Part shown: positions 1-64,000 of the stretch, in pieces
How the letters are laid out: the number at the start of each line of letters is the position of its first letter
Position numbering within the stretch: the first letter of the stretch is position 1
DNA from: Candidatus Parcubacteria bacterium
Lineage (GTDB): Bacteria > Patescibacteriota > Minisyncoccia > Minisyncoccales > JAGMDC01
Direction: 5' to 3'
NCBI GenBank assembly: GCA_023128895.1
Contig: JAGMDC010000002.1
Location: 17,368 to 81,367, forward strand
DNA length: 64,000 nt
Translations under genes and position numbers: made by a program
Notes under the pieces: generated by a model
What the model was told of the DNA's origin: nothing
Database searches by the model: none
The model's input: the letters and a program-made list of their open reading frames with translations, nothing else

Positions 1-59
1 AATTTGTTTCCACGGGGCTGAAGTTGTTTTTATATCTTCTTTCATAATATTTTAAAAAG

Positions 60-980
60 TTATTTATTGTGAGAAATATTATCTTTAAGCCAATCACCTA
101 TTAATTTCGCTAATTCAGTTTCGTAATTAGTGAACCAATGATCAGCGTTTATAAATATCTTAGTGCCGCAATTTTTTACATGCTTTTTGAGAGTTTGTAA
201 TTTTTCTTGAGGATTAGTTTGATATTCATCTTTTGAACCAGATATCGCTAATACCGGACAACCTATATTTTTTATCTCTTTCAATTCTCCGGAATAATCA
301 AATATTTTCCCTGAAGAACTTTTAGAATCGGAAACGCTCAAAAATGTTTTCGCGCTCAATAATGGATAAAATCTCATCCATTTTGGCACTGCTTTGCCGC
401 CTTTACCCTCTTTAACCATTTTCTTGGCAATATTTAATGCCTTTCTATATTTATTACCAAGCAACTTTTTCACAAAAGCAACATCATCTACTGGCGACAA
501 TTCAATTAGACTTTGTATTCTTTTATCTTTAGTTTTGAATTTAAAATAGGTGATTTTTTGACAACCAGTGCTGTGGCCTTGCAAAATTATATTTTTATAA
601 CCTTTTTTCTCTAAGAAATTTATAGCAGCGTTTATATCTATTATACAATCCTCGAATTTTTCTAAACTGCCTCCGATTCTTACATATTTAAATCCTAATT
701 CGCTCCTTTTAATAAAATCAGTTACAATACCAACACCCCTATTATTAAAAGATAAAAAGGCAAATCCCCTTGCGACTGCTTCTTTAGATATAAAATCTAC
801 AAACTTATTTTCATAAAAATTCCCAACCCAAGCATGTACATGAATTAAAACATTGGTAGTTTTTTTATCAGGTTCAAATAATAAACCATGCAATTCTAAC
901 CCATCCTTAGCAGTTATTCTTTGAAATGATATTTTCATATACTGTATTGTATCAAAAAACTGCTTTTTAGACAATTTCAA
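60..980 (-). CDS. alpha/beta-fold serine hydrolase
   Basis: 306-aa ORF. Nucleophile elbow G-x-S-x-G (LQGHSTGCQ) and a late NADHWF His. Size is typical of the fold. Confidence 0.6.
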   Translation of the reverse strand: MKLSKKQFFDTIQYMKISFQRITAKDGLELHGLLFEPDKKTTNVLIHVHAWVGNFYENKFVDFISKEAVARGFAFLSFNNRGVGIVTDFIKRSELGFKYVRIGGSLEKFEDCIIDINAAINFLEKKGYKNIILQGHSTGCQKITYFKFKTKDKRIQSLIELSPVDDVAFVKKLLGNKYRKALNIAKKMVKEGKGGKAVPKWMRFYPLLSAKTFLSVSDSKSSSGKIFDYSGELKEIKNIGCPVLAISGSKDEYQTNPQEKLQTLKKHVKNCGTKIFINADHWFTNYETELAKLIGDWLKDNISHNK

Positions 981-1010
981 ATTAAAAATTTTTGGTTTGC
1001 CATTAAAGCA

Positions 1011-1033
1011 AAAACAGAGGTATTATCCTCTGT
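1011..1033 (-). terminator. rho-independent terminator following repeat copy 1
   Basis: Minus sense reads CAGAGG-ATAATA-CCTCTG followed by a U-run. Confidence 0.6.
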
Positions 1034-1045
1034 TCGTACACAATG

Positions 1046-1262
1046 GCAGGACATAGTAAACAACATTAGAACCATTATCCAGCGCCAAACCAAGTACATC
1101 CACATCCCCGACCTCTCTCTACAAGTGTCGCAAGCGTCACAAGGGCAGATTTAGTTTATTGATTACTCCCCCACCCCTCCACTAACTATTTCTATAATTG
1201 CCCAGCGATAGACTTTTTATTCAAAATTCAAAAATTCGGAAACGTCCCCAATTTTTCCCTAA
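1046..1262. repeat. ~215-bp direct repeat, copy 1 (partner at 10183-10377)
   Basis: Aligns end to end with 10183-10377 (ggcaggacat...cgtccccaatttttccc). Most positions are identical, with one ~19-nt indel. Lies in the 3' flank of the Cas4-like gene. Confidence 0.85.
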
Positions 1263-1278
1263 AATAAAAAACCAAAAA

Positions 1279-2031
1279 TTATTTTTCGTATCCATTGCGC
1301 GCATACCACCAAGCGCAATGCTCGCACCCTTCACCCGATTTGGGTATTTCATCGCTTTCCAAGCATTCTTTAATTTCATTAATCGTGGGCTCAACCCATG
1401 AATCATTGCCAGTATAAGGGATAAGAGCAACATCAAACTCAATTTTCTTATCAAACGCCTTTTGGTCATATTTTCCAGTACAATAAACAAAATATCCAGT
1501 ATCAGAAACTTTTAACTCATTTCTGCGCAAAAGCCACTGATATACTTCTATTTGTCTTTTATATCCATCATGGTATTTGCTCTCATTGTCCAACTCTGCG
1601 ATTGGATTATTTCTCGCTGTCGCCTTATAATCAACAACAATATATTCATTATTGCCATTTATCCATAAATCATCAATCGCTCCAGAAACCAAAATTCCTG
1701 TCGGCTTGTGCAGATATTGAATTCCTTCAAAATTTTCCCGCCATTCATTAATTTTTTCGTGCGAGACAGGTTTAGCGTCAATTCCATATTCTTTCTGCAA
1801 TGGATGTTGCGTATCTTTTGCCCTATGAACATCAAACTCTTGTTTCAGCTGATAATCTACCGCGCTATTAATCATAAACGCTGGAATTGAAGGACGCTTT
1901 GTTCCCAATTTATTATCAATGTAAAAACAACGCGGACACTGCTTGAATAAATCAATTTTAGATCTACTCAATTTCCAATTATTTCCGCCATAATTCCATG
2001 ACGAACTCCTTTTTGGATTATATTCATTCAT
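1279..2031 (-). CDS. PD-(D/E)XK nuclease, Cas4/RecB-like with Cys cluster
   Basis: 250-aa ORF. N-terminal CPRC and C-terminal CEHC (four Cys, as in Cas4/AddB Fe-S nucleases). Core D...VVDYK motif. Confidence 0.55.
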   Translation of the reverse strand: MNEYNPKRSSSWNYGGNNWKLSRSKIDLFKQCPRCFYIDNKLGTKRPSIPAFMINSAVDYQLKQEFDVHRAKDTQHPLQKEYGIDAKPVSHEKINEWRENFEGIQYLHKPTGILVSGAIDDLWINGNNEYIVVDYKATARNNPIAELDNESKYHDGYKRQIEVYQWLLRRNELKVSDTGYFVYCTGKYDQKAFDKKIEFDVALIPYTGNDSWVEPTINEIKECLESDEIPKSGEGCEHCAWWYARNGYEK

Positions 2032-2073
2032 AATTATTGATTGTTAATTATTAATTTTTTGTGTTTTTTAATG

Positions 2074-4872
2074 CTACCACTCGAATATATCAACAATATT
2101 TTCAATTGCGCCCTTAATACGATCAATGATGCCTTGTCGTTCTAAAATTCTCGGCTGTTCTGGTAATAAATCGGCAATAGATTGTTCGCGAGGTAATTTT
2201 TGTGTATATAAATATTCACCTATTAAGTCTTCAAATTTATCTAATGGAATATTTTCATCTTGCGCAACGCTTTTTAAATGGTCAGAACGCTCATTTGCCC
2301 AAAATTCGCTAAATGCTTTTTCAACATCATCTGACCTTTTAATATTCGGGAGATTCTCTTCAATAAATTTCCTAATTAGATCTTTCTTCTTGCGAAGTTT
2401 TACATCTCGATTAAAAATGCTTAAAATCTCTTCTGTTTTCTTTTCTCGCACAGCATTGGAACTAATATTTTTAAGTCCCGCAATCAAAAGAATAATATAG
2501 TCAAAATTTATAATATCTCGCACAGTAAGTTCAAGTTCAAAATCAATTTGATCAAGAATTGATTCCACGCCGTTTTCATTGTTTTTACGCTCCTCATAAA
2601 TATCTAAATATTTACTTTGATAATCATAAAATTCTTGTTCTGATATGCCAAGCTCACTGAATGAAAATTCTGCAAATGTTTCAAGTGACGATTTGATATG
2701 AAGTAAATCACGAAATGTTTTTACGAATACAGCTTTCTCTTCTTCTCCCTGTAAGTCATCCACAGAAATTACTGTCGGCGTTTTTTTTCGTAATTCTGCC
2801 AGTTTATTCTCAAATTCTTTTTTCTGTTCTTCATACGGCTTTTTGAAAACAATCTCTTTTGCATTTTCATCGCCAAAAAGAGCCAACGCTTTATCGGTCG
2901 CTTCTTTTAGATTTCTAAATGAAATAATATTTCCGTGTGGCTTGTCGGAATTAAACAATCTATTCGTTCGTGAGTATGCTTGAATTAATCCATGATAACG
3001 TAAATTTTTATCTACATATAAGGTGTTCAATCGCGGGCTATCAAATCCTGTTAAAAACATATTTACCACCAGCACAAGATCAACCTCTTTATTTTTAATT
3101 CTTGTTTGTAAGTCTCTGTAATAATCATAGAAGCGATTAGTTGAAAAATTTGTTGAGTATTGTTTATTATAATCAATAATACAATTTTCTAAAAAATCCC
3201 GTGAATGTTGGTCTCCAGGTGTTCCTTCTCCCGCAAATATATCTACATCAAGCATGTCCGAACTTTCGTCTTCGTTTGCATGATAAGTAAAAATAGTCGC
3301 AATTTTAAAATCATCTGACCTTTTATTCTTAAACAAGCTATAATATTTTTTCAAAACTTCAATATTTGAAGTCGCAAATAAAGCATTGAACTTTCCATTT
3401 TTCGTTTTTCTTTTCCAATCTGCCAATATGTATTCTGTAATTTTATTAAGGCGGTCATCACTTTCAAGAACTTCTCTTTTATCAATGCCCTTAACAAGAG
3501 CGTCGGCAAAAATATCAGCACCCAATGTGTCTGGATCTTTTTGTGTGTATCGTCCAACATATTCCACAGCAAAGCCAAGCACATTGTTATCAGATATTGC
3601 GTGAGTAATGATATACTTATGCAAACACTCACAAAACACATCAGCAGTTGTCACTCCTCCAACATTATTTTCGGCAAAGATAGGAGTTCCTGTAAAGCCA
3701 AAAAGTTGCGCCTTTTTGAAAAAACCTTTAATTCGCGCATGAGTTTGTCCAAACTGACTACGATGACATTCATCAAATATAATAACTACTTTTTTATCCG
3801 TTAAATATTCAAATTGTTTGAGATATGATTCTCGCCCAATAGCAATATCAAGTTTTTGAATTGTCGTAACAATAAGCTTTCTATTTTTGTCTTTAAGCTG
3901 TTTTACAAGATTGCGAGTGTTGTCAGTGCCGTCCACCGAGCCCGCAGAAAACGAGTTAAATTCTTTTGTTGTTTGAATGTCTAAATCTTTTCTATCCACC
4001 ACAAAAAGCACTTTTTTTACTTCTGGAATGCGTGATAATCTCTGACTGGTTTTATATGAGGTTAAAGTTTTTCCTGAACCTGTGGTATGCCAAATATAGC
4101 CATTCTTGCTTGATTCACGCACTCGCTTTTCAATATTCCTTGCCGCATAATATTGATATGGTCTGAGTACCATCGGAATTTTTAATGACTCTGCCAACAC
4201 AATATATTCAGCAATCATTTCAGACACAGCGCATTTTTCTAAAAATGCATCCGCAAATTTATCCAGCTGAGTAATTTTATTGTTTTGTTCGTCAGTCCAA
4301 TAAAATGTTTGTTCAAATGACTGCCTTGGATTGTTTGAAAAATACTTTGTATCAACCCCATTTGAAATCACGAATATCTGCACATATTCAAAAAGTGTTC
4401 CCGTAAATGAATGTTTATGATATCGCTGAATCTGATTAAACGCTTCTTTCATCTCCACTCCTCGTCGTTTTAATTCAATCTGAACAAATGGCAAGCCGTT
4501 TATAAGCAAGGTTACATCATAACGATTTTCGTATCGTCCAACTTGTGTAATCTGTTGCGCGACTTGATATTCATTTTTGCACCATTGTTCCATGTTAAAA
4601 AATCGCACCCAAAAAGTGCTTTTATCATCACGAGCAAGGACAAATCTATCCCGTAAAGTTTTTGCTTTGTCAAAGCGATCGCCCCTATTTATATGATTTA
4701 ATACCTGCGCAAATTCAGCGTCAGAAAATTTTGTTTGATTAAATTTTTCAATCTGCGTCCGTAGATTTGCAACCATTGCGTCAGAATCTTTCAATGCAAC
4801 AACCGAAAACCCCAACCGTCCAAGTTGTTCAATTAATGTCTTTTCAAGTTGTTGTTCAGATTGATGGGACAT
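2074..4872 (-). CDS. hsdR: type I restriction enzyme R subunit
   Basis: 932 aa. SF2 motifs TGSGKT and DECH ([10 protein letters not shown]). Last gene of the hsd array. Confidence 0.9.
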
Positions 4873-4874
4873 AG

Positions 4875-6038
4875 TTATTTATTATCATTTACAATAAATT
4901 GCGCTCTCTCATAAAGTTCATCATATGTAATAATTTCAATATTTCTAGAGTCTCTCCTAAATAATTCAAAAGTTTTTATTTTTATTTTTTTCTCTAAATC
5001 ATTTGAGGCACTTTCTAATTCATTCCAATTTCCAATTATTAGAATAGTTTTTGAATCATACGGTTTTTGTCTAATTTCGTTTCCGCGATCATCGTGTAAG
5101 GTCTCAGTCTCTAATCTCACTTGACCGCTTGCTTTTTGTTCTAAAATTTGAGAAGTTGCATCTGTTAAATCATTAGATAATTTCCAAGAATTCGATCTAT
5201 TCTTTTTAAATCCAAAAATTTTAGTTTCTGGTTTTTTTAATTCTACAAAAGTTACAAACTTTTTATCTCCTAATAAAAAATCTCCGAAAACACGGTTTGA
5301 TCCATCTGCTTCTCCTCCAGTAACTTGAAATTCTTTTTGTAAAACGCCTTGAAATCTATAATCTAAACCATATCCAAAAATCCACGAATTTTTATTAAAA
5401 AAATATTGCCAAGCAACCTCATCTTTTATTTTGTCATTTTTAACTACATCTTTTTTATAATCATCCAAAAAGTTTTCATAAAGAAGTTTCCTAAAAATTT
5501 CCAACTGATATTTTCTATATCCTACAGCAACAATATCTTTATCGGTTATGTTTTGCTTTAAAGTCTCTTCTATCAATTTAATGTCAGGATTTTTATAAAA
5601 TATATTTTTCAGTCTTGATATATCAGCTTGTTCAATTCTCGATTTTTTGTCATCTGGAAATTGAAGCAATACTATTGAATCTAAAAAATCCCTTAATTCT
5701 TTTATTTCTTTACCGACAAAAGAAAAATACATTTTATGAGGAGATCCTGTCGCTTTGCTATATCTTTGTAGTGTGAGAACATAAATTTTATTATTTATTT
5801 CTAACACCTTAGCAAGTATTTCTTGTTTTCCACTATCAGTTATCCTTAGTTGTATTACGCCTTTTTCTTTTACATCACCAAGTATCTTTTCTGAGTTTAT
5901 AATTTTGCTTACATATCGCAACGGAATAATCTCACCATCTTGTGTTGTGTGCTCAATTCTTTTACTAATATAAACCTTACTAGTTTTTTTGTTTTGAATA
6001 TAATCAGTTTCTTTTTCCATATTTTTTACATTACACAA
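4875..6038 (-). CDS. Shedu-like (DUF4263-type) PD-(D/E)xK nuclease domain protein
   Basis: 387 aa. Overlaps the hsdS stop by 8 nt and ends 2 nt before the hsdR start. The C-terminal half has [19 protein letters not shown] (D...ELK) and a terminal [13 protein letters not shown], the pattern I recognise from SduA/DUF4263. The N-terminal ~200 aa are unassigned. Confidence 0.55.
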
Positions 6039-7242
6039 ATAACCCTTGCATCAGCCCTTTTTTCCATTGCTCGGCTTGGGTGATTTGTTGTTGTTTTGAA
6101 TTTATTAAATTATCTATTGAAGTCAAAAAATCTGCGATTTTTTGTTGTTCTTTATAAATTGGAAAAGGTATTTTTATTTTTGAATATTCAGAAATCCAAA
6201 AACGCTTATGTTCTTCACCAAGACCAAATCTAATCCGTTGCATTGTCAAGAAGATAAATCTAATATCTGAAACCTTTTCGCTTCTATTCTTTAAAATTTT
6301 CATTGCGGAAGACTTAACCTTGAAAGGAATATCTACAAATTTTTGTGCTGTAGTAAAATCATCAAAAATAATTACAGGTAATTTCTCGGCTTCAAAAATT
6401 CCCTCTTTTTCATTTGTATATCCAAGTATAAAAGTTTTACCAGCAGTCAAAACAGGGGTGTTGTAATTATTATTATATTCTGTACTTTCAACAATATAGT
6501 TTGTTGGCTGTTCATAATCTAAAACCTCCCCTAATTTCTTTTCCTCCCACTCTGAAAAATTATTTCCTTTGTTATCTTTGAAACGGATTTCTTGGGCAAA
6601 GATTTTTTGCATCATTTTTCTCTTATAAAATTCAAGATTCTCTTTTTGCGCGCAAAGATTTTCAATCCACTCGTCCACCGCCCCTAAAAACTCAGCGATT
6701 TTTTGTTGTTCTGGGAGAGCTGGAAAAATCACTGGACACCTCAAAATTTCATTTTTTCGTAAATTTGTTTGACTTACTCCATTATCAAATTTCAAAAAAT
6801 ATTTATTACGATTTATAATCCGTATCAAAAATTGACTTATTATTTCTTTTGACTTAATCCCGCCAATTCGTTGATTTAGAGTATAAGCGCTATCTTTATC
6901 AATCAAAAAACATTTACCGATTGCTTTACCTTTTGGGATATCGCTCATAACAATAGCAATATCATCTTTTTTTAATGGTGAAATTTGATTATCCGAATAT
7001 TTTTTTACTTTACCGTCTTGCGAGATAAATTTTGAATTTACAACAACATATTTTCCATTTGCTGAAATATCTTGTTCATGAGCCTTGCCATTCCAAAAAT
7101 TCGCAACCTCTCCCAACATCTTCTCCTCCCACTCACCAGAAAAACCCGCAAAACGAAGTTTCGATATTTTTTGAGATTTTGCCTGCCTGACGATAGGCAT
7201 GGATTGTTTGATCTTTGTTGGCATATTACCTATTAGTATCAA
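6031..7242 (-). CDS. hsdS: type I restriction enzyme S (specificity) subunit
   Basis: 403 aa. Two variable halves, each followed by a conserved helix: LPEQQKIAEFLGAVDEWI and YKEQQKIADFLTSIDNLI. The start codon is uncertain (M1/M7/M15). Confidence 0.85.
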   Translation of the reverse strand: MILIGNMPTKIKQSMPIVRQAKSQKISKLRFAGFSGEWEEKMLGEVANFWNGKAHEQDISANGKYVVVNSKFISQDGKVKKYSDNQISPLKKDDIAIVMSDIPKGKAIGKCFLIDKDSAYTLNQRIGGIKSKEIISQFLIRIINRNKYFLKFDNGVSQTNLRKNEILRCPVIFPALPEQQKIAEFLGAVDEWIENLCAQKENLEFYKRKMMQKIFAQEIRFKDNKGNNFSEWEEKKLGEVLDYEQPTNYIVESTEYNNNYNTPVLTAGKTFILGYTNEKEGIFEAEKLPVIIFDDFTTAQKFVDIPFKVKSSAMKILKNRSEKVSDIRFIFLTMQRIRFGLGEEHKRFWISEYSKIKIPFPIYKEQQKIADFLTSIDNLINSKQQQITQAEQWKKGLMQGLFV

Positions 7243-7303
7243 CTAAAATTACCTTTTCGTTTATACAAGTCAAATAGTGTAAACAAAAATATTAAAAAAA
7301 GGA

Positions 7304-7696
7304 TTAAAATAAATCCTTGTATTTATCATAATTTTCTTTAATCTTCTGCTTCCATTTTGCTGTTTCATTGCCATTACCCAAATCATTTTTATGATAGACC
7401 AAAAGGACATAAACCATTTTTATATCCTTTTGAACGGCAATAATACATCTATTGCCAGAACCCTTTCTTGATTGCTTTGTCCCAGTAATACGAAATTCAG
7501 TTTTGATTATCCTGATATTCTCGGTTTTAATAATCTCTTCAGCAATTGAAGTCTCAAGTAAAGAGTCAATTCTTTTTAACTCTTCATTTATAGCTTGCCA
7601 TGTTATATCCCAATCTTTTTTATATTTCTTCTTAAATTTTTTAATAAAGTGACGTTCAGCGAAGTGTTCCGCCATTACTGAATATTTAGTAGACAT
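7304..7696 (-). CDS. RelE/HigB/Gp49-like toxin candidate
   Basis: 130 aa. Overlaps the upstream antitoxin-like gene by 11 nt. SRKGSGNRCIIAV...VYVLLVYHKNDLGN resembles the GKSGG-R-x-I ... L-x-Y-x-K core of RelE-fold toxins. Confidence 0.5.
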   Translation of the reverse strand: MSTKYSVMAEHFAERHFIKKFKKKYKKDWDITWQAINEELKRIDSLLETSIAEEIIKTENIRIIKTEFRITGTKQSRKGSGNRCIIAVQKDIKMVYVLLVYHKNDLGNGNETAKWKQKIKENYDKYKDLF

Positions 7697-8369
7697 ATTC
7701 TGGATCTTCTTGAGTTATTAATTCATAAGGAATTATTTCATCAGGAGAGCAAATTTTATAAGGCAACTGATTGTGAGTAAAATGAACAATCTCATTTGTT
7801 TTTCTATCTTTCCATTTTCTTGCAATTTTGCCAATTAATTTCATTTCTTCTTTTGATATTTCTTTAAATGTTCTTTTTCGCGAACTTTCATTTTCTGAAA
7901 TTAAAAGCATTTCATTTTTATGATCAATAGATATTTTGCCCGACGCTTCTAATTCATCTATCGCCCTAAAATAGATATCTGGCACTGGTCCATATTTAAT
8001 ACGACGATATTGCATACCGCTCATACTATTCAAATGATCATAAAACCAAGCGAAATCTGCTAAATATAGCATTTTGGCAAGCTTAGTTTTTAATATTTTT
8101 CCGTCTACTGATGAACCTTTTCTAACGTACGCTAATATCATTTCTTTATATTTTTCATTATTTGGTTTTGCCCCACTCTCAACTTCTTCTAAAGAAATAC
8201 CAAGAATATTAGATAATTTCACCATCTGAGAAAAATTAAGTTCTGTTTTGCCTTGCTCAAAAGAAATATAAGAAGACCGAGAAATTCCTATTTTTTCAGC
8301 AATTTCTTCTTGGTTTAAAACTTTTTCTATTCTTATCTTTTTTATTAATTTAAAATATTGATTAATCAT
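7686..8369 (-). CDS. XRE-HTH plus Panacea (DUF4065/SocA-like) domain antitoxin candidate
   Basis: 227 aa. N-terminal HTH (LNQEEIAEKIGISRSSYISFEQGK). C-terminal KLAKMLYLADFAWFY...IKYGPVP is typical of DUF4065. Confidence 0.65.
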   Translation of the reverse strand: MINQYFKLIKKIRIEKVLNQEEIAEKIGISRSSYISFEQGKTELNFSQMVKLSNILGISLEEVESGAKPNNEKYKEMILAYVRKGSSVDGKILKTKLAKMLYLADFAWFYDHLNSMSGMQYRRIKYGPVPDIYFRAIDELEASGKISIDHKNEMLLISENESSRKRTFKEISKEEMKLIGKIARKWKDRKTNEIVHFTHNQLPYKICSPDEIIPYELITQEDPEYVY

Positions 8370-8446
8370 ATTTTTTAATTATATATTAACTATGTCAAAA
8401 AGTCAAACTTTTAATGTCATTTTTTAAGACATACAAATAATTTGGA

Positions 8447-10024
8447 TTAAAACGGTTTGTCTATTTTTAATTCCTTGCAAAATCCAGCAATCTTACTTTG
8501 TAAATTCTTTTCGTCTGTGTTCAGTCTTTTTAAATTCTTGGATACAGAATCAATATCAACTATTTTCTCCTCTTTAAATGTATCAACATATCGCGGAATA
8601 TTAAGATTGTATTCATTTTCCTTAATCTCATCTAAACTTGCTTTGTGAGAATATTTTTCAATTTCTTTGCGAGATTTATAAGTATCAAAAATTTTTGCAA
8701 TATTCTCATTAGTTAGCTTATTTTGATTTTTCCCTTTTTCAAATTCCTTTGAAGCGTCAATAAAAAGAATATCCTCATCATCACGACGGCATTTTTTAAA
8801 AACAAGCACTGTCGCAGGAATTGAAGTCCCATAAAAAAGATTTGAAGGCAAACCAATTACTGCGTCAAGATAATTTTGTTTTTCAATAATATATTTTCTG
8901 ATATGGCCTTCTGCTCCTGATCTAAATAGCGCTCCGTGGGGCAACACAACCGCCATAGTTCCGTTATCAGCCAGATGATAAAGCATATGAGTTACAAAAG
9001 CGTAATCTGCCGCGCTTTTTGGAGCAAGCCGTCCATATTGCGAAAAACGATCATCATGCGCAAGTTGAGGGTCGCTATCACTCTTCCATTTTGTCGCAAA
9101 TGGCGGATTAGCAACAAGCGCCTCTGCTTTAAGGTCTGCGTGCATATCTTCTGTTAGAGTGTCTCCATGGCGAATATCAAAATTATCAAAATGCACCCCG
9201 TGTAAAATCATATTCATTCGCGCGAGGTTGTAAGTAATTGGATTGAGTTCTTGCCCATAATAACTTGCCACTTCGGTAAAATCACCGATGCGAAGCAACA
9301 AAGAACCTGAACCGCAAGTCGGGTCATAAACTGATCTCACTCGTTTTTTATCTTGTGATACAATTTGAGCCATTAGTCGCGATACTTGAGCAGGAGTATA
9401 AAATTCTCCTCCCTTTTTACCAGATCCAGCAGCAAATTCACCAATCAGATATTCGTAAGCATCTCCGAGAAGATCACTCTTTGCGTCTTCAAGATTAAAA
9501 TCTATTCCGCTCAACAATACAAGGACTTCAACCACAACATCATTTTTTTGATTTTCACGAGAGCCAAGTTTTGTAGAAGTTAAATCAACATCATCAAACA
9601 ATCCTTTGAAATCATCCTCGCTGGCAGTTCCCATTGAAGTTTGCTCTATCGTATTAAGAACATTTTTAAGATTTTCAAGGATAAAGGTGTCTTGATTTTT
9701 AATATTACCTTTTCCTTTTTTGACAAGATAAGAAAATAATTCCGTTGGTTTTAAGAAAAAACCGAGATGACCAATGCAGCCAGCTTTTATCTGTTCTAAA
9801 TATTTTTTACCCTCTTTAGTGTTTTCTTTTATTTCCGCAAATTCAAAATCCTCTGAAGAAAGAAGTGTCTCGTCAACATAACGTGCAAGCTTCTCAGATA
9901 AATATTTGTAGAAAATAAAGCCAAGAATATAGTTTTTATACTCATCGGCGTTCATTTTGCCGCGAAGCGTATTTGCCACACCCCACAACTGCTTTTCTAA
10001 TAATTGTTTTTGTTCTTCAGACAT
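8447..10024 (-). CDS. hsdM: type I restriction enzyme M subunit (N6-adenine methyltransferase)
   Basis: 525 aa. Motif I is DPTCGSGSLL and motif IV is NPPF (LVANPPFATKW). Confidence 0.9.
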   Translation of the reverse strand: MSEEQKQLLEKQLWGVANTLRGKMNADEYKNYILGFIFYKYLSEKLARYVDETLLSSEDFEFAEIKENTKEGKKYLEQIKAGCIGHLGFFLKPTELFSYLVKKGKGNIKNQDTFILENLKNVLNTIEQTSMGTASEDDFKGLFDDVDLTSTKLGSRENQKNDVVVEVLVLLSGIDFNLEDAKSDLLGDAYEYLIGEFAAGSGKKGGEFYTPAQVSRLMAQIVSQDKKRVRSVYDPTCGSGSLLLRIGDFTEVASYYGQELNPITYNLARMNMILHGVHFDNFDIRHGDTLTEDMHADLKAEALVANPPFATKWKSDSDPQLAHDDRFSQYGRLAPKSAADYAFVTHMLYHLADNGTMAVVLPHGALFRSGAEGHIRKYIIEKQNYLDAVIGLPSNLFYGTSIPATVLVFKKCRRDDEDILFIDASKEFEKGKNQNKLTNENIAKIFDTYKSRKEIEKYSHKASLDEIKENEYNLNIPRYVDTFKEEKIVDIDSVSKNLKRLNTDEKNLQSKIAGFCKELKIDKPF

Positions 10025-10106
10025 ATATTTTTTAACTTTTTAGTTTTAAAATTTTTAATCTTTGTTTTACTCTACCGCGAACGCGGTTAAAATTCAAGGG
10101 AAAATC

Positions 10107-10137
10107 AAAAATTCGGAAGTTGAGCTTCCGAATTTTT
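10107..10137. terminator. bidirectional hairpin terminator between repeat copy 2 and hsdM
   Basis: AAAAATTCGGAAG-ttgag-CTTCCGAATTTTT: a 13-bp stem with A/T runs on both sides. Confidence 0.6.
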
Positions 10138-10182
10138 GGTTTATTCTTAATTCGTAATTCTTAATTCGTGATTCTGTTTTTG

Positions 10183-10377
10183 GCAGGACATCGTAAACAA
10201 CGTTAGAACCATTATCCAGCGCCAAACCAACCATATTTATATCCCCGACCTCTCCCCACAAGGGCAAATTTAGTTTATTGATTACTCCACCACCCCGCCA
10301 CTCACTATTTCTGAAATTGCCCAACGATAAACTTTTTATTCAAAACTCAAAAATCAGAAACGTCCCCAATTTTTCCC
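10183..10377. repeat. ~195-bp direct repeat, copy 2 (partner at 1046-1262)
   Basis: Same sequence family as 1046-1262. The TTG-start ORF 10094..10324 is not conserved in copy 1, which has an in-frame TAG. Confidence 0.85.
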
Positions 10378-10405
10378 CAATACATCCACCGCAACGCAAG
10401 TGAAT

Positions 10406-10436
10406 AAAAATTCAAGAGCGAAGCTCTTGAATTTTT
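10406..10436. terminator. hairpin terminator downstream of the OLD nuclease gene
   Basis: AAAAATTCAAGAGC-gaa-GCTCTTGAATTTTT. Confidence 0.6.
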
Positions 10437-10538
10437 ATTTATTCCTTAATCCTTAAATATTCAGATCTAAAAAACTCAGCGTCAAACCTGCGCGCTTCTT
10501 GGACATTTGATTTTTTTATAATTGAAATCTGCGACATA

Positions 10539-12134
10539 TTATTTTTTCGGCGTTTTGGTTAAAAATTTTAATATTTTACTAACAAATATTTTGAAGTCTT
10601 TATTTGGATCGGTAATCATTTCTTTAATTAAATTATAAGGAAAGCCATCACTATTTTTGTTATAACTGCCCCAGCTTTCAAGTTCTCCATTTGGAACAAT
10701 AAAAATTCCATATATTTCTAATTCTTTAATTATATTCTCTTTTGTTTTTTTTCCATTGACACCTGATAAATTTTCTAACATTATTTTTAAATCTTTTTCT
10801 CCGCCTAACGCTTTATAAATTTTTGGTAATTTCTGATTTTTTTTCTTACTAGTAATAACATCATTATCAAAAATAAAAACCGCTTTTAATTCTGAATCTA
10901 CAAGGAATTTAGCTACTTCTATCGCTCTGCTAGCACCGCCAACATCAGTAAAAACAATATCTTTTTTAGAAAGTTCTTTTCTAAAAATCTCTCCAACTGT
11001 ATTTTCATAAAAGCATCTATCATTTGGCCCCTCTACAAAAATAGTGCCATCATAAAATAATGATTGAAGATATTTCTGCTGTTTTGTAGCTGGCGTAATT
11101 TTATCATCGCTAACTGAAAATTTTTCAAGTGGAATAATTTTTTTATGATCTTTTACATAAAAAATGTCTACCTCAATTTTATCTTCTCTGTTATCTATTA
11201 GACCAGAAAGAAATGTTGCATCGTGAGTTGAAAGAAACAATTGTTTTTTGTTTTTTTTGACAAGATTTTTTAATTCTTTAGATATATTAATTTTTTGCTT
11301 TGGATGGATAAAAACCTCTGGTTCATCAATAAAGATTATTTTTGAATCTGGATTAAACAAAGAAAAAAACAATTTTGCTCCAGCTCTCATTCCATCGCCA
11401 ACTTTATCAATAGTAAAAACTCCTTTATCTTTTTTAATTTCTTCAGCTTCGTCAAAAGTTTTTACAGATAATTCTTTTATTGATTCGGGTTTCGTTTTAC
11501 TAGCAAGTATCTCAATTATTGCTCCTCGGTGACTTGAAAAAAATAAATGATAACCAAAACATTTGAAAAAAACTTTATCCAAAGATGTTCGAAAATTTTC
11601 ATTTCGCACAATGACATTAATAATATCATTTAAAGGATTCTTGGAGTCAGTCATAAGTCTTTCGCCTTCAAGACCAAGCCGTTGTCTAGTGTCTTCATAT
11701 CCAATAAATATTCTATGGGTAAAATAACGATTAGGTAATTGTATGTCTTCCGCCCCGCTTTTTTTGTTTTCGGACAATAAAACCAACTTTTTATATGCAT
11801 CTTCGGAATATATATCGCTATCGTTATGAGATTGGTATGTTCCGATATTATTTTTATTGTGACTTAAGGTATATTTTTTTATTTCTTCACCACGATCATT
11901 CACTTCAGTATTTTTTTTAATATATCTTAATAAAATAGAGGCCTCATCTGGTTCCAGATTACTATTCTCTAAACCGGTAACCCAATAAGATGTAGATGAA
12001 CTTCCCTGACAAAAAAATTCTCTAATTTCGTTCATTAATGTTGTTTTGCCAACACCATTTGGTCCAACAAAGACGTTAATATCTCCAAATTGAAGCGGTT
12101 TACCATTTTTAAATTTACTTTGAGTTATTTTCAT
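10539..12134 (-). CDS. OLD-family ATP-dependent nuclease (ABC ATPase plus Toprim)
   Basis: 531 aa. Walker A is GPNGVGKTT and Walker B-like is IIFIDEPEVFIHP. C-terminal Toprim with IFVEGPNDRCFY and FIFDNDV (E ... DxD). Confidence 0.7.
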   Translation of the reverse strand: MKITQSKFKNGKPLQFGDINVFVGPNGVGKTTLMNEIREFFCQGSSSTSYWVTGLENSNLEPDEASILLRYIKKNTEVNDRGEEIKKYTLSHNKNNIGTYQSHNDSDIYSEDAYKKLVLLSENKKSGAEDIQLPNRYFTHRIFIGYEDTRQRLGLEGERLMTDSKNPLNDIINVIVRNENFRTSLDKVFFKCFGYHLFFSSHRGAIIEILASKTKPESIKELSVKTFDEAEEIKKDKGVFTIDKVGDGMRAGAKLFFSLFNPDSKIIFIDEPEVFIHPKQKINISKELKNLVKKNKKQLFLSTHDATFLSGLIDNREDKIEVDIFYVKDHKKIIPLEKFSVSDDKITPATKQQKYLQSLFYDGTIFVEGPNDRCFYENTVGEIFRKELSKKDIVFTDVGGASRAIEVAKFLVDSELKAVFIFDNDVITSKKKNQKLPKIYKALGGEKDLKIMLENLSGVNGKKTKENIIKELEIYGIFIVPNGELESWGSYNKNSDGFPYNLIKEMITDPNKDFKIFVSKILKFLTKTPKK

Positions 12135-12285
12135 AATTTTATCTCCAAAAATTCAATTTATTTTCCTTCGCCCACTTTTAAATTGGATTGAGAATTTGAC
12201 TGCTATGGGGGTTGACAAATTATATCAACATGATAATCTCTTAATAAGTAGGCATTATTATTCATAATGTCTATTAAAACAAGCG

Positions 12286-13098
12286 TCACCCGTTGTGGGT
12301 CATGGCTTGTTTTTTCTTTTTAAAAAATTTTTCTGCGATAGATCTTCTGCTGTCAAAAATTGTAGCTCTTATTTTATCTCCTGACAAAACATAATTTCTT
12401 GTTTCAAAACCGAGTTTATTTCTAAAAAATGATTTTTTAATTTTTAATTTCTGATACATAAAATTAAGAAATTTTCTTTTATAGGTATTTTGCTCGCCTA
12501 CCAAGCCATACTGTTTTTTAAGGTCATATAATATTGAACCTAAAATTAAATCTGTTAATTGCAATAAATCAGAAGATTTAGAATCTATTTGACAAACTCC
12601 CGCAACTGCAAATTCTTGATAATGGTCATTAACAATACCCTTGATTGAATCTTCTAAATTCTCACCGTCAGGCGTAAAATAATCATCTGCCAATAAAATA
12701 ATAATCTCGTCAGGGTTTTTACCAATAATCAGCTTTAGTAAAACAATAGTAAAATTTCTGTATACTTTATATAAATTATTTTGATAATGCCCAGTAAAAT
12801 CAAGTTCATCTTTGTTTAAAATAATACAATTAAATTTAACATCTTCTGTTATAAAAATATTGAAAAATTCTCTTGCTACGTCAAACCTAATCTTTCTATT
12901 TAAATCAGCCCATTTTAGTTCCTCGCGATAATTATATTTATCCCTAATTTTTCTTATACGATTATATAATTTTTGCGGTTTTCCACATTTAATTATTCCT
13001 AAAGCAAAAAATTTATCTCTCCCGCTATGAATTAATCCTGTCTCGTCAAGAAAGCAAAAACAAGTTTTTATATTTTTAAAATGTTTATTTATTGGCAT
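12286..13098 (-). CDS. DUF3800 family protein
   Basis: 270 aa. N-terminal CFLDETG signature and distal LLQLTDLILG, as in DUF3800. Confidence 0.6.
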   Translation of the reverse strand: MPINKHFKNIKTCFCFLDETGLIHSGRDKFFALGIIKCGKPQKLYNRIRKIRDKYNYREELKWADLNRKIRFDVAREFFNIFITEDVKFNCIILNKDELDFTGHYQNNLYKVYRNFTIVLLKLIIGKNPDEIIILLADDYFTPDGENLEDSIKGIVNDHYQEFAVAGVCQIDSKSSDLLQLTDLILGSILYDLKKQYGLVGEQNTYKRKFLNFMYQKLKIKKSFFRNKLGFETRNYVLSGDKIRATIFDSRRSIAEKFFKKKKQAMTHNG

Positions 13099-13407
13099 AA
13101 AATTTTATTTTCATATTTTTATTTCATTACTTTTGGTTCCCACTCTATAATTGGCTTTGTCGCATTCCACCGCGCTTCGCCCGACAGTTCTGGTTTATAA
13201 CTTGGATCAATCATCAAACTATAAGCTCCTTTTGGGCAAATCATTACTCGCAACTTGGGCATAAAAGCGGAAAAAATTTTCGCATAATTTTTTAAATATT
13301 TTTTAAATACTGTGCTGATTTTTATTTTTTATTATAAATTCAATCCAGCCTGCTCTCGCTTTTTCGCCGCCACAATTTTTCGCGCCAGCAAAGCTGACGC
13401 GCCACTG

Positions 13408-13812
13408 TTATTGATTTTTTGGAAAAAGATATTCTACGGCAATTCGCAACATCAAATAAATTTGCGCAATGGTAACACTTACTAAAAGTCGGAAACTCCA
13501 TTCTTCTAATTTAAAATTTAGAAATGCTGTAGCCTGCAAAAAAGCAAATGAAAAAATTACGAAAGTTTCTATACCTAAAAATAAGAGTAAAACTTTTAAT
13601 ACTAATTTTTTAAGTTTTATGTCTTGTTCGATATCAACATTTTTTAATTTTTCTCTTTTCGCTAATTCATCTTTTATTTTTACAGGCTTTCGCCCTTCAA
13701 TCTGAAATCCACTAGAAGTTTTAAGTAACTCGTTCAGTGTCGCTTTGGAAAATACCGGAATTTCGCGAATCAATTCGGACCTGTCCTCGAATTGTTTTTT
13801 CTTTTTTTCCAT
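13408..13812 (-). CDS. small two-TM membrane protein
   Basis: 134 aa. Charged N-terminal half and two hydrophobic helices (LVLKVLLLFLGIETFVIFSFAFL; LLVSVTIAQIYLMLRIAV). Starts 4 nt after the peptidase gene stop. Confidence 0.5.
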   Translation of the reverse strand: MEKKKKQFEDRSELIREIPVFSKATLNELLKTSSGFQIEGRKPVKIKDELAKREKLKNVDIEQDIKLKKLVLKVLLLFLGIETFVIFSFAFLQATAFLNFKLEEWSFRLLVSVTIAQIYLMLRIAVEYLFPKNQ

Positions 13813-13816
13813 ATTT

Positions 13817-14344
13817 CTAAGTTACAAGCCCTAATCTGCTTAATCTTATAGACATTGCTTCGACTGAAACATTAAATACTTGCGAGCACCCTTCAATATC
13901 CTTTAATTTTTCCCAAGCCTTTCTAACTAAATCGGCGGGCATAAGAAACGAAGCGGCGAAATTGTTTGCTTCAATTTCCATCTTTGTTGATAAACCCTTA
14001 TCACGCCTATACAACATATTAACTTTATCCAACACATTATCACTATCAACAATCATCTCTTTTTTAATTTCGTCTGAGTGCAAAAAATAATGTCCAAGTT
14101 CATGAGCAATAGTAAAATTTCGTCTAGTTGGAGGTTTTGTTTTATTAACTAAAATTATAAAAATAGATTCTTTGGGGAAAAACACAATAACACCTGAAAC
14201 GGATCCAGGTAATTTCTCAGTCAGCAGAATTTTTAAATCTTTTTTATCCTTTTGAATATTTCCAAAAGGATAGGGAGATAAACCTTCGGGGTTATACTGC
14301 CTTGAAAGTTGTTCCGCGTAATTTTGAATTTTTTCTGTGTCCAT
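13817..14344 (-). CDS. ImmA/IrrE-family zinc metallopeptidase
   Basis: 175 aa. HEXXH motif HELGHYFLH in a COG2856/DUF955-like context. Confidence 0.7.
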   Translation of the reverse strand: MDTEKIQNYAEQLSRQYNPEGLSPYPFGNIQKDKKDLKILLTEKLPGSVSGVIVFFPKESIFIILVNKTKPPTRRNFTIAHELGHYFLHSDEIKKEMIVDSDNVLDKVNMLYRRDKGLSTKMEIEANNFAASFLMPADLVRKAWEKLKDIEGCSQVFNVSVEAMSIRLSRLGLVT

Positions 14345-14454
14345 AATTAAAAAAGTAATTTTTGTTGATTTATAAATGCTAAATTTCGAATATCAATTTT
14401 TTCAAATTTTCTTTATTCTTTATCTTTTATTCTTGATTCATAATTCTATTTCAG

Positions 14455-14597
14455 CAGGGGGCGCCAGGATTCGAAGAGTTGCCACGCAGCACTCGCCGCC
14501 TCGCTTCGCTCGGCGCGGTTCGGGAGGCGGGTTCTCCCCACAGCGCCACAGTTAAAACAAATTTAACGCACCTGTGGCGCGTCAAATTTGTATTTTG
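14455..14597. repeat. GC-rich tRNA-flanking element A with a duplicated tRNA-Trp 3' end
   Basis: 14455-14475 repeats the T-loop-to-3'-end of tRNA-Trp (14598-14617), differing by one extra G. It encloses ~120 nt of GC-rich sequence that starts gagttgcc, contains cctcgcttcgctcggcg and ends in a 9-bp hairpin. Homologous to 63261-63399. Confidence 0.8.
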
Positions 14598-14668
14598 CAG
14601 GGGCGCCAGGATTCGAACCCGGAACAAAAATTTTGGAGATTTCTATGATGCCATTTCACCACGCCCCC
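14598..14668 (-). tRNA. tRNA-Trp (CCA)
   Basis: Manual cloverleaf. Acceptor GGGGGCG/CGCCCCU, anticodon loop CUCCAAA, T-arm CCGGG-UUCGAAU-CCUGG, G73. Confidence 0.85.
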
Positions 14669-14695
14669 TTAATAGTAATTAGTTATCACTAATTT

Positions 14696-15154
14696 TTAAC
14701 TTTGAAACAATTTTTGCAGAACTTCACTAAATCCTGGCAATAATTCCAAATCTTTAACTTTCCCTAAATCTGCCCATTGATAATTTTGCGCTTCCCAGTC
14801 CAAAACTATTTTGTCTGTGTCAACTTCAACTAATACAGGATGAACAATCCATGTTTTCTCATATTTCGGTTCTTCCTGATGAAAAATTTCTCCTAAACGA
14901 ATAGACAAAATATGCTTTTCATCAATGCCTAATTCTTCTTTTATCTCTTGTCTAACTTTCTGCTCAAGACTTTTGTTATCGTCAAGAAATCCTGAAATGC
15001 CATTCCAGTATCCAGGATAAAAATTCAAATCTTTATTTCTCTGAACTATCAAAATTTTATCCTTAAATTTCAGAACACAATTGATTACCGGCGCCCATCG
15101 CGCGCTTGTATAATCAATCTGCCCTGGCTCTGCCTTAAATTTTGGATTTTCCAT
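14696..15154 (-). CDS. NUDIX hydrolase
   Basis: 152 aa. Nudix box GFLDDNKSLEQKVRQEIKEELGI. Confidence 0.8.
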   Translation of the reverse strand: MENPKFKAEPGQIDYTSARWAPVINCVLKFKDKILIVQRNKDLNFYPGYWNGISGFLDDNKSLEQKVRQEIKEELGIDEKHILSIRLGEIFHQEEPKYEKTWIVHPVLVEVDTDKIVLDWEAQNYQWADLGKVKDLELLPGFSEVLQKLFQS

Positions 15155-15198
15155 ATTTATTCTTTAACATTTGGGTTTTGAATTTTGGATTTATCTGA

Positions 15199-15363
15199 TT
15201 ATTTCTTCCCCTCCTTATGTAATGTATGTTTTCTGCACCATTTGCAGAATTTCTTCAATTCTAACTTCTCCTCAATCATTTTCTTTGTCTTGTGAGTAAA
15301 ATAATTTATTCTTTTGCACTCTTTGCACTGCAATTTTATTAATGGTTTCTTTTTTGTTGCCAT
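15199..15363 (-). CDS. rpmG: 50S ribosomal protein L33 (absent from the ORF track, under 60 aa)
   Basis: Hand translation gives MATKKKPLIKLQCKECKRINYFTHKTKKMIEEKLELKKFCKWCRKHTLHKEGKK. CxxC...CxxC zinc ribbon and the KHT-HKE tail are typical of L33. Confidence 0.85.
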   Translation of the reverse strand: MATKKKPLIKLQCKECKRINYFTHKTKKMIEEKLELKKFCKWCRKHTLHKEGKK

Positions 15364-15465
15364 GTTCCCTCGCTTCGCTCGGTCAAATTAAAAATTAAAA
15401 GTTAAAAGTTAAAAATGACAGAGCGAAAATCTTAAATTAAAATTATAAATATTTTTCGCAATGTG

Positions 15466-15540
15466 AGCCTGGAAGCGGAATCGAACCGCTGACCTCATTA
15501 TTACCAATAATGTGCTCTAACCTTCTGAGCTATCCAGGCC
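15466..15540 (-). tRNA. tRNA-Thr (GGU)
   Basis: Cloverleaf GGCCTGG...; anticodon arm CATTA-TTGGTAA-TAATG; T-arm AGCGG-TTCGATT-CCGCT. Confidence 0.85.
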
Positions 15541-16170
15541 TTATTCTAGTTCTACAAAAATTTTTTGATTGTCGCCGTCTAATTCTGTTTTCGTAATTTT
15601 GACACCCTGAATTTCTTTTATATTTTTAACATGTAAACCGCCGCATGGAATTGGAGGATAATCTTTTACCGCACACCAGCGAAAACCTTTTTTCTTTTCG
15701 TCCCAATAGGTTTTAATTTCAGCGCCGAGTTTTATATCAGTATTCGCCTGTTCAATCGCCTGCTGAATTACTTGCTCCTGAATTTCATTTTTGAAAACAA
15801 GATAAGCGTTTTTTGATTTTACTACCCCGGCAATAGCTCGCTGTTGAAACTTTGAATCAAACACCCCTGCGAGCAGATGCAAGGCGGAATGAAGTTTCAT
15901 AGCGTTTAACCTGTATTTCCAATCTAATTTCAATTTTACCTTATCCCCTACTTCAAATGGATTATTTTGGGGTATAATGTGCCAGACATCATCTCCTTGT
16001 TTTTGAGAGCCAGCGATTTTCACATCATCTATTTTTCCAAAATCCCCAGGTTCAGTATTTGTTTGCGGAATAAAAATTGTTTTATCCAACAAAATCTTAT
16101 TCCCTTCAACTTTTATAACTTCCGCGTCAATTTCTGTATTATATTGGTCTTGATAAAAAATTAATTCCAT
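15541..16170 (-). CDS. AlaX-like alanyl/threonyl-tRNA editing domain protein
   Basis: 209 aa. Zinc motifs HSALHLL and CGGLHV of the tRNA_SAD editing domain. Confidence 0.75.
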   Translation of the reverse strand: MELIFYQDQYNTEIDAEVIKVEGNKILLDKTIFIPQTNTEPGDFGKIDDVKIAGSQKQGDDVWHIIPQNNPFEVGDKVKLKLDWKYRLNAMKLHSALHLLAGVFDSKFQQRAIAGVVKSKNAYLVFKNEIQEQVIQQAIEQANTDIKLGAEIKTYWDEKKKGFRWCAVKDYPPIPCGGLHVKNIKEIQGVKITKTELDGDNQKIFVELE

Positions 16171-16225
16171 TATTCATTTTTTATTTTTAATTTTGATTTT
16201 GCGTAACGATATTCAAAATTTTATG

Positions 16226-16308
16226 TGGGTAGGGAGGGATTCGAACCCCCGAAGGCCGAAGCCAACTGGTTTACAGCCAGTTCCCTTTGTCCACTCAGGA
16301 ACCTACCC
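16226..16308 (-). tRNA. tRNA-Tyr (GUA), long variable arm
   Basis: Acceptor GGGTAGG/CCTACCC, anticodon arm ACTGG-CTGTAAA-CCAGT, variable arm TGGCTTCGGCC, T-loop TTCGAAT. Confidence 0.8.
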
Positions 16309-16346
16309 TAATATCTCATAAGACTACTTTATCACAAAAAAATGTT

Positions 16347-17036
16347 TTAATCAATGATTTTTTGGTGTTTTTCGCGCCATTCTTTGATTTTTTTGTGGTC
16401 CCCTGTCAATAAAACCTTTGGCACCCGCCAACTTACTCCTTTTTCAGGCGAAAAAACCTCTGGTCGGGTGTATTGCGGATATTCAATAAATCCCCTGCCG
16501 CCCCTGCCGCGGATTCGCGGAATCCGTTCGTCTAACAATTGCGGTTTGCCTATCACTCCGGGAATTAAGCGGGATATTGTTTCTATTACTGCCATTGTTG
16601 GTATTTCTCCGCCCATTAAATCATAATCGCCTATGGACAATTCTACATCTGCTACTTTGGATATTCTTTGGTCTATACCCTCGTATCTGCCGCAAAGCAA
16701 AATCAATTGGTCTAATTTGGAAAACTGATACGCCATTTTCTGGTCAAACTTCTCCCCGCGAGGCGTGAACAACACAATTTTTGATTTTTTCTTCTTTTTA
16801 GCAGACGATTTTTGCAAAACTTTTATTGCTTTGAACACCGGCTCCACTTTCATTACCATTCCAAATCCGCCGCCGTACGGCTTGTCGTCTAAAACCTTAT
16901 GTTTGCCTTCGCCGTATTTTCTCAAATTATGGACATTAATTGTAATAAGTTCATTTTTCTGGGCGCGCGCCAAAATACTCTCTTTGAAATAAGAGTCAAA
17001 AATATGAGGAAAAATTGTGATAATATCAAACCGCAT
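16347..17036 (-). CDS. trmD: tRNA (guanine37-N1)-methyltransferase
   Basis: MRFDIITIFP... start at M16 of the track ORF; the upstream part begins with TTG. YGGGFGMVMK motif. Confidence 0.9.
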   Translation of the reverse strand: MRFDIITIFPHIFDSYFKESILARAQKNELITINVHNLRKYGEGKHKVLDDKPYGGGFGMVMKVEPVFKAIKVLQKSSAKKKKKSKIVLFTPRGEKFDQKMAYQFSKLDQLILLCGRYEGIDQRISKVADVELSIGDYDLMGGEIPTMAVIETISRLIPGVIGKPQLLDERIPRIRGRGGRGFIEYPQYTRPEVFSPEKGVSWRVPKVLLTGDHKKIKEWREKHQKIID

Positions 17037-17112
17037 AAAATTAAAAACCGCACTATATTTCAATAATAGCACGGCTTTCAATAAACGTAAATTCCTTTAT
17101 TGAGTTCAGAAT

Positions 17113-17454
17113 TTACAGTTTGAGGTCCTCCAAATCTGTCTTAGCGCCTTCAGCGCTAGGCTTTTCTTCTGGTCCTCGAGTTGGTCTTGCTGGACCGCGG
17201 CCACCCTCTGGCTCCTCAATCTTCAAGTTAACCCGAGCGTGATTTTTAAGGCCGATAATCCGTACTAAATTTCTGATAGATCGAGCTGTAGAACCTTCTT
17301 TCCCTATAATCTGGCCCATATCTTCTGAGTGGATTCTAAGAGAAAGAAGAACGCCCATTTCGTCTACTTTCCTGTCAACTTTTACATCATCAGGATGGTC
17401 AACTAATGCTTTTACTACAAACTCAAGAAAATCCTTGTCTGTGTCTTTTGCCAT
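17113..17454 (-). CDS. KH-domain RNA-binding protein (YlqC-like)
   Basis: 113 aa. GxxG loop GKEGSTARSIRNLV. Conserved position between rpsP and trmD. Confidence 0.7.
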   Translation of the reverse strand: MAKDTDKDFLEFVVKALVDHPDDVKVDRKVDEMGVLLSLRIHSEDMGQIIGKEGSTARSIRNLVRIIGLKNHARVNLKIEEPEGGRGPARPTRGPEEKPSAEGAKTDLEDLKL

Positions 17455-17568
17455 AATCTTTTCAATAAATCAAATTTTATTCTTACTAAGTAGCGCGACC
17501 TTTTGATTCACTCTCAACGGAGGAACCCCTGCTACCATATTGGTATTATACTTTATTTACAATTTTTG

Positions 17569-17979
17569 TCAACTTTCCTTCTTTTCTTCTGATGGCTCAT
17601 CTTCTTTCGGTTCTTCTTTTGGTTCTTCTTTTGGTTCTTCTTTTGGTTCTTCTTTTGGTTCTTCTTTTGGTTCTTCTTTTGGTTCTTCTTTTGGTTCTTC
17701 TTCTTTTTTCTTGCTCTTGCCGTGCTTTGGTATTTTTTTGCCCTCTATTACCCCTTCTTTAACTAATAAATTATGAACGGTGTCAGAGGTTTGCGCGCCT
17801 TTGGAAATCCAGTATTTTATTCTTTCATCTTTTAATTTTTTTTCTTTTGTTATTGGATTGTAAAATCCTAAAATTTCCAAAAACCGCCCTGTTTTGGCAG
17901 AATTTCTTTTATCTGTTACTACAACGCGAAAAAACGCTTGATTTTTTTTGCCTGTTCTTAAAAAACGAATAACAATCAT
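17569..17979 (-). CDS. rpsP: 30S ribosomal protein S16 with a (PKEE)n C-terminal tail
   Basis: MIVIRFLRTGKKNQAFFRVVVTDKRNSAKTGRFLEILGFYNP is a canonical S16 core. The tail is about 8 PKEE repeats. Confidence 0.9.
   Translation of the reverse strand: MIVIRFLRTGKKNQAFFRVVVTDKRNSAKTGRFLEILGFYNPITKEKKLKDERIKYWISKGAQTSDTVHNLLVKEGVIEGKKIPKHGKSKKKEEEPKEEPKEEPKEEPKEEPKEEPKEEPKEEPKEDEPSEEKKES
17607..17703. repeat. 12-nt tandem repeat (ggttcttctttt) x ~8 inside rpsP
   Basis: Perfect tandem copies are visible in the sequence. They encode the PKEE repeats. Confidence 0.9.
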
Positions 17980-17981
17980 AA

Positions 17982-18683
17982 TTATTTCCAGCCCTTTGTT
18001 TTAAGGGCGTTTTTTGCCGCGTCTTCTTCAGCTTCCTGCTTGGAAGACCCCTTGCCTTCGGCTATCAATTCTTTGTCAAGAAATACTCCTATAGAAAAAT
18101 GTTTTTGATGATCCGGGCCTGTTTCTTTTATAACCTTATAATTCGGCGTAATGCTCGCTTTTTCCTGGGCTTTTTCCTGAAAACTGGATTTAGCGTCCTT
18201 GTACAGCCCAGCCTCAATAATATGGGGAAGCTTCTTCATTATATATTCTTTTATGAATTTTTGGCAAGTATTGTATCCTTGGTCCAGATAAAGCGCGCCT
18301 ATAAACGCTTCAATGGCGTCAGCCAAAATGAATTGCCGCGCTTTGCCGGTTTCTTTTTTTTCTCCCTGCGACAAAATTAGAAATTCGTTAAACCCGATTT
18401 CTTTCGCAACAAAAGAAAGCATTTTGGCGTTGACAAGAGCCGCGCGCCAGTTCGTTAACTCCCCTTCCGGCTTGTCGGGATATTTTTTATATAAGTCCTC
18501 TGTGACCACGAGTTCTAAAACCGCGTCTCCTAAAAATTCCAATCGCTCGTTATGGCCTAAATAAAAATTCGGGTTCTCGTTCAAATAGGACCTATGGATA
18601 AACGACTGCGTTAATAAATCCCTATTTTCAAATTTTATTTCTAATTTGTCTTCTAATGGAGAAAAATCTTTAATTTTATTCAT
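17982..18683 (-). CDS. rnc: ribonuclease III
   Basis: 233 aa. Signature ERLEFLGDAVL and a C-terminal dsRBD. Confidence 0.9.
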   Translation of the reverse strand: MNKIKDFSPLEDKLEIKFENRDLLTQSFIHRSYLNENPNFYLGHNERLEFLGDAVLELVVTEDLYKKYPDKPEGELTNWRAALVNAKMLSFVAKEIGFNEFLILSQGEKKETGKARQFILADAIEAFIGALYLDQGYNTCQKFIKEYIMKKLPHIIEAGLYKDAKSSFQEKAQEKASITPNYKVIKETGPDHQKHFSIGVFLDKELIAEGKGSSKQEAEEDAAKNALKTKGWK

Positions 18684-19108
18684 TATTTTTTTTCAATCTG
18701 TTTATATACCGTGCCGAGAACTCCGTTTATAAACTTCCCTGAATTTTCGCCGCTGAATGTTTTGGCTAACTCAATAGCTTCATTTATCGCTACTTTTGGC
18801 GGAACTTTATCCGGATCTGAATACAAAAGTTCAAAAAGCCCTATCCGCAGAACATTTCTGTCAACAATAGTAATTTGCTCTACCGGCCACTCAGGCGCGG
18901 CTTTTCCAATAATCTTGTCTAATTTGACTAAATTCTTGTTGACACCCTCAACTATTTCCCAAACCAGTTCAGTATTTTCCAGACCAGGCCCGAATTCCTC
19001 TATATTCCTTTCTGTAATTTCTTTCAAACTCTCTTTATCTTTGCCGTAAAAATCCCACTCGTAGAGCGTTTGCATTGCTATTGACCTTGATAAATGCCTA
19101 GAAGCCAT
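18683..19108 (-). CDS. nusB: transcription antitermination factor NusB
   Basis: 141 aa. [13 protein letters not shown] start and NusB-like helical repeats. Confidence 0.85.
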
Positions 19109-19112
19109 AAAT

Positions 19113-19400
19113 TCACTTTTTACTCAAACCTTCCATTGATAATGATTTTTCGCTTTTCTGCGTTTCCGCTTGTTTCGCGGCAATTTCTTTTTCTTTTAAT
19201 TTCTTTTCTTTTTTGTCTAATTTTTTCATTACGTCTATCACCATCTCCCCTTTATAATATCCGCAATTCCGGCAAACAGTATGAGGCGCAACTGGCTTCC
19301 CGCACTTGGGGCAATTGCCAAAAACAGGCGCTTTCAAAGATAAATGCGACCTGCGTTGATTTCTTCTTGATTTAGTTTTTCTTTGTTTCGGAACAGCCAT
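19113..19400 (-). CDS. rpmF: 50S ribosomal protein L32 with a Lys/Glu-rich C-terminal extension
   Basis: True start is [19 protein letters not shown] (M22 of the track ORF). Zinc ribbon CPKCG...CRNCG. Confidence 0.85.
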
Positions 19401-19498
19401 AGTCTGTTTTGTGTTTCTTGATATTAACAAATAAAAATCATTTTGGCAAGCGATTCTCCGCACGCCATTGCCTCTATTCCTATATAATAGATATTGGG

Positions 19499-19536
19499 GT
19501 CAACCCCCACACCTACGCGTAGGTGTGGGGGTTGAC
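19499..19536. promoter_or_regulatory. 38-bp perfect palindrome overlapping the -35 of the nikR-like promoter
   Basis: gtcaacccccacacctacg|cgtaggtgtgggggttgac. The right arm supplies GGGGG-TTGACA (19527-19537); -10 is TAAAAT about 18 nt downstream. Confidence 0.6.
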
Positions 19537-19596
19537 AAATTTTTAAAATGTATGTTAAAATAAAATCAGAATCTAAAAAAATTTTGGAAAAAAAGG

Positions 19597-20040
19597 GTGA
19601 TAAAAAAAATGGAAGAAGAAATAGAATTGAGCCGAATTGGGGTATCTTTACCCTCAAGTCTATTGAATAAGCTTGACGGAATATTAAGAGGGAGAGGATA
19701 TTCATCAAGGTCGGAAGGGATAAGAGACGCAATCAGAGCATATATTCTGGAATACGAATGGATGGAGCGCGAAGCGGGTGAAAAGGTAGGAATTATAACT
19801 TATCTTTATAGCCGCGACAATCACGGAGAAAAAGGAATAGGCGATAAACTTACGAATGCAAGGAATTCTTTCTCGGAAATAGTGATGTCAACCGAGCGCC
19901 TATTTTTGGAGAAAGGAAAGGTATTCGAGACAGTGAGACTAAAAGGTAAAGCAGAAAGTATGAAAAATCTGGCGGAAAGTATAATGAGTCTGAAGGGAGT
20001 AAAGTATGTGAAACTGGCCACAACGCACACAGATATATAA
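19597..20040 (+). CDS. NikR-like ribbon-helix-helix (CopG family) regulator
   Basis: 147 aa (GTG start; alternative ATG at 19609). RHH motif RIGVSLPSSLLNKLDGILRGRGYSSRSEGIRDAIRAYI plus an ACT-like C-terminal domain. The NikR metal-binding His cluster was not seen. Confidence 0.55.
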   Translation: MIKKMEEEIELSRIGVSLPSSLLNKLDGILRGRGYSSRSEGIRDAIRAYILEYEWMEREAGEKVGIITYLYSRDNHGEKGIGDKLTNARNSFSEIVMSTERLFLEKGKVFETVRLKGKAESMKNLAESIMSLKGVKYVKLATTHTDI

Positions 20041-20050
20041 AAATAAAAAA

Positions 20051-20078
20051 TGGGAGAATTTTCTCCCGATTTTTTTTA
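20051..20078 (+). terminator. terminator after the nikR-like gene
   Basis: GGGAGAA..TTCTCCC hairpin followed by a T-run. Confidence 0.55.
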
Positions 20079-20096
20079 TGAAAGTAGGTGCGGGGG

Positions 20097-20124
20097 TTGA
20101 CAAAAATACTAAAATTGCTAATAT
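20097..20124 (+). promoter_or_regulatory. strong sigma70-type promoter of the tRNA-like RNA
   Basis: GGGGG-TTGACA, 16-nt spacer, TGc-TAATAT (extended -10). Confidence 0.6.
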
Positions 20125-20236
20125 CCATAATGCGTATGTGCCTGCCATATCGCCCTTTGTCCCTGCCAGCAGACTCCGCGCTCGGGGGAGCGTCACCTCC
20201 TAATGACGAAATCATTTCCCCCGAGTGCCCATAAAC

Positions 20237-20308
20237 GGGCCTGTAGCACAGTGGTAATGCAACCGGAGTTGCACCCGGACAACGCAGGTTCGAATCCTGC
20301 CAGACCCA
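20237..20308 (+). ncRNA. tRNA-like RNA with a canonical elbow and acceptor but a non-canonical anticodon arm
   Basis: GGGCCTG/CAGACCC acceptor (C4-A69 mismatch). U8, A14, G18G19 and T-arm GCAGG-TTCGAAT-CCTGC are present. The anticodon region gives only a 4-bp CCGG/CCGG stem with an 8-nt loop AGTTGCAC, or alternatively a TGCAAC-CGGA-GTTGCA hairpin. Confidence 0.5.
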
Positions 20309-20372
20309 TTAGTTCTTATTATTTATATTTTCAGTCAGAGCCGATTCAGAACCGGGCATTTAGCGTTTAAGT

Positions 20373-20402
20373 GAGGGAATTTACATTTTTCCCTCTTTTT
20401 TC
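20373..20402 (+). terminator. terminator of the tRNA-like transcript
   Basis: GAGGGAA-tttacattt-TTCCCTC followed by TTTTTT. Confidence 0.6.
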
Positions 20403-20433
20403 TTTGGCAAAATTACTGTATTATTAAAATATA

Positions 20434-20898
20434 ATGGTAAAAGAATCAAAGAAACAATCAGAAAAACAAGCAAAGAAAAAAAGACAAGAAACAGCAATCC
20501 AGAAAATTGTTAATCATTATTTTTATACAAAAGGGTTAAGTTTGGAAGAACTCAAAAAAGACACAAAAAAGAAAAAAATAATTTACTCCAGATTTACGCG
20601 TCCGGCAAAACAACTTTTGGAATTAGCCGGCACCGTTACTAAAGCAAAAAAAGCCATTACAACTGTGTCGCGATGGGCAAAATCCAGGAATTTGGATTAC
20701 GCTATTGAAACAGTTTTCAAAAAATGGCTGGAACTGGACCGATTAAAACCCAAAGAAATTGTCAAAAAACCATTTTATCGCAACGATCCGATGGTGTGGT
20801 CAGAAGCAAAGAAAAAATGGTATGTTATTGACAAAGACGGCAGATGGCTGGAATTCGCGGATAAAAAATCAGAAATAAAGTGGAAAATCGTAAAGTAA
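20434..20898 (+). CDS. hypothetical lysine-rich protein
   Basis: 154-aa ORF with coding-like composition. No motif recognised. Confidence 0.4.
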   Translation: MVKESKKQSEKQAKKKRQETAIQKIVNHYFYTKGLSLEELKKDTKKKKIIYSRFTRPAKQLLELAGTVTKAKKAITTVSRWAKSRNLDYAIETVFKKWLELDRLKPKEIVKKPFYRNDPMVWSEAKKKWYVIDKDGRWLEFADKKSEIKWKIVK

Positions 20899-20929
20899 TT
20901 TTCGGAAGTCGGACTTCCGAAAATTAAAA

Positions 20930-22567
20930 TTACATCTTTGAAGGCGCGGAAATTCCCATTAGACCAAGGGAATTTTTTAATACAAACTGAACAGCCAATA
21001 TCAGGGCTGTTCTTGCTTGTGTGAGTTCTTTATTATCAGAAATAACAGGACAATCGCGATAAAATTGATGAAACGCTTCTGCCAAATCCAAAGCGTATTG
21101 CGGCAAACGCTGGACGCGATAGTCCTCTGCTGTGTCCCCCACAACTTCGGGAAATCTAATAACCTGCTTAATCAGGTTCAATTCGCTCGTATGTTCCAAT
21201 AATTCAAATTTTGCCTGCCCGCAATGCTTCGCATAGCGATGCGGGCGGGAACTTTTGTGTTTTGTGTTTTGTGTTTTCACTTTATTGAGTATGCTCTGTA
21301 TTCGCGCGTGAGCATACTGAACATAATAAACAGGATTTTTTTGGCTCTGCTCTTTCGCCAGTTCCAAATCAAATTCCATTTGCGTATTCAATGATTTCGC
21401 TAAATAAAAAAATCTTGCCGCGTCCAATCCGACTTCATCCACTAATTCTTCAAGACCCACAATTTGTCCTTTTCTTTTTGAAAGTTTTAATCCCCCTTTC
21501 AAGCGAACCACTTGAGCAATTAAAATATTAAGTTCTCCTTTGTATTCAAGCATTTTACTCGCGGCTTTCATTTTACCAATATGTCCCTGATGGTCCGCGC
21601 CCCAAATATCAATAATTTTCTTAAATCCCCTGTCAAACTTGTCTTTATGATAAGCTATGTCAGCAAGAAAATAAGTCGGCTCTCCGGTAGAACGCTTCAC
21701 GACCCAATCCTTGCTGTCGCCGAATTTCTTTGTTTTCAGCCATTGCGCGCACTCGCTTTCATAAATCAAATTCTTCTTTTTCAATAAATTATATGCTTTC
21801 TCTATTTTATTTTCCTTGTATAAATCCTGCTCAAAAACCCAATTCGTAATTTTTATTTTTAATTTTTTTAATATAAAATCCTTATTTTCTTTCTGGATAA
21901 TTTTACATAAAAAATATCCTGCCTGCGATTCGCTTTTCATATTTTCAATTTTGTGTTTTTGCTCTTTTATTATTGCTTTTAATTCGTCTGTTAAATATGC
22001 GGTTCCGCGGGACATCCCTGTTTTTCCCAGTTCTTTAATTTGATTGCTGTTCTTTGCGTTATTTACATAATATTCTCTCTCCACCTTATATCCTGCTTTT
22101 GCCAATACATTTGACAAACAATCGCCGAAGAACGCTCCCCTGCCCTGTCCAATATGCAAAGGCCCTGTAGGATTTCCTGATATAAACTCCACTTGCGTCT
22201 TTTTATTTTTTCCGATTTTCAAATCCCCAAATTTCTCCCCTTGCTCTAAAACCTGCTTAATTTGTTTTTGTAAATAAATTTTGGAAAGAAAAAAATTGAT
22301 AAACCCGGGCCTGGCAATCTCAATTTTTCCCAAAAATTGGCTATTGCTGTTTTGTAATTGCTCAACAATTATTTCTGCTGTTTCTATTGGATTTTTCTTT
22401 GTAATTCCCGCTATTTTCATAGCGATATTCGTGGAATAATCTCCTTGTTCCTTTTGCTCTGGCTTTTCAACCAAAATTGCCGAAATTTGAAATTTCGGCA
22501 ATTTTCTTTGCGATTGCGCGTTTTGAATCGCTTTTTCAATTAAATTTGTTATTTTCTCCCTAACCAT
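20930..22567 (-). CDS. argS: arginine--tRNA ligase
   Basis: 545 aa. ISGNPTGPLHIGQGRG (HIGH region) and a C-terminal DALR-type anticodon-binding region. Confidence 0.9.
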   Translation of the reverse strand: MVREKITNLIEKAIQNAQSQRKLPKFQISAILVEKPEQKEQGDYSTNIAMKIAGITKKNPIETAEIIVEQLQNSNSQFLGKIEIARPGFINFFLSKIYLQKQIKQVLEQGEKFGDLKIGKNKKTQVEFISGNPTGPLHIGQGRGAFFGDCLSNVLAKAGYKVEREYYVNNAKNSNQIKELGKTGMSRGTAYLTDELKAIIKEQKHKIENMKSESQAGYFLCKIIQKENKDFILKKLKIKITNWVFEQDLYKENKIEKAYNLLKKKNLIYESECAQWLKTKKFGDSKDWVVKRSTGEPTYFLADIAYHKDKFDRGFKKIIDIWGADHQGHIGKMKAASKMLEYKGELNILIAQVVRLKGGLKLSKRKGQIVGLEELVDEVGLDAARFFYLAKSLNTQMEFDLELAKEQSQKNPVYYVQYAHARIQSILNKVKTQNTKHKSSRPHRYAKHCGQAKFELLEHTSELNLIKQVIRFPEVVGDTAEDYRVQRLPQYALDLAEAFHQFYRDCPVISDNKELTQARTALILAVQFVLKNSLGLMGISAPSKM

Positions 22568-22633
22568 TATCCCATTTTACCTTATCCGCCTAAAAATAAA
22601 AAGAGGACAAAATGGATCGCCCTCATTAGCTCT

Positions 22634-23131
22634 TTAATGCATCCCTATTATTCGTATTTTAGGATATTGCTTAAACAACTTGTTTTTGTCCTCTGCTCTC
22701 TCCATTGTTGTGATACAGTAGAGTTCGTCAAAAGTATTATATCCAAGTTTCAAATAGTCATCGCCATTTATACTACACAAAACTCCGCCAATTGCAATCA
22801 CTGGTATCTCTACCACGGCATGAATTTTCTCTTGGATAAATAAACTCTGAATCCGCTCTTGTATTCTTTCTAAGACATCTCGGGAAACTTGCCTGCCTTC
22901 AAAATTTGTCTCCCTTCCCAGTGGTCCAAATTTATATCCTATCTTCCTAAACTTCATCTCTTGGCTAATCACTGTTCCTCCGCCCAGAATTACAACAACA
23001 TAATTTAGTTTTCCCTTTTTTTTAACGAACTCAAGACTTTTTTGGTGCTCGCTGAGGTCTCCTGAAACTTTTATTAATACATTTTTTGTTTTCTTTCCCA
23101 ATTTTCCTTCACCTTTTTTAGGATATTTCAT
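22634..23131 (-). CDS. hypothetical protein, possibly with an amino-acid-kinase-like fold
   Basis: 165 aa. VLIKVSGDL and ILGGGT strings recall AAK-family N-terminal motifs. This is a weak assignment. Confidence 0.3.
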   Translation of the reverse strand: MKYPKKGEGKLGKKTKNVLIKVSGDLSEHQKSLEFVKKKGKLNYVVVILGGGTVISQEMKFRKIGYKFGPLGRETNFEGRQVSRDVLERIQERIQSLFIQEKIHAVVEIPVIAIGGVLCSINGDDYLKLGYNTFDELYCITTMERAEDKNKLFKQYPKIRIIGMH

Positions 23132-23194
23132 AAACCATTATTTGTCAATTGAATTTGGAATTGCTACACTTAAAGTAGTTATGATAACAAAATT

Positions 23195-23644
23195 ATGCCT
23201 GAATTAGCAAAAAATAAAAAAGCGTATTTTGATTATGAAATTTTAGAGACCTTTGACGCAGGCCTGGTTTTAATTGGACAGGAAGTAAAATCCATTAAAA
23301 ACAAACATATTAGTTTGAAAGGTTCTTATGTGGTGCTCAAAGACAGCGAATTTTTTTTAATCGGCGCGACTGTGCCGCCGTATCAGCCGAAAAACGCGCC
23401 AAAGGACTATAAACAGGAAAGGAGCCGTAAATTATTGTTAAAAAAATCAGAAATCAATTATTTAATCGGAAAATCAAAGCAAAGAGGCTTGACTTTAATA
23501 CCCTTAAGGGTGTATACTAAGTCAGGAAGAATTAAACTGGAATTCGGAATCGCGAAAGGAAAGAAAAAATTTGACAAAAGAGAGACAATCAAAAAACGAG
23601 ATTTCCAACGCGAGAAACAGAGAATAATGAAAGAGAAAATATAG
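23195..23644 (+). CDS. smpB: SsrA-binding protein
   Basis: 149 aa. KKAYFDYEILETFDAGLVLIGQEVKSIK is typical SmpB. Confidence 0.9.
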   Translation: MPELAKNKKAYFDYEILETFDAGLVLIGQEVKSIKNKHISLKGSYVVLKDSEFFLIGATVPPYQPKNAPKDYKQERSRKLLLKKSEINYLIGKSKQRGLTLIPLRVYTKSGRIKLEFGIAKGKKKFDKRETIKKRDFQREKQRIMKEKI

Positions 23645-23806
23645 GGACTGTAGAACAATATTTTTCGTAGCGAGAGTTTCAAAATTTGAGGCAAATTTTT
23701 CAAATAATTTTTGAAACCTGTATGGAATACAAGTTGATAAAATTTTTGGGAAATTTTGACCAAATTTTGGAACTCGCAGTAGAAATGATATTGTCCTACA
23801 GTCCCT
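23643..23806. repeat. ~165-nt inverted-repeat (long-hairpin, MITE-like) element between smpB and ssrA
   Basis: Terminal arms agggactgtagaacaatat / atattgtcctacagtccct (19 nt, 1 mismatch). Imperfect pairing continues inward. Confidence 0.7.
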
Positions 23807-23811
23807 TAAAT

Positions 23812-24217
23812 GGGGATGCCGTAGCATAGATGGAAAAATTTTTAAGATACGCAGGTAGAGTATTCTTGAATCTCTTAAAACTTCAAGAAACAAAATAAGT
23901 GTCAACTTATTTTCCAAAGCTAAAACAGCTGTTGCCACTGCCTTTGGCGCTGGCTCAACTCAATTAGCTCCTGCTTACATTTAATTGTGAGCCATCTAAT
24001 TTGTTGATTCTCATTAGGCAAAACTTAGGTGTTATATTTTATGAGATAGATAGATTTTTTTGAGCCAAGGAAAATTTATTGAAATGATTTTGGCTCTGAG
24101 TTAAGAATGTTTTGTCCAATTTATAGTTCTTAATTTATAAATTTCAAGTTGGACTAAACCTGTAGATATATTTTATTGGATTTTTACCAGACACGGGGGC
24201 AGTACCCGTCATCTCCA
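23812..24217 (+). ncRNA. ssrA: tmRNA
   Basis: 5' GGGGATG pairs with 3' CATCTCC, including the G3-U70 wobble that marks alanylation identity. 3' end is GACACGGG-GGCAGTA-CCCGT-CATCTCC-A. Lies immediately downstream of smpB. An internal Ala-rich ORF ends in TAA, but the tag frame is not resolved. Confidence 0.7.
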
Positions 24218-24249
24218 CTGAATTAGATACTAGATATTTGTAACCAAAA

Positions 24250-24837
24250 ATGCGTTATACCAAGAAAAAAACTTTCTATAAAAGACCTTTAATCAATAAT
24301 TTTATAAGAGCGAGAGAAGTTCGCGTCATTGACAAAGATGGAAAAAATTTAGGTGTCTTGAAATTGAGCGATGCCTTAAGAATATCGCGGGAGCAAGATT
24401 TAGATTTAATTCAAATAACGGAAAAATTAGAAACACCTGTGTGCAAGATAATGAATTATGGAAAGTACCAATATTTTGAAAAAAAGCAACAAAAAAAATC
24501 AGACCAGAAAAAACAACAGGGAGGAGAAATGAAAGGAATACGGTTAGGATTTAATATTTCTCCTCATGACATGGAGACAAGAGCGAAACAGGCTGAAAAA
24601 TTCTTAAAGCAAGGAGACAGAGTAAGAATAGATTTAATTTTAAGAGGAAGGCAAAAAGCTCTGCAGGGCTTTGCGCGAGAAAAAATAAATAAATTTCTGG
24701 AAATTTTGGAAAAAACAATTCCATATAAAATTGAAAGAGAATTAAAAAAAGTCCCGCGCGGATTAACAATAATTATAGCGCAAGACCCAAAAGGCGTAAT
24801 AGATGATAATCATGAAAACAAGAAAAGCGATAACTAA
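24250..24837 (+). CDS. infC: translation initiation factor IF-3
   Basis: 195 aa. INNFIRAREVRVIDKDGKNLGV...PVCKIMNYGKYQY. Confidence 0.9.
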   Translation: MRYTKKKTFYKRPLINNFIRAREVRVIDKDGKNLGVLKLSDALRISREQDLDLIQITEKLETPVCKIMNYGKYQYFEKKQQKKSDQKKQQGGEMKGIRLGFNISPHDMETRAKQAEKFLKQGDRVRIDLILRGRQKALQGFAREKINKFLEILEKTIPYKIERELKKVPRGLTIIIAQDPKGVIDDNHENKKSDN

Positions 24838-25000
24838 ACGATTCAAAATAACTAAAACAGGCAAAATATTGAGAAGGCCCGTTGGACAAAACCATCTTCG
24901 GGCAAAAAAATCAGGAAAACAGAAAAGGCAATCCAGAAAATGGGTTGTTGTTTCTAAACCTGAATCAAAAAAAATTAAAAAATTATATGGTAAGAGTTAA
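24812..25000 (+). CDS. rpmI: 50S ribosomal protein L35
   Basis: MKTRKAITKRFKITKTGKILRR. The start could be 24803 or 24812. Follows infC-rpmI-rplT order. Confidence 0.85.
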   Translation: MKTRKAITKRFKITKTGKILRRPVGQNHLRAKKSGKQKRQSRKWVVVSKPESKKIKKLYGKS

Positions 25001-25334
25001 AAGAGGAGTCATCGCGCATAAGCGGAGAAAAAACCTGCTCAAACACGCTAAAGGTTTTATGTGGGGCAGAAAATCAAAATATAAAGCGGCTAAAGAAGCG
25101 CTGTTTCACGCGTGGGCTTACGCGTACAGAGACAGAAGAAGGAAAAAAAGGGATTTTAGGGCTTTGTGGCAAACTCAAATCAACGCTGCCAGCCGCGCGG
25201 AAGGAATGTCTTACAATAAGTTTATTGCTGGTTTGAAAAAACATAATATTGAATTGGATAGAAAAATCTTATCTGAACTTGCGAAAAAAGAACCCGAAAT
25301 TTTCAAAAAAATTGTTGAAAAAGCAAAATCGTAA
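24987..25334 (+). CDS. rplT: 50S ribosomal protein L20
   Basis: True start is MVRVKRGVIAHKRRKNLLKHAKGF (M36 of the track ORF). Confidence 0.9.
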   Translation: MVRVKRGVIAHKRRKNLLKHAKGFMWGRKSKYKAAKEALFHAWAYAYRDRRRKKRDFRALWQTQINAASRAEGMSYNKFIAGLKKHNIELDRKILSELAKKEPEIFKKIVEKAKS

Positions 25335-25346
25335 TAAATTAAGCGC

Positions 25347-25391
25347 AAAAAAAAAATAGACCCACTACACCGCAGTGGGATTATTTTTTTT
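25347..25391. terminator. bidirectional terminator after rplT
   Basis: A-run, CCCACT-acaccgc-AGTGGG, T-run. Confidence 0.65.
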
Positions 25392-25638
25392 ATATGGATT
25401 TGCTCTCCATGTATATCATAGACACTACTTCTATATCTGATTCTGGCATATTGTCTGACACATTAACGGCTTCGTCTATAGGGATACTAATCTCTCGCTC
25501 TATTCCCTCCTCATCAAAAGTAATTATTGCTTTTGATAAAGTCAGCTCTTTGGTCTCTTTTGTTTCCCCGCCATTGTTTCCATTGCAACCCCTATATCGC
25601 AGACGCACATCTTTTACTTCCATTCTATTTCCCGCCAT
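25390..25638 (-). CDS. hypothetical small acidic protein
   Basis: 82-aa ORF only. No motif recognised. Confidence 0.3.
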   Translation of the reverse strand: MAGNRMEVKDVRLRYRGCNGNNGGETKETKELTLSKAIITFDEEGIEREISIPIDEAVNVSDNMPESDIEVVSMIYMESKSI

Positions 25639-25706
25639 TTTTCCCCTCTTTTTTTATTTATAGTAGATACTTATTTAGTATAGCACTTTTTTAAAAAATA
25701 CAAAAA

Positions 25707-27455
25707 TCACCTGTGGAAAAGTTTTAGTATGCTGCTTAAAGATTGTGTGTTGAGAATATCTTTTTTCTCTGCCCAGCCGCGGCGCGCCTGCGCAATCCCT
25801 AACTCCATAAACTTCAAATGTGATATATTGTGCGCGTCAGAATTTATTACCATCTTTACGCCCATTTCTTTTGCGCGCCTAATATATTGGTCGTTCAAAT
25901 CTAATCTTCTCGGCTGTGCGTTTATTTCTAAAATTTTTCCAAATTCTTTTGCCGTTCTTAAAATTTTCTCAAAATCGCATTCATATCTGTCTCTTTTCTG
26001 CAAAATTCTTCCTGTCGGATGAGCAATAATATGAATATATGGATTCTTTATTGCTTTAATTATCCGTTCTGTCATTTGCTGCTTTGGCATTTTGAAATTT
26101 GAATGGATGCCGGCAATCGCGTAATCTAATTCTTTCAATGCTTTGTCGTTAATATCAATTGAGCCGTTATTCAGAATGTTTGTTTCAGCACCGTGTAAAA
26201 TTTGAAACTTGCCTGCCTGTCCGGTAGGCAGAAAACTTGAAACTTGAAACTTTTTATTAAGATTGTTGATTTCTTTGCGCTGTTGCGCCAGCCGTTTCTC
26301 GTCTAAACCATTGTCTATTTTCAAAAATTTGGTGTGCTCGGTAATGCCTAAATACTGATATCCCATTCTTATCGCTGTCCCCGCCATTTCCTCTATGGTG
26401 TTATTTCCATCTGACCAATTAGAATGGCAATGGAGGTCGCCTTTGATATTTCTATAAATAATAAGTTTGGGCAATTTCCCTTCTAAACTTGCTTTAATTT
26501 CTCCTTGATTTTCTCTAAGTTCCGGCTCTATCCAATCCATTCCTAAAATTCTATAAACCTCTTTCTCTGTTTTTCCGGCAATCATCTTCTGCCCTTGAAA
26601 AATACCATATTCATTAAGTTTTAACCCCTTTCCAATGGCAATTTTTCTCGTGGCAATATTATGCTCTTTGCAGCCGGTGAAATACTGCAAAGCAGAGCCA
26701 TAACTTTTTTCCCGCACCACCCGCAAGTCGCAGTCAAACCCCTGCTTCATCCGTATTGAGGAGCGGGTATTGCCTTTTGCCCAAATTTTTTCTACTCCCT
26801 GCATTGAAACAAAAAAATCCATAACTGGCTGCGGTTTCTTAGAAACAATCAAAATATCCACATCGCCGATTGTCTCTTTCATTCGACGCGTTGAACCAGC
26901 CACGTTTATTTGTTTGACCTCTTTCAGCGCTTTTAATTTTTTTAAAATTTCCTTAACTTGCGGCAGAATATCGCCAAGCAAAAACCTGCCTCTGCTCTTT
27001 TCCAAAAACGCGATGCCCTGTAAAATATTTTCTTCTGTTTTTTTTTGAAATCCCGGCAAGCCCCTGATTTTGTGTTTTTCCGCGGCTTTCTTCAAATCCT
27101 GAAGGTCTTTAATGTCCAAATGCTCATAAAGCGATTTTATTGTTTTAGGACCTATGCCTTCCACAGCAGTCAATTCTTCTATTTTCACAGGCATCTTTGC
27201 CTTTAATTTTTCATAATATCCTATTTTCCCTGTCTCAATATATTCTGCTATTTTCTTAGCAATATTTTTTCCAACCCCGGGAATTTTTTCCAGCGATTTT
27301 TGCCCGCCCTGCTTGTAAATCGCTTCTATGTCCTTTGCCATGTCGTCTAAAATAATCGCTGCTTTTTGATAAGCAAACGGCTTGAACTTTACTTCCTCCA
27401 TCTCTAAAAAATATCCTATCTCATATAATATTTGCGCAATTTCCTGATTTTTCAT
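25707..27455 (-). CDS. polX: family X DNA polymerase with a C-terminal PHP domain
   Basis: Likely start is MKNQEIAQILYEIG (M30). HhH repeats, IGDVDILIVS catalytic Asp pair, PHP motif HCHSNWSDG. Confidence 0.85.
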   Translation of the reverse strand: MKNQEIAQILYEIGYFLEMEEVKFKPFAYQKAAIILDDMAKDIEAIYKQGGQKSLEKIPGVGKNIAKKIAEYIETGKIGYYEKLKAKMPVKIEELTAVEGIGPKTIKSLYEHLDIKDLQDLKKAAEKHKIRGLPGFQKKTEENILQGIAFLEKSRGRFLLGDILPQVKEILKKLKALKEVKQINVAGSTRRMKETIGDVDILIVSKKPQPVMDFFVSMQGVEKIWAKGNTRSSIRMKQGFDCDLRVVREKSYGSALQYFTGCKEHNIATRKIAIGKGLKLNEYGIFQGQKMIAGKTEKEVYRILGMDWIEPELRENQGEIKASLEGKLPKLIIYRNIKGDLHCHSNWSDGNNTIEEMAGTAIRMGYQYLGITEHTKFLKIDNGLDEKRLAQQRKEINNLNKKFQVSSFLPTGQAGKFQILHGAETNILNNGSIDINDKALKELDYAIAGIHSNFKMPKQQMTERIIKAIKNPYIHIIAHPTGRILQKRDRYECDFEKILRTAKEFGKILEINAQPRRLDLNDQYIRRAKEMGVKMVINSDAHNISHLKFMELGIAQARRGWAEKKDILNTQSLSSILKLFHR

Positions 27456-27557
27456 AGTGTTGATTAATATTCCATTATATCCCAATATAAACAGAAACAC
27501 CAAATTAAAAAACGCCCGCAATGGGCGTTTTTTAATTTTCAATAACGAACCCTGATA

Positions 27558-27667
27558 TCTGGCGGCGACCTACTTTCGCGGAAAACCACTATCATCGGCC
27601 CTAATGGATTTCACTTCCGAGTTCGGAATGGGATCGGGTGGAACACCATCGGTATTACCGCCAAATA
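27558..27667 (-). rRNA. rrf: 5S rRNA
   Basis: Minus sense reads TTTGGCGGTAATACC...CCCATTCCGAACTCGGAAGTGAAA...GTAGGTCGCCGCCAGA. Flanked by an extended processing stem. Confidence 0.85.
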
Positions 27668-28081
27668 TCAGGGTTCTATGGTTATTAATTGCCAGCTAAA
27701 GGAGTTTTAATATGATTTATTAGTACTGCTCGGCTAAATGTTTTACAACACTTACACCTGCAGCCTATTAACCTCATCATCTTTGAGGAATCTATGAGTC
27801 CTGATCTTAGGATAGGCTTCGTGCTTAGATGCTTTCAGCTCTTATCCTTGCCCAACTTAGCTACCCAGCGATGCGCCTGGCGGCACAACTGGTACACCAG
27901 AGGTTAGTTCACTCCGATCCTCTCGTACTAGGAGCAAATTCCTTCAAGACTCGACGCCTGCGGTAGATAGGGACCGACCTGTCTTACGACGGTCTGAACC
28001 CAGCTCGCGTACCTTTTTAATTGGCGAACAGCCAAACCCTTGGGACCTTCTTCAGCCCCAGGATAAGATGAGCCGACATCG

Positions 28082-28353
28082 CAATCATCTATTATTACTA
28101 ATAGTTTGGACTATATCTTTACCCAGCCATAATTTTTACAAAACTATGATTGGGATTGGCGTATTATAATAGTTTGATTGACACTACTATCCCTCAACAT
28201 AATTGTTGAGAAGTCTCTACGGGGTCATTACCTAAAATAGGTAAGACTTCCCACGGTATTGTCCATTAGTTTATTATAATGGATTCCACCGTTATTAGCC
28301 AAATTTTTGGTACAGCATTACTGCTGTAGCACCCCGATTTGTCGGTAAATTTG
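28082..28353 (-). mobile_element. ORF-less group I intron at 23S position L2500 (E. coli numbering)
   Basis: Splits the conserved GGCACCU|CGAUGUCGG. The 5' exon ends in U and the insert ends in G. 272 nt. Core is paralogous to the second insert (gactatatctt.accc, acggggtc, acttcccacg). Confidence 0.7.
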
Positions 28354-28404
28354 AGGTGCCGAACAGAGCCGTTGATGTGGACTCGCGGGCTCTACCAGCC
28401 TGTT

Positions 28405-28683
28405 CATTCTAGATTAGAATAGACTATATCTTCACCCGCTAAAATCTTAATTTTAACGGGGACGGCGTATCAGCAAGGGTTTGCCTCGCTCTGCTTAGTT
28501 AAGCAAGTCGTTACGGGGTCAAGAAGAAAATTTAAAAAAATTTTCTTCCGACTTCCCACGATATTCCATTGAAAACCCCATTCATATTCAAAGGTTCATC
28601 GTTATAAGCCGTATTTTTTATCTGTCCTTACGGACAGAGGGGACAACAACCCTCTTACCGTTGTTGAACAACGGCGTGGGTCT
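28405..28683 (-). mobile_element. ORF-less group I intron at 23S position L2449
   Basis: Splits the conserved CCGGGGAU|AACAGGCUG. The 5' exon ends in U and the insert ends in G. 279 nt. No ORF. Confidence 0.7.
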
Positions 28684-30706
28684 ATCCCCGGGGTAACTTT
28701 TATCTGATAATCTTCCCCGATTCTATTAACCAGGGTCGGTTCACTAAGTTCTGCTTTCGCAACTGCTCGGCATATCCGCCTCGCAGTAAAGCCGGCTTAT
28801 GGCTTTGTCCGATCTTTCCGATTTCCATCCGGAAATAGCCGACCTTTAAGCGCCTCCGTTACTCTTTGGGAGGCTAGTGCCCCACTAAAACTGCCCAGCA
28901 CCCACTGTCCCCAATATAAAATCGGGTTAGAATCATCATTTTGAAAGACGGGTGTTTCATTGGCGACTCCGCTCGTTCCGAAAAACGAGTTTCAAAGTCT
29001 CCCCGCTACGCTACGCATCCAAAACAATAACCCAATGAGAACTTACAGTAAAGCTCCCGGGGTCTTTCCGTCTAGCCGCAGGTAACCGGCATCTTCACCG
29101 GTATTGCATTTTCACCGAGCACCTTGTTGAGACAGTTCCCAAGTCGTTAAGCCATTCATGCGGGCCGTTAATTAAACGGCAAGGGATTACGCTACCTTTG
29201 GACGATTATAGTTATCGCCGACGTTCACTGGCGCTTCAATCGCTCAGCCCGAGCACTCAATAAATTGAACGCTTGGACCGGCAACATTGACGTTCCAGCA
29301 CTGGTCAGGCCTCAGCCCCTATACATCCTGTTACCAGTTAGCAGGGACCTGTGTTTTTGATAAACAGTCGCTTGGGAGTCATTAGCTGCGCCCCAACCAT
29401 ACCGAAGCACGGTCAGGGAGGTCTTATTCCGAAGTTACGACCACTGATTTGCCGAGTTCCTTAACAAGGTTTCACTCGTTCACCTTAGCGCATTTACGCT
29501 TACCCACCTGTGTCGGTTTGCGGTACGGACCAAATACATAATTAGCTCCTAAAAAACTTTTCTTGGAAGCTTGCTCGTCTAAGTTCCCCTGCCCGAAAGC
29601 AGAGTTCCTGCTAATTCTTGGAAATCCTCAAATCAGCAACAGAAATCCGATAATCTGCTTAGATTACTAAACTTCGTCATTTTTTAGAATTACATATCTG
29701 GGGGCCGGAATATTAACCGGCTGTCCATCCCCCCTACAACTTCTTGCAGGAGGTTAGGCCCGCCTAACCCTTGGCTGATTACCATTGCCAAGGAAACCTT
29801 GGGTTTTCGGTGTCGCGCAAACTCTGCGCGATTGCGGTTACTCATGCCAACATTCTCACTCCTTATCGCTCCACTGTTCTTTACAAAACAGCTTCACAGC
29901 AATAAGGACGCTCCCCTACCACATCGTTGTCAAACAACGATGTTCTTATCTTCGGTATTGAGCTTAGCCCCGTTAAATCTTCGGTGCAAAACTCCTTAGT
30001 TAGTAAGCTATTACGCACTTTTTAAAAGATAGCTGCTTCTAAGCTAACTTCCTAACTATCAGAGGAATTTTACCTCCTTTCACACTTAGCTCAAATTTAG
30101 GGACCTTAGATAAAGATCTGGGCTGTTTCCCTTTTGACCATGGAGCTTAGCCCCCATAGTCTGACTCCTTATGTTAAAAATATGCCGGTATTCGGAGTTT
30201 AGTTAGAGAATCCGGATAAAATCCAAGAAACCCCATCTAGTGCTCTACCCCCAGCATCCAACATAAAGGCTAGCCCTAAAGCTATTTCGGGGAGAACCAG
30301 CTATTACCAAGCTCGATTAGCTTTTCACTTCTTACCACAGCTCATCCCAGAGTATTGCACGGCTCACGGGTTCGGGCTTCCCCGAGCACTTATTGAACGT
30401 AAACTTTCGCTTATGTTCACTAAGTGCTCGGTTCACCCTGGCCATGGCAAGCTCGCTTGGCTTCGGGTCTTACGCATACCACGAATCATTGCAAAGCAAT
30501 GAAATTCGCGCTTTTAACACTCGGTTTCCCTATGATTGTGTCCCAAAAGGACTTAATCTGCGATACGCGTAAAGTCGTTGGCTCGTTCTACAAAAAGCAC
30601 CCCATCACCCCCACACCTATTAAGCGTTTACGCTTAATAGGTGTGGGGGCTCTGAGTCATTGTAAGCAAAATGGTTTCAGGTTCTATTTCACCGCGATTA
30701 CCTCGC

Positions 30707-30747
<41 letters not shown>

Positions 30748-31457
30748 GATATCAAGTATTTAGCCTTGGCAGTATAGTTCTGCCTGCTTCCCTCAGGGCT
30801 TTCGTTTCCCGAGGTACTCAAGTATAGACACTAAAGCATATAATGATTTTCGCCTACCGGACTATTACCGTCTCTGGCAGTCCTTTCCAGGATCTTTTGG
30901 CTAATCATCAATTACTCTACTCTAATTAAATAGATGCGTCTAACTTACAACCACCAGCTGCGCCAAAAGGCGCGGCTGATTTTGGGCTGTTCCCTTTTCG
31001 CTCGCCGCTACTAAGGGAATGCGCCATTGTAAACAATGGCTTTGTTTTCTTTTCCTCCGCTTACTGAGATGTTTCACTTCAGCGGGTTTGCTCGCGCCGC
31101 AAGCGGCGCGTAACGCTGTTTTCACAGCGCTGGGTTTTCCCATTCGGACATCGCCGGGTCAAAGGTTGGTAACCACCTCACCGGCGCTTTTCGCAGGCAC
31201 CCCACGTCCTTCATCGCCTTGATATCCCAAGGCATCCACCATTTGCCCTTATTTTAATTACCTTTAGCTAGCAATTAATAACCACTATTTTAATTTTGTT
31301 CTCCATATTTAATTTACAATGTCCTTTCCTATCAAACAAATCAAACAAAAAATCGCTCCTGCAAGAAAGCGATTTTCTGGAAACAAAAATCCCAGAAATT
31401 TACCCGCTTTCTTTTGATATATTCAAAATGGTGTCTTTCTTAAACATTTCCATTTTT

Positions 31458-31485
31458 ATAATAGCAAATCTATACCCCTTGTCAA
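31458..31485 (-). promoter_or_regulatory. sigma70-type promoter for the 23S-5S unit
   Basis: Minus sense has TTGACA, a 16-nt spacer and TATTAT, about 190 nt upstream of the 23S 5' end. Confidence 0.6.
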
Positions 31486-31492
31486 GTATGCC

Positions 31493-31526
31493 AAAAAAAA
31501 TCATTCCGCCCCTTTTGGGGGCGGAA
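31493..31526 (-). terminator. terminator of the membrane-protein gene
   Basis: Minus sense has TTCCGCCCC-loop-GGGGCGGAA followed by a U-run. Confidence 0.7.
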
Positions 31527-31565
31527 CAATTTGCAAGTTCAAAAATTTTTAAACTCAAATGTTTG

Positions 31566-32246
31566 CTATTCGCTTTTTAGTTTGTTTTTCAAATCCTGCA
31601 AAATTTCTGCCGCGACGTCCCTGCCTCCCAAGCCAAACGCAAGACCAAAAGCAATAACAAAAAACGCTACTATTCCGCTAAACAGGGTTTGAACCATTAC
31701 ACGGGCAACTCCTAACTGATACAAAATCGTTAAAATAGCAAAAATCCAAATCGCCCATTTCGCTGCTGTGCCAACAAGCGCGGAATGGCTTATTTTCGCT
31801 TTTTCTATCCCGGCTACAATAATTTTTTCGGCAATGTCCGCCACAATAATCGCAATAACAAAAATTAAGGCAGCAACAAACACATTTGGAAGATAATTTA
31901 TAATTCCTTGCAAAAAATCGGCAAATTGAGGCAACCCTAAAATCTCTACAGCGGCTAATAAGGACACAATCACTAAAATCCATTTAACGATTGCTCCTAA
32001 AAATTCAGCGGGATTTACTGTGAGTTTAGCTTTAGTAAACGCTCTCTGCCAGTCTGTTTTCTCAAATAAATCATTGAATTTAAGCCGAGATAAAACCTCC
32101 GTCACCAATTTACCAACCCCCAAGGCAATAAACCAACCGACAACAAACACAATTATTGCCACAATTAAAGCAGGAATAAAAATTAAGAATCCCAGCCAAA
32201 GTTCAAACAAAGCGTCAATAGTTACTGAAGACCAATTTCCTATCAT
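31566..32246 (-). CDS. multi-pass membrane protein (TM-helix repeat, like the N-terminal region of MscS-type channels)
   Basis: 226 aa. Repeated hydrophobic helices with spacing like the conserved-TM-helix family. Confidence 0.45.
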   Translation of the reverse strand: MIGNWSSVTIDALFELWLGFLIFIPALIVAIIVFVVGWFIALGVGKLVTEVLSRLKFNDLFEKTDWQRAFTKAKLTVNPAEFLGAIVKWILVIVSLLAAVEILGLPQFADFLQGIINYLPNVFVAALIFVIAIIVADIAEKIIVAGIEKAKISHSALVGTAAKWAIWIFAILTILYQLGVARVMVQTLFSGIVAFFVIAFGLAFGLGGRDVAAEILQDLKNKLKSE

Positions 32247-32402
32247 AATAATAAATATAAATATTATAATTTTAATTTGGATTCGACCTTTGCCCCATAT
32301 GGCGGGGATAATAATAATTACTATATTATAGCAGAATTACAATAAAAAAAATCAGAGCTACCTGTGGATAACTCTAACCCTATTTTTTCATATTGTAAAA
32401 AA

Positions 32403-33215
32403 TTATTTGTTTGTTAATTCTATCACGGTAATTTCAGGGGCGCAATTAAATCTTATTGGCAAAGCAGTCATCCCGATTCCTCTGTTGACATACATATAAG
32501 CATTGTTAATTTCAAACAATCCGCTGGCGTATTTGCCGCGATTTTGAGTCGGCACCCAGAACGGCCTTAAAAATGGAATTTTAACCTGGCCTCCGTGCGT
32601 ATGGCCCGCAAGAATTAAATCCGCGCTCTCCCCTGCTTTCAAATCATTAATTATATCCGGCGAATGCGCCAACAAAATTTTAGCAGCATCTTCTTCCGCG
32701 TTGACCATTGCTTTTGTCAAATTATCTCTTCCAGTGTCCGGGTCATTAACTCCAATCAAGCAAATATATTCTTCTTTTTGAAATATTTTTCTGTTCTCGT
32801 TATTCAAAATAACAATCCCGGCTTTTTCCAATAATTTTTCAAGAGAATTAGGGTCATGGTTGCCCAAAACCCCAAAAATTCTTCCTTGATATCGCTTGCC
32901 CATTTCCTGCCAAAATTTTTCACAGGAAGCAATATCCTTAGTTAGGCTGTCAATAAAATCGCCTGTAATGAAAACAAAATCAGGATTTATTTGCTCTACG
33001 ATTTCTAAAACTCTTTTCTCTCTTTGCCCAAAGCCAAAAGAATGAAAATCGGTTAAATGAACTATTTTCGCATTGATAAACGCGTTAGGCAAGTTTTCTA
33101 TTTCAATATCTATCTTCTCAACCTGAATATTATTCGGCTCAAATAAAAAACAATACCACCCCAAAACCGCTAAAAATATTAAGACAGCAATTGTAATTAA
33201 AAACAATTTTTTCAT
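32403..33215 (-). CDS. membrane-anchored metallophosphoesterase
   Basis: 270 aa. DFH, GDF, GNHD and GHTHGG motifs. N-terminal TM helix. Confidence 0.8.
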   Translation of the reverse strand: MKKLFLITIAVLIFLAVLGWYCFLFEPNNIQVEKIDIEIENLPNAFINAKIVHLTDFHSFGFGQREKRVLEIVEQINPDFVFITGDFIDSLTKDIASCEKFWQEMGKRYQGRIFGVLGNHDPNSLEKLLEKAGIVILNNENRKIFQKEEYICLIGVNDPDTGRDNLTKAMVNAEEDAAKILLAHSPDIINDLKAGESADLILAGHTHGGQVKIPFLRPFWVPTQNRGKYASGLFEINNAYMYVNRGIGMTALPIRFNCAPEITVIELTNK

Positions 33216-34927
33216 TCTAATTCTTTTTTTATGTCTTTAATTTCTTTGCTAATAAATTTTTCAGAGGTATCTAATGCTTTTTGCAGTTTATCGCGAACCT
33301 CTTTTTCTCTCTTGCTCAACTTAGGTTTTTTATCAAAATATCTAACCTGGTTTTGTAATTCTTGGCTCAATGTTTTAAAAGCTATACGCAGAGTTTTCTC
33401 CGCATCTTTAGTTTCTTTGCTGATTCTTTTTCTCCAGCGAAAAATTCGATAACGAGCATAAAGAATAATAAATATTAAAACTATGATTAAAGCTACAAGA
33501 GTAATAATAACTGCTAAGCAAGCTATGACCATTTCGCCAAATTTTATTATGGACGGCAAAACAGCAGCTATAGTGATTTTTTCTGTTAAATTACTTTGAG
33601 CGCCTCTATAATCGGTAATCTTTGCCCAAACTTGATAAGTCCCTTTATCTAAACTTTTATCATAAATAAAAAGCCAGTTTCCTTCATCGCCTGTTTTTAC
33701 GTTATTTGCAACTGGCTCCTCTCCTTCTTTTTTGACAAAAACTGTAACAGAAACATTTGGGTATTGAGAGGTTCCTTTAATTGTTAAAATATCCCCTACT
33801 TGAACTGTTTGAGGAAAATCAGTAATAATTGGCAGTTCTATTGGCTCTATTGTAATATCGGCAGCAGCAGTTGTTAAATTACCAGCCATATCAAAAGCTT
33901 TTACAATTATAGTATGCCTTCCATGTGTTTGAACCGGCATTTTAAAAAAATCGCTTTCTACATCTGCCGCAGTAATTGGTACAGTATCTTTTTCATCGAT
34001 TTTCACTTCATAATAGTCAAGTCCAGAAGTAGAATCAGTGGTTCTAAAATCTAAAATAGGAGTAGGGTTAGTAGAATCTCCCTTATTATCTACTATGATT
34101 TCAAAAGGTTCCGGCGATTCAGTATCAATCAAAACTTTTCTATGAGTAATTCCTCCCCAGCCATATTTGTTCTTAAATCTAATATGGAAATACCAAATTC
34201 CATCATCTAATAATTCTTCAAGTTTCTTTTCCGCAATTGGAAAATCATAAAAAACAGAAGGAAGAGAAGCAGGTGTTTTATTTATTAATAGTTTTACTGC
34301 TGTAACATCTGAAGAAATTTTCCAAGAAAACTTTGGACTGTTATTGGAATACCACTTTTTTGAATTGGGGTGGGTAGTTGAAGAAATCACTGGCGCGGCT
34401 GGGACTTTTTTTGGAAATGAAGCTGGTTTAAAAGTATAAAATCCGCCATTCATATTGGCTAAAACATTTGTTCCTTTGCCGTCTGCCGCTAAAACTGAAC
34501 CCGAAGAAAAACTTACTTTGGCAGAAGCATTAGTTTTCGCTTTAAAAGTAATTGTAATAATAGTTCCTGAACTGCCGGTAAAATTATCAGGTGTTCCGCC
34601 GCCGAAAGATATATTTCCTGAAGAATTAGAGAAACTCGGTTCCCTGGTCCATAAGCTAAAAATTGAACCGCTTTTTGAAATTTTAACCATCTGAAGTTCC
34701 GCTGAATTAAAAATCAAAGTCCCTTCAGCGGCATTGATTGTTTCTCCTCCGCTATTTACTTTAACTTTCACCGGAAAAGTGCTCCCAATTGTATAAGTCC
34801 CGCTGGGAGGAGAGAGATAAAGCGAAGCCGCTGCCTGCGCTTCATTTGCTAAAACGCAAAATGCAAAAATCAAAACGCAAAATGACAATGTAAAATGTAA
34901 AATTATTTTTAATTTTTGATTTATCAT
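33212..34927 (-). CDS. cohesin-like domain surface protein with a C-terminal TM helix and coiled-coil tail
   Basis: 571 aa. Signal peptide, then ASLYLSPPSGTYTIGSTFPVKVKVNSGGETINAAEGTLIFN (cohesin-like beta module), Ig-like modules, and a TM helix near residue 480. Confidence 0.5.
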   Translation of the reverse strand: MINQKLKIILHFTLSFCVLIFAFCVLANEAQAAASLYLSPPSGTYTIGSTFPVKVKVNSGGETINAAEGTLIFNSAELQMVKISKSGSIFSLWTREPSFSNSSGNISFGGGTPDNFTGSSGTIITITFKAKTNASAKVSFSSGSVLAADGKGTNVLANMNGGFYTFKPASFPKKVPAAPVISSTTHPNSKKWYSNNSPKFSWKISSDVTAVKLLINKTPASLPSVFYDFPIAEKKLEELLDDGIWYFHIRFKNKYGWGGITHRKVLIDTESPEPFEIIVDNKGDSTNPTPILDFRTTDSTSGLDYYEVKIDEKDTVPITAADVESDFFKMPVQTHGRHTIIVKAFDMAGNLTTAAADITIEPIELPIITDFPQTVQVGDILTIKGTSQYPNVSVTVFVKKEGEEPVANNVKTGDEGNWLFIYDKSLDKGTYQVWAKITDYRGAQSNLTEKITIAAVLPSIIKFGEMVIACLAVIITLVALIIVLIFIILYARYRIFRWRKRISKETKDAEKTLRIAFKTLSQELQNQVRYFDKKPKLSKREKEVRDKLQKALDTSEKFISKEIKDIKKELE

Positions 34928-36432
34928 TTTAATTTTTTATATTTAATTTTTGATATTGCATACCAGCCAATTATCGCTAAACCAAGAATAATAAGGATTA
35001 TCTGATAAGGAAATGCTTTTTCCGGCATTTCTGGGACATATTCAGCAATTCTTTCATTGCCGGCTTTATCGACTGCTTTCGCTTTTATTATACTCTGAAG
35101 TGTCTGGTCTTCCAATAAATAAGGGCTTTCAGCTCTTTTCCATTCTCTCTCGCCCTCTTTAATTTCGTAGCAGTCAATACCTGCTTGTTTATCCAGGGAT
35201 TGAAAAACGATAAAATATTTTCCTTCAAATATTGATGTATCTTGAGCAATCTCTAAACTAAACTGTTCAGGAGCAGTAGAATCTATCATAACTCGATAAC
35301 TAACCCTTTCTGACCAAGCTTCATCTGATATTTTTTGTTTTAAAGTAAAATAATAAATTCCATCTTCCAACCCCTTATATTTCATATCCCCCATCCAGAT
35401 TAATTCTCCCTCTGGTTTGTCGGGAATCTCATCGGGCTCAGCCAAAGGGTCATGGCTTAAAAGATAACTATATTGAGCTTCTTTAATTAAATTCCAGCGA
35501 AGATGAAGGTTATTTGATTTGAACCATTTATTTTGGTCCGGATGAGTAGTTGAAGAAATAATGGGCAAGAATTCCGGCTTTTTTATAACTTGGCAGTTTG
35601 CCTCTAAAAAAGTCAAAGAATCTAATGTTCCCTTTCCGTCATTTAATAAAACTTGGCAGGTCTCTTCAAAATTAACTTTTGCTTTACTGATTTTTTTTCC
35701 TTTAAAAATAATCTTGCCAATTATCCCATCTCCATTGAATCCGCCTGGAACACCTCCAAGAAAAGATATTCTATTATTAGAAACAGTCGGCTCTTTTGGC
35801 CAAAGGGTTAAAATTGAACCTCCTTTAGCAATATCAACAACTTCTAAAAAATTTGAAGGGAATTTTAAATCTACTTTAACAGTATTTATTTCTTTACTCT
35901 CACTGTCTAACCGCATTTCAAGAATAAAAGAATCATCTTGATAAACAGTTTGGGATTGAGGCATCAAATACAAAAAGGCCGCTGAAGCAGACAAAGGGAT
36001 TAGAATATAGAAAATAGAAAATAGGGAAATAAAGAAAAACAGAATATGTAATTTAGGAACTAAGAGTTTCCGAACTGATTTTATAAGACCGTCAGTCATT
36101 TTGGAAACTTCTACTGTTAAAGATAGTATTTTTTGGTAATCTTGCGCAGACAAGTATCCAAGTTTATAAGAAACCTCAATCTGGCTTTCTAATTCAGCGA
36201 CAGAACTATAGGCAACATTATAGAATTGTAATTTTTCTTTTTTATGATTTCTTTTAAAACCTTCCGCAATATTTGAACTGATGGAGATTACCGCCCGCCT
36301 CATTTGATTAGTTAAACCATACAATTCAGAATGAGGAAATTTATTGGTAATTTTGTAAACTAAAACCGCCAAATTGGAACTCTTTTGCCATACATTTAAA
36401 TCTTTAAAAGATTGTAATTTTTTTATTTCCAT
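34924..36432 (-). CDS. four-helix-bundle (23S rRNA intervening-sequence protein family) domain fused in frame to a cohesin-like surface protein
   Basis: Residues 1-115 (DLNVWQKS...ISISSNIAEG...AELESQ) look like a complete 4-helix-bundle protein. They run without a stop into a signal-peptide-like segment and a paralogue of 33212..34927. An internal start at MTDGLIKSV is possible. Confidence 0.5.
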   Translation of the reverse strand: MEIKKLQSFKDLNVWQKSSNLAVLVYKITNKFPHSELYGLTNQMRRAVISISSNIAEGFKRNHKKEKLQFYNVAYSSVAELESQIEVSYKLGYLSAQDYQKILSLTVEVSKMTDGLIKSVRKLLVPKLHILFFFISLFSIFYILIPLSASAAFLYLMPQSQTVYQDDSFILEMRLDSESKEINTVKVDLKFPSNFLEVVDIAKGGSILTLWPKEPTVSNNRISFLGGVPGGFNGDGIIGKIIFKGKKISKAKVNFEETCQVLLNDGKGTLDSLTFLEANCQVIKKPEFLPIISSTTHPDQNKWFKSNNLHLRWNLIKEAQYSYLLSHDPLAEPDEIPDKPEGELIWMGDMKYKGLEDGIYYFTLKQKISDEAWSERVSYRVMIDSTAPEQFSLEIAQDTSIFEGKYFIVFQSLDKQAGIDCYEIKEGEREWKRAESPYLLEDQTLQSIIKAKAVDKAGNERIAEYVPEMPEKAFPYQIILIILGLAIIGWYAISKIKYKKLK

Positions 36433-36480
36433 ATTTTCCTAAATTCTATCCCCTAAATTCTATATTCTATCCCCTAAATT

Positions 36481-37449
36481 CTACTCGGTCCAGTGATAAA
36501 GCATAATGGAGAAATCAATAAGGTTTACTTTGCCATCAAAGTTAATATCCACGCAGGGATGTTTAATTTCTCTCGCCTCCCACCAATAAAGCATAATGGA
36601 AAAATCAATAAGGTTTACTTTGCCGTCGCAGTTTATATCAGCTCCGCAGCAAACAGCAGTTCCTTCAGGCAAAACATCAAAAGCCAAAGATTGAGAGAAT
36701 ATTGAAATTTCTCCTTTAGCAGAAAGTGCTTTTGACCTTGTTGTATGCCTTCCTTTTTCAATTATAGATGTATCAAAAGCATAAAGCCACCCCCCATCAT
36801 CATCGGCCTTAGTTTTTTTTAGAATTTCCCCTGAAGAATTAATAAAAACATTGACTTCGCTTTTAGGAGCAGTATAACCATAAATATTTAGAACTTCTCC
36901 CCTGGGTATTTTATTCGCGCTCAAATCAATAGTTGGCGGTAAAAATATCCCGGAAAAAGTAGTAGTAGTCCCTCTTGTTAAAGAAGCATTAAAGTTTAAT
37001 GTTAATGATTTTCTTCCTTCTTTATCTTCGGCCCAAACGCCAAAAGTCCAAATACCGGCAGGAACTCCGCTTAAAACTACTGAAAAGTTAGCTAAAGGAT
37101 CAGCAGTTACTGTTGAAGCTACTGTTCCATTTTTCAAAATAGTAACAAATGCACCTGGATAAGCCTTTCCTTTAAAAATAACAGTCGCATACTTTGAAGG
37201 AATCGTTGTTCCGCCGCCGCCGCCAGAAGGAGGAGGCGGAGTAGGAGGAGCCGTTTCTTCAACGGTTACGGAAATGCTTATGTTTTCTTGGATTGGATCA
37301 ATGGCTTGACTGGGCTGATAATTAAAAAATAAAAAGCAAATTATAATTAAGAACAAAAAAACGGCCCTAAACGTCATAAAAAGCCGCGGAAAATATTTTT
37401 TTCTTTTTTTAACTTTTATCTCTTTTTTTTGGTCTTTCAAAAAATTCAT
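36481..37449 (-). CDS. dockerin-repeat surface protein
   Basis: 322 aa. TM/signal, a Pro/Gly linker and an Ig-like module. C-terminal duplicated DINCDGKVNLIDFSIMLY / DINFDGKVNLIDFSIMLY (dockerin EF-hand-like repeats). Confidence 0.6.
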   Translation of the reverse strand: MNFLKDQKKEIKVKKRKKYFPRLFMTFRAVFLFLIIICFLFFNYQPSQAIDPIQENISISVTVEETAPPTPPPPSGGGGGTTIPSKYATVIFKGKAYPGAFVTILKNGTVASTVTADPLANFSVVLSGVPAGIWTFGVWAEDKEGRKSLTLNFNASLTRGTTTTFSGIFLPPTIDLSANKIPRGEVLNIYGYTAPKSEVNVFINSSGEILKKTKADDDGGWLYAFDTSIIEKGRHTTRSKALSAKGEISIFSQSLAFDVLPEGTAVCCGADINCDGKVNLIDFSIMLYWWEAREIKHPCVDINFDGKVNLIDFSIMLYHWTE

Positions 37450-37470
37450 TCATTTTTTATTGCTTCTTCT

Positions 37471-38430
37471 TTATTTGCCTTCTCCTTTGATTAATATCTT
37501 CATTGCCAATCTCCATCTTTTTCTGGTCTTATAAAAGAAGATTATAAACATCATTAACGCGACAAAAATTATCAAAGCCAATTTCCAAGGAAAAACCCAG
37601 AAAGTTAAAACCGATGAATTAAAAGAAATGTTGCTTGTGCCGTAACCTCCGACTAACACAGCGGTATAGCGTCCGGCTAACCACTTTTTATCCCAGGAGG
37701 CCTCAATTTTTCTGACTGCTCCCGGCATAATATTATTTTGAGGAAAAACAATATCAGCTGCTTTTTTGCCCCGCCAGTCGGTAATAACCACAAAGCCCCT
37801 GGGTCTAAGATGAACGGTTCCCCTATTCTCAAACCTGATGGTAAAATCCACCGGCCCTGTTTCTAAAAAAGAAGGGCAAGAAAAATCTTTGACAATTAAC
37901 TCTTCTCTAATTTCCCCTGAAACAGTTAGTAAAACCAGAGCTCCGACTTTTTGAGCTACCGTCGCTCCGGTAATTTTTTCCCCAATAACCCCGGCAGTAG
38001 AAGCTAAAATTGAGCCATAGTGTCCTCCCGGCTCAGCGTTTTCCGGAACATTTATAGTAAAATCAACAAATTTTTGCTCTTTTGACCCTAAAATAAAAGT
38101 TTCCGGCTCAGTTCTTATCCATCCGGCTAAAGAATAAGTTTCAGTTTCAGCCGGTTCAATTATAACCTGCCCCATCTCCCCGGTTGCCGTAAAATCCTCT
38201 ACTTCTATCTTTATTCCGATAGTACTATCAGTCGGATTATAAACCTTAAGCGTATTAGTTAAAACATCGCCGGAACTAGCCGTCAATTCAAAAGTCAAAG
38301 GAGAAATACCAATCCCTTTTTCCTGAGCAAAAACATCATTAGTAAAAATCAACGCTGCTGCTCCAATCCCAATTATTAAAATCAAGGATTTTATTCCTTT
38401 TGCCATAACAAAACCTAACCCTAACAGCAA
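37471..38430 (-). CDS. CscA-like (DUF916/DUF3324-type) membrane-anchored cell-surface protein
   Basis: 319 aa. Signal peptide, two beta-rich modules, C-terminal FWVFPWK plus a TM helix and a basic tail. Paralogue of 39727..40740. Confidence 0.4.
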   Translation of the reverse strand: MLLGLGFVMAKGIKSLILIIGIGAAALIFTNDVFAQEKGIGISPLTFELTASSGDVLTNTLKVYNPTDSTIGIKIEVEDFTATGEMGQVIIEPAETETYSLAGWIRTEPETFILGSKEQKFVDFTINVPENAEPGGHYGSILASTAGVIGEKITGATVAQKVGALVLLTVSGEIREELIVKDFSCPSFLETGPVDFTIRFENRGTVHLRPRGFVVITDWRGKKAADIVFPQNNIMPGAVRKIEASWDKKWLAGRYTAVLVGGYGTSNISFNSSVLTFWVFPWKLALIIFVALMMFIIFFYKTRKRWRLAMKILIKGEGK

Positions 38431-38467
38431 ACAAAATATTTAAAAACTTATTGCTTGCTGTTAATGA

Positions 38468-39559
38468 TTAGAGTGTCGGAGTACAAATGTAAATGATTGT
38501 TGTGGTATGCTCTCCGGGAGGCGTAACACCGGCAATCCCTACTTGATATCCTACCCGAATGCTTCCTGAGCCGCTAGTTGTCCCGTCGGCAGGGCCGTCA
38601 TGATAAGCAACCTCTAAAGGCGCAGTTGTAAACTTGGCCCATTTATCGCTAATAAATCTATCCGCTGTTCCTGCTAAGGTCGCATCATCAGTAGTATAAC
38701 CAAAATCCTCATCAGTCGTGCTTTCCGGGAAAACAGATGGCGTGTCGTTTGTACCAGCGTGGTCATCAATATCATGAGTTCCGTCTACTTGCAGTGTTTG
38801 GGTATATTCTGTGGTCACAGTATAGCCGCCGTCGGCATTAGTAGTTGTCTGTAAATCATGGGCGGCAATCTTATTAGTTGAGGTTGTAACTGTTCCAAAA
38901 GTAACAGCAGATGCGCTGGTGGTGGCTACATTAGTAGTCGCTGTATTTACGGTCTGGCCTGAAGCAACATTAGCAATTACAAAAGTTAAAGTTTCAGCCA
39001 CTGTAGCTGAAACCGAAACACCGGAAATAATGTAAACCAGTGCATCGCCGGAATCAGTAGTAGCATTAATACCAACAGTATAACTAGCCGAAGGTGTGGG
39101 ATTGGTAATCTTTGTTACGCCAGTGCCAAGAGTAATTACCTTTGCTCCAGCCGTTACCGTATCACCTGCACAGACCGTAAAGGTTACGTGTTTAGGACTA
39201 ACACTACTATAGGTCATTTCCACTTCATCACCCACCCCAGCACAGACAGATACCAAAGTAGCACCGCTGAAAGTCATATCGCCTACAACGAAAGCAGGAA
39301 TAGTCCAATCATCAGAATAGCTAATTTTTATGGTCTGGCCCGTAGTGACTGTATTCGTGGTCGTAAAATTAATCGTCTGTTTTGAATCTGTAGTCGGCCG
39401 TGAGTCGTCAAGGGTGCATTTCACGCTGGTCAAAGCCGCTGCGTCAGCGAGATTCGGAACAATTAAAAAACCTGTGGTTAAAAATAACAATCCTATAATC
39501 AGCAATGATACAATCTGAATCTTGCCGGACATTTTCGCTATGTTTATAATTTTTTTCAT
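38468..39559 (-). CDS. secreted Thr-rich protein sharing its C-terminal domain with the giant protein (WxL-like)
   Basis: 363 aa. Signal/TM start. The C-terminal ~170 aa align with the giant protein's C-terminus (LTF...TNADGGY...FGY...TTTIIYICTPTL against LSF...TATFGY...WGY...KTTIIYIVTPEF). Confidence 0.4.
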   Translation of the reverse strand: MKKIINIAKMSGKIQIVSLLIIGLLFLTTGFLIVPNLADAAALTSVKCTLDDSRPTTDSKQTINFTTTNTVTTGQTIKISYSDDWTIPAFVVGDMTFSGATLVSVCAGVGDEVEMTYSSVSPKHVTFTVCAGDTVTAGAKVITLGTGVTKITNPTPSASYTVGINATTDSGDALVYIISGVSVSATVAETLTFVIANVASGQTVNTATTNVATTSASAVTFGTVTTSTNKIAAHDLQTTTNADGGYTVTTEYTQTLQVDGTHDIDDHAGTNDTPSVFPESTTDEDFGYTTDDATLAGTADRFISDKWAKFTTAPLEVAYHDGPADGTTSGSGSIRVGYQVGIAGVTPPGEHTTTIIYICTPTL

Positions 39560-39593
39560 TTTTTCAAAAGATTTAATTATTTTTCGACCTTTA

Positions 39594-39662
39594 CCCTGTG
39601 AAATGCGCCTTCGGCGGCAACCGAAACACTCAATGCTTTGAGTACTCGGTTATTTCACGGGG
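39594..39662 (-). promoter_or_regulatory. structured 5' leader (three-way junction) upstream of 38468..39559
   Basis: Outer stem CCCGTGAAAT/ATTTCACAGGG encloses a long hairpin AACCGAGTACTCAA-AGCA-TTGAGTGTTTCGGTT and a short GC hairpin. Lies downstream of a TGg-TATAAT promoter (39684-39712). Confidence 0.4.
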
Positions 39663-39726
39663 TTAATTTTATTATATTTTTTTATTATACCAAAAAATAT
39701 TTATCCAGTAAACTGTGGACAACTGC

Positions 39727-40740
39727 TTAATTTCTGGCTTGCTGTTTTAGACCAAACAAAACTTTCCCTGCTGCCCAAATTCTCCTTCTTAAGATAATAA
39801 ACAACGCTCCTATCCAAAGGACAGCAATAATCGTTTTCCAGGGAAAGGCCCAAAACCTTATCTGCTCTACAATTGGCTGGTCACTGCCAGGCACATTCAA
39901 GACCATTATCGCTGTATGGGGACCGAAACGGAAATTGCGCTCAAAAAATGATTCATCCTGAAAAACTTTTACATTAATATTGCGGGTGCGGTTAGGCAGC
40001 AAAAATCTCTCAGGCAAATCGGCCCGGGCAATAGATTTGCCGAACATATTCTGAATATCCACAAATCCATTGGCTTTGAAGTGATAAATGCCTGTATTGT
40101 CCACCTTCGCGAAAAGCTCTTTTACAATATTCTCAAACACGCCGGCTTCCGCGAAAGGAAGAATTTTTTCTAACAATCCAATTGAATCAGCGTCTTTCAG
40201 CTCAAATAATTGGATATTTGCCTGGTATAACTCTCTGTCTCCGTCTAAACTCAAAATGGGTATCTTAATAAAAAACAAAACGCCCAGTTCCGGCAGCATT
40301 CTGGGGCCTTGTTCAGTAAAATAGTATTCCGGCACCACTGCTTGAAAGCGCATCATTACAAAATAGGAGCCCGGGGACACATCCGCTGGCGGCTCTATTT
40401 GAAAATTGATTTGCTTCTTTCCGTCCGGCTCAAGGATAAAATCCATATTCTCTTCTATCTGAAACCACTTCGCGGCATTGAGAGCAGGTTCAGCCATAAC
40501 AAACTCAATATCATCGGAATCCTCTTTTAAATCCCAGAGTGAAAGCTGAATATGGACCGGAAGGGCAACGCTTTTTGAGGTATTAAAAACAGCCAGATTA
40601 TCTTTATAAGAATCACCTGCCAAAATACTTAAATCAAAAAGGTTTTTGGTTGTGGCAAGCCCTATTTCAGTTGCTTGCGCGTTGCCGCCCAAAACCAGAA
40701 AAAAGACAATAATAAATGTAAGTATGGTAATTTGTTTCAT
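39727..40740 (-). CDS. CscA-like (DUF916/DUF3324-type) membrane-anchored cell-surface protein, copy 2
   Basis: 337 aa. Signal peptide; C-terminal FWAFPWK plus a TM helix and RRRIW. Its start overlaps the giant gene's stop by 1 nt. Confidence 0.4.
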   Translation of the reverse strand: MKQITILTFIIVFFLVLGGNAQATEIGLATTKNLFDLSILAGDSYKDNLAVFNTSKSVALPVHIQLSLWDLKEDSDDIEFVMAEPALNAAKWFQIEENMDFILEPDGKKQINFQIEPPADVSPGSYFVMMRFQAVVPEYYFTEQGPRMLPELGVLFFIKIPILSLDGDRELYQANIQLFELKDADSIGLLEKILPFAEAGVFENIVKELFAKVDNTGIYHFKANGFVDIQNMFGKSIARADLPERFLLPNRTRNINVKVFQDESFFERNFRFGPHTAIMVLNVPGSDQPIVEQIRFWAFPWKTIIAVLWIGALFIILRRRIWAAGKVLFGLKQQARN

Positions 40741-43700
40741 TAGAATTCTGGGGTAACGATGTATATAATGGTTGTTTTATAAGGACCGGCTGACTGGGTG
40801 GCTAAAACCGACGCCCTATAAGTAATTGTTGTCGCGTCATTGGTAACCGGGGCGGTTGATTTTGCCACAATATCACCCGGCGCCTGGCTTGAACCAACAA
40901 AACCGGCGTATTCATTCGCGGCAAACTGCGTCAGGTCTGCATCACCTGTATTATATCCCCAGCCGCATTGAGTATTATCAATGCAGGTTCCTGTCCAAAC
41001 CGTTGGAACAGCGTTTGTTCCTGCCCAATCAGATATAGTCACGGAAGAATAAGCAGTATGGCGCATATTGTCTGTTTCATAGGCAGTGAGATTATAGCCG
41101 AATGTCGCGGTTGTGCTTACGGTAAGAGTGGTCGTGGCAGTAGCGGTAAAGGTATTAACGCTGTTTAAATCAAGACTTTTAGAGGCAGCATCCAGGGTAA
41201 ATGACAAACTCGGGAAAAGCCAGCAAGAGCCATTATTGCCGCCATCGGTTGAGGTATTTTCCAGAGAGATATTTGTGCTTGAGCCAGCGCAGCCGGAATT
41301 TGATATATGGGCATAAGTAACATCCTCTGTCCCTTGGTGGTTTATAAGCCATTGGGTAGTAGTTGTAGAGTTAATAATAATCTGGTTGCTGTCAGCGCCT
41401 TGAATAAGGAAATTCCCGTTAATCTGGAAGGTTTTCGTTGCGGTAAACTTCAGGGTCTTACCCGCGGTCGTTGAGGTAAAGTTGTGAAAGGTAATGGCCG
41501 GGGTTCCAGAACCGTCCAATACAGAAATTCCTGTTGTATCAAAAGTTACGGTGCCTGAGTTTGCGGTAAATGTTCCGTTATTAGTAAAGTTGGCGGCAAC
41601 CCGGAAAGAAGCCGTGGAAGAAGCGGAAAATATTCCTTGGGAGGAAATGAGGATAGAACCGTTAATGTCAAATACACGGTCATTGGAAGTTTCATTGTCA
41701 AAGGTAATGGTCTGGGTTCCTGAATCCCCCAGGGTCAGGGTGCCTGAAATAATAATATCCCCTGTCCCGGCATTCGGGGTAATGGCGCGGGTGGCAGCCC
41801 CGTCTGAATTATTAAATTTCAAATTATTAAATGTCCAGTTGTTCGCGCCGGAGCTTGAGCCGAAAGTTTTATTGAGAGCCACTATCTGCTCAAATGTGCC
41901 GCTTGTTAAAGTCACTGTTCCTGCCCCTGTAATATTTCCTTTCGCCGTCACATTATTGGTTCCTGCCAAAGTGCCGCTGGTAACAGTAAGGTCGTTGCCA
42001 GATTCAATATCTACTCCCAAAGTAAAGGTGCCTGTGCCATTGATAATAAGATTATTAAAAGCATTAGAGCCGGTCATAGCGGCAGAGGCCAAGGCCGTTA
42101 CTCCTGAGCCGGAAGTGTACTCAACCGTTCCGGTTGATGCGGTAAAGGTGCCGCCGCGGGTCAATGGCGTGCCGGACCCGGTGAGCGTTAAGGTATTTGA
42201 GCCATTAGCTGAAAGGGTTTGACTAACATAAATATTGACGCTGGCAGCTTTGACTGAAGAACCAAGATTAATAACTAAGGTTGTGCCATTGATTTCCACT
42301 GCTCCTAAGTCATCAATAGCGGCGGCGTTAGTCCAGGTATATGGTCCAGTAGTGCCGTCAAAAATAAAAATGCCCGTGCCGCTGGTAAAATTACCATTAG
42401 CATTGATTGCCAAATTCTTGTCTAAATTAATATTATGAGCGCCCTGGCCAAGGGTTCCAAAATCAATTGTTAAATCGTTATTGACTTCAAGAGCCGAAGA
42501 TAAATTCCAAGTAGCAGTACCTGAAGTTTGACCAAAAGTAAGGTTATGGAAAGCCGAGCTGCCGTTTAAAGTTCCTGAAAGGGTTTTAGTGTCAGCAGCA
42601 GCGTCAAAGGTTACTGTGCCTGAACCGTGAGTGAACGCTCCGCTGTTTGTCCAACTGCCACCTATTGTAAAGGCGGCTGAAGGAGCGGCTGAGAAAGTGA
42701 CACCAGCGCCAATGCTGACATCATTGTTAATGTCTAAAATCCGATTATTAGTATTGTTGTCCACTGCCAGAGAAGTGCCGGTGTTAGTCAAAGTTAAATC
42801 ATTGGAAACAGTAAATGTGCCGGTATTGGTACCGTTAAAGGTAATAGTAGGGGTTCCCGCGCTGCTGTCAAAAATCAAGTTGTAAAAAATCCAATTATCG
42901 GCTCCTGCAATTTGAGGGCCAAAGCTCTTGCTTGTGCCAACGCTCTGCTTAAATGTATTGGTGGTGGTCATACTGATAACGCCGCAGCTTGCCCCGCATT
43001 TGACATCGCCGTTGGCTGTGACATTAGCGGTTCCGCTTGTGGTATTAAAAATTCCATTGGTCATTGTCAAATCTCCAATAATAGTCATTGTGTTGGTTAA
43101 AGGAGACCATTCGCCGCTAACGCCGCTAAAAATGACATTGGAAAAGGAAGAAGAACCAGCATTGACGGTATGGCCGGCGTCAACAGCGTCAAAGGTTACT
43201 GTGCCTGAACCGTGAGTGAACGCTCCGCTATTGGTCCAACTGCCACCTACTGTAAAGGCGGCTGAAGGAGCGGCTGAGAAAGTGACACCAGCGCCAATGC
43301 TGACATCATTGTTAATGTCTAAAATCCGATTATTAGTATTGTTGTCCACTGCCAGAGAAGTGCCGGTGTTAGTCAAAGTTAAATCATTGGAAACAGTAAA
43401 TGTGCCAGTATTGGTACCGTTGAATGTAATAGTAGGTGTTCCCGCGCTGCTGTCAAAAATCAAGTTGTAAAAAGTCCAATTATTGGCTCCAACAATTTGA
43501 GGGCCAAAGCTCTTGCTTGTGCCAACGCTCTGCTTAAATGTACTTGCGCTGGTCAAACTTATGGTGCCGCAGCTTGCTCCGCATTTGACATCGCCCTTTG
43601 CTGTAATGTCATTTGTGCCAGACAAAGTGCCGGCAGTCATAGTCAGGTCAACATCAATAATAGTACTGTCAGCAAAGGACCAGCCGCCGTTTGTCCCATT

Positions 43701-46700
43701 GAAAATTATGGTATCAAAGTTTTCGCCGCCGTCAGTAATCGTATGGCCTGTTGCTGTGGCCGTGAAAGTAGTGGTCTGGGGATTGGTCTTGTTAAAAGTG
43801 CCTTCATTGTAAAAATCGCCGCCAACAGAGAGGGCGTTGGCGCCCATAGTAAGAATGCCTGTCCCCTCAATATGGATATCTCCGTCAACATTAGTATCTG
43901 TGCCGTCATTGGACGGAGAGGTTGTCACAGTACCGCCCGGTTCAAATGTATCAGTTGTCCAGACATAGAGTTTCCTTGTGTCGCTAACCACTAAGTTATA
44001 TGTTCCTGAAAGGTCGGAAGTAAAACCAATTTGGGCGTCAGTGCATTCAATTCCGGTGGTAGTGCTGTTATTGTCGCAATCCGCTAAATTCGCGTTTGTC
44101 ACGCTGCCTGTATGCTCGTTGCGGATAATGACCCGATTCTGGTAGAGGTGAAGTCCTGTACAGTCGCCGCCGGTACAGCCATCGCCGTACTTAAGAACGA
44201 TTGTCCCCTTCTCGCCGCCAGTTGCTCCGTTAATCCAGATAGTTAGGACATCGCCAGCGCTCGGTGTTGTCGTAACGCTGATTGACCAATTGCCAGAAGC
44301 GTCAGTGCCGTTAGAATCCGAAAAAGCAACACCTGTGGTGGAATTGACAAGCTTTATAGCGCCGCCGCTGGTGTTGAGAGTATTGCTGCCCTCATCAGTA
44401 TAAGCTACGCCTGAAACAGTAATGCCAACGCCGAAATTCCAGTTTTCGTTATTGCCTCCATTATCATTTGTTCCGTCAGCAGCTTGAATTGTATCGCCTG
44501 AATTAGCATTAGAGTATGATACAGAAACATAAGAAATAGATTCAGTAGCCGCGGCGTTTAAATTCAAAAGCCATTGTGTAGTAGGTGCTGATGGGGCAAG
44601 AGTTAAAAGCTGGCCAGAAATGCCTGTCAAAGTCAAGGAACCTCCTGAAACAATTGTCTGGGTAATGGCAACGTCGCTTTCAAATGTAATAGTTCTGGCA
44701 GTAGAAGTAGTGATGGACAGGTCATACCATGAATTACTGCTGTTGATTGTCTGCGCGCCGGCGCCGTTAAAATTCACTGTCCCGCTGTTATGGGTAAAGG
44801 CATCGTTATTAGTCCAGTTGCCTGCTACGGCCAAAGAAGAAGGAGCAACAAATGTGTGAGTTCCTGTTCCGCTGCTAGTAATTAAAAAGTTTCCTCCAAC
44901 ATCAGTGTTCCCTCCGGAAGTATAGGTAACAGTGTTATTGTCAGAAACGTTTCCAATGGTCAGATTATTATATTTATTAGAACCTGTGAGAGCTGTAATT
45001 GTGGTGGCAGATGTTCCCTCATAAGCCACTGTTGAAGTTGAAGCAGTAAAAGTTCCTTTATTTGTAAAAGGCGTACCAGAGCCGGATAAAGTCCAGGTTT
45101 TAGAGCCGGCATTCAAAATATGGCTTGATTCAATAATAAGCAGATTGGAAACAGATATTGCGCCTGAATTTTGAGAGGCTGAAGTTCCTGAAGTGCTGCC
45201 ATCGCCAAAAGAGAGAGAAACAAATGTCCAAGCGTTGCTGCCGCCAAAATTACCGCTGCTGATGAGAGTAAAGATAGGCCTGAGAAAATCAGAAACGCTT
45301 TCTTCTCCTTTTCCTTTATGCACTCTTTGGGGAACTGATTTGTCAGATATCTGTCCGTCTCCTAATTGGCCGTTTCCAGCAACTCCCCAGCAATAGGCGT
45401 TGTCTGCGTTTGACCAAGCGCAGCCATGATAATAGCCCGCGATAATGGTTTTGATGTTGGTTAAATTGGTGTTGTCATGATCGCCAGTTACTGCCTCGCC
45501 TTTAAGAACCCTGACCGGAGTTGTTTTATCTAATGTTGTCTGTCCGTCTCCTAAGCGGCCGTTTGCAGGATATCCCCAGCAATAAGCATTGCCTGCGTTA
45601 GAAACAGCGCAGGTATGATGATAGCCCGTGCTAATGCTTTTCGCATTGGCAAGCCAGTCAGTATCGTAATCGCCTGATACTGCCTCTCCTTTATGAACTC
45701 TTTGGGGAACTGTTTTGTCAGTTTCTTGTCCGTCTCCTAAGCGGCCGTCTAAAGCATATCCCCAGCAATAAGCGTTGCCTGCATGTGAAACAGCGCAGGT
45801 ATGACGATAGTCCGCGCTAATGCTTTTCACATTGATAAGCCAGTCAGTATCGTAATCGCCTGATACTGCCTCTCCTTTATGCACTCTTTGGGGGATTGAT
45901 TTAATTGCTGTCTGTCCGTCCCCTAAGCGGCCATTTCCAGCATATCCCCAGCAATAAGCGTTGCCTGCATGTGAAACAGCGCAGCTATGATTAGCACCCG
46001 CGGCAATGCTTTGCACATTGGCAAGCCAATCAGTATCGAAATCGCCGGTTACTGCCTCTCCTTTATGCACTCTTTGGGGGGTTGTTTGCGGAGTTTCAGT
46101 TTCTTGTCCGTCTCCTAATTGGCCATATCCAGCATATCCCCAACAGTAAGCGTTGCTTGCGTTTGACACAGCGCAGGTATGGGCATTAGCCGTGCTAATG
46201 TTTTTCACATTGGCAAGCCAGTCAGCATCGTAATCGCCTGATGCCGCCTCTCCTTTATGCACTCTTTGGGGGACTGATTTGTCAGCTGTCTGTCCGTCTC
46301 CTAAACGGCCATCTGCACCATCTCCCCAACAGTAGATGTTATCTGCGTTGGAAACAGCGCAGGTATAACCATTACGAGCGCTAATGGTTTTGACGCTGGT
46401 TAAATTGATGCCATCATGATCACCGATTACTGCCTCTCCTTTAAGAACCCTGACCGGAGTTGTTTTATCTACTGTTGTCTGTCCGTCTCCTAAGCGGCCA
46501 TTTGCAGCCATTCCCCAGCAATATGCGTTGTTTGTGTTAGAAACAGCGCAGGTATGATGACCTCCGGCGCTAATGATTTTAATATTGTTGAAAAAATCAG
46601 CAACAGCAGTATCACTGGTCGCTGCCTCTCCTTTATGCGCTCTTTGGGGGATAGACTTATCAGTTGTTGTCTGTCCGTCTCCTAAGCGGCCGTTTCCAGC

Positions 46701-49700
46701 AACTCCCCAGCAATAGGCGTTGCCTGCGTTGGAAACAGCGCAGGTATGATGACCTCCGGCGCTAATGGGTTTAACATCGCCCAGCAAATCCATGTCAGCA
46801 ATATCACTGGCTGCCGCCTCTCCTTTAAGAGCCCTGACTGGAGTTGTATAGTCTCCAGATGTTTGACCATTCCCTAAGCGGCCATTGTCAGCAGCTCCCC
46901 AACAATAAGGATTGCCTGCATTGGAAACAGCGCAGGTATAACCATTACCCGCGTTAATGATTTTAATGTTGGCAAGATGAGTGCCGTCATAGTCGCCTGA
47001 TACCGCCTCTCCCTGGTGCACTCTTTGGGGGTCTGATTTGTCAACTTTCTGTCCGTCTCCTAATTGGCCATATAAAGCATCTCCCCAGCAATAAGTGTTG
47101 CCTGCGTTGGAAACGGCGCAGGTATGGTAACTTCCGGCGCTAATGCTTTTCACGTTGGCAAGCCAAGTCTCGGTGCTGTCATAATCGCCTGATACCGCCT
47201 CTCCTTTATGCACTCTTTGAGGGACTGATTTGTCATCTGCTATCTGTCCGTCTCCTAAGCGGCCATCTTCAGACTCTCCCCAACAATAAGCATTGCCCGC
47301 ATAGGAAACAGCGCAGGTATGGGATTTTCCGCTCTCATAGCCAGCTCCGGCACTAATGCTTTTAACGTTGGCAAGCCAGTCGGTATCAAAATCGCTTGAT
47401 GCCGCCTCTCCTTTATGAACTCTTTGTGGGACTGATTTGGTTTCTGCCTGGCCGTCTCCTAATTGGCCATATAAAGCATATCCCCAACAGTAAGCGTTGC
47501 CTGCATTGGAAACAGCGCAGGTGTGGTAATCTCCGGCACTAATGCTTTTCACATTGGCAAGCCAGTCAGTATCGAAATCGCCTGATGCCGCCTCTCCTTT
47601 ATGCACTCTTTGAGGGACTAATTTTTCAGTTGTCCCGCCGTCTCCTAACCGGCCATTTCCACCCTCTCCCCAGCAATAAGCATTGCCCGCATTGGAAACG
47701 GCGCAGGTATGGTAACCTCCGGCACTAATGCTTTTCACATTGGCAAGCCAGTCAGTATCGAAATCGCCTGATGCCGCCTCTCCTTTATGCACTCTTTGAG
47801 GAACAGATTTTTCAGTTGTCCCGCCGTCTCCTAAGCGGCCGTTTCCATCACTTCCCCAGCAATAAGCATTGCCCGCATTGGAAACGGCGCAGGTATGGTA
47901 AGCTCCGGCGCTAATGGTTTTAATGTTGGCGAGGTGGGTGCCGTCAGAAAAAGTAAGAATGCCGCTTCCATCAGCAGTTCCTCCTTTTACGGTAAGGTTG
48001 CTGGTATTGGACAAAGTGCCGGCCGTCATTGTAAGATTACCATTTATAATCGCAGAATCTGTGAAAGACCATCCGCCATTGGAACCGCTGAAGATGGCAT
48101 CTTCAAAAATGTTTTCTGTAATCTCAAAACCGGAAGCTGTGGCGGTAAAACTAGTATCTTGTCCTGAAGATTTAGAAAAGGTTCCGTAGTTTGTATAGTC
48201 CCCTCCTATAGAAAGCGCGTTAGCGCCCATAGAAAGAGCGGCGCCTGATTGAATTAAAAGGTCTCCGTTAACATTAGTATCTGTGCCGTCATTGGACGGA
48301 GAGGTTGTCACAGTACCGCCCGGTTCAAATGTATCAGTTGTCCAGATATAGAGTTTCCTGGTGTCGCTAACCACTAAGTTATATGTTCCTGAAAGGTCGG
48401 AAGTAAAACCAATTTCAGTGTCTTCACATTCAGTTCCGGTGGTAGTGGTGTCATTGTCGCAATCCGCTAAATCCGCGTTTGTCACATTAACGGTATGTTC
48501 ATTGCGAATAATAACCCGATTTTGGTAGAGATGAAGGCCTGTACAGTTGCCGCCGGCACAGCCATCGCCGTACTTGAACACAAGCGTGCCGTCGGCAGAT
48601 GCTCCGTCAATCCAGATAGTAAGGACATCGCCAGCGCTCGGTGTTGTCGTAACGCTGATTGACCAATTGCCGGAAGCGTCAGTGCCGTCAGAATCCGAGA
48701 AAGTATCGCCGGTAGTAGAATTGACAAGTTTGATAGCGCCGCCGCTGGTGTTGAGAGTATTGCTGCCCTCATCAGTATAAGCTACGCCTGAAACAATAAT
48801 GCCAACACCAGATGTAGTTAGCTTGGGATAATTAGTATAAGTGGTAAAAGAAACGCCGTCATCTTCTATCATCCGAAAGCAATAAGCAGTAGAATCTGGC
48901 GCTCCATTATTTTTAATTACCCAATCCCATTCTCCTTTACTGGTACTGGTAATCTCTGCTGGATTTGCCACCGAACAATTTTCCTCTTCATATGATTCAA
49001 GAGCATTACTTTGGGAATCAAGCAGCGAGGAAGTAATCGGATCTCCATCAGAGGGCGTGGTATTACTATTATCACCCTTCCATAGAGTAGCTTGAGTTGT
49101 GGTTGATTCCTGGCTTTCTGAAGTCCCAATTTCTGGTTCCGGGTAAGCATATTTTCTGACTTTGACCCAATCAGCCTGGAGGTGGTCTGTTATAGCTGGA
49201 GCAAAACCATGGGCTTGCAATAGAATAGGCGCGGTTGCGGTTGAACTCGGACAATAGCTTGAATATGTTTCCTTATGTATTAAAGTATCTCCTTGCCAAT
49301 ATTCAGCAAAATTCCCTCTGCTAAACATTTTTATTTCATACCATGTATCAAAAGCAATAATAAGATCACGGTTCACAGAGGTTCCACTTTTTTTCAGCTG
49401 AAAATATTTTCTTGCAACCTCCCAAGCAGGCGCATAGTTCACAAATTGATAAAGATAATTATCAGTATCTTTTAAACCAATAACTGTGTAATCGTTGTTT
49501 CCTGTTTTTATCTTTGCCTTTATCTCGGTAATGTTTCCAAAAGCAAAAGAGTTATTAGTAGTTATCTTGGCTTCGCTTGGATCTCCACTGTTATGAAGTT
49601 TAGCTAAACTATCTGCGACAGTGATGCTTCCATTTCCAACAGTGGCACTGGTCCATTTTGTTCCATTTATCGCGGCATCCGGGAAATCATCAAAGAAAAT

Positions 49701-52700
49701 AAAAGTATTGTCGCCATTGGAAGCGGAACCGATAGTGGAATGTTCGTAGTAAATATAAATATTTTGCAAAGAATCAAGATTGTCCTTAACTTCTACCCAG
49801 AAAGTAGCAGTCTGATTGGGAGTTGTACCTTCTGTTTTTTCCAGCCAATAATCCAGCAAAGTGGTCCCATTATCATCAGCAAATCTAACATCGTCAAAAT
49901 CAGGCTGGCAATTTCCTTCAAGGTGAAAATCATAATTGCTGGCTCCGTTTGATTCCCCTACTTTTATTTTTATTTGATAATCAGCTCCAGCTCCCGATGA
50001 GCCTGAAATCGGTATTTTTTTTCTATAAAGCCAATTAGTGTCATACCAACTGGTGCTGGTAATACTATCCATATCATACCAGGTCTCATCTCCTCCGCCG
50101 CAAGCTGCTCCTTGCATTTGGGCATACTGAAGTTTTAAAGACTGGGTCTGGGCAAGCAAATTCGCGCTTTGAACCTGATTGCTTATTCTGGCTCTTATTA
50201 TCTCGTTATCAGCCACTCCGCTAATTTCTATGTTTGGATCCGCTTTAGCGCTTCCTGGCTGGACATTATTAGCATTATCATACCAGCGATAAGTGGTTTG
50301 ATTAAAAGTGAGAACACTTATGGATTTGGAATTTTTATTATTATTCTCATTGCCCTCGGTAATATTGCCATCCCTGTCAATATGAACATAAATGTCATAA
50401 CTTCCTGAGCTCGTTGGTGTCCAGTTTACCTGGACTGTTTGAGTTATTCCAGAAATTAAATTAGTAATCTCTTGAGCTGAACCTATTTGATTGCCGGTTC
50501 CGTCAGGATCTCCATCATAGAATTTGACTAAAATTTCTGGCTCTTTGTAGGCGCGGAACCAACAATCCCTATAAGAATCCAGCGCGACCCAACCTGAACC
50601 TCCGTCCTGTGCTGCATTATTATCCGGGAAGTCTGAGCCAGTATCTACGTCTGCTGTCCAGCACCAGCAATTGGTAGTACTTGTTCCAGTGCCTTCAGCA
50701 ACAATCCAATATTTTGTTCCGTTGCTTAAGGTAGGAATAGTGGAAAATTCAAAATCATACCAGGTATAAGTAGCGGGACCGCTGGTGGGCTGGAATGTTG
50801 CCGTTGCTATAACATTACTGTCATCAGGCAAATTTCCGCTGTCTCCTTGAATCTTTATTGTCAAAGTGCCTGAAGTGCCGTAAGTTTTAAAATTTAAAGC
50901 CACTCTAGACAATCTAAAATCATATGAAGGAATAAAAGATTGAGCCGTATCTGTAGTTGAATATACATAATAACAGCCGCTTATAATAGCGCTATCATTT
51001 TCCTTATCCCAATGCTGGTCAGTAAAAATCTGACCATAATGACTTCCCCCGCTGTTTCGAACAGTAGCTGAGATAGCAATTTCCTCATTAGCTTCAGGAT
51101 TTTTATCACTAAAAACAATATCGCTTGAATTTAAATAAAAATCAGGAAGGATAGTAAGAGTAGTGGTTCCAGGAATTAGCACGGCAATATCTGGAGAAGC
51201 TGTCCCGCTTGATAGGGTAACATCGCTGGCAGGGGTAGTAATTTGAATCTCCAGGGTTTCACCATCAGCGGCTGATGAGCCAACATCTAAAACTACATAA
51301 ACACACATTGATTGAGTAGTAGAAATCGCCGCTGATGAACCGGTAAATGTTGAGGTACCATTAGCTCCGCTGAACCCATCCGTATCAGTCGAGCCAAATT
51401 GGGATTCAGATCCGCCATAGTCTTCACTCGCGCAATCATAGGGAGTTGTGGTATCAAATTCATAAAATATTTTAATATTGTCAAGATTAGTCTGGGCGTT
51501 AACCGTGCCTTGTTCAGTAATAGTAATACCGGTAACATTGCAAGACCCAATATGGTGCTTGATAACAAAAGTTCCCACACATTCATTAGTGCTTGGAACA
51601 GCCAAATCCGCAACCTGGGAACGAACTGTCGTAACCTCAACATCGCAATGAACCTTTACTTCCACATAGTCTGTTTTGAGAAGATTAGCCGTGTCGCCTG
51701 CTAAGTCTGCATGGGTAGCAACTAAATGAAGATAGCCGCTGGCGTCAATATAATTTGAAAAATCGGATGTATAGATTTTGGTAATTTCCTGGTCAGCTGT
51801 CTTATTAGCATGAGAGCCTACTACTTCCCAGCTAGGGGTACCACTAAAATTCCATATGTACAAATAAGATGTTTTGCTCACCGTATGTCCTTCCCATTTA
51901 ACCTCCATCTTATAAATGGTGCTGGAGCTTTCGGCAATATCGAATTTAAAGTGATGCGTGGCCGAATCAGACCTATCGCCATTGGTTTCATATCTGATAT
52001 CATTAGAAGATTCTATTTCTGTATAAGAAGTTACCTCTGTTTCATCTGTTATCGCTGGACCAGAAGCGGGAGGATGGGTTGCCTCGCTCATTTTTTTATA
52101 AAACCACTTATTGGTTCCTCCTCCACTGGTAAAATTATAAGTAGTGGTCGCATCCGAGGCAATCTGCCACTGCCTCGCCTCCTCAAAAATAGCTGTCTGA
52201 GGCCAGGCCTCGGTCAATTTTAATGGGCCTAATAAATAAAAATAAGGGCTAACATCAGGCGCGTCAAAGGTATATTCCAACTCATAGCTCTCCCCTGCTT
52301 TCCACTGAACATCCCAAACAATACTCTTTTCTTCTTGAACTATGGAGGTTGAACCTCCATAGTTCGTTTCTTCTATCTCAAAACTCGCTGGAATTTGTTC
52401 TATAACCTGCCCGGAAAAATCTTGATTCGCTTTGATTTTCAAAGTCATTTCATAATCCGCCAACGGGTAAATTCTGGTTGGCCCGACTCTTTCCACGTCA
52501 AAAGGCACAAGGTCGCGAGTTTCAAATTGGTCAGTAACTTCGTAGCCGTTATCAAGATTGGTTAATTTTATTTCATACACCCCTGTCCCGGCAATTTGGT
52601 AATAAGCAAAATAATCCGGTTTATCAATAACATTGTTTGGCCCGCATTCTTCTGACATTTGAACTTCCGGGCTGGTTACCCAGCCTTCGGGAGAAATAAT

Positions 52701-54632
52701 TTCTAATTTTAAATTCGCGTCGCAAATAGTATGGCCGTTATCCATAAGAGCCGCCATCTGCAAATAAGCTTCCTCTCCGGGTAAATAAATTGACTTGTTC
52801 GTATTTATCGCCAAAACTCCCCAGCTGAAATCTCTTTCAAGTTCCTGAACATTTCCTTGCTCCTCAATTCTTAAAATAATTTTATAGAGACCTGGTTTAA
52901 ATCCTTTCGGTTTTCTTATTTTTAACAAAAATTCGCCGTTGTTTTCTAAAACAAAATCAGGTAAAATTTCAAGAGTTTCTCCTTCTGAATTTATAACTCG
53001 GACAGATGTATTAATATTTTCCCAATAGTTAATAAGGTTTAAAGCTTCTCCAACCGAAGCTAAAAACCCTTCATTAATTTTTTTGTAATGAAACTGGAAT
53101 TCTGGTTCCTCATTTCCCTCAAAATCTTTTTTAAAAGTAAGCAAGGCAATTTCTGGCTCCTCAACCTTTTTTTCCTCTTCATAGATTGCCTCCAACCAAA
53201 TACTATCAAGATAAATTGATAATTCTTTTCCTTGAGGATTATTAGTTAAAGCAGTAAATTTTATTTTAAGCAGCTCAAAATTTTCCCAGTTAAGACTTGA
53301 AGGAAGTTCAAAATAGAAATACCCTGAATTTTGAGCATTGGAATATCCTTGATTTTGCTGAAGAGTAACTATGTTATTCCAATTTTCGCCATTTAAAGAC
53401 CAATCAATCAAGAGCTCGTCATCTTCTCCTTCTCGCCCCTGACTGGCAAAAGAAATACCAACTCTGGCTTCCTTAAGAGCTCCTATCCGTTCGGGCAGGA
53501 CAAAACCGGAATAAGTGACGCTTGACTGATTAAGAAAAATAGTTACTTCTTCATCTTTTACTTCCTCTTCTATTTTTTCTTCTATTTTTTCCTCGCCTTC
53601 TTCAAAAATCTCTCCATCAACTGTCGGAAGAATTATTTCTGGTTCTTCGTCCTCAAATTCCTCTTCCGTTTCCTCTTCCGTTTCCTCTTCCGTTTCCTCT
53701 TCCGTTTCCTCTTCCGTTTCCTCTTCTGCTGTTTCCTCTTCTGTTGTTTCCTCTTCTGTTGTTTCCTCTTCTGCTGTTTCCTCTTCTGCTGTTTCCTCTT
53801 CTGCTGTTTCCTCTTCTGCTGTTTCCTCTTCAGGTTCTCCAATTTCTTGTACCGTATCGCTCACCTCTTGCAACTCATCATTAGTAATTCCGGTTTCCAT
53901 TTCCTGGGCTGAAACCCAAGATAAAAAGGAAAATCTGGAAAAAAACTTTTGAAGAAAAGTCTGCTCTTCCAGCGGCATTTCCTCTTCAGTTGTTTCCTCT
54001 TCAGTTGTTTCCTCTTCAGTTGTTTCCTCTTCTGCTGTTTCCTCTTCTGCTGTTTCCTCTTCTGCTGTTTCCTCTTCTGCTGTTTCCTCTTCTGGCGGCA
54101 CAGTAAGGAAAGTAATTTCTTTAACATTTAAAAAACATGAATTTTCTGAATTAAATTCAGCCGGAAAGGATTCCTCGTCCAATTCTCGAATCAAAGCGTT
54201 TTGGCCATTCTGACAACTTACCTCGCCATCGCCAGTAGATAAATTTTCCTCCCAAACAGTAGGAAAAATTTCTATTTTTACTTCATTAGAAGGAATAGCA
54301 TAAATAACTAAAGCAGAAAAACCGGCAAAAAGAAATATAATGGCTGACAATGCATAACGAGGGCTTTTTAAAAAAATATCGGTTAACTTTTTATACCAAA
54401 AAATTCTTTGAGCCTTGGAATATTTGCTCAATTTCTTTTTTTTCTCTTTCTTGGTCTGATACTTAGCTATTGCTTCGCTGGTGGTAAACCAGTTCCTTCC
54501 CAAGGAAACCGCTTTGCCTTTTATCTTCCCTTTTCTAATTAAATATCCGATATAGTCCGGGGCATAGCCAGATATTTTGGCTGCCTCTTTGAGAGAAATA
54601 TATTTATTTTTATCTGTTTTCTTTTTTTTCAT
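40740..54632 (-). CDS. giant (4630-aa) membrane-anchored surface protein with HTH, TM helix, acidic repeats, DUF2341/LamG, 14 RCC1 repeats, beta-helix-like repeats and a WxL-like C-terminus
   Basis: Uninterrupted 13.9-kb ORF. N-terminal KYISLKEAAKISGYAPDYIGYLIRKGKIKG (HTH_17-like). TM helix ALSAIIFLFAGFSALVIYAI. (EETA)n arrays. WYDTNWLYRKKIPISG...DDVRFADDNGTTLLDYW...FWVEV (DUF2341). 14 copies of YHTCAV-x-NAGNAYCWG-x5-GRLGDG. Confidence 0.85.
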   Translation of the reverse strand: MKKKKTDKNKYISLKEAAKISGYAPDYIGYLIRKGKIKGKAVSLGRNWFTTSEAIAKYQTKKEKKKKLSKYSKAQRIFWYKKLTDIFLKSPRYALSAIIFLFAGFSALVIYAIPSNEVKIEIFPTVWEENLSTGDGEVSCQNGQNALIRELDEESFPAEFNSENSCFLNVKEITFLTVPPEEETAEEETAEEETAEEETAEEETTEEETTEEETTEEEMPLEEQTFLQKFFSRFSFLSWVSAQEMETGITNDELQEVSDTVQEIGEPEEETAEEETAEEETAEEETAEEETTEEETTEEETAEEETEEETEEETEEETEEETEEEFEDEEPEIILPTVDGEIFEEGEEKIEEKIEEEVKDEEVTIFLNQSSVTYSGFVLPERIGALKEARVGISFASQGREGEDDELLIDWSLNGENWNNIVTLQQNQGYSNAQNSGYFYFELPSSLNWENFELLKIKFTALTNNPQGKELSIYLDSIWLEAIYEEEKKVEEPEIALLTFKKDFEGNEEPEFQFHYKKINEGFLASVGEALNLINYWENINTSVRVINSEGETLEILPDFVLENNGEFLLKIRKPKGFKPGLYKIILRIEEQGNVQELERDFSWGVLAINTNKSIYLPGEEAYLQMAALMDNGHTICDANLKLEIISPEGWVTSPEVQMSEECGPNNVIDKPDYFAYYQIAGTGVYEIKLTNLDNGYEVTDQFETRDLVPFDVERVGPTRIYPLADYEMTLKIKANQDFSGQVIEQIPASFEIEETNYGGSTSIVQEEKSIVWDVQWKAGESYELEYTFDAPDVSPYFYLLGPLKLTEAWPQTAIFEEARQWQIASDATTTYNFTSGGGTNKWFYKKMSEATHPPASGPAITDETEVTSYTEIESSNDIRYETNGDRSDSATHHFKFDIAESSSTIYKMEVKWEGHTVSKTSYLYIWNFSGTPSWEVVGSHANKTADQEITKIYTSDFSNYIDASGYLHLVATHADLAGDTANLLKTDYVEVKVHCDVEVTTVRSQVADLAVPSTNECVGTFVIKHHIGSCNVTGITITEQGTVNAQTNLDNIKIFYEFDTTTPYDCASEDYGGSESQFGSTDTDGFSGANGTSTFTGSSAAISTTQSMCVYVVLDVGSSAADGETLEIQITTPASDVTLSSGTASPDIAVLIPGTTTLTILPDFYLNSSDIVFSDKNPEANEEIAISATVRNSGGSHYGQIFTDQHWDKENDSAIISGCYYVYSTTDTAQSFIPSYDFRLSRVALNFKTYGTSGTLTIKIQGDSGNLPDDSNVIATATFQPTSGPATYTWYDFEFSTIPTLSNGTKYWIVAEGTGTSTTNCWCWTADVDTGSDFPDNNAAQDGGSGWVALDSYRDCWFRAYKEPEILVKFYDGDPDGTGNQIGSAQEITNLISGITQTVQVNWTPTSSGSYDIYVHIDRDGNITEGNENNNKNSKSISVLTFNQTTYRWYDNANNVQPGSAKADPNIEISGVADNEIIRARISNQVQSANLLAQTQSLKLQYAQMQGAACGGGDETWYDMDSITSTSWYDTNWLYRKKIPISGSSGAGADYQIKIKVGESNGASNYDFHLEGNCQPDFDDVRFADDNGTTLLDYWLEKTEGTTPNQTATFWVEVKDNLDSLQNIYIYYEHSTIGSASNGDNTFIFFDDFPDAAINGTKWTSATVGNGSITVADSLAKLHNSGDPSEAKITTNNSFAFGNITEIKAKIKTGNNDYTVIGLKDTDNYLYQFVNYAPAWEVARKYFQLKKSGTSVNRDLIIAFDTWYEIKMFSRGNFAEYWQGDTLIHKETYSSYCPSSTATAPILLQAHGFAPAITDHLQADWVKVRKYAYPEPEIGTSESQESTTTQATLWKGDNSNTTPSDGDPITSSLLDSQSNALESYEEENCSVANPAEITSTSKGEWDWVIKNNGAPDSTAYCFRMIEDDGVSFTTYTNYPKLTTSGVGIIVSGVAYTDEGSNTLNTSGGAIKLVNSTTGDTFSDSDGTDASGNWSISVTTTPSAGDVLTIWIDGASADGTLVFKYGDGCAGGNCTGLHLYQNRVIIRNEHTVNVTNADLADCDNDTTTTGTECEDTEIGFTSDLSGTYNLVVSDTRKLYIWTTDTFEPGGTVTTSPSNDGTDTNVNGDLLIQSGAALSMGANALSIGGDYTNYGTFSKSSGQDTSFTATASGFEITENIFEDAIFSGSNGGWSFTDSAIINGNLTMTAGTLSNTSNLTVKGGTADGSGILTFSDGTHLANIKTISAGAYHTCAVSNAGNAYCWGSDGNGRLGDGGTTEKSVPQRVHKGEAASGDFDTDWLANVKSISAGGYHTCAVSNAGNAYCWGEGGNGRLGDGGTTEKLVPQRVHKGEAASGDFDTDWLANVKSISAGDYHTCAVSNAGNAYCWGYALYGQLGDGQAETKSVPQRVHKGEAASSDFDTDWLANVKSISAGAGYESGKSHTCAVSYAGNAYCWGESEDGRLGDGQIADDKSVPQRVHKGEAVSGDYDSTETWLANVKSISAGSYHTCAVSNAGNTYCWGDALYGQLGDGQKVDKSDPQRVHQGEAVSGDYDGTHLANIKIINAGNGYTCAVSNAGNPYCWGAADNGRLGNGQTSGDYTTPVRALKGEAAASDIADMDLLGDVKPISAGGHHTCAVSNAGNAYCWGVAGNGRLGDGQTTTDKSIPQRAHKGEAATSDTAVADFFNNIKIISAGGHHTCAVSNTNNAYCWGMAANGRLGDGQTTVDKTTPVRVLKGEAVIGDHDGINLTSVKTISARNGYTCAVSNADNIYCWGDGADGRLGDGQTADKSVPQRVHKGEAASGDYDADWLANVKNISTANAHTCAVSNASNAYCWGYAGYGQLGDGQETETPQTTPQRVHKGEAVTGDFDTDWLANVQSIAAGANHSCAVSHAGNAYCWGYAGNGRLGDGQTAIKSIPQRVHKGEAVSGDYDTDWLINVKSISADYRHTCAVSHAGNAYCWGYALDGRLGDGQETDKTVPQRVHKGEAVSGDYDTDWLANAKSISTGYHHTCAVSNAGNAYCWGYPANGRLGDGQTTLDKTTPVRVLKGEAVTGDHDNTNLTNIKTIIAGYYHGCAWSNADNAYCWGVAGNGQLGDGQISDKSVPQRVHKGKGEESVSDFLRPIFTLISSGNFGGSNAWTFVSLSFGDGSTSGTSASQNSGAISVSNLLIIESSHILNAGSKTWTLSGSGTPFTNKGTFTASTSTVAYEGTSATTITALTGSNKYNNLTIGNVSDNNTVTYTSGGNTDVGGNFLITSSGTGTHTFVAPSSLAVAGNWTNNDAFTHNSGTVNFNGAGAQTINSSNSWYDLSITTSTARTITFESDVAITQTIVSGGSLTLTGISGQLLTLAPSAPTTQWLLNLNAAATESISYVSVSYSNANSGDTIQAADGTNDNGGNNENWNFGVGITVSGVAYTDEGSNTLNTSGGAIKLVNSTTGVAFSDSNGTDASGNWSISVTTTPSAGDVLTIWINGATGGEKGTIVLKYGDGCTGGDCTGLHLYQNRVIIRNEHTGSVTNANLADCDNNSTTTGIECTDAQIGFTSDLSGTYNLVVSDTRKLYVWTTDTFEPGGTVTTSPSNDGTDTNVDGDIHIEGTGILTMGANALSVGGDFYNEGTFNKTNPQTTTFTATATGHTITDGGENFDTIIFNGTNGGWSFADSTIIDVDLTMTAGTLSGTNDITAKGDVKCGASCGTISLTSASTFKQSVGTSKSFGPQIVGANNWTFYNLIFDSSAGTPTITFNGTNTGTFTVSNDLTLTNTGTSLAVDNNTNNRILDINNDVSIGAGVTFSAAPSAAFTVGGSWTNSGAFTHGSGTVTFDAVDAGHTVNAGSSSFSNVIFSGVSGEWSPLTNTMTIIGDLTMTNGIFNTTSGTANVTANGDVKCGASCGVISMTTTNTFKQSVGTSKSFGPQIAGADNWIFYNLIFDSSAGTPTITFNGTNTGTFTVSNDLTLTNTGTSLAVDNNTNNRILDINNDVSIGAGVTFSAAPSAAFTIGGSWTNSGAFTHGSGTVTFDAAADTKTLSGTLNGSSAFHNLTFGQTSGTATWNLSSALEVNNDLTIDFGTLGQGAHNINLDKNLAINANGNFTSGTGIFIFDGTTGPYTWTNAAAIDDLGAVEINGTTLVINLGSSVKAASVNIYVSQTLSANGSNTLTLTGSGTPLTRGGTFTASTGTVEYTSGSGVTALASAAMTGSNAFNNLIINGTGTFTLGVDIESGNDLTVTSGTLAGTNNVTAKGNITGAGTVTLTSGTFEQIVALNKTFGSSSGANNWTFNNLKFNNSDGAATRAITPNAGTGDIIISGTLTLGDSGTQTITFDNETSNDRVFDINGSILISSQGIFSASSTASFRVAANFTNNGTFTANSGTVTFDTTGISVLDGSGTPAITFHNFTSTTAGKTLKFTATKTFQINGNFLIQGADSNQIIINSTTTTQWLINHQGTEDVTYAHISNSGCAGSSTNISLENTSTDGGNNGSCWLFPSLSFTLDAASKSLDLNSVNTFTATATTTLTVSTTATFGYNLTAYETDNMRHTAYSSVTISDWAGTNAVPTVWTGTCIDNTQCGWGYNTGDADLTQFAANEYAGFVGSSQAPGDIVAKSTAPVTNDATTITYRASVLATQSAGPYKTTIIYIVTPEF
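42600..43590. repeat. two near-identical ~585-bp tandem units inside the giant gene
   Basis: 42631-42885 and 43216-43470 are almost identical; the track antisense ORFs differ at 3 of 84 aa. Offset is 585 bp (195 aa). Confidence 0.9.
43880..44430. repeat. dispersed ~550-bp direct repeat, copy A (partner at 48260-48808)
   Basis: Encodes G-I-T/I-VSGVAYTDEGSNTLNTSGGAIKLVNSTTG...TDTFEPGGTVTTSPSNDGTDTNV in both copies. Offset is about 4378 bp. The two copies flank the RCC1 array. Confidence 0.85.
45300..47945 (-). repeat. array of 14 RCC1-type repeats
   Basis: 14 CWG-x4-5-G-[RQ]-LG-[DN]-G cores were counted in the translation. Period is about 50-60 aa. Confidence 0.85.
48260..48808. repeat. dispersed ~550-bp direct repeat, copy B
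   Basis: See 43880-44430. Confidence 0.85.
53650..53835. repeat. 12-nt tandem array encoding (EET[AET])n, array 2
   Basis: ttcctcttc[ct]g[ct]tg units are visible. Confidence 0.9.
53985..54095. repeat. 12-nt tandem array encoding (EET[AT])n, array 1
   Basis: Same unit as 53650-53835. Confidence 0.9.
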
Positions 54633-54761
54633 TTTTAAAATCTCGAGAAGAATCTCGAGAGCCGAGATTCTTAATTCTACCTATATTTTAACAGATTTTT
54701 AGAAAATTAGACATTGTGGATAAGTTAAGCCAATTTTATTCATCTGATTATTCCCATTATT

Positions 54762-54797
54762 AAAAATCCCCACACATTTTGTAAAATGTATGGGGAT
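54762..54797 (-). terminator. terminator after the ykgJ-like gene
   Basis: ~14-bp inverted repeat ATCCCCACACATTTT/AAAATGTATGGGGAT followed by a U-run in minus sense. Confidence 0.65.
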
Positions 54798-54823
54798 GTA
54801 AAAAAATTTTAAGAAAACAAACG

Positions 54824-55090
54824 CTAATCAAATCTAAACCCGCATTTATCGTTTGTAATACATTCAGATTTAGTTCTCGGATATTTTCTGCAATTCAGGG
54901 GTCTTATCAAATAAATAGAACAATAAGATTTTCCATCAGATTTGAATTTTAGAAAAGGGCATTGAATAGGCAGCCTGCAGCATTCGCCGCAATTAATGCA
55001 TTTTCCTTTCCTGTTTTTGGCAATGGGCAATACGGAACACAAAGTCCTTTTCATTTTCGCATACCATGTATTTTTCTTTTTGTCTACCAT
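54824..55090 (-). CDS. YkgJ-family CxxCxxCC cysteine-cluster protein
   Basis: 88 aa. CINCGECCRLP motif. Confidence 0.7.
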   Translation of the reverse strand: MVDKKKNTWYAKMKRTLCSVLPIAKNRKGKCINCGECCRLPIQCPFLKFKSDGKSYCSIYLIRPLNCRKYPRTKSECITNDKCGFRFD

Positions 55091-55126
55091 ATTTTTATTG
55101 ACAAACGAATTTTAATTATGGCAAAT

Positions 55127-55483
55127 TCATTTTTGTTCTTCTATGGAATTTTCTATTTCATCCATTTCTTTCATAATTGCCTGATAGAGTTTTTTCTTAT
55201 TTTCATTCCATGCTTGCGTTCGAGCAGCTTCAAAATTTTCATCTGCTGCTTTTCTATACCCTGCATCAAAATACAGACGTGCTCGCCGAAGATTAAATTG
55301 AATTGGCGCTTCAGGATCATCTGATTTTTCAACTTGTTTCTCTTGTTCGATTGTCCAACTAAGTAGAAGCTTTCTGGCTTCAGGGTCTTCTACTCCTTTT
55401 TCTTTGAGTAGTCGAATTAACTTTTGTTCGGGTTCCTCTTCTTTTTTAAATTCAAATGTTGGTAATTTTTCTCTCATTGTCAA
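55127..55483 (-). CDS. hypothetical acidic protein
   Basis: 118-aa ORF overlapping the upstream HAD gene by 4 nt. No motif recognised. Confidence 0.4.
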   Translation of the reverse strand: MTMREKLPTFEFKKEEEPEQKLIRLLKEKGVEDPEARKLLLSWTIEQEKQVEKSDDPEAPIQFNLRRARLYFDAGYRKAADENFEAARTQAWNENKKKLYQAIMKEMDEIENSIEEQK

Positions 55484-56142
55484 AATTTCTTTAATACTTC
55501 TATCAATTCACTTAGATTGTGGATTAAATAATCCGGCTCGGCCGCCCTTAATCTTGAAGTTGAATGATAACCCCTTGTGATTGCAATAGTCGTCAATCCA
55601 AACTTTTTGCCTATCTCTATTTCTTCGGGAGAATCGCCAATGATTAATGTTTCGCTTGGTTTATAATTATGCTTCTCTAAGTAATCCTTAAGCTTTTCTT
55701 TTTTATTACGTCTTTTCATTGAGCTATCCAATGCGGAATTAGCTAGCACTTCAAAGATATACTTATTTATTTTTAGTCGATTGAGCTGATTATTGATGCC
55801 TTTAATTGTATGATTGCTAAGGATAACTGATTTAATGGAGTGGTGACTGAGCCATTTTAGCAATAACTTTGCCCCTTGCCGTAATCTGCATTTGGCGGCT
55901 CTTAGTTCATAAAATGAATGGAAAACTTCGCCTAATTTCTGTGATTTTCTTTGTAATTCTTCTTTGTCGCATCCATGTTGAGTGTAAAAATCAATAGCTG
56001 GAATGATCATCGTATCTCTATATGTTTTAAGATCTACGGGTGTGCCGCCAAATATTTTTAATACATGATTATCTGCATCCATACAGGCACGAGTGTCGGA
56101 AAGTAATGTGCCATTCCAGTCGAATATAATTAACTTTTTCAT
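55480..56142 (-). CDS. HAD-superfamily hydrolase
   Basis: 220 aa. Motif I variant IIFDWNGTLL and motif IV IIGDSPEEIE. Confidence 0.75.
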   Translation of the reverse strand: MKKLIIFDWNGTLLSDTRACMDADNHVLKIFGGTPVDLKTYRDTMIIPAIDFYTQHGCDKEELQRKSQKLGEVFHSFYELRAAKCRLRQGAKLLLKWLSHHSIKSVILSNHTIKGINNQLNRLKINKYIFEVLANSALDSSMKRRNKKEKLKDYLEKHNYKPSETLIIGDSPEEIEIGKKFGLTTIAITRGYHSTSRLRAAEPDYLIHNLSELIEVLKKF

Positions 56143-56187
56143 AATGATATTTTACTTTTGATTTGAGTCGGCCAAAATCAATTTCAA

Positions 56188-56832
56188 TTAATGCCCGAGC
56201 GGCGGGATTTCAAGAACAAAAAGGGCACGCGGGAAAATTCCAAAAAGTTTAAACTTTTTTTGCTCAATAATTTTCAAATTAAATCTTTTAAAAATTGCTT
56301 GCCACTCGGAAGCCCTCTTAAAATTAAAAGGCATATTTTCTCGAGGAGGTCTAAAAAGTTGGAAAAGATTAAATAAAATATCTAAAAAAGATTGAAGTTT
56401 CTTTTGCCAAAAATTTTCATAGAGTTCCTCAAAAATAATCACTCTTGATTTACTAACCCTTATCGCTTCACCCAAAATCCTCTCCGGTTTATCACAATGA
56501 TGAAGAACAGAAATAAGCAAAGAAATATCAAAACTATGAGCAGCAAAGGGAATGGTTTTGCCGTCATATAAAACAAACGGCAAATTTATCTGATTAAAAT
56601 CAATCACATCAAGAAGAGTAATTTTGGCTTTTCTTTTTTTAGAAATATTTTTAGCGATAAAACCTCGCCCGGCTCCGATATCTAAAACCGTTGAACCAAA
56701 AGGAACAAAATTTTCAAAAAGAGCAGAATATTTCTTTGCTCTTCTTTCTCGTACTTTTTTAATAATTTTTTGAACAATTTTCATTTTGCCAATTTCTGCA
56801 TTTCTTCTTTGATAATTTTCCTTTCGTCCCAT
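56188..56832 (-). CDS. class I SAM-dependent methyltransferase
   Basis: VLDIGAGRGF motif I. Start taken at M105 (56832) or M121 (56784); the track's longer N-terminus runs through GC-rich non-coding sequence. Confidence 0.7.
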   Translation of the reverse strand: MGRKENYQRRNAEIGKMKIVQKIIKKVRERRAKKYSALFENFVPFGSTVLDIGAGRGFIAKNISKKRKAKITLLDVIDFNQINLPFVLYDGKTIPFAAHSFDISLLISVLHHCDKPERILGEAIRVSKSRVIIFEELYENFWQKKLQSFLDILFNLFQLFRPPRENMPFNFKRASEWQAIFKRFNLKIIEQKKFKLFGIFPRALFVLEIPPLGH

Positions 56833-57332
56833 GGGATTTTCTTTTCTCCAAGCACGCACATTCAGAATTCTCAGCCCTTGCCAGTAATAACAACCACATC
56901 GTTGGGCGGCGTAATGGCTCAACGGCAATGGCGGCGAAGCCTCCGACATACGACGCAAATCGCTTATGGTGGTGTTTATTAGACGAAGTCCGAACTTATT
57001 ACGAACAGAACCCCGACGCTGATTGATTGCCACAAAGCGATAATCCTGTCCAGCGTTTCCGCTCGCCTTCGCTTCGCTACGGCGAGCAAAACAGAAAAAT
57101 TTTCTAAACATTTTTTTAATCGCCCTCTCGCAAATTTTTTTCAATTTAATTAAAGAAAAGAAAATTTTTCTGTTTTGATATTCTGCTGTCGCAGAATTGC
57201 GGAAACGCTTTTCAATCCTTGACGCTCGGGCGGGGCGGGAAGAAAAAGGGGTGTGGGGAAAATGAATTCCCGCCCCGCCCTCGCTTTGGACGCCGACGGA
57301 ATTTATGCCAGCGTTAGCTGGCGCGCCGCTAT

Positions 57333-58238
57333 TTATTTTTCTTCTGCATTATCTACTCTTTGCCGGTTGCGTATATTTAATTTCAGATTGAATTTGTTGT
57401 TATACTGATAATCGTGCAGTTTTTCTATAAAGTTTATCTTTTTTTCAGCGAAATGATCTTTTGACGGAATAAGGAATTCTTTTATTTTTTTATCCAGCCA
57501 AGTAGAAAATTTCTCGCATGAAAACAAAATCAAAAAGAAAAGCAGAAGTAATGACAGGTTTGATAGTGAAAAATCTCCATACGCCCAGAGATGACCGAAA
57601 AAAATGGCGGACGGAAAAGTCACCAATAAAATGGCAAAAAGAATATTCTTCGAAATGTAGAAGTACTTGAAAAACGGCTCAATATTTTTCTTTTCATCTT
57701 TTGGCGGAGGATTCTCACCCTTACCATAATGATATTTGTCGATAGCCGTTTGAATTCGTTCATAACGAGCATCGGATAACCAAAACAAAAATTTCAACAC
57801 TCTATTAGCTAACTCGTTGAGTATGCGTTTGAAAAAGAGTCTATCAGAGAGATGATTTGCCACTAAAATCTCTACAAACTCATTCATTGTAAAACTTTTA
57901 CTTGATAGCTGGTGGTTAACTTTTTGGGTAGCGTTATCAAATGTAAATTCGCTAGCATCCGAAAAAAAATTTGTGACTTTTCTTTTGTATCCCTCTCTTT
58001 CGGTGATGATATAGCTGGTCTTTTCCCCCTCTTTTTCGGGTCGAGTCATTTCTACGGAATAAAAAAATCCGCGATCTAGGACAGCGATTTTGATAAACAT
58101 CCGCCTTCCATCCTTGAAATAGGGCGTATTTTTCGGATAAAAACGAATCAGAGAAAATCCCATTTCATTCTGAAATGCTGTAATTGACTCATCAGAGCCT
58201 TGGCGTGTATAAAGTTTTACGAATTCTTCGCTGTTCAT
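57333..58238 (-). CDS. membrane protein: ~190-aa soluble N-domain plus two TM helices
   Basis: 301 aa. TM helices ILFAILLVTFPSAIFFGHLW and LSLLLLFFLILFS. No recognised family. Confidence 0.45.
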   Translation of the reverse strand: MNSEEFVKLYTRQGSDESITAFQNEMGFSLIRFYPKNTPYFKDGRRMFIKIAVLDRGFFYSVEMTRPEKEGEKTSYIITEREGYKRKVTNFFSDASEFTFDNATQKVNHQLSSKSFTMNEFVEILVANHLSDRLFFKRILNELANRVLKFLFWLSDARYERIQTAIDKYHYGKGENPPPKDEKKNIEPFFKYFYISKNILFAILLVTFPSAIFFGHLWAYGDFSLSNLSLLLLFFLILFSCEKFSTWLDKKIKEFLIPSKDHFAEKKINFIEKLHDYQYNNKFNLKLNIRNRQRVDNAEEK

Positions 58239-58312
58239 AGGATTTTACGCTTTTAATATTCGCCCGATTTTTTTTCGGGGGGATTTCAAAATCAATAAGG
58301 GCGGTGGGTGGG

Positions 58313-59290
58313 TTAAGAATTATTTTTTAAACCTTCTTTTGAATCAATATCAATCTCTAAATTGCCAGTGGTTAATTTCTTTTTGTTAATCCAAACAAAA
58401 CCTTTGTTTGGGGTTATAACTGCAACATCCACTGGTCCACCAACACCAGGCATATCACCTGGATTGCCTTGGATACCATCAGAAAATCTTTGTATAGCCG
58501 AAGTAGTTTGAATCATTAAAACACAAAAATCAATAGCATCTTGCAAAGTCATCGTTCCCCATTGAATTACATACTCTAATCCTCTTAATTGTTTGTTTAT
58601 TTCTTCCTGTCCTAAATTTTGGGCACTAGTATTTACAAAAGGCAAATTTCCAATTCTGCCGTCAAATCCTAAAACAATTCTAGAAACAACATCAATTTGT
58701 CCTATCCAAGAAGCACCATATTCTTTGCCTTTTTCCTTGCTATCTCGCTTTTTTTGAATTTCTCCGGGAATATAACAGATATAAACTTCATGGCTTCCGT
58801 CTTTATTATATCCAGCAACTAAAAGATTTATCATGTCAACGCCACCAACCCCTTCTTTAACTTGGCCTTTCGTATCTTTAAATTTAAATTTAACAACATT
58901 ATTCTCAACTTTAGTTTCAATGACTTCTCCCCCTTGCCGCTGAATATCATTTTTAATCTGTTCGGGAAGATTTTTTAATTGTTCTCGATAATTATATTTT
59001 TTATCAAAAAGATAGTATAGTTTATCAGCTATATCTTTTACACTCAAATCTTTTACATCTACTTCATGCTTAAATTCATCAATAAACTTACTAATATTTT
59101 TCATTATTCCATTCTCTGGCAAGAATGCTAAACCCGTAATAGCAACCCCGACACGATCATTTATTTGAAATAATTTAGAGGCATTATCACTGCCGATTCG
59201 TGCCATTCCTTTATGGTTACGAAAAGATTGTCTGCTGTCCGCAGAAATAACAATGCCCTCTGGTGTTGTTGTGTTTAATACTAATGACAT
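58313..59290 (-). CDS. proteasome beta/HslV-like Ntn-hydrolase with a predicted Ser1 nucleophile
   Basis: 325 aa. After Met removal, SLVLNTTTPEGIVISAD aligns position for position with HslV TTIVSVRRNGHVVIAGD (Ser1, Asp17). A Lys follows in ASKLFQI. Also LLVAGYNKDGSHEVYICYIPGE (GxD..G..LY..dP.G block) and C-terminal PVDVAVITPNKGF. Confidence 0.55.
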   Translation of the reverse strand: MSLVLNTTTPEGIVISADSRQSFRNHKGMARIGSDNASKLFQINDRVGVAITGLAFLPENGIMKNISKFIDEFKHEVDVKDLSVKDIADKLYYLFDKKYNYREQLKNLPEQIKNDIQRQGGEVIETKVENNVVKFKFKDTKGQVKEGVGGVDMINLLVAGYNKDGSHEVYICYIPGEIQKKRDSKEKGKEYGASWIGQIDVVSRIVLGFDGRIGNLPFVNTSAQNLGQEEINKQLRGLEYVIQWGTMTLQDAIDFCVLMIQTTSAIQRFSDGIQGNPGDMPGVGGPVDVAVITPNKGFVWINKKKLTTGNLEIDIDSKEGLKNNS

Positions 59291-59291
59291 A

Positions 59292-60278
59292 TTATTTTGT
59301 TGAATTAATTATTAATTGTGGAAAATTATATAAAACATCTCTCACTAATGTTTTATCTGTACTTTGAAATGTTGTTTTCGTGATATCAACCAAGAAAAAA
59401 TATCTTAAATCATTTATATCACGATCAGTTTTTTTCGACCAAAAAAGTATTTCGCCATTTCCTTTTAATGCTCCGCCTGAGATTTGGAAATCTACATATT
59501 GCGACCAAGATTTTATTTGCTTTTTAAACTCCAAAATTAAGTTATCCACCTCGCTTGTGCTCAATGACGAATGAAATAATTTCATCTGTTGGTTATCACC
59601 TTCAGTAAAAGAAATATGTGAGGTGCTACCATATTCTTTCCCAAATTGAAAATAATTATCTGAGTCTACGCCAGACCAAACAATCTTATACGGAGAATTA
59701 TCATCGGGAATTATATAACCGCTTTGAGTTCCAGCACTAGGCATTACAGGAGATATTATCAAATAATTACATTGAGCCATAAATAATTTTCCCGTTGAAT
59801 TATATAGCTTATCGTAATTTGATTTATCGGCAACAAATTGAATATTAAGTTTAAGTTCATTTAGCGTAGTCCCGTTTTGATTCAATAAATTTATTAAACT
59901 ACTGCTATCAATTAAATTTTTTTCAAAATCTGAGATATCGCCTTGATGTATGATTATATTTGAAGGATTGCTCCACTGGAAAGAATGAGTCGTTTGTGGA
60001 AACATAAATTCAAGGTTTAACTGAATTTTACCAAAAAAACTTTTTTCCTGCTCTATTTCATTAATGGCTATTTGCTTTAACATTATTGCTCGTGCTCGCC
60101 TTGGCTCGCGTTCTAAGTAGCCTTTTTTTGCAATAGCATCTAACAAATCTTTAGCGGTCTGTTTTGAGGATACCCCTAATTTTTCAGCAAGCTCAAAAAG
60201 AGTGGGTATTTTCCCTACCTTTTGTCCCTCATATATGATTTTTACAGCTTCACGCTGGCGATCAGTTAACTTTTTCAT
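59292..60278 (-). CDS. LexA-type winged-HTH N-domain fused to an unknown ~250-aa C-domain
   Basis: MKKLTDRQREAVKIIYEGQKVGKIPTLFELAEKLGVSSKQTAKDLLDAIAKKGYLEREPRRARAIML aligns well with the LexA DNA-binding domain. No S24 Ser/Lys peptidase motifs follow. Confidence 0.55.
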   Translation of the reverse strand: MKKLTDRQREAVKIIYEGQKVGKIPTLFELAEKLGVSSKQTAKDLLDAIAKKGYLEREPRRARAIMLKQIAINEIEQEKSFFGKIQLNLEFMFPQTTHSFQWSNPSNIIIHQGDISDFEKNLIDSSSLINLLNQNGTTLNELKLNIQFVADKSNYDKLYNSTGKLFMAQCNYLIISPVMPSAGTQSGYIIPDDNSPYKIVWSGVDSDNYFQFGKEYGSTSHISFTEGDNQQMKLFHSSLSTSEVDNLILEFKKQIKSWSQYVDFQISGGALKGNGEILFWSKKTDRDINDLRYFFLVDITKTTFQSTDKTLVRDVLYNFPQLIINSTK

Positions 60279-60286
60279 ATGCCTCT

Positions 60287-60316
60287 ATTATATACCTTAC
60301 ATAAGTAAGGTGTCAA
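60287..60316 (-). promoter_or_regulatory. consensus promoter with a palindromic operator; near-leaderless start
   Basis: Minus sense has TTGACA, an 18-nt spacer containing CCTTAC-TTAT-GTAAGG, then TATAAT. The -10 ends 8 nt before the ATG at 60278. Confidence 0.6.
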
Positions 60317-60328
60317 GCCCTCAAACTA

Positions 60329-61111
60329 TTATTTTCCAGAAATGAATGATTTTATTCTATTATTAGCCAAATCAACATATTTTTTATCCTTTTCAATGCC
60401 TACCCAATTTCTACCAAGGGCTTTTGCGACAACTGCTGTTGTCCCGCTTCCCATAAATGGATCCAAAACTAAATCTCCTTTACTGCTGGCGGAAAGTAAA
60501 ACTTGTTGAATCAATTTAAGTGGTTTTTGTGTTGGATGTGCTTTTATTCCATTTTCATCTTTCAATCTTTCTTGCCCTCTACATAAACCAAAAACCCAAT
60601 CAGTATCTTTCATTTGCTTTCCACCATTCATTTTTTTCAAAAATTCATAATTAAAAGTATATTCTTTGGAATTTTTATTTTTTACAGACCAAATCAAGGT
60701 TTCGTGATTATTTGTGAATCTTCGTCCGTTAAGATTTGGTAGCGCGTCAATTTTAACCCAGATAACATCGTTCAAAAACCACAACCCCAAATCTTGCATA
60801 ATTTTTCCAACACGAAAAATATTGTGATACATACCTATAACCCAAAAAGTTCCCGTCGGTTTTAATATTCTTTGGCACTCTTTAATCCAATTTTTGGTAA
60901 AATTGTCGTAATCTTCATAACTTTCAAATTGATCCCATTCATCATCAACAGGGATAATTTCAGAACCGTCAGCCCTTTTCAATCTTTTGCCTTTTGGTAA
61001 TTGTAGATAATAAGGGGGATCTGCAAAAATTAAATCAACGGAATTATCAGAAAATTTTTTCATTTCCTCTATGCAATCGCCACATATTATTTCATTGATA
61101 AATTTTTGCAT
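60329..61111 (-). CDS. beta-class N6/N4 DNA methyltransferase
   Basis: 260 aa. Motif IV is FADPPYY (N-terminal) and motif I is DPFMGSGTT (C-terminal). Confidence 0.85.
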   Translation of the reverse strand: MQKFINEIICGDCIEEMKKFSDNSVDLIFADPPYYLQLPKGKRLKRADGSEIIPVDDEWDQFESYEDYDNFTKNWIKECQRILKPTGTFWVIGMYHNIFRVGKIMQDLGLWFLNDVIWVKIDALPNLNGRRFTNNHETLIWSVKNKNSKEYTFNYEFLKKMNGGKQMKDTDWVFGLCRGQERLKDENGIKAHPTQKPLKLIQQVLLSASSKGDLVLDPFMGSGTTAVVAKALGRNWVGIEKDKKYVDLANNRIKSFISGK

Positions 61112-61117
61112 AGAAAA

Positions 61118-62239
61118 TTAAAAATTGTAAACGATGAGATGCTCAACATCTCTGTTGTTTCTACCTTTAACATTGTAAAGGTATGTCTTTTCAAAACTAT
61201 CTATTTTTATACTTTTTTTGTTGTTGTATAAATTGTAGATAAAAGGAGTTTTTTTTATTATCAAAATAAAATTTGCTTTTGTTTTGTATAAACAATTTGC
61301 TAATCGTTCTTGGTCTTTCTTGTCAAAAGATTTTTTTTCGTAATCACTAAAATCTGTGTCGTATGGGGGGTCGAGGAAAACAAAATCTTTTTTTGAAACA
61401 TCATGGTTATTAAAAATCTTTTCAAAATCTTGATTTTTTATTATTGTATTTTTAAATAGATTTTTGACTTCATCACTGAAAATATAATCTACTTTGCTTC
61501 TGAAATCCTTTTTATTGTAGCCAATGCCACCATAGGGAATATTGAAATGTCCATTTGTATTAAAACGAAACATTGATCCATAACAAAATTCCCTAATAAA
61601 ATAATAATTTGCGATTTTTTTAGGCAAGCTAATTTTGTATTTGTTGCCATTAAAATTCATAACATCTCGAAAGTGCATATAAAACCCGCTTCTAAAAGCC
61701 GTTTCTATATTTTTTTGGAGATCGCCTTCTGGCAATTTTCCTCTTTGTTTTTCAATTTCCCTTGTTCTGTAAATTTTAGAAATTAAATTTAAACTAATTT
61801 GCTTTAGCAAATTTTGTTCATCTAAACAGAATTTATTGAGAAATAGCCCATTAAAATGATCTTCTTTTTTTTTCAGAATATCATTGATTCTTTTTGCCAA
61901 TTCTTTTTTATCAATTTCGGCTCTTTTATATTTCTCATATAAATTTACAATTTTATTTTCAAAGATTCCTATATATTTTGGAATCTTTTCCCAATTTATA
62001 ACATATTCATAAAGTTCTTTTTCAAATTTTTCTCGCTCGTTTTTATCTTTCAATAAATTATAAAAATCTGTTAATTCCTCGCAAATATCATTTATAATCG
62101 CTTTTTTTGGTTTTAACTGAAAAAAAATACCTCCGCCGCCAAAAAAAGGTTCAATATACCGCTCGTATGACGGGATTAAACCTTTTATGTGCGAAAATTC
62201 TTTTGTTTTGCCGCCGGGCCATTTAATAAGTGTTCGCAT
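61118..62239 (-). CDS. Dam-family (D12 class) DNA adenine methyltransferase
   Basis: 373 aa. KWPGGK, EPFFGGGG and FLDPPY motifs. Longer than typical Dam because of an internal insert. Confidence 0.8.
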   Translation of the reverse strand: MRTLIKWPGGKTKEFSHIKGLIPSYERYIEPFFGGGGIFFQLKPKKAIINDICEELTDFYNLLKDKNEREKFEKELYEYVINWEKIPKYIGIFENKIVNLYEKYKRAEIDKKELAKRINDILKKKEDHFNGLFLNKFCLDEQNLLKQISLNLISKIYRTREIEKQRGKLPEGDLQKNIETAFRSGFYMHFRDVMNFNGNKYKISLPKKIANYYFIREFCYGSMFRFNTNGHFNIPYGGIGYNKKDFRSKVDYIFSDEVKNLFKNTIIKNQDFEKIFNNHDVSKKDFVFLDPPYDTDFSDYEKKSFDKKDQERLANCLYKTKANFILIIKKTPFIYNLYNNKKSIKIDSFEKTYLYNVKGRNNRDVEHLIVYNF

Positions 62240-62248
62240 ATTTTAAAA

Positions 62249-63067
62249 TTAATCAAGATAAGTTTTTTTAATAGAATCTAACGCTTTTGTAATCATTCCT
62301 GCTTTTTCTTTGTATGCGCTCAAAACTACATGATATCCGTCATCTGATTTACACACAAAATCCCAAAAATCTTTTCCAATTAACAGCTCGTCATCGGCAA
62401 AAAATTGTCGTACTCTTTCCTGCTTCCATTCTTTACCTTCGCCATATCTGTTATAGGCGGTTGCAAAATGGATTATAATATTTTTATCTTTTGGTAATGT
62501 ATTTGATAAAATCACAAATTGTTCTAAAAGTGCCTCTTTTTCAGAGCGCGCTTTTTTATTATCTAAATCACCGCCAATTTTTAATTCAATTAAAAAATTA
62601 TCGCCTGTCTTTTTATCAATTAAATAATAATCGCTCTCGTGTCTTTTAGTTTTTAGTTTGTTGTCTTTTGGTTTTACTCTCAAAAATTGATAATCTTCAA
62701 TCGTCGGAGGTGTTATCTCTCGTCTTTTATATTTCTCAAGTAATTCAGCAATTCCTCTTGTTTGCTCAACGCCCAAAGGTCCCTCAACTCTTTTTTTGAC
62801 TTCGTAGGAAAAACCAGCGATGTTTATCGCCAATTTTTCAAGCATATTCCCTAATGAACTATCTAACGAGCGGACAAGGGAAGAATAATATTGAATATCT
62901 GATCCAAGCGCTGCTATAAAAACATTATGGATTTTCATATTAATTGTGCCGTTTGGATTATCTACTTCGCCCTCGTGGCGCGCTTGAAATCCTTCCGCAT
63001 AAGATTCAATCGCTGTATGAACAAGTGATCGGATTGCTTCTTTTTTGTCTAAAGTATTGTTTGTCAT
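62249..63067 (-). CDS. type II restriction endonuclease candidate (PD-(D/E)XK)
   Basis: 272 aa. HESDYYLID...FLIELKIGGDLDNKKA (D...ELK). Sits directly upstream of two MTase genes. Family uncertain (recalls TdeIII-like enzymes). Confidence 0.5.
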   Translation of the reverse strand: MTNNTLDKKEAIRSLVHTAIESYAEGFQARHEGEVDNPNGTINMKIHNVFIAALGSDIQYYSSLVRSLDSSLGNMLEKLAINIAGFSYEVKKRVEGPLGVEQTRGIAELLEKYKRREITPPTIEDYQFLRVKPKDNKLKTKRHESDYYLIDKKTGDNFLIELKIGGDLDNKKARSEKEALLEQFVILSNTLPKDKNIIIHFATAYNRYGEGKEWKQERVRQFFADDELLIGKDFWDFVCKSDDGYHVVLSAYKEKAGMITKALDSIKKTYLD

Positions 63068-63071
63068 ATTT

Positions 63072-63158
63072 TTATTTCATTAAGACATCAAGCGAAACAC
63101 CGAGCGCGTCCGCAATTTTTTTAACAGTATCAATAGTCGGGTTTGGTGTCGCTCCCGC
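63072..63158 (-). pseudogene. 3' remnant of an XRE-HTH (C-protein-like) gene truncated at tRNA-Ala
   Basis: Hand translation gives AGATPNPTIDTVKKIADALGVSLDVLMK*, preceded by an in-frame TAG 11 nt from the tRNA-Ala 3' end. Its stop lies 4 nt before the endonuclease ATG. Confidence 0.45.
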
Positions 63159-63172
63159 CTACATATCGCATT

Positions 63173-63248
63173 TGGTGGACCTGAGCGGATTCGAACCGCT
63201 GACCTCCTCGTTGCAAACGAGGCATTCTGCCAACTGAACTACAGGCCC
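63173..63248 (-). tRNA. tRNA-Ala (UGC), CCA encoded
   Basis: GGGCCTG/CAGGTCC acceptor with G3-U70. Anticodon arm CCTCG-TTTGCAA-CGAGG. T-loop TTCGAAT. ACCA end. Confidence 0.9.
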
Positions 63249-63260
63249 AAAATTATAAAA

Positions 63261-63399
63261 TGTGGGCGAGGAAGGAATCGGAGAGTTGCCCGAAGGCGGT
63301 GTTTCACCTCGCTTTGCTCGGCGAAACGCGGGGGGAGGTCCTCACCACACCACACCATACATAAAAATTTATGAACACCTGCAGTGTTCAAAGTTTTTA
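63261..63399. repeat. GC-rich tRNA-flanking element B with a duplicated tRNA-Ile 3' end
   Basis: 63261-63282 is identical (22 nt) to 63400-63421, the T-loop-to-3'-end of tRNA-Ile. The interior starts gagttgcc, contains cctcgctttgctcggcg and ends in the hairpin GAACAC-ctgca-GTGTTC. Homologous to 14455-14597. Confidence 0.8.
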
Positions 63400-63401
63400 T
63401 G

Positions 63402-63474
63402 TGGGCGAGGAAGGAATCGGACCTTCGACCTCTGCTTTATCAGAGCAGCGTTCTAACCACTGAACTACTCGCCC
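63402..63474 (-). tRNA. tRNA-Ile (GAU)
   Basis: GGGCGAG/CTCGCCC acceptor. Anticodon arm CTGCT-CTGATAA-AGCAG. T-arm GAAGG-TCCGATT-CCTTC. Confidence 0.85.
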
Positions 63475-63724
63475 AAATTACTACCTTCATTCTATCAAAA
63501 ACAAAAGACCTGTAAAGGTCGCTAGTAACAAAACGCGCCTAAAAGCGCGTTTTGTTATAAATATTTTCATTAGTTAGTTTTTTAGAGTTGTCCCGGATTG
63601 TCTTTTTAGTGTTCAATCAACACTATATAAGGTTGAAAATAGAATTCTCAATTTTCGACCTTAGTCAACGCTAAATTAAATCTTGAAGATTTATAAATAA
63701 ATCATTCAAAAATTTAATTTTAAT

Positions 63725-64000
63725 ATGTTATGATCCACGCACAGGTTCTCCTACGCGTGCCTTGTTACGACTTAGTCCTTCTTACTGAATCCACCTTAGA
63801 ACCTCGCAAGGAGGCGCTTCGGGTGTTCCCAGCTCGCTTGACTTGACGGGCAGTGAGTACAAGACTCAAGAACGTATTCATCGCCACATAGCTGATTGGC
63901 GATTACTAGCGATTCCGGCTTCATGAGGTCGAGTTTCAGACCTCAATCCGAACTGAGACCGGTTTTAAGGGATTAGCTCCGCATTACTGCTTGGCAACCC
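63725..64000 (-). rRNA. rrs: 16S rRNA, 3' portion (continues beyond the window)
   Basis: Minus sense reads ...AAGTCGTAACAAGG...GTAGGAGAACCTGTGCGTGGATCA. Upstream conserved blocks include GTACACACCGCCCGTCA-type sequence (cttgtactcactgcccgtcaag). The exact 3' end is uncertain. Confidence 0.9.

Follow-up and report, generated by a model that had tools for sequence, protein, structure and literature searches.

Integrase-borne tDNA elements (phages, ICEs and genomic islands) and CIMEs, their att-flanked relatives that lack autonomy, use the T-loop sublocation of tRNA genes. They are bounded by a direct repeat that starts in the T-loop of a tRNA gene and ends at the tRNA 3' end, and the tRNA stays functional since one copy of the repeat completes its sequence. 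They also target tmRNA-like genes, accrete in tandem and have variable islands adjacent to them. These features recur in a family of small elements of the Patescibacteria, which are bacteria with very small genomes and few recognised mobile elements. Two members lie in a 64-kb window (the whole stretch of DNA analysed here) from a Candidatus Parcubacteria (Patescibacteria) MAG. The family is discrete and recurs at many different tRNAs, and each copy spans ~100-140 nt without any gene. Its repeat geometry is that of tDNA integration and is already known. New, among the families tested or found, are its size, its gene-lessness, a single body for at least 31 tRNAs, an antisense arm (S') and a covarying core.

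Integrase-borne tDNA elements and CIMEs differ from this ~100-140-nt, gene-free family, for which no integrase or attP-bearing free form was found. In contrast to them, one conserved family body serves at least 31 tRNA species and carries both a segment antisense to positions 49-73 of the host tRNA and a covarying core of RNA-like character. The GCAACUC to the left of the putative crossover is also unlike the T-stem half-site of integrase-borne tDNA elements.

MITEs and palindromic repeats (Correia, RPE, REP/BIME and the PATEs of IS200/IS605) are likewise small, non-coding, multi-copy and hairpin-rich. They too are intergenic and co-transcribed, and their single-strand hairpins tolerate G.T pairs. 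The same CCGAGCGAAGCGAGG mini-hairpin that occurs in the family also forms the centre of palindromic repeats that abound in soil bacteria. Unlike MITEs, the family lacks family-wide terminal inverted repeats, and its inverted and direct repeats instead copy each host tRNA. Its "duplication" measures 20-23 nt or more and has tRNA landmarks as its limits, whereas that of a MITE is a fixed 2-10 bp. Family copies within a genome are diverged, which also sets them apart from MITEs and palindromic repeats. Compared with the PATEs and REPs of IS200/IS605, the family has strand-specific hairpins and its fixed junction after G53 would be compatible; however, the flank is duplicated and no Y1/HUH gene was found among the window ORFs scanned.

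Guide-carrying mobile elements (group I and II introns, the IS110 bridge RNA or seekRNA, IS605 and TnpB/IscB) likewise contain a segment complementary to their own insertion point, which lies beside a conserved structured scaffold and differs by target. The antisense of the family is a single contiguous 25-nt segment and not the bipartite loops of the IS110 bridge RNA or seekRNA. IS110 elements use a DEDD recombinase and have a 2-nt core repeat, whereas the family shows no recombinase gene and a 20-23-nt repeat. Group I and II introns and small ribozymes are distinguished by the absence of any match of the family to an Rfam 15 model, by a host gene that is unsplit and by a duplicated flank. 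Rfam 15 assigns the element to no family at gathering thresholds over the whole window or at E up to 10 for the element itself, and it finds only tRNAs on three other loci. The only group I intron in the window lies inside the 23S rRNA.

Two further comparisons cover parts of the element. As in quasipalindromes and terminator hairpins formed via template switching, the tRNA 3' strand, the trailer, the loop and S' make one long imperfect palindrome; such an origin leaves unexplained the conserved core, the fixed GGCAACUC|T54 junction and the second sense copy. The apical hairpin of the tRNA-Ile element resembles an intrinsic terminator on both strands and is one part of the element only. A literature search returned no paper with the motif strings or describing the element, and its keyword results were unrelated (for example, a tRNA group I intron paper, PMC13011429).

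The tRNA-Trp and tRNA-Ile elements of the window

The window is AT-rich (37% GC), and all tRNAs concerned lie on its minus strand (ARAGORN), as do the features described below. Two of its six tRNAs carry an element. The first host is tRNA-Trp with a CCA anticodon at 14597-14668 (ARAGORN; Rfam tRNA, 55.5 bits). The original prediction, made from the sequence alone, placed a GC-rich segment immediately 3' of this gene, and such a segment is present: GC content is 55-70% in 100-nt windows over 14450-14599, compared with 37% overall, with a 50-nt peak of 78%.

Copy A of the Trp repeat corresponds to tRNA-Trp positions 54-73 and occupies 14598-14617. Behind the gene is an AT-rich apical hairpin, acaaatttgacgc / gcgttaaatttgt, with a T-run (14552-14596) that is terminator-like on both strands by sequence and fold. 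Its 13-bp stem and TTTGTTTT are visible in the sequence, yet the terminator scan did not flag it. The hairpin and T-run had been read as a terminal plus-strand terminator. Their terminator-like character stands, but not the terminal position: the hairpin separates the tRNA from the GC-rich body and is terminator-like on the tRNA strand too.

The Trp S' arm, ctgtggcgctgtggggagaacccgc, follows at 14527-14551 and, judging from folds and from family-wide tests of cognate against non-cognate tRNAs, imperfectly reverse-complements positions 49-73 of the tRNA. Its GGCGC pairs with the acceptor 3' strand, its GGAGAA faces the T-loop, and its CCNNN block, here CCCGC, faces T-stem positions 49-53. This antisense arm to positions 49-73, a key feature of the element, was absent from the original prediction.

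The conserved core (14476-14526) consists of CUCCCGAA, the hairpin P2 and a junction octamer, and it is supported by a covariance-model match at 14467-14541 (67.4 bits) and by the covariation of P2. P2 lies at 14494-14518 with its apex CC-GA-GC-GAA-GC-GA-GG at 14499-14515, and the octamer GGCAACUC lies at 14476-14483. Directly abutting GGCAACUC is copy B (14455-14475), which repeats tRNA-Trp in the sense direction, beginning at T54 and ending with the discriminator. The predicted duplication of the T-loop-to-3'-end segment at this position is thus confirmed, including its single difference from the tRNA, one extra C (G on the plus strand). A defence island with ImmA, DUF3800, OLD nuclease, type I restriction-modification, Shedu and Panacea genes begins directly beyond the Trp element.

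The second host is tRNA-Ile with a GAU anticodon at 63401-63474 (ARAGORN; Rfam). The homologous element that had been proposed 3' of this gene is borne out by a covariance-model match at 63274-63348 of 63.7 bits. Copy A, which runs from T54 to the discriminator plus CA, occupies 63399-63421 and is followed by an AT-rich terminator-like hairpin (63363-63398; fold), whose stem at 63372-63390 was flagged as terminator-like on both strands. The Ile S' arm, atgtatggtgtggtgtggtgaggacctcc, is recognised from sequence and folds at 63334-63362. It is G/U-rich, and its pairing with the tRNA-Ile 3' strand is mostly G.U. Its UGAGGA faces the T-loop, and its CCUCC stands against CCUUC of the T-stem 3' strand. 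The core (63283-63333) consists of CCCCGCG, P2 and CCUUCGGGCAACUC, with P2 (GUUUCGCC GAGCAAAGCGA GGUGAAAC) at 63301-63327. Copy B (63260-63282) is a 23-nt exact repeat of 63399-63421. The tRNA-Ala gene (63173-63248) starts 12 nt past this copy, and a TdeIII restriction enzyme gene comes after tRNA-Ala.

All the sequence blocks said to be shared by the two loci are present and non-random. CGCCGAGCRAAGCGAGG has 4 matches in the window at up to 3 mismatches, compared with 0.12 expected, and its two exact matches are the Trp and Ile elements. The 18-mer TTCGAATCCTGGCGCCCC occurs exactly twice, compared with 0.03 expected. GGCAACTC followed by a T-loop is matched within the window by these two elements only. 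The covariance model from metagenomic copies gives the two elements 67 and 64 bits (E ~1e-16), and no other window sequence exceeds 15 bits. The two copies nonetheless differ substantially from each other, most clearly in P2.

A Pfam scan of 29 window ORFs revealed no integrase, transposase, HUH enzyme or reverse transcriptase, none was found beside any copy inspected, and the gene calls of related loci contain no integrase. Overlapping ORFs of 58-67 aa raised the possibility of protein coding, which is excluded because P2 tolerates indels, replacement and deletion.

Distribution, boundaries and insertion polymorphism

The family was gathered with an exact 23-nt pattern, and the conservation of that 23-nt block is overstated for this reason. 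A first genome-wide pattern proved too loose, as most of its 105 hits were palindromic repeats or chance matches in GC-rich soil bacteria; the palindromic repeats have the form GTCAT(Y)CCGAGCGAAGCGAGG(R)ATC. The metagenome scan yielded 95 loci with 88 true copies, and its chance matches fell in GC-rich coding DNA (L108, L121, L123, L143, L146, L175 and L178). The genome scan yielded four true Patescibacteria loci (L002, L008, L022 and L088) in three MAGs; the variant seen at L008 and L022 is carried by Saccharibacteria MAGs. The search for further copies near other tRNAs found ~100 beyond the window, all on AT-rich Patescibacteria contigs. The covariance model R1 finds 103 copies in 547 kb, including diverged ones that the search pattern had not selected.

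Placement relative to the tRNA is consistent. Among 104 profile hits, 84 lie on the same strand as an ARAGORN tRNA and 25-151 nt behind it (median 54), and none has the opposite orientation relative to the tRNA. The other hits are mostly at contig ends or behind tmRNA-like 3' ends. The hosts represent at least 31 anticodon classes. Some contigs carry several copies (L195 has three in 5.6 kb), and the order Ile-element-Ala seen in the window is also found in L122 and L162. The family is large, widespread and previously undescribed, and it would home to the 3' part of tRNA and tmRNA-like genes.

The claim that each element duplicates the 3' end of its own host holds family-wide. An exact repeat, 11-40 nt long and seen in 55 distinct instances, ties the sequence after GGCAACTC to a tRNA 3' end that lies ~100 nt upstream. 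Copies A and B are at least 91% identical at positions 54-73, whereas positions 74, 75 and 76 are 84%, 65% and 47% identical and the sequence beyond them is at background. The junction is fixed at GGCAACUC|T54, and the host tRNA remains intact and complete. The footprint thus has the integrase-type tDNA shape that was first recognised at the Trp locus, with a repeat from T54 to the tRNA 3' end.

Three readings of copy B and S' are rejected. Copy B was not templated from a mature tRNA, as it has no CCA at positions 74-76. S' is not a primer-binding site for mature tRNA, as it pairs with the genomic trailer and not with CCA. S', core and copy B do not form a tRNA-like cloverleaf or minihelix, because the constant CAACUC ahead of copy B cannot form its T-stem.

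Uninterrupted alleles, which had been sought from the outset, are found at the tRNA-Trp site. Homologues of the upstream NUDIX gene served as the synteny anchor; the downstream ImmA gene failed in this role because it belongs to the mobile defence island. Besides the window genome, L211 (85% NUDIX identity) and L216 (74%) have an element at this site. The site is empty in L212-L214 (75%), where the next gene comes directly after the tRNA, and probably also in L215 (85%), whose tRNA is identical to that of the window. L215 comes from the same ZHAN22-2 sample series as the window genome, and its trailer matches the trailer beyond copy B of L216. Relative to the empty site, the occupied site has gained the hairpin, S', the structured core and a second copy of T54 to the 3' end.

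The L211 and L216 copies are recognisably orthologous to the window copy yet decaying, with S' eroded and the T-loop part of copy B lost. Their acceptor-end variants are common to A and B, being GGCGCC in the window, GGTACC in L211 and GGTGCC in L216. A and B therefore change together among orthologues, which indicates gene conversion or constraint. Other loci record repeated or rearranged insertions: in L188 two elements whose P2 hairpins differ lie side by side, L211 has two elements of which the second bears a foreign copy B, L002, L125 and L179 hold tandem arrays, and L120 is a recombinant copy. Relatives of 74-100% protein identity share the Trp copy as an orthologue. Together with the substantial difference between the two window copies, this indicates that movement is rare or ancient and that most copies are vertically inherited.

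These observations favour a non-autonomous, tRNA-3'-end-specific insertion element of Patescibacteria that is co-transcribed with its tRNA, a reading that we judge about as probable as all others combined. Entry would occur at the T-loop/3'-end segment by a site-specific or short-homology (Campbell-type) event and would leave the sequence T54 to N73 on both sides, as with integrase-borne tDNA elements. The insertion enzyme would be supplied in trans, and gene conversion would keep the two sense copies alike. No free form, whether attP-like or circular, was found, and two IMG/VR scans gave chance hits only.

The repeat of classical att shape could instead mark the scar of a larger island, in which the elements are the att-proximal ends of phages or islands that integrated at a tRNA and were later deleted. 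The neighbourhood offers some encouragement for this reading, given the defence island right after the window Trp element, a different one in L211, and the restriction-enzyme gene after tRNA-Ala. It is nonetheless very improbable. The ~100 copies are uniformly compact and share two conserved boundaries, and most lead directly to a native terminator, the next tRNA or a housekeeping gene. No larger element with the family's ends appears in the genome, metagenome or viral scans, and structural covariation would be unexpected of junk. The element is discrete and not the decayed end of an island, as the copy between tRNA-Ile and tRNA-Ala illustrates.

Architecture and strand of the element

On the tRNA-sense strand, the tRNA is followed by a terminator-like hairpin, the S' arm, the conserved core and copy B. 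The core consists of CCCCGAAU, the variable hairpin P2 and UGCCUUCGGGCAACUC, and its family consensus is NCCCCGAAU – P2 – (A)UGCCUUCGGGCAACUC. The apical hairpin has a locus-specific sequence followed by a U-run and resembles an ordinary terminator. The left element boundary has no conserved sequence.

The S' arm is ~25 nt long and, in full-length folds, an imperfect reverse complement of host tRNA positions 49-73. It contains a variable stretch against positions 73-63, a semi-constant GUGG, UGAGAA and CCNNN. UGAGAA stands opposite the T-loop UUCGAAU with three Watson-Crick pairs plus tandem G.A, and CCNNN complements the T-stem 5' strand. A single unbroken hairpin joins tRNA position ~63 to S' in 48 of 52 instances, and this long stem is the apical hairpin extended by pairing of S' with the T-stem 3' and acceptor 3' strands. 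The S' duplex has an energy of -11.8 kcal/mol with the cognate tRNA, compared with -8.1 kcal/mol with non-cognate tRNAs (p = 3e-12). Positions 49-51 pair with CCNNN in 67% of cases versus 46% in shuffles, and none of 2000 shuffles reaches the observed value.

Five P2 pairs are changed on both sides, and the observed covariation score is reached by 0 of 500 shuffles. Compensatory changes include UA to CG, GC to CG and CG to UA, and tandem G.A alternates with G-C/C-G. In copies found without sequence bias, P2 is swapped for unrelated stems (CCCGCC-GCAG-GGCGGG or UUCCGCC-GAAG-GGCGGAA), lengthened or deleted, while the flanking blocks are unchanged. RNAalifold on the raw MAFFT alignment gave no useful consensus.

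Several features identify the strand on which this pairing acts. It is the tRNA-sense strand that carries the C(UUCG)G loop and the tandem G.A pairs. The long hairpin has 54 tRNA-G.U pairs beside 72 G-C pairs and 6 C.A mismatches beside 247 C-G pairs; that is, 43% of tRNA G face U and not C, whereas ~2% of tRNA C face A. Its energy is -28.1 kcal/mol on the sense strand versus -24.8 kcal/mol on the other strand (p = 2e-5), and there is no folding-energy strand bias in the core alone or in the whole element. The G.U/C.A asymmetry and the stability of the sense-strand hairpin therefore show that selection maintains the pairing in the single-stranded tRNA-sense strand, whether this is RNA or top-strand ssDNA. 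An earlier suggestion of a plus-strand RNA whose 5' end is antisense to the tRNA is disfavoured, as the C(UUCG)G loop, the G.A pairs and the G.U bias are all tRNA-sense and the long hairpin is more stable on that strand.

A simple integrase or target-duplication model leaves the match of S' to each new host tRNA unexplained, and the S' arm is likewise not explained by a decoy tRNA 3' end. Template switching within the copy A-hairpin-S' quasipalindrome is a candidate way in which S' could become matched to each tRNA. For the non-autonomous insertion element, S' would pair with copy B in read-through transcripts to give a closed stem-loop of ~20 bp carrying the core, and this pairing would hide the surplus tRNA 3' end so that the real tRNA can fold. 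Selection on the single-stranded tRNA-sense strand would keep S' complementary. Read-through would also be the simplest route to expression of tRNA-Ala where this gene starts 12 nt past copy B.

Conserved single-stranded blocks and RNA-type covariation fit a host function equally well. The element may be a host-functional cis RNA, a selected 3' extension of certain tRNA transcripts for which mobility explains only the original spread. The long duplex of S' with the tRNA 3' end or with copy B could be an RNase III/processing stem, the genome encoding RNase III, or an insulator between tRNAs. The S'-core-B stem-loop could also persist as a stable small RNA and mimic the 3' half of a tRNA. The covariation of P2 with its invariant unpaired flanking blocks, the strand-specific, G.U-tolerant conservation of S' pairing and the identity of A and B over long divergence all agree with such a role, as does the recurrent site between tRNA-Ile and tRNA-Ala, where transcription is required. 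However, the element is present or absent at the same tRNA among related genomes, just two of six window tRNAs carry it, the orthologs in L211 and L216 are decayed, tandem and double insertions occur, and there is no conserved partner gene. A host RNA is rather unlikely.

The complementarity of S' can also be read as a guide. The element would then be an RNA- or ssDNA-directed homing element, with S' as an internal guide on the tRNA-sense strand that covers positions 49-73 and bridges the insertion point 53/54, much as the guide sequence of an intron reaches across both exons. The core would serve as a catalytic or protein-binding scaffold, and the A/B repeat would be a consequence of insertion. 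S' contiguously complements the joined positions 49-73, including the T-stem 5' strand that lies outside the repeat, and guides are matched to at least 31 different targets. The fixed GGCAACUC|T54 junction and the one-strand selection of pairing are also in keeping with this proposal, and so is a conserved core whose peripheral hairpin varies, a pattern shared with small ribozymes and guide-RNA scaffolds. It is markedly unlikely all the same: Rfam has no matching ribozyme, intron or guide RNA, the ORF scans turned up no nuclease, recombinase or reverse transcriptase associated with the element, the tRNA is uninterrupted, and UGAGAA opposite UUCGAAU is a conserved departure from perfect complementarity. 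A catalytic core of ~50 nt is also speculative.

A bolder and unlikely version is a minimal programmable nucleic-acid machine, in which S' would act as a guide to positions 49-73 on tRNA-sense DNA or RNA and the ~50-nt CCCCGAAU / UGCCUUCGGGCAACUC core as a catalytic or protein-recruiting scaffold. Such a machine would either insert the element at the T-loop, as a new guide-directed homing class, or act in cis or trans as an "anti-tRNA" switch of the folding or processing of one specific tRNA.

If the preferred reading of a non-autonomous insertion element is true, Patescibacteria carry a common, unannotated class of tiny tRNA-linked elements. The additional tRNA 3' ends and the GC-rich islands that they create are liable to mislead gene callers as well as searches for att sites and genomic islands. 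The elements are also dispersed recombination substrates beside defence islands that gather at tRNA genes. A body with both antisense and sense copies of its own target has no described counterpart, and the pairing of the two points to a new mode of targeting or tolerance of tRNA-gene insertion, or to a new tRNA-specific cis RNA.

The window also contains an isolated CCGAGCGAAGCGAGG mini-hairpin at 15368-15384 on the minus strand. It scores 14.3 bits, matches model positions 29-43 only and is not a full element. It sits between tRNA-Thr and rpmG, 5 nt ahead of the rpmG ATG, and may be either an element remnant or a free-standing module.

The apex mini-hairpin outside full elements

The CCGAGCGAAGCGAGG mini-hairpin that forms the apex of P2, the variable core hairpin of the element, also occurs in isolation on the minus strand at 15368-15384. 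This copy lies 3' of tRNA-Thr, and the start codon of rpmG follows 5 nt further. The GAGGG of the hairpin may have a dual role as the ribosome-binding site of rpmG. The isolated hairpin could be an element remnant or a free-standing stable-hairpin module.

A scan of genome contigs found that palindromic repeats with the pattern GTCAT(Y)CCGAGCGAAGCGAGG(R)ATC are numerous in GC-rich soil bacteria, including Acidobacteriota, Armatimonadota, Bacteroidota, and others (loci L004, L030, L043, L056, L058, L065, and more). The hairpin of these repeats is the identical tandem-G.A/GAA mini-hairpin found at the P2 apex. This shared motif points either to a stable hairpin module in wide reuse or to a repeat superfamily of very broad extent.

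Genes around the two elements

Directly behind the tRNA-Trp element is a defence island (1-14344) that encodes an ImmA/IrrE peptidase, a DUF3800 protein, an OLD-family nuclease, an HTH-Panacea antitoxin-like protein, and a PD-(D/E)XK nuclease. It also carries the type I restriction-modification genes hsdM, hsdS, and hsdR, with a Shedu SduA gene embedded among them. L211, a relative with an occupied tRNA-Trp site, has another island at the same position, comprising HTH and MvaI/BcnI genes; in relatives with an empty tRNA-Trp site, housekeeping genes occupy this position.

The window carries an unlinked rRNA operon, with its parts in regions 27557-31262 and 63173-64000. The latter contains the end of the 16S gene, tRNA-Ile, and tRNA-Ala, while the 23S gene, which harbors a group I intron (28088-28363), and the 5S gene lie 32 kb away. 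The interval from 16S to tRNA-Ile contains a promoter-like site and a bidirectional terminator-like hairpin. Behind tRNA-Ala comes a gene for a TdeIII restriction enzyme (62249-63067).

RNase III and a PolX-PHP DNA polymerase are encoded at 17982-18683 and 25707-27542, respectively. The stems of 25-35 bp modeled for S', the arm that is an imperfect reverse complement of the host tRNA, could be cleaved by this RNase III.

Other GC-rich blocks and unusual hosts

On the plus strand at 20237-20308, ARAGORN identifies a tRNA whose anticodon ('tg') is odd; Rfam scores the same stretch as tRNA at 49.9 bits. In front of this tRNA is a GC-rich leader of 106 nt (≤72% GC) with a hairpin, CTCGGGGGA...TCCCCCGAG. 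Model R1, the covariance model of the element, gave no match in the leader and tRNA region (20131-20308, plus strand). The leader is a tRNA-attached GC-rich island of another kind than the element. GC-rich intergenic blocks at 57037-57094 and 57190-57331 contain a long palindrome, GGGCGGGGCGGG ... CCCGCCCCGCCC, and also a degenerate AAAGCGAGG motif.

Some element copies (scan loci L008, L133, L135, L150, L165, L166, and L198) lie behind 3' ends for which ARAGORN gives neither a tRNA nor a tmRNA call; these ends may belong to tmRNA genes or intron-containing tRNA genes. In Saccharibacteria, for example, the end reads ...GGTTCGAGTCCTGCCCGCGGAGC; an example from elsewhere is ...CCCCGGAGCTCC.

What the first reader, a model, noticed from the sequence alone, without database searches (positions are those of the whole stretch)
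20132..20402. Strongly promoted tRNA-like RNA with an aberrant anticodon arm and a structured leader displaying CCUCCU
A near-consensus promoter (TTGACA, 16 nt, TGcTAATAT) and a clean terminator delimit a ~270-nt transcript.

Its core (20237-20308) has the features of a normal tRNA:
- acceptor stem;
- U8 and A14;
- G18G19;
- T-arm with TTCGAAT.

The anticodon region is not normal. It forms either a 4-bp CCGG/CCGG stem with an 8-nt loop AGUUGCAC, or a TGCAAC-CGGA-GUUGCA hairpin with no anticodon loop at all.

The ~105-nt leader contains a nested hairpin (CTCGGGGGA...TCCCCCGAG, 20181-20225). Its inner loop exposes CCUCCUAA within UCACCUCCU, the canonical anti-SD string that this organism's 16S tail lacks. 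A 9-mer match could be chance.

Possible identities:
- a non-proteinogenic tRNA that donates to a tRNA-dependent transferase;
- a quadruplet-decoding tRNA;
- a regulatory tRNA mimic;
- a pseudogene.
Basis: partly seen in the sequence, partly recalled or inferred. Interest (0 to 1): 0.6.

Follow-up and report, generated by a model that had tools for sequence, protein, structure and literature searches.

The report
tRNA-like module in a small-RNA gene
A candidate-phylum (Parcubacteria) bacterium carries a strongly promoted small-RNA gene that contains a tRNA look-alike unlikely to decode codons and a hairpin showing the ribosome's lost mRNA-docking sequence; in related organisms this small-RNA gene sits beside the only genes seen that still carry the matching docking site.

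Summary

It is not an ordinary tRNA. Rfam's tRNA model scores it 49.9 bits only by inserting a base before U33. It has G3:C70 instead of the alanine G3:U70 pair. A normal tRNA-Ala(UGC) exists in the window.

Comparison with relatives changes the picture:
- The unit is a small-RNA gene confined to a narrow group of close relatives. It has a conserved promoter, a covarying 5' hairpin, a 22-nt AU-rich box and a terminator, and lies upstream of a highly conserved 154-aa gene.
- The tRNA-like modules are optional and unstable. They are duplicated in a ~95%-identical strain, truncated and fused to a second anticodon-less tRNA-like in a ~80% relative, and absent in others.
- The anti-SD-like block recurs at the hairpin apex in three lineages.
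- In relatives the small-RNA gene faces an operon found only in the same group, in which most genes carry a strong SD. The housekeeping genes have none.

Best reading: a non-decoding, tRNA-derived module inside a small-RNA precursor. A decaying pseudogene is the main rival. Function is inferred, not shown.

The parts
20097..20124 (+). Promoter: -35 box TTGACA, 16-nt spacer, extended -10 box TGcTAATAT
   Evidence: The -35 box and the TGn -10 box are positionally conserved in L036 (two copies), L037, L128, L129 and L130, with varying spacer sequence.
20132..20236 (+). 5' part of the small-RNA transcript (the 'leader'), about 105 nt
   Evidence: Folds at -37.3 kcal/mol, z = -4.2. The start is inferred from the -10 box. 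No expression data are available.
20177..20229 (+). Nested hairpin: outer stem CUCGGGGGA/UCCCCCGAG, inner stem CGUCA/UGACG, and an A-rich internal loop on the 3' side
   Evidence: z = -5.5 to -6.1. The same architecture, with different compensating stem sequences, is found in L036 copy 2, L037, L128, L129 and L130.
20192..20203 (+). Anti-SD-like block GUCACCUCCUAA at the hairpin apex
   Evidence: Identical 11-mer GTCACCTCCTA in L037, and TTCACCTCCTAA in L129. It is degenerate in L128 (TTCGCCTCAT) and L036 copy 2 (GTCACCTTTT), and lost in L130.
20237..20308 (+). Type-1 tRNA-like module. Its loop reads A-g-U-UGC-A-C (8 nt). It has G3:C70, C4.A69 and A73, and no encoded CCA.
   Evidence: Most similar to the genuine tRNA-Ala(UGC) among the five tRNAs in the window. 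Two paralogous copies in L036 differ only by three compensatory T-stem pairs.
20309..20330 (+). AU-rich box TTAGTTCTTATTATTTATATTT
   Evidence: 22/22 identical in L036, L037 and L128, although window versus L037 coding DNA is only ~80% identical. 19/22 in L129. Core TAGTTCTTATT is present in L127.
20339..20358 (+). Remnant of a second (type-2) tRNA-like module that has been deleted internally
   Evidence: AGCCG|ATTCAGAACCGGGCA compared with the intact L036 copy-1 module AGCCGGACTAG...GGTTCGAATCCAGAACCTGGCTA. Inferred from the alignment.
20373..20401 (+). Intrinsic terminator: 7-bp G+C-rich stem, 9-nt loop, T6
   Evidence: Conserved in L036 and L033.
20434..20898 (+). Downstream 154-aa gene with its own TGn -10 element (TGTATTAT, 20417-20424). 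Context only, not part of the RNA.
   Evidence: 3738 homologues, about 80% identical across Patescibacteria. No Pfam, NCBIfam or PDB match.
63723..63740 (-). 16S rRNA 3' end reading GGAUCAUAACAUAU: the anti-SD sequence is missing (context)
   Evidence: The loss is known for about half of Parcubacteria (PMC9297842).
63173..63248 (-). Genuine tRNA-Ala(UGC) with G3:U70 and encoded CCA (context: probable parent type of the tRNA-like)

Best explanation
The 20132-20402 unit is a small-RNA gene found only in a narrow group of close relatives. The tRNA-like core is a tRNA-derived module embedded in it that most probably does not decode. It probably arose from a tRNA-Ala(UGC) copy.

**Proposed working**
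1. A strong sigma-70-type promoter makes a precursor of about 270 nt.
2. The tRNA-like keeps the 'top half' that RNase P, RNase Z and the CCA-adding enzyme recognise: the acceptor/T-arm helix and the D/T-loop elbow nucleotides. Its anticodon arm is free to degenerate.
3. The module therefore acts as a processing or stability handle. It separates a ~105-nt 5' hairpin RNA from a 3' RNA that carries the AU-rich box.
4. The hairpin apex (UCACCUCCUA) is a seed that can pair with Shine-Dalgarno-type sequences. In relatives such sequences occur in most genes of a divergently transcribed membrane-peptide/lipoprotein operon placed back to back with this small-RNA gene.
5. In the window's own lineage that operon has been replaced by a nikR-like gene. 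The small RNA here may therefore be an orphan.

**Shown**
- The anatomy.
- Conservation and covariation of the promoter, the hairpin and the AU-rich box.
- The optional, recombining nature of the tRNA-like modules.
- Absence of alanine identity and of a 7-nt anticodon loop.
- The association with SD-bearing genes in relatives.

**Inferred**
- Transcription.
- RNase P/Z cleavage.
- Seed pairing.
- Any regulatory outcome.

I put about 0.75 on 'non-decoding tRNA-derived module inside a small-RNA gene'. I put about 0.35 on the specific processing-handle plus anti-SD-seed mechanism.
For: **1. Not a normal decoder**
- 8-nt loop, with the extra base lying 5' of U33.
- 4-bp stem plus an A.A pair; G3:C70; C4.A69.
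- A normal tRNA-Ala(UGC) is present in the window.

**2. No counterpart elsewhere**
- The loop plus T-loop pattern was searched in one genome for each of 185,579 bacterial and archaeal species. Of the 30 loci hit, 25 hold tRNA-Ser or tRNA-Pro genes with the pattern in the variable arm. The remaining 5 hold no tRNA gene by ARAGORN.

**3. The surrounding small-RNA gene is the conserved unit**
- The promoter, a hairpin with compensatory stem changes (all six versions z = -4.7 to -6.2), a 22/22-identical AU box and a terminator are found in L036, L037, L128, L129 and L130.

**4. The modules are optional**
- L128, L129 and L130 have the small-RNA gene without any tRNA-like.
- L037 keeps only 15 nt of type 1, fused to a type-2 tRNA-like whose anticodon arm is a 7-bp stem with a tetraloop.
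- The window keeps only a deleted remnant of type 2.
- L036 and L033 have two tandem units about 380 nt apart.

**5. The top half is under constraint**
- The two L036 type-1 copies are identical except for three fully compensatory T-stem pairs (GCAGG/CCUGC versus AUGGG/CCCAU). Both score about 49.6-49.9 bits.
- The type-2 copies of L036 and L037 share the acceptor, the 5' D side and the T loop, but not the anticodon arm.

**6. Seed and targets**
- In L037, L128 and L129, 7 of the 9 called operon genes have strong SDs 6-9 nt before the AUG. About 25 housekeeping genes in the same loci have at most weak 4-mer matches.
- The operon's lipoprotein has only 22 homologues among 5.8 billion proteins. 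It is therefore as narrowly distributed as the small-RNA gene.

**7. CCA**
- Four of the five genuine tRNAs in the window also lack encoded CCA, so RNase Z/CCA-type maturation is the norm here.
Against: - There are no expression, end-mapping or cleavage data.
- L128, L129 and L130 make the same small RNA without a tRNA-like, so a processing handle is not required.
- The pattern of internal deletions and fusions looks like decay.
- The window and L036 are ~95-96% identical overall. Identity of the tRNA-like between them therefore says little.
- The T-stem compensation could come from one recombination patch taken from another tRNA-like, rather than from selection in place.
- The anti-SD block is lost in L036 copy 2 and in L130.
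- The SD-bearing operon was not found in the 64-kb window, and no homologue comes from NCBI, where the window's genome assembly is deposited. The proposed target is therefore missing in this organism.
- The 16S tails of the relatives' genomes are unknown.
Confidence: 0.5

Rival explanations
1. Decaying tRNA pseudogene or pseudogenes. A redundant tRNA-Ala(UGC) copy, and a second tRNA, landed in or beside a highly expressed small-RNA gene. They are being lost by point changes, internal deletions and unequal recombination. The promoter and terminator persist because they serve the small RNA, not the tRNA-like.
For: - Defects relative to a working tRNA-Ala: an extra loop base, loss of G3:U70, and C4.A69.
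- Different lineages carry different lesions: a 15-nt 5' fragment in L037, a type-2 remnant in the window, and nothing in L128, L129 or L130.
- No tRNA gene is called upstream of the same gene in 79 of 80 more distant loci.
- This genome also holds another tRNA fragment, a 23-nt duplicate of the tRNA-Ile 3' end.
Against: - All tertiary-interaction nucleotides and both top-half helices are intact.
- Three compensatory T-stem pairs separate the two L036 copies.
- Type 2 of L036 folds as a perfect cloverleaf at its minimum free energy.
- Type-2 homologues keep the acceptor and T arm at ~80% background DNA identity.
Confidence: 0.3
2. A working but unusual tRNA. It would be either a decoder with an 8-nt loop (quadruplet or +1 frameshift reading of GCA-N, or triplet reading as in yeast mitochondrial tRNA-Thr(UAG)), or an aminoacyl donor for a tRNA-dependent transferase.
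For: - Intact cloverleaf scoring 49.9 bits, close to the genuine tRNA-Tyr (51.9) and tRNA-Trp (55.5).
- Strong promoter.
- U33-UGC-A37 is retained within the loop.
- A natural, functional 8-nt-loop tRNA exists (PMC7609411).
Against: - The extra base lies 5' of U33, not within or 3' of the anticodon.
- The AlaRS determinant G3:U70 is absent, and the aberrant anticodon arm makes anticodon-dependent charging unlikely.
- The module is truncated or absent in close relatives, and paired there with an anticodon-less type-2 module.
- No tRNA-dependent transferase gene was found next to it.
Confidence: 0.1
3. Relic of an rRNA operon fragment: a 16S 3' end that still carries the ancestral anti-SD, followed by spacer tRNA-Ala(UGC), copied before this lineage lost its anti-SD.
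For: - UCACCUCCU lies about 35-40 nt upstream of a tRNA-Ala-like gene. This order mirrors 16S - spacer - tRNA-Ala.
- L037 reads UGG-UCACCUCCU, close to the canonical UGGAUCACCUCCU.
- The promoter is strong, as rRNA promoters are.
Against: - No similarity to helix 44/45 of 16S beyond 12-13 nt.
- L129 has the motif but no tRNA-like.
- The motif sits at the apex of a hairpin whose stems covary. That indicates a structured small RNA, not drifting rRNA debris.
Confidence: 0.05
4. Attachment-site debris: partial tRNA copies left by integration and excision of a mobile element at a tRNA gene.
For: Tandem units and partial tRNA-like fragments at one locus.
Against: - No integrase or other mobile-element gene is annotated among the flanking genes of the loci examined (Pfam annotations).
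- The remnants are internal deletions, not terminal 3' duplicates.
- The trailer pattern is absent from 2.9 million viral contigs.
Confidence: 0.05

Closest known systems
tRNA-like processing modules such as mascRNA/MEN-beta tRNA-like, and bacterial small RNAs released from tRNA precursors (e.g. the 3' external transcribed spacer of leuZ). This comparison rests on my own knowledge; only a weak Rfam mascRNA match was seen (18.3 bits, E = 0.89).
   Same: A cloverleaf with an intact acceptor/T-arm top half and a degenerate anticodon arm, sitting inside a longer transcript whose flanking parts are the better conserved pieces. G1G2 plus a destabilised acceptor stem (C4.A69) resembles the class that receives CCACCA and is degraded.
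   Different: Bacterial, in the candidate phyla radiation, with no sequence homology. Cleavage has not been shown. Relatives make the small RNA without the module.
Irregular or allo-tRNA-like polycistrons (Mukai et al. 2017, PMC5389517) and tRNA-Other of Bacillus cereus
   Same: Expressed bacterial tRNA-like genes with non-canonical arms, often in tandem, apparently not used in translation, and found near small accessory cassettes.
   Different: Those have 8/4 or 9/3 acceptor/T geometry, long variable arms and normal 7-nt anticodon loops. This one has 7/5 geometry (type 2 of L036 has 6/6) and an aberrant anticodon arm. It occurs in a different phylum, and no toxin-antitoxin genes were identified.
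Bacterial Y RNA YrlA (Chen et al. 2014, PMC4201824)
   Same: A non-coding RNA that combines a tRNA-mimicking domain with another functional helix. Several copies can lie in tandem.
   Different: The tRNA-like domain of YrlA is circularly permuted with a closed acceptor, and the gene lies within 4 kb of rsr (Ro60). Here the acceptor is open, no TROVE-domain gene is nearby, and Rfam finds no match.
C-rich-loop, anti-SD-seed small RNAs (RsaE/RoxS type) and divergently encoded type I antitoxin RNAs such as IstR-1/tisB. This comparison rests on my own knowledge.
   Same: An exposed C-rich loop complementary to SD sequences. In relatives the gene lies back to back with an operon of small hydrophobic peptides whose genes mostly carry strong SDs.
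   Different: The seed is the literal 16S anti-SD string, in organisms whose ribosomes and housekeeping genes do not use SD pairing. No homology to those families was found. The operon also encodes a ~158-aa lipoprotein. Pairing has not been tested.
Yeast mitochondrial tRNA-Thr(UAG), which has an 8-nt anticodon loop (PMC7609411)
   Same: A natural cloverleaf tRNA with an enlarged 8-nt anticodon loop.
   Different: That tRNA is essential, conserved and charged by a dedicated synthetase. This one is dispensable among close relatives and lacks recognisable identity elements.

Membership tests
Canonical elongator tRNA (Rfam RF00005) | Cloverleaf with conserved U8, A14, G18G19, the 15:48 pair and the T loop GUUCRANYC | tested here: met
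   49.9 bits against a gathering score of 29. All listed nucleotides are present.
Canonical elongator tRNA (Rfam RF00005) | 5-bp anticodon stem closing a 7-nt loop with U33 and R37 | tested here: not met
   4 bp plus an A.A pair. The loop is 8 nt (A-g-U-UGC-A-C), and the model needs an insertion. ARAGORN reports a 2-base anticodon.
tRNA-Ala | G3:U70 acceptor pair with A73 | tested here: not met
   G3:C70 and C4.A69; A73 is present. The genuine tRNA-Ala at 63173-63248 has G3:U70.
Essential decoding tRNA of any isotype | Retained in close relatives | tested here: not met
   Truncated in L037. Absent from the same small-RNA gene in L128, L129 and L130. No tRNA gene called upstream of the same gene in 79 of 80 more distant loci. 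No match in one genome per species of 185,579 species.
Quadruplet / +1 frameshift-suppressor tRNA | 8-nt loop whose extra base extends the anticodon (within it or on its 3' side) | tested here: inconclusive
   The loop is 8 nt, but the covariance alignment places the extra G between positions 32 and 33, on the 5' side of U33.
Quadruplet / +1 frameshift-suppressor tRNA | Aminoacylated and used on ribosomes; genes that need four-base decoding | not testable with these tools
   Needs tRNA-seq, acid gels and proteomics.
tRNA-like processing handle (mascRNA-type) | Intact acceptor/T-arm top half with a degenerate anticodon arm, embedded in a longer transcript | tested here: met
   for the structure. 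The promoter and terminator bracket it. The transcript itself is inferred.
tRNA-like processing handle (mascRNA-type) | Cleavage by RNase P and RNase Z that releases the flanking RNAs | not testable with these tools
   Needs end mapping or in vitro cleavage.
Bacterial Y RNA (YrlA) | Encoded within about 4 kb of an rsr/Ro60 (TROVE) gene; permuted tRNA-like domain | tested here: not met
   No TROVE-domain gene within +/-4 kb (Pfam list). The acceptor is open. No Rfam match. Criteria are from PMC4201824.
Anti-SD-seed regulatory small RNA | Exposed C-rich loop complementary to the SD of target mRNAs | tested here: inconclusive
   The loop UCACCUCCUA is present. SD-bearing candidate targets lie adjacent in L037, L128 and L129. 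None was found in the window, and pairing or regulation cannot be tested.
tRNA pseudogene | Loss of expression signals and of helix integrity | tested here: not met
   The promoter is near consensus and conserved. All four helices form, and the T stem shows compensatory changes.
tRNA pseudogene | Erratic loss and truncation among close relatives | tested here: met

The most novel reading that the evidence does not exclude
A group of Parcubacteria has lost both the 16S anti-SD and general SD use. In it, a dedicated, highly expressed small RNA carries the literal anti-SD string (UCACCUCCUA) on a hairpin apex. This small RNA is genetically paired with the only SD-led operon seen in these genomes.

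The small RNA would be the sole partner of those SD sequences. It would act either as a repressor seed or, more radically, as a trans-acting docking adaptor. In the adaptor case, the appended tRNA-like modules would be processing handles or ribosome-binding handles.
Probability: 0.15. Interest if true: 0.85.

Novelty: new variant of a known kind. Interest (0 to 1): 0.6.

Why it matters
**If the tRNA-like is a processing or stability module.** It would be a bacterial counterpart of the eukaryotic mascRNA principle, in a candidate-phylum lineage for which I found no described small RNAs (the one literature search for tRNA-like RNAs in this radiation found nothing relevant). It would show tRNA genes being recruited and discarded as parts of small-RNA genes over very short evolutionary distances.

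**The wider point.** About half of Parcubacteria lack the 16S anti-SD (PMC9297842). How, or whether, residual SD-like sequences are read there is open. A strongly promoted small RNA that displays the anti-SD, back to back with an operon whose genes mostly carry an extended SD, gives a concrete and testable pair for that question.

**If the pseudogene reading is right.** The finding is still useful as a caution for tRNA annotation in metagenome-assembled genomes, and as a marker of a recombination-prone locus.

Tried and rejected
1. **Ordinary Ala or Cys tRNA.** Rejected: the model needs a loop insertion, and there is no G3:U70 and no U73.

2. **A conserved family detectable by its loop plus T loop.** The scan of one genome per species (185,579 species) returned tRNA-Ser/Pro variable arms in 25 of 30 loci and no tRNA gene in the other 5.

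3. **Element linked to the 154-aa gene in general.** Rejected: 80 metagenome loci carrying that gene lack the promoter, T loop and AU box upstream. Other relatives have different neighbours.

4. **Known RNA family for the leader or small RNA.** There is no Rfam match at E <= 1 apart from noise. The SpF41 matches (20-28 bits against a gathering score of 52) reflect only a tRNA-like-plus-terminator shape.

5. **Y RNA.** Rejected on the rsr-neighbourhood and permuted-domain criteria.

6. **AU box docking on the odd 16S tail to rebuild an anti-SD in trans.** Rejected: duplex energy -9.5 kcal/mol against -10.3 +/- 2.7 for shuffles.

7. **AU box as a phage attachment site.** No match in the viral contigs.

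8. **A minus-strand gene using AGGAGGTGA as its SD.** Rejected: the only such ORF (19939-20196) is antisense to the nikR-like gene, and the organism does not use SD.

9. **Function of the 154-aa neighbour.**
   - There is no family or PDB sequence match.
   - The AlphaFold model (mean confidence, pLDDT, 78) has no Foldseek hit at E <= 0.001.

10. **SD-led operon in the window.** Not found by pattern search or tblastn.
Full report
**Source organism.** The window comes from a Candidatus Parcubacteria (Patescibacteria, candidate phyla radiation) metagenome-assembled genome.
- Its ArgRS is 100% identical to an NCBI/ENA protein named 'Candidatus Parcubacteria bacterium', on a 170-kb scaffold.
- The rRNA genes are unlinked, and the 23S carries a group I intron.

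*Promoter*
- TTGACA-16 nt-TGcTAATAT lies at 20097-20124.
- As a bare consensus match it is not significant: 5 sites were found against 3.4 expected.
- The -35 box and the TGn-extended -10 box keep their positions in L036 (twice), L037, L128, L129 and L130 while the spacer varies. I take that as evidence of function.

*Terminator*
- It lies at 20373-20401: a 7-bp G+C-rich stem, a 9-nt loop and T6.

*tRNA-like core, 20237-20308*
- ARAGORN calls it 'tRNA-???'.
- Rfam tRNA scores it 49.9 bits (gathering score 29). Genuine tRNAs in the window score 51.9-74.5.
- The alignment needs one inserted base between positions 32 and 33. This gives the loop A-g-U-UGC-A-C on a 4-bp CCGG/CCGG stem capped by an A.A pair. 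It also shows C4.A69 and C13.A22 mismatches.
- All nucleotides that build the tRNA elbow are present.
- The cloverleaf (-21.7 kcal/mol) and the alternative fold (-22.1) are isoenergetic.

*Leader hairpin and 16S tail*
- The hairpin is very stable (z about -6).
- The 16S tail reads GGAUCA|UAACAUAU, and upstream regions lack SD motifs (4 of 41, background 8.5%).
- Loss of the anti-SD in roughly half of Parcubacteria is already published (PMC9297842).

**Not an ordinary tRNA.**
- The 5' acceptor strand GGGCCUG, U8, A9, G10 and the UUGCA of the loop are shared with the genuine tRNA-Ala(UGC) at 63173-63248.
- That tRNA is also the best pairwise match among the five tRNAs available (56 identical positions, score 23 against 16.5 or less).
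- The alanine determinant is gone: G3:C70 instead of G3:U70.
- Lack of encoded CCA is not aberrant here, because four of the five real tRNAs also lack it.
- A pattern made of its loop plus its T loop was searched in one genome per species for 185,579 species. It matched tRNA-Ser/Pro variable arms in 25 of 30 loci and no tRNA gene in the other 5.

**Relatives reached through the flanking ArgRS and 154-aa genes.**

*Co-occurring strains*
- They carry an identical unit (L031, L032, L034).
- One (L033) ends inside a variant unit.

*L036 (about 95-96% DNA identity overall)*
- It has two tandem units about 380 nt apart, each with promoter, leader and type-1 tRNA-like.
- The two tRNA-likes are identical except for the T stem: GCAGG/CCUGC against AUGGG/CCCAU. 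These are three fully compensatory pairs, and both copies score about 49.6-49.9 bits.
- Copy 1 is followed by a second, type-2 tRNA-like. At its minimum free energy it folds as a clean cloverleaf with a 6-bp acceptor stem, a D arm, a 6-bp T stem with a UUCGAAU loop, and a branched arm in place of an anticodon loop.
- Copy 2 carries a 125-nt insert closed by a 7-bp stem (weak support, z = -1.9).
- Copy 2 has lost the CCUCC apex (CACCUUUUUGACC).

*The window*
- It looks like a recombinant between two such units at the repeated AU box.
- It retains only an internally deleted remnant of type 2 at 20339-20358.

*L037 (coding DNA about 80% identical)*
- It keeps the promoter.
- Its hairpin has a completely different stem (CCAGGGAUUGG/CCAAUCCCUGG), but the same 11-mer GUCACCUCCUA lies in the loop.
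- Only 15 nt of type 1 remain (GGGGAUAUAGCACAG). They are fused to a type-2 tRNA-like whose 'anticodon arm' is a 7-bp stem with an AGUA tetraloop.
- The AU box follows, 22/22 identical.

*L128, L129 and L130*
- Here the 154-aa gene is followed by efp, as in most Patescibacteria.
- They have the promoter, the covarying hairpin, the AU box, a 3' hairpin and a terminator, but no tRNA-like at all.
- L129 again has UUCACCUCCUAA at the apex, L128 a degenerate version, and L130 none.

*More distant loci*
- L127 keeps only the AU-box core and the 3' hairpins.
- Eighty further loci carrying the 154-aa gene have none of these features.

**What this means.**
- The conserved entity is a small-RNA gene confined to this narrow group, with no Rfam family.
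- The tRNA-likes are optional cassettes inside it. They are duplicated, recombined, truncated and deleted over very short evolutionary distances.
- Where they are intact, the parts kept are the acceptor/T-arm helix, the D/T-loop nucleotides and the discriminator. The anticodon arm varies freely: an 8-nt loop, a tetraloop or a branched arm.
- That pattern fits recognition by enzymes that read the tRNA top half (RNase P, RNase Z, the CCA-adding enzyme, TruB). It does not fit decoding.
- From general knowledge, G1G2 plus a destabilised acceptor stem (C4.A69) is the signature of tRNA-like RNAs that receive CCACCA and are degraded. That would suit a disposable processing handle. This last point is an inference from memory, not a test.

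**The anti-SD-like apex.**
- Alone in the window the 9-mer is unremarkable.
- It is, however, the best conserved block of the whole leader in the alignment of six hairpins.
- It occupies different structural contexts: a loop in the window and L037, and part of the inner stem in L129. The constraint is therefore on sequence rather than on pairing within the hairpin.
- It is not absolute, because it is lost in L036 copy 2 and in L130.

**Unexpected association.**
- In L037, L128 and L129 the small-RNA promoter lies back to back with a strong divergent promoter. That promoter drives a small operon of hydrophobic peptides (45-70 aa) and a lipoprotein of about 158 aa.
- Seven of its 9 called genes carry a strong, often extended SD 6-9 nt before the AUG. 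Examples are AGGAGGUGA, AAGGAGGUAA and AUAGGAGGUAA.
- polX, rplT, rpmI, infC, smpB, argS, rpmF, nusB, efp and the 154-aa gene in the same loci have none, apart from a weak AGGA match upstream of rplT in L037.
- The lipoprotein has only 22 homologues among 5.8 billion proteins. The operon is therefore as narrowly distributed as the small-RNA gene.
- In the window and L036 a nikR-like gene occupies that position. No operon homologue or SD-led small gene is found in the 64 kb.
- The 16S tails of the operon-bearing relatives are unknown.

**Explanations.**
- *Best.* A non-decoding, tRNA-derived module embedded in a small-RNA precursor, acting as a processing or stability handle. The 5' hairpin carries an SD-complementary seed whose natural targets are the adjacent SD-led genes seen in relatives. 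The window's copy may be an orphan.
- *Main rival.* The tRNA-likes are plain decaying pseudogenes hitch-hiking in a functional small-RNA gene. The deletions and fusions favour this. The intact helices, the compensatory T-stem changes and the conserved top halves argue against it.
- *Unlikely.* A working 8-nt-loop tRNA, given the position of the extra base, the missing identity elements and the dispensability among relatives.
- *Little support.* The rRNA-operon-relic and attachment-site readings.

**Comparison with known systems.**
- The element works most like tRNA-like processing modules (the mascRNA type).
- It also resembles the irregular tRNA-like polycistrons described from soil bacteria (PMC5389517), but is not a member of either by sequence or geometry.
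- It fails the defining tests for YrlA Y RNAs (PMC4201824).
- The seed resembles C-rich-loop small RNAs and divergently encoded type I antitoxin RNAs in logic only.

**Verdict.** The feature is real and is not an ordinary tRNA. It is a new variant of the tRNA-like small-RNA theme. Its function is inferred. The link between the anti-SD small RNA and the SD-led operon in an anti-SD-less lineage is the most interesting lead.

Noticed in passing
L037:7570-8240, L128:114-727, L129:35-992 (relatives; no counterpart found in the window): An operon of 45-70-aa hydrophobic peptides plus a ~158-aa lipoprotein, found only in this narrow group, lies back to back with the small-RNA gene. Seven of its 9 called genes have a strong extended SD, while housekeeping genes in the same loci have none. 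The lipoprotein has only 22 homologues among 5.8 billion proteins.
   Followed up: partly
window 20434-20898: The 154-aa lysine-rich protein has 3738 homologues, about 80% identical across Patescibacteria where ArgRS is only about 60% identical. The gene is usually followed by efp. It has no Pfam, NCBIfam, PHROG or PDB match. The AlphaFold model (mean confidence, pLDDT, 78; helical N-terminal half plus a small beta domain) has no significant Foldseek hit. One homologue is fused to a PolX HHH_8 domain.
   Followed up: partly
window 63260-63282 and 63399-63421 (- strand): The last 21 nt of tRNA-Ile(GAU), plus 2 nt of trailer, are duplicated exactly 139 nt downstream, in the spacer before tRNA-Ala. 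This is another partial tRNA copy in this genome.
   Followed up: partly
window 27557-31262 and 63173-64000 (- strand): The rRNA genes are unlinked. 23S-5S lie about 32 kb from 16S-tRNA-Ile-tRNA-Ala. The 23S spans 3562 nt and contains a group I intron at 28088-28363 (Rfam, 56.9 bits).
   Followed up: no
window 63723-63740 (- strand), and start regions throughout the window: The 16S ends GGAUCA-UAACAUAU with no CCUCC. Start codons are preceded by A/U-rich sequence. The 154-aa gene appears nearly leaderless: TGTATTAT lies 10 nt before the ATG.
   Followed up: partly
window 40740-54632 (- strand): A giant ORF of 4630 aa. Internal near-identical repeats are suggested by duplicated hits at 42697 and 43282.
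   Followed up: no
window 17569-17979 (- strand): The ribosomal protein S16 homologue carries a C-terminal tail of eight EEPK repeats.
   Followed up: no
L036:3448-3572 and L033:6261-6386 (- strand): A 125-nt insert lies between the type-1 tRNA-like and the AU box. It folds as a four-way junction closed by a 7-bp stem (UGCUUCA/UGGAGCA). It may be a third tRNA-like module, but the statistics are weak (z = -1.9).
   Followed up: partly
L127:1455-1540: This relative lacks the small-RNA promoter and hairpin. Downstream of the AU-box core it has a small hairpin, CUGAC-UCCUCCG-GUCAG, that again shows CCUCC in a loop.
   Followed up: no

What the first reader, a model, noticed from the sequence alone, without database searches (positions are those of the whole stretch)
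63261..63399. Second copy of the tRNA-flanking GC-rich element, between tRNA-Ile and tRNA-Ala of the rRNA spacer
A perfect 22-nt duplication of the tRNA-Ile T-loop-to-3'-end (63261-63282 equals 63400-63421) encloses 117 nt with the same architecture as the tRNA-Trp element at 14455-14597:
- gagttgcc at the junction;
- the block cctcgctttgctcggcg;
- a GGGGGGAGG tract;
- the hairpin GAACAC-CTGCA-GTGTTC followed by a T-run.

Its location inside an rRNA-operon spacer means it is probably transcribed at high level with the tRNAs. It shows that the element family targets, or co-evolves with, the specific 3' end of each host tRNA.
Basis: seen in the sequence. Interest (0 to 1): 0.6.

Follow-up and report, generated by a model that had tools for sequence, protein, structure and literature searches.

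The report
tRNA-tail insertion element of CPR bacteria
Behind tRNA-Ile lies one copy of an apparently undescribed family of about 140-base non-coding elements, found in candidate-phyla-radiation bacteria, that sit just after tRNA genes and carry a forward and a reversed copy of that tRNA's own 3' end around a conserved GC-rich hairpin.

Summary
A perfect 23-nt direct repeat (63260-63282 = 63399-63421) of the tRNA-Ile T-loop-to-3'-end encloses 116 nt, and the unit is homologous to the one behind tRNA-Trp.

All genes here read on the minus strand. In that sense each unit is:
- tRNA;
- an AT-rich, terminator-like hairpin;
- an imperfect antisense copy of the tRNA's T-arm and acceptor 3' strand;
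- a conserved module, a 4-bp helix enclosing a hairpin capped by GAGCRAAGCGA, ending in CCUUCGGGCAACUC;
- an exact sense copy of the T-loop to the 3' end.

About 27 further loci from low-GC CPR contigs show the same plan behind at least 16 tRNA isoacceptors. No Rfam family, phage, plasmid or paper matched.

Several results point to an insertional, probably non-autonomous mobile element:
- relatives differ in presence or absence;
- a 148-nt block is identical in two unrelated contexts;
- tandem, chimeric, orphan and decayed copies exist.

Hairpin covariation and many G·U pairs show that the tRNA-sense strand folds. The enzyme and the nature of the intermediate are unknown. The main rival is a tRNA-like small RNA gene. 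High-level co-transcription with rRNA is not supported.

The parts
63401..63474 (-). Host gene, tRNA-Ile(GAT). Its last 21 nt plus 2 trailing nt (63399-63421) form repeat copy A1.
   Evidence: ARAGORN; Rfam tRNA, 74.5 bits; repeat D1.
63359..63398 (-). S: an AT-rich long hairpin that abuts the tRNA 3' end. It is terminator-like, with core GAACAC-UGCAG-GUGUUC, A/U-rich flanks, and differing bases on both sides of the stem in the Trp copy.
   Evidence: Inverted repeats I3 and I5; fold; terminator-like site at 63390-63372 on the minus strand. Every family member has a hairpin here with a different sequence.
63333..63358 (-). 5' half: an imperfect antisense copy of the host tRNA's T-arm and acceptor 3' strand. 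In this copy the acceptor-complement is degenerate (GGUGU repeats). The conserved GUGGUGAGGAC follows, then CCUCC, a copy of the host T-stem 3' strand CCUUC. GGA in place of the family's GAA matches this tRNA's unusual T-loop, UCC in place of UUC.
   Evidence: Alignments; permutation test on the 5-nt host copy; duplex test; pair 27/95 A-U to G-C.
63289..63332 (-). Conserved module. P2 (CCCG 63329-63332 with CGGG 63289-63292) encloses hairpin P3. In P3, stem 63320-63326 pairs with 63302-63308 (UUUCGCC / GGUGAAA) and the 11-nt cap GAGCAAAGCGA lies at 63309-63319.
   Evidence: Covariance-model alignment; pair counts on 26 sequences, where 5 of 6 lower P3 pairs change on both sides and 0 of 500 shuffles reach the observed score.
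63283..63288 (-). Nearly invariant junction CAACUC, the end of CCUUCGGGCAACUC. It abuts the tRNA fragment.
   Evidence: Conserved in at least 90% of the 26 aligned members.
63260..63282 (-). A2: an exact sense copy of the tRNA-Ile T-loop, T-stem 3' strand, acceptor 3' strand and discriminator, plus 2 nt. tRNA-Ala starts 11 nt further on.
14453..14597 (-). Sister copy behind tRNA-Trp (14597-14668). It has hairpin S (14554-14594), a 5' half, a P3 with stem CGCC/GGCG, and the fragment 14458-14475, which carries a 1-nt insertion relative to the tRNA.
15368..15382 (-). Solitary CCGAGCGAAGCGAGG hairpin-cap motif 83 nt after tRNA-Thr. An S-like hairpin precedes it, and it supplies the Shine-Dalgarno sequence of rpmG. 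It is either a decayed copy or a lone REP-like hairpin.
   Evidence: Relatives have only 30-47 nt between tRNA-Thr and rpmG and lack the motif.

Best explanation
**What it is.** The feature is one copy of a family of small non-coding insertion elements, here called tRNA-tail elements. A unit is about 120-140 nt plus a roughly 22-nt tRNA fragment. The family occurs in Patescibacteria/CPR bacteria. This window is from a Candidatus Parcubacteria genome.

**What moves (shown).** The unit is [terminator-like hairpin S] - [imperfect antisense copy of the host tRNA's T-arm and acceptor 3' strand] - [conserved P2/P3 module] - [sense copy of T-loop to 3' end]. It sits immediately after the 3' end of an intact tRNA gene.

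**How it works (inferred).**
- The unit is a non-autonomous mobile or selfishly propagating element.
- It recognises its target by base pairing. Its 5' half is complementary to the target, and its own 3' end duplicates the target.
- Insertion therefore leaves the tRNA functional and recreates the target site at the element's far end. This would explain the tandem arrays.
- The folded and selected species is a single strand of tRNA sense, either the transcript or single-stranded DNA.
- The GC-rich capped hairpin is a REP-like structural or recognition module.
- The enzyme is encoded elsewhere and is unknown. In logic the system most resembles HUH (IS200/IS605, IS91, RAYT) transposition or folded-att-site recombination.

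**State in this genome.** The Ile, Trp and Thr-linked copies look old and partly decayed.
For: **A family exists.** Exact-pattern scans found two genomic and 27 metagenomic loci with the same plan. The covariance model found more.

**Host range.** Hosts cover at least 16 isoacceptors: Gln x2, Leu x2, Ser x3, Arg x4, Ile, Lys x2, Asp and Trp.

**Three host-specific parts.**
- The terminal fragment matches the upstream tRNA at 20-22 of 22 positions in 16 of 22 copies with a detectable upstream T-loop.
- The 5-nt internal copy of the T-stem 3' strand scores 97 against 80.6 +/- 3.4, with 0 of 5000 permutations as high.
- For the acceptor-complement, a locus's own fragment beats all but 0-4 of 25 foreign fragments in 15 of 19 non-chimeric loci.

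**Folding of the tRNA-sense strand.**
- P3 shows changes on both sides in 5 of 6 lower-stem pairs, and no shuffle reaches the observed score.
- 31 of 187 P1 pairs are G·U, which would be A·C mismatches on the other strand.

**Insertional behaviour.**
- Relatives with the same gene order (tRNA-Tyr, tRNA-Thr, rpmG, NUDIX, tRNA-Trp) lack the element (L086-L088). L085 and L093 have it.
- L061 has tRNA-Arg(TCT) 3 nt from tRNA-His. L070 has the element between these two genes.
- L055 and L058 share a 148-nt identical block. It runs from the last 7 nt of the tRNA end, through S and the module, to the end of the fragment. The flanks are unrelated.
- In L058 there is no tRNA. The upstream look-alike site keeps AGGTTC..CC.AG...GGCAGCA, which are the positions that pair with the element's 5' half.
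- Other states seen:
  - tandem copies (L002/L053, L085);
  - chimeras explained by crossover inside the module (L056 versus L062);
  - orphan copies (L066, L071);
  - decayed copies.
- Module sequence clusters by sample or lineage, not by host tRNA.

**Nothing else explains it.**
- No conserved neighbouring gene.
- No transposase or integrase among the 10 window ORFs scanned against Pfam.
- Not coding, because the reading frame is not conserved (GCAATGCC versus GCAATGTCC).
Against: - No enzyme, circular junction or precise empty site in a near-identical strain was seen. Mobility is therefore inferred from comparisons between diverged contigs.
- Loop and junction sequences (GAGCRAAGCGA, CCUUCGGGCAACUC, GUGGYGAGAAC) are conserved from Parcubacteria to Saccharibacteria. 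That pattern is more typical of a functional RNA than of selfish DNA.
- In L070 and L042 the fragment plus 9 nt stays identical to the tRNA end, while the adjacent duplicated hairpin has diverged. This suggests selection or gene conversion on the fragment, not a passive by-product of insertion.
- 17% G·U pairs favour RNA over DNA pairing.
- How the host-specific antisense and sense segments are re-made when the element reaches a new tRNA is unexplained.
- Clustering of the module by lineage could reflect gene conversion rather than movement.
- The L058 look-alike site is a single case.
- The collection scans required exact matches to the conserved core, so the family's diversity is undersampled.
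Confidence: 0.5

Rival explanations
1. It is a tRNA-like small RNA gene, not a mobile element. The stretch from the acceptor-complement to the tRNA fragment is transcribed. It folds into a tRNA-like minihelix that carries the conserved P2/P3 arm inserted 5' of the T-loop. The minihelix consists of an acceptor-like stem P1, a GG:CC remnant of the T-stem and a genuine T-loop. RNase P, RNase Z and the CCA-adding enzyme process it like a tRNA. It acts in the metabolism or surveillance of its cognate tRNA and co-evolves with it. Copies spread by tRNA-locus duplication and recombination.
For: - P1 complementarity is host-specific and rich in G·U, as expected for RNA-level selection.
- P3 covaries.
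- Unpaired motifs are invariant across deeply diverged CPR lineages.
- The fragment stays identical to the tRNA end while the neighbouring duplicated hairpin diverges.
- In L070 and L042 the unit is followed by its own terminator-like hairpin, like a gene.
- The Ile-linked copy sits at the same place in two lineages with 81-87% 16S identity, and each fragment tracks its own tRNA.
- The model aligns real tRNAs weakly to the element's two ends.
Against: - The terminator-like hairpin S lies upstream, and no promoter of the element's own was found in the window copy.
- Many copies are broken yet retained:
  - the window Ile copy has lost the acceptor-complement;
  - the Trp fragment has an indel;
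  - L085 and L093 lack the T-loop part of the fragment;
  - 6 of about 25 loci are chimeric, so P1 cannot form.
- Close relatives lack the element altogether.
- There is a 148-nt identical block in a context without a tRNA.
- In chimeras the acceptor-complement matches the upstream tRNA, not the fragment it would have to pair with.
- ARAGORN and Rfam do not see a tRNA-like gene there.
Confidence: 0.3
2. The repeats are attL/attR-type scars of tyrosine-integrase-mediated integration into the tRNA T-loop. The 116 nt between them is what remains of, or is the conserved end of, genomic islands such as the defence islands next to tRNA-Trp and tRNA-Ala.
For: - The repeat runs from the T-loop to the end of the tRNA, the classic identity block of tRNA-integrating elements (own knowledge: Williams 2002, Nucleic Acids Res).
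- In this window both copies adjoin variable islands:
  - an M78 peptidase, DUF3800, an OLD-family ATPase and a type I RM system after tRNA-Trp;
  - a TdeIII RM system after tRNA-Ala.
- A different RM island occupies the Trp site in L085.
Against: - No integrase in or near any copy.
- The unit has a uniform length of 113-134 nt between repeats, apart from the 83-nt L002 unit, rather than random deletion remnants.
- It has conserved structure with covariation.
- Most loci lie in housekeeping contexts without islands.
- No third repeat copy lies further along in the window.
- One integrase could not serve 16 different tRNA cores.
- The antisense copy is not explained.
Confidence: 0.1
3. It is a folded single-strand attachment site: an integrating minicircle of the CTX-phage / integron-cassette type. 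Host Xer-like or other tyrosine recombinases would integrate a small single-stranded circle whose two inverted imperfect copies of the tRNA site fold into a hairpin that mimics the target.
For: - The order (site copy, spacer hairpin, inverted imperfect site copy, rest of the element, site copy) is the order expected after CTX-phage-type integration (own knowledge of the Xer/CTX mechanism), and it matches.
- The centre of the inverted repeat is a conserved mismatch bubble.
- Tandem arrays occur.
- The cap contains GCGAAGC, known as an exceptionally stable DNA mini-hairpin (own knowledge).
- The sense strand is the lagging-strand template here, judging from GC skew.
Against: - The recombinase-arm equivalents (the T-stem halves) are mostly mismatched in the folded form.
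- The L058 crossover would lie at the extreme 3' end, not at the T-loop.
- The abundance of G·U/G·T pairs is unfavourable for DNA.
- No circles were observed, and the idea cannot be tested with these tools.
Confidence: 0.1

Closest known systems
REP / REPIN elements and their RAYT (HUH, IS200/IS605-like) transposases
   Same: - Short, non-coding, GC-rich imperfect hairpins in intergenic DNA at gene 3' ends.
- Strand-specific folding.
- They are dispersed, in either orientation, as singlets or inverted doublets.
- The same capped hairpin (stem-GAGCRAAGCGA-stem) occurs alone in these Parcubacteria.
- It also occurs as inverted doublets in Acidobacteriota, Gemmatimonadota and Bacteroidota genomes.
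   Different: - REPs do not carry sense and antisense copies of a neighbouring tRNA's 3' end and are not tRNA-targeted.
- No RAYT gene was looked for or found.
- The full 103-position model matches only the tRNA-tail elements.
IS200/IS605 and IS91-type single-strand transposition, and their non-autonomous PATE derivatives
   Same: - Insertion occurs immediately 3' of a target that is recognised through base pairing with a guide inside the element.
- The element's own end resembles the target.
- The hairpins are subterminal.
- The target is not destroyed, and there is no coding capacity in the derivatives.
   Different: - Known guides are 4-5 nt, whereas here about 8 + 7-10 nt would pair.
- The two hairpins (S and P3) are unrelated to each other.
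- No TnpA or Rep protein has been linked to the family.
- The mechanism is inferred only.
tRNA-integrating genomic islands and prophages (tyrosine integrases)
   Same: - A direct repeat runs from the T-loop to the 3' end of the tRNA.
- The tRNA stays intact.
- Tandem occupancy is possible, and islands lie nearby in this window.
   Different: - The unit is 120-140 nt with no integrase.
- The interior is the same behind 16 different tRNAs.
- There is an extra antisense copy of the site.
CTX-phage (IMEX) folded attP and integron attC sites
   Same: - The imperfect inverted repeats of the target would fold in one strand.
- The centre is a conserved unpaired region.
- The integrated order of parts matches, and arrays occur.
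   Different: - The target is a tRNA, not dif or attI.
- No recombinase is known for the family.
- The arms are poorly paired.
- The cargo is only a hairpin module.
tRNA-like non-coding RNAs (bacterial YrlA/Y RNA, plant mitochondrial t-elements, mascRNA-type processing signals)
   Same: - An acceptor-like stem and a genuine T-loop are combined with a foreign long stem.
- Processing by tRNA enzymes is plausible.
   Different: - The element has no complete T-arm or D-arm.
- Each copy is specific for the tRNA next to it.
- It is multi-copy, variable in presence and often decayed.
- There is no match to Rfam YrlA or any other family.

Membership tests
tRNA gene (Rfam RF00005 / ARAGORN) | Cloverleaf with D, anticodon and T arms that scores above threshold. 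| tested here: not met
   ARAGORN and Rfam call only the flanking tRNA-Ile and tRNA-Ala, and nothing in 63260-63398.
Any Rfam 15 RNA family | A covariance-model hit at or near the gathering score. | tested here: not met
   The best hits in the element are 18.3 and 16.2 bits against gathering scores of 100 and 42. Ten family loci gave no consistent hit. Loci from other phyla with the same hairpin cap gave none either.
Integrase-borne tRNA-integrating island | Direct repeats of the tRNA 3' part that flank the inserted DNA. | tested here: met
   A 23-nt perfect repeat, seen family-wide.
Integrase-borne tRNA-integrating island | A tyrosine or serine recombinase gene between the repeats, and an interior of kilobase size. 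| tested here: not met
   The interior is 116 nt and non-coding. No integrase was found in the neighbourhoods.
MITE (miniature inverted-repeat transposable element) | Terminal inverted repeats at both element ends, plus a short target-site duplication of fixed length. | tested here: not met
   The inverted repeat lies between the host tRNA end and the element's 5' half, not between the two element ends. The duplicated stretch varies from 18 to about 29 nt of exact identity, and up to about 65 nt of recognisable duplication.
REP/REPIN | A short imperfect palindrome, dispersed in intergenic DNA, occurring as singlets or inverted doublets. | tested here: met
   This holds for the P3 hairpin only. 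Solitary and inverted copies occur in L062, L091 and L093, and doublets occur in other phyla.
REP/REPIN | A cognate RAYT gene in the genome, and a conserved 5' tetranucleotide next to the hairpin. | not tested
   Only 64 kb of the genome is available. Of its ORFs, only 10 were scanned against Pfam, and none was a Y1 transposase.
IS200/IS605-type single-strand element (PATE) | Insertion 3' of a target paired to an internal guide, without loss of the target. | tested here: inconclusive
   The identical L055/L058 block starts right after a tRNA end or a look-alike of one, which keeps the positions complementary to the 5' half. This is a single case.
IS200/IS605-type single-strand element (PATE) | Similar subterminal hairpins at both ends, bound by TnpA. 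| tested here: not met
   S is AT-rich and variable, whereas P3 is GC-rich and conserved.
tRNA-like ncRNA (YrlA-type) | An acceptor-like stem plus a T-arm and D-loop mimic, and a discrete transcript. | tested here: inconclusive
   An acceptor-like P1 and a true T-loop are present in most copies, but the T-stem 5' strand does not covary. Transcripts cannot be tested with these tools.

The most novel reading that the evidence does not exclude
The most novel reading is a base-pairing-guided homing element with no gene of its own. Its 5' half would act as a roughly 25-nt bipartite guide against the T-arm and acceptor 3' strand of one specific tRNA gene, and its 3' end would mimic that target. A host-encoded or trans-encoded enzyme (HUH nuclease, recombinase or reverse transcriptase) would then insert it exactly behind that tRNA. 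Guide and mimic would be re-templated when it colonises a new tRNA. In effect, this would be a naturally programmable, tRNA-addressed mobile RNA or single-stranded DNA of about 140 nt in CPR bacteria.
Probability: 0.2. Interest if true: 0.85.

Novelty: new variant of a known kind. Interest (0 to 1): 0.65.

Why it matters
CPR/Patescibacteria have tiny genomes and few described mobile elements or regulatory RNAs.

**If it is a mobile element.**
- A conserved 140-nt unit that attaches to many different tRNA genes, copying each tRNA's 3' end in both orientations, would be a new type of target-mimicking, possibly guide-directed, non-autonomous element.
- It could also drive genome rearrangement. 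Chimeric copies mark crossovers between tRNA loci, and in this genome both copies sit at the edges of variable defence islands.

**If it is an RNA gene.** It would be a family of tRNA-specific tRNA mimics without precedent.

**Practical value either way.**
- It explains GC-rich islands in AT-rich CPR intergenic DNA.
- It gives an annotation model (103 positions, 12 base pairs) for them.
- It warns against reading the tRNA-end repeats as prophage att sites.

Tried and rejected
- **Protein coding.** Small ORFs overlap the element, but the frame is broken between copies (GCAATGCC versus GCAATGTCC) and an ATG is absent in the window copies. Rejected.
- **Known RNA family.** Rfam scans at gathering and permissive thresholds on the window and on 20 loci found nothing.
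- **Literature.** Searches by sequence string and by topic found nothing relevant. One query was malformed.
- **Phage or plasmid origin.**
  - The IMG/VR pattern scan gave one chance-like hit.
  - blastn against phage and plasmid collections gave no match.
- **Associated gene.** No recurrent neighbour was found in 30 contexts. L060 has a reverse transcriptase plus a four-helix-bundle pair nearby, judged coincidental.
- **cUUCGg tetraloop for CCUUCGGG.** The alternative pairing CCCG:CGGG (P2) is preferred. It is 95% paired. The orphan L066 copy has UUUGGG, which keeps P2 through a G·U pair but is not a UUCG loop.
- **Local T-arm-like hairpin in the 5' half (UGUGG / CCUNN).** The 5' strand does not covary, so only GG:CC pairs.
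- **5' half derived from the tRNA's own 5' part (acceptor plus D-arm).** The model does align GUGGUUAGAAC of tRNA-Ile to GUGGUGAGGAC. However, the following 5 nt match the T-stem, not the anticodon stem, and the Ile-specific GGA fits the reverse complement of the T-loop. This is left as an unresolved resemblance.
- **Antisense of the T-stem 5' strand versus copy of the 3' strand.** tRNAs with G·U in the T-stem gave 2 cases for and 1 against, read by eye from the sequences. Inconclusive.
- **Exact look-up of rpmG for strain variants.** Not on record.
- **RNAalifold on the raw alignment.** It recovered only part of P3, so P1 had to be tested per sequence.
Full report
**1. What is at the coordinates**

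The genes of this region lie on the minus strand. They are the 3' end of 16S rRNA (63723 to the window end), tRNA-Ile(GAT) at 63401-63474 and tRNA-Ala(TGC) at 63173-63248.

- A 21-nt version is found nowhere else in the window, even with three mismatches, against 0.01 expected.
- The copy inside the tRNA is its T-loop, T-stem 3' strand, acceptor 3' strand, discriminator and two further bases.

The unit behind tRNA-Trp (14453-14597) is homologous.
- 77% of alignment columns are identical.
- The two share an exact 17-mer core. With up to 3 mismatches the core has 4 hits against 0.10 expected.
- A covariance model built from 26 family members, which include these two copies, scores them at 78.4 and 77.5 bits. 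These are self-matches by construction. The next hit in the window scores 14 bits.

**2. The setting is not a normal rRNA spacer**

- 23S, which carries a group I intron, and 5S lie about 32 kb away.
- tRNA-Ala is followed by a TdeIII-type restriction-modification (RM) system.
- Terminator-like and promoter-like sites lie between 16S and tRNA-Ile.
- A terminator-like hairpin (63372-63390) lies between tRNA-Ile and the GC-rich part.
- High-level co-transcription with rRNA is therefore not supported.
- A NUDIX protein of the window is 100% identical to one annotated from Candidatus Parcubacteria, on a 170-kb ENA scaffold.

**3. A family**

A scan of one genome per species with the core pattern found two true relatives, L002 (a 26% GC MAG) and L042 (Ca. 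Saccharibacteria). The remaining hits share only the hairpin cap. A metagenome scan found 27 loci (L053-L079), all low in GC. The covariance model later added divergent copies.

Read in tRNA sense, every intact member has the same order of parts.
- **The complete tRNA.**
- **S.** An AT-rich hairpin of variable sequence that abuts the tRNA end. It often has the form of an intrinsic terminator.
- **Acceptor-complement.** 7-10 nt complementary to the tRNA's acceptor 3' strand.
- **Conserved stretch.** (A/G)UGUGGYGAGAAC.
- **Host copy.** 5 nt that copy the host's T-stem 3' strand.
- **Conserved module.**
  - CCCCG;
  - hairpin P3 with the 11-nt cap GAGCRAAGCGA;
  - (G)CCUUCGGGCAACUC.
- **Junction.** 0-1 nt.
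- **Terminal fragment.** An exact copy of the host's T-loop to the discriminator, plus 1-2 nt.

The distance between the two tRNA-end copies is 113-134 nt in all but the compact L002 type, where it is 83 nt. Hosts include at least 16 isoacceptors of nine amino acids.

**4. Which parts track the host**

- **Terminal fragment.** It matches the upstream tRNA at 20-22 of 22 positions in 16 of 22 copies with a detectable upstream T-loop.
- **Internal 5-nt copy.** It matches the host T-stem 3' strand far better than permuted pairings do: 97 against 80.6 +/- 3.4, with 0 of 5000 permutations as high.
- **Acceptor-complement.** It pairs with its own fragment better than with all but 0-4 of 25 foreign fragments in 15 of 19 non-chimeric loci.
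- **The Ile copy.** The family's GAGAAC reads GAGGAC in the window's Ile copy. This tRNA also has the unusual T-loop UCCGAUU instead of UUCGAAU. This is the only both-sided change at that proposed pair.

Taken together, the 5' half is an imperfect reverse complement of tRNA positions about 49-73, with a conserved non-complementary centre. The 3' end is a direct copy of positions 54-73.

**5. Structure**

- On 26 sequences, hairpin P3 has changes on both sides in 5 of 6 lower-stem pairs.
  - The variants are CGCC/GGCG, UGCC/GGCA, UCCC/GGGA and CACC/GGUG, plus a tandem G·A variant.
  - No shuffle out of 500 reaches the observed covariation, and slid controls collapse.
  - The 5' strand of P3 was not part of the search pattern.
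- P2 (CCCG:CGGG) is 95% paired but almost invariant.
- P1 contains 31 G·U among 187 pairs. It is therefore the tRNA-sense strand that folds, and RNA fits that better than DNA does.
- The window's own Ile copy has a degenerate acceptor-complement, and its P1 is not distinctive: 9 of 25 foreign fragments pair as well.

**6. Evidence that the unit is inserted and spreads**

(a) *Presence or absence at tRNA-Trp.* Relatives with the same gene order (tRNA-Tyr, tRNA-Thr, rpmG, NUDIX, tRNA-Trp) were compared.
- L086-L088 (NUDIX 75% identical) have 14 nt between tRNA-Trp and the next gene, and 30 nt between tRNA-Thr and rpmG.
- L085 (85%) and L093 (74%) carry an orthologous, partly decayed Trp element.

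(b) *Presence or absence at tRNA-Arg.* L061 has tRNA-Arg(TCT) and tRNA-His 3 nt apart. L070 has the element between them.

(c) *An identical block in two contexts.* L055 and L058, from one metagenome, share a 148-nt identical block.
- It starts with the last 7 nt of the tRNA-Gln end and runs through S and the module to the end of the fragment.
- The flanks are unrelated on both sides.
- L058 has no tRNA. The 26 nt before the block match the tRNA end only at AGGTTC..CC.AG...GGCAGCA.
- Those are the positions that would pair with the element's GAAUCU, GG and GUUGC.

(d) *Tandem copies.* These occur in L002/L053 and L085.

(e) *Chimeras.*
- In 6 of about 25 loci the fragment belongs to another tRNA.
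- The acceptor-complement then fits the upstream tRNA, not the fragment (-16.2 against -5.0 kcal/mol in L056).
- L056 and L062 are identical from CCCCCGAAUUG through the fragment. The right flank continues nearly identical, while everything to the left differs. A crossover inside the conserved module explains this.

(f) *Orphans.* Copies away from any tRNA occur in L066 (3333-3425) and L071. The L066 copy has a plain hairpin in place of the capped one.

(g) *Module relationships.* Module sequences group by sample or lineage, not by host tRNA.
- Copies on Gln, Lys and Ser hosts are 92-97% identical to one another.
- The two Arg(GCG) copies, L060 and L066, are not each other's closest relatives. 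L060's nearest copy is only 81% identical.

(h) *No associated gene.* There is no recurrent neighbouring gene. None of the 10 window ORFs scanned against Pfam is an integrase or transposase.

**7. Points that pull the other way**

- The unpaired motifs are conserved from Parcubacteria to Saccharibacteria.
- The Ile-linked copy sits at the same place in a lineage whose 16S 3' part is only 81-87% identical, and each fragment follows its own tRNA.
- In L070 and L042 the tRNA end plus hairpin S is duplicated.
  - The first 29 nt remain identical.
  - The hairpin has diverged, with differing bases on both sides of the stem.
- These points fit a selected RNA, a tRNA-like minihelix carrying a foreign arm. 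Gene conversion is an alternative.
- I keep the RNA-gene reading as the main rival.

**8. The hairpin cap is a wider phenomenon**

- The same stem-GAGCGAAGCGA-stem hairpin occurs alone and in either orientation in intergenic DNA of these Parcubacteria:
  - L062 165-184;
  - L091 about 990-1055;
  - L093 760-850.
- It occurs as inverted doublets preceded by GTCAT in Acidobacteriota, Gemmatimonadota, Bacteroidota and others. It is also part of a multi-copy repeat in a Clostridiales MAG.
- This is REP/REPIN-like behaviour.
- The cap contains GCGAAGC, which I recall as an exceptionally stable DNA mini-hairpin (own knowledge, not tested here).
- In the window the motif occurs three times against 0.38 expected, always on the tRNA-sense strand after a tRNA (Trp, Thr, Ile).
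- The Thr-linked one (15368-15382) stands alone and supplies the ribosome-binding site of rpmG.

**9. Most likely mechanism**

*Shown*
- The unit lies immediately after an intact tRNA.
- It carries antisense and sense copies of that tRNA's 3' part.
- One strand folds.
- Presence varies among relatives.
- One block is identical in two different contexts.

*Inferred*
- The unit from S to the fragment is what inserts, directly 3' of a sequence that both pairs with its 5' half and equals its own 3' end.
- This keeps the tRNA intact and recreates the target at the far end.
- In logic it is closest to single-strand HUH transposition (IS200/IS605, IS91, RAYT/REP) or to folded-site recombination (CTX phage, integron attC).
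- An unknown trans-acting enzyme would be needed.

*Unexplained*
- How the host-specific segments are renewed on a new tRNA.
- Why the fragment stays identical to the tRNA.

**10. Verdict**

- The window's copies look old and partly decayed:
  - the Ile copy has lost most of its acceptor-complement;
  - the Trp fragment has an indel;
  - the Thr-linked motif may be a decayed copy or a lone REP-like hairpin.
- The family matches nothing in Rfam 15, the phage and plasmid collections, or the searchable literature.

Noticed in passing
window 27557-31262 (minus): 23S rRNA spans 3562 nt and contains a group I intron (28088-28363). 5S lies next to it. Both are unlinked from the 16S gene at the window end, about 32 kb away.
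   Followed up: no
window 60-14344: A defence island lies directly after the tRNA-Trp element. It holds an M78/ImmA peptidase, DUF3800, an OLD-family ATPase, a type I RM system (HsdM, HsdS, HsdR) with an Xre-type gene, and a 250-aa ORF I took to be a PD-(D/E)XK-like nuclease (no Pfam hit checked). At the same site, relative L085 has an MvaI/BcnI RM island and L086 has housekeeping genes.
   Followed up: partly
window 59292-63170: A type II RM cluster (TdeIII endonuclease, a D12 methyltransferase, an N4/N6 methyltransferase and a LexA-like HTH protein) begins right after tRNA-Ala. Between the tRNA and the endonuclease lies what looks like the C-terminal remnant of an Xre/C-protein gene (..PTIDTVKKIADALGVSLDVL).
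   Followed up: partly
window 20237-20308 (+): A tRNA-like gene (Rfam 49.9 bits) for which ARAGORN reports an abnormal two-base anticodon ('tg') and no amino acid.
   Followed up: no
window 63401-63474: tRNA-Ile has the T-loop UCCGAUU, with C where nearly all tRNAs have U55. Both the duplicated fragment and the GGA in the element's 5' half follow this oddity.
   Followed up: partly
window 57190-57320 (minus): Another GC-rich intergenic palindrome (GGGCGGGGCGGGAA...TTCCCGCCCCGCCC) lies next to a degenerate core-like motif CGGCGTCCAAAGCGAGG. It is not a full family member by the covariance model.
   Followed up: no
In L093 it is flanked by a CAAAG duplication. It looks like a second, nested miniature element.
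   Followed up: no
L046 5140-5280 (minus); also L018: In an Oscillospiraceae MAG, the first 21 nt of tRNA-Lys are duplicated about 115 nt upstream of the gene. The interval holds a CC-GAGCGAAGCGA-GG hairpin. This may be a mirror-image analogue at a tRNA 5' end.
   Followed up: partly
L011, L017, L024, L029, L038 and others: Inverted doublets of GTCAT(T/C)CC-GAGCGAAGCGA-GG(A/G)ATC occur in Acidobacteriota, Gemmatimonadota and Bacteroidota genomes. They are REPIN-like and share the identical 11-nt cap with the CPR element.
   Followed up: partly
window 40740-54632 (minus): A single ORF of 4630 aa. Its region has higher GC (0.44-0.50) than the rest of the window.
   Followed up: no
L057 2746-3234: The 16S rRNA gene of that lineage is interrupted by about 490 nt relative to the window's 16S, which suggests an intron or intervening sequence.
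   Followed up: no
L091 172-639: A LAGLIDADG endonuclease gene lies between tRNA-Tyr and tRNA-Thr, where the window has a 209-aa tRNA_SAD-domain gene.
   Followed up: no
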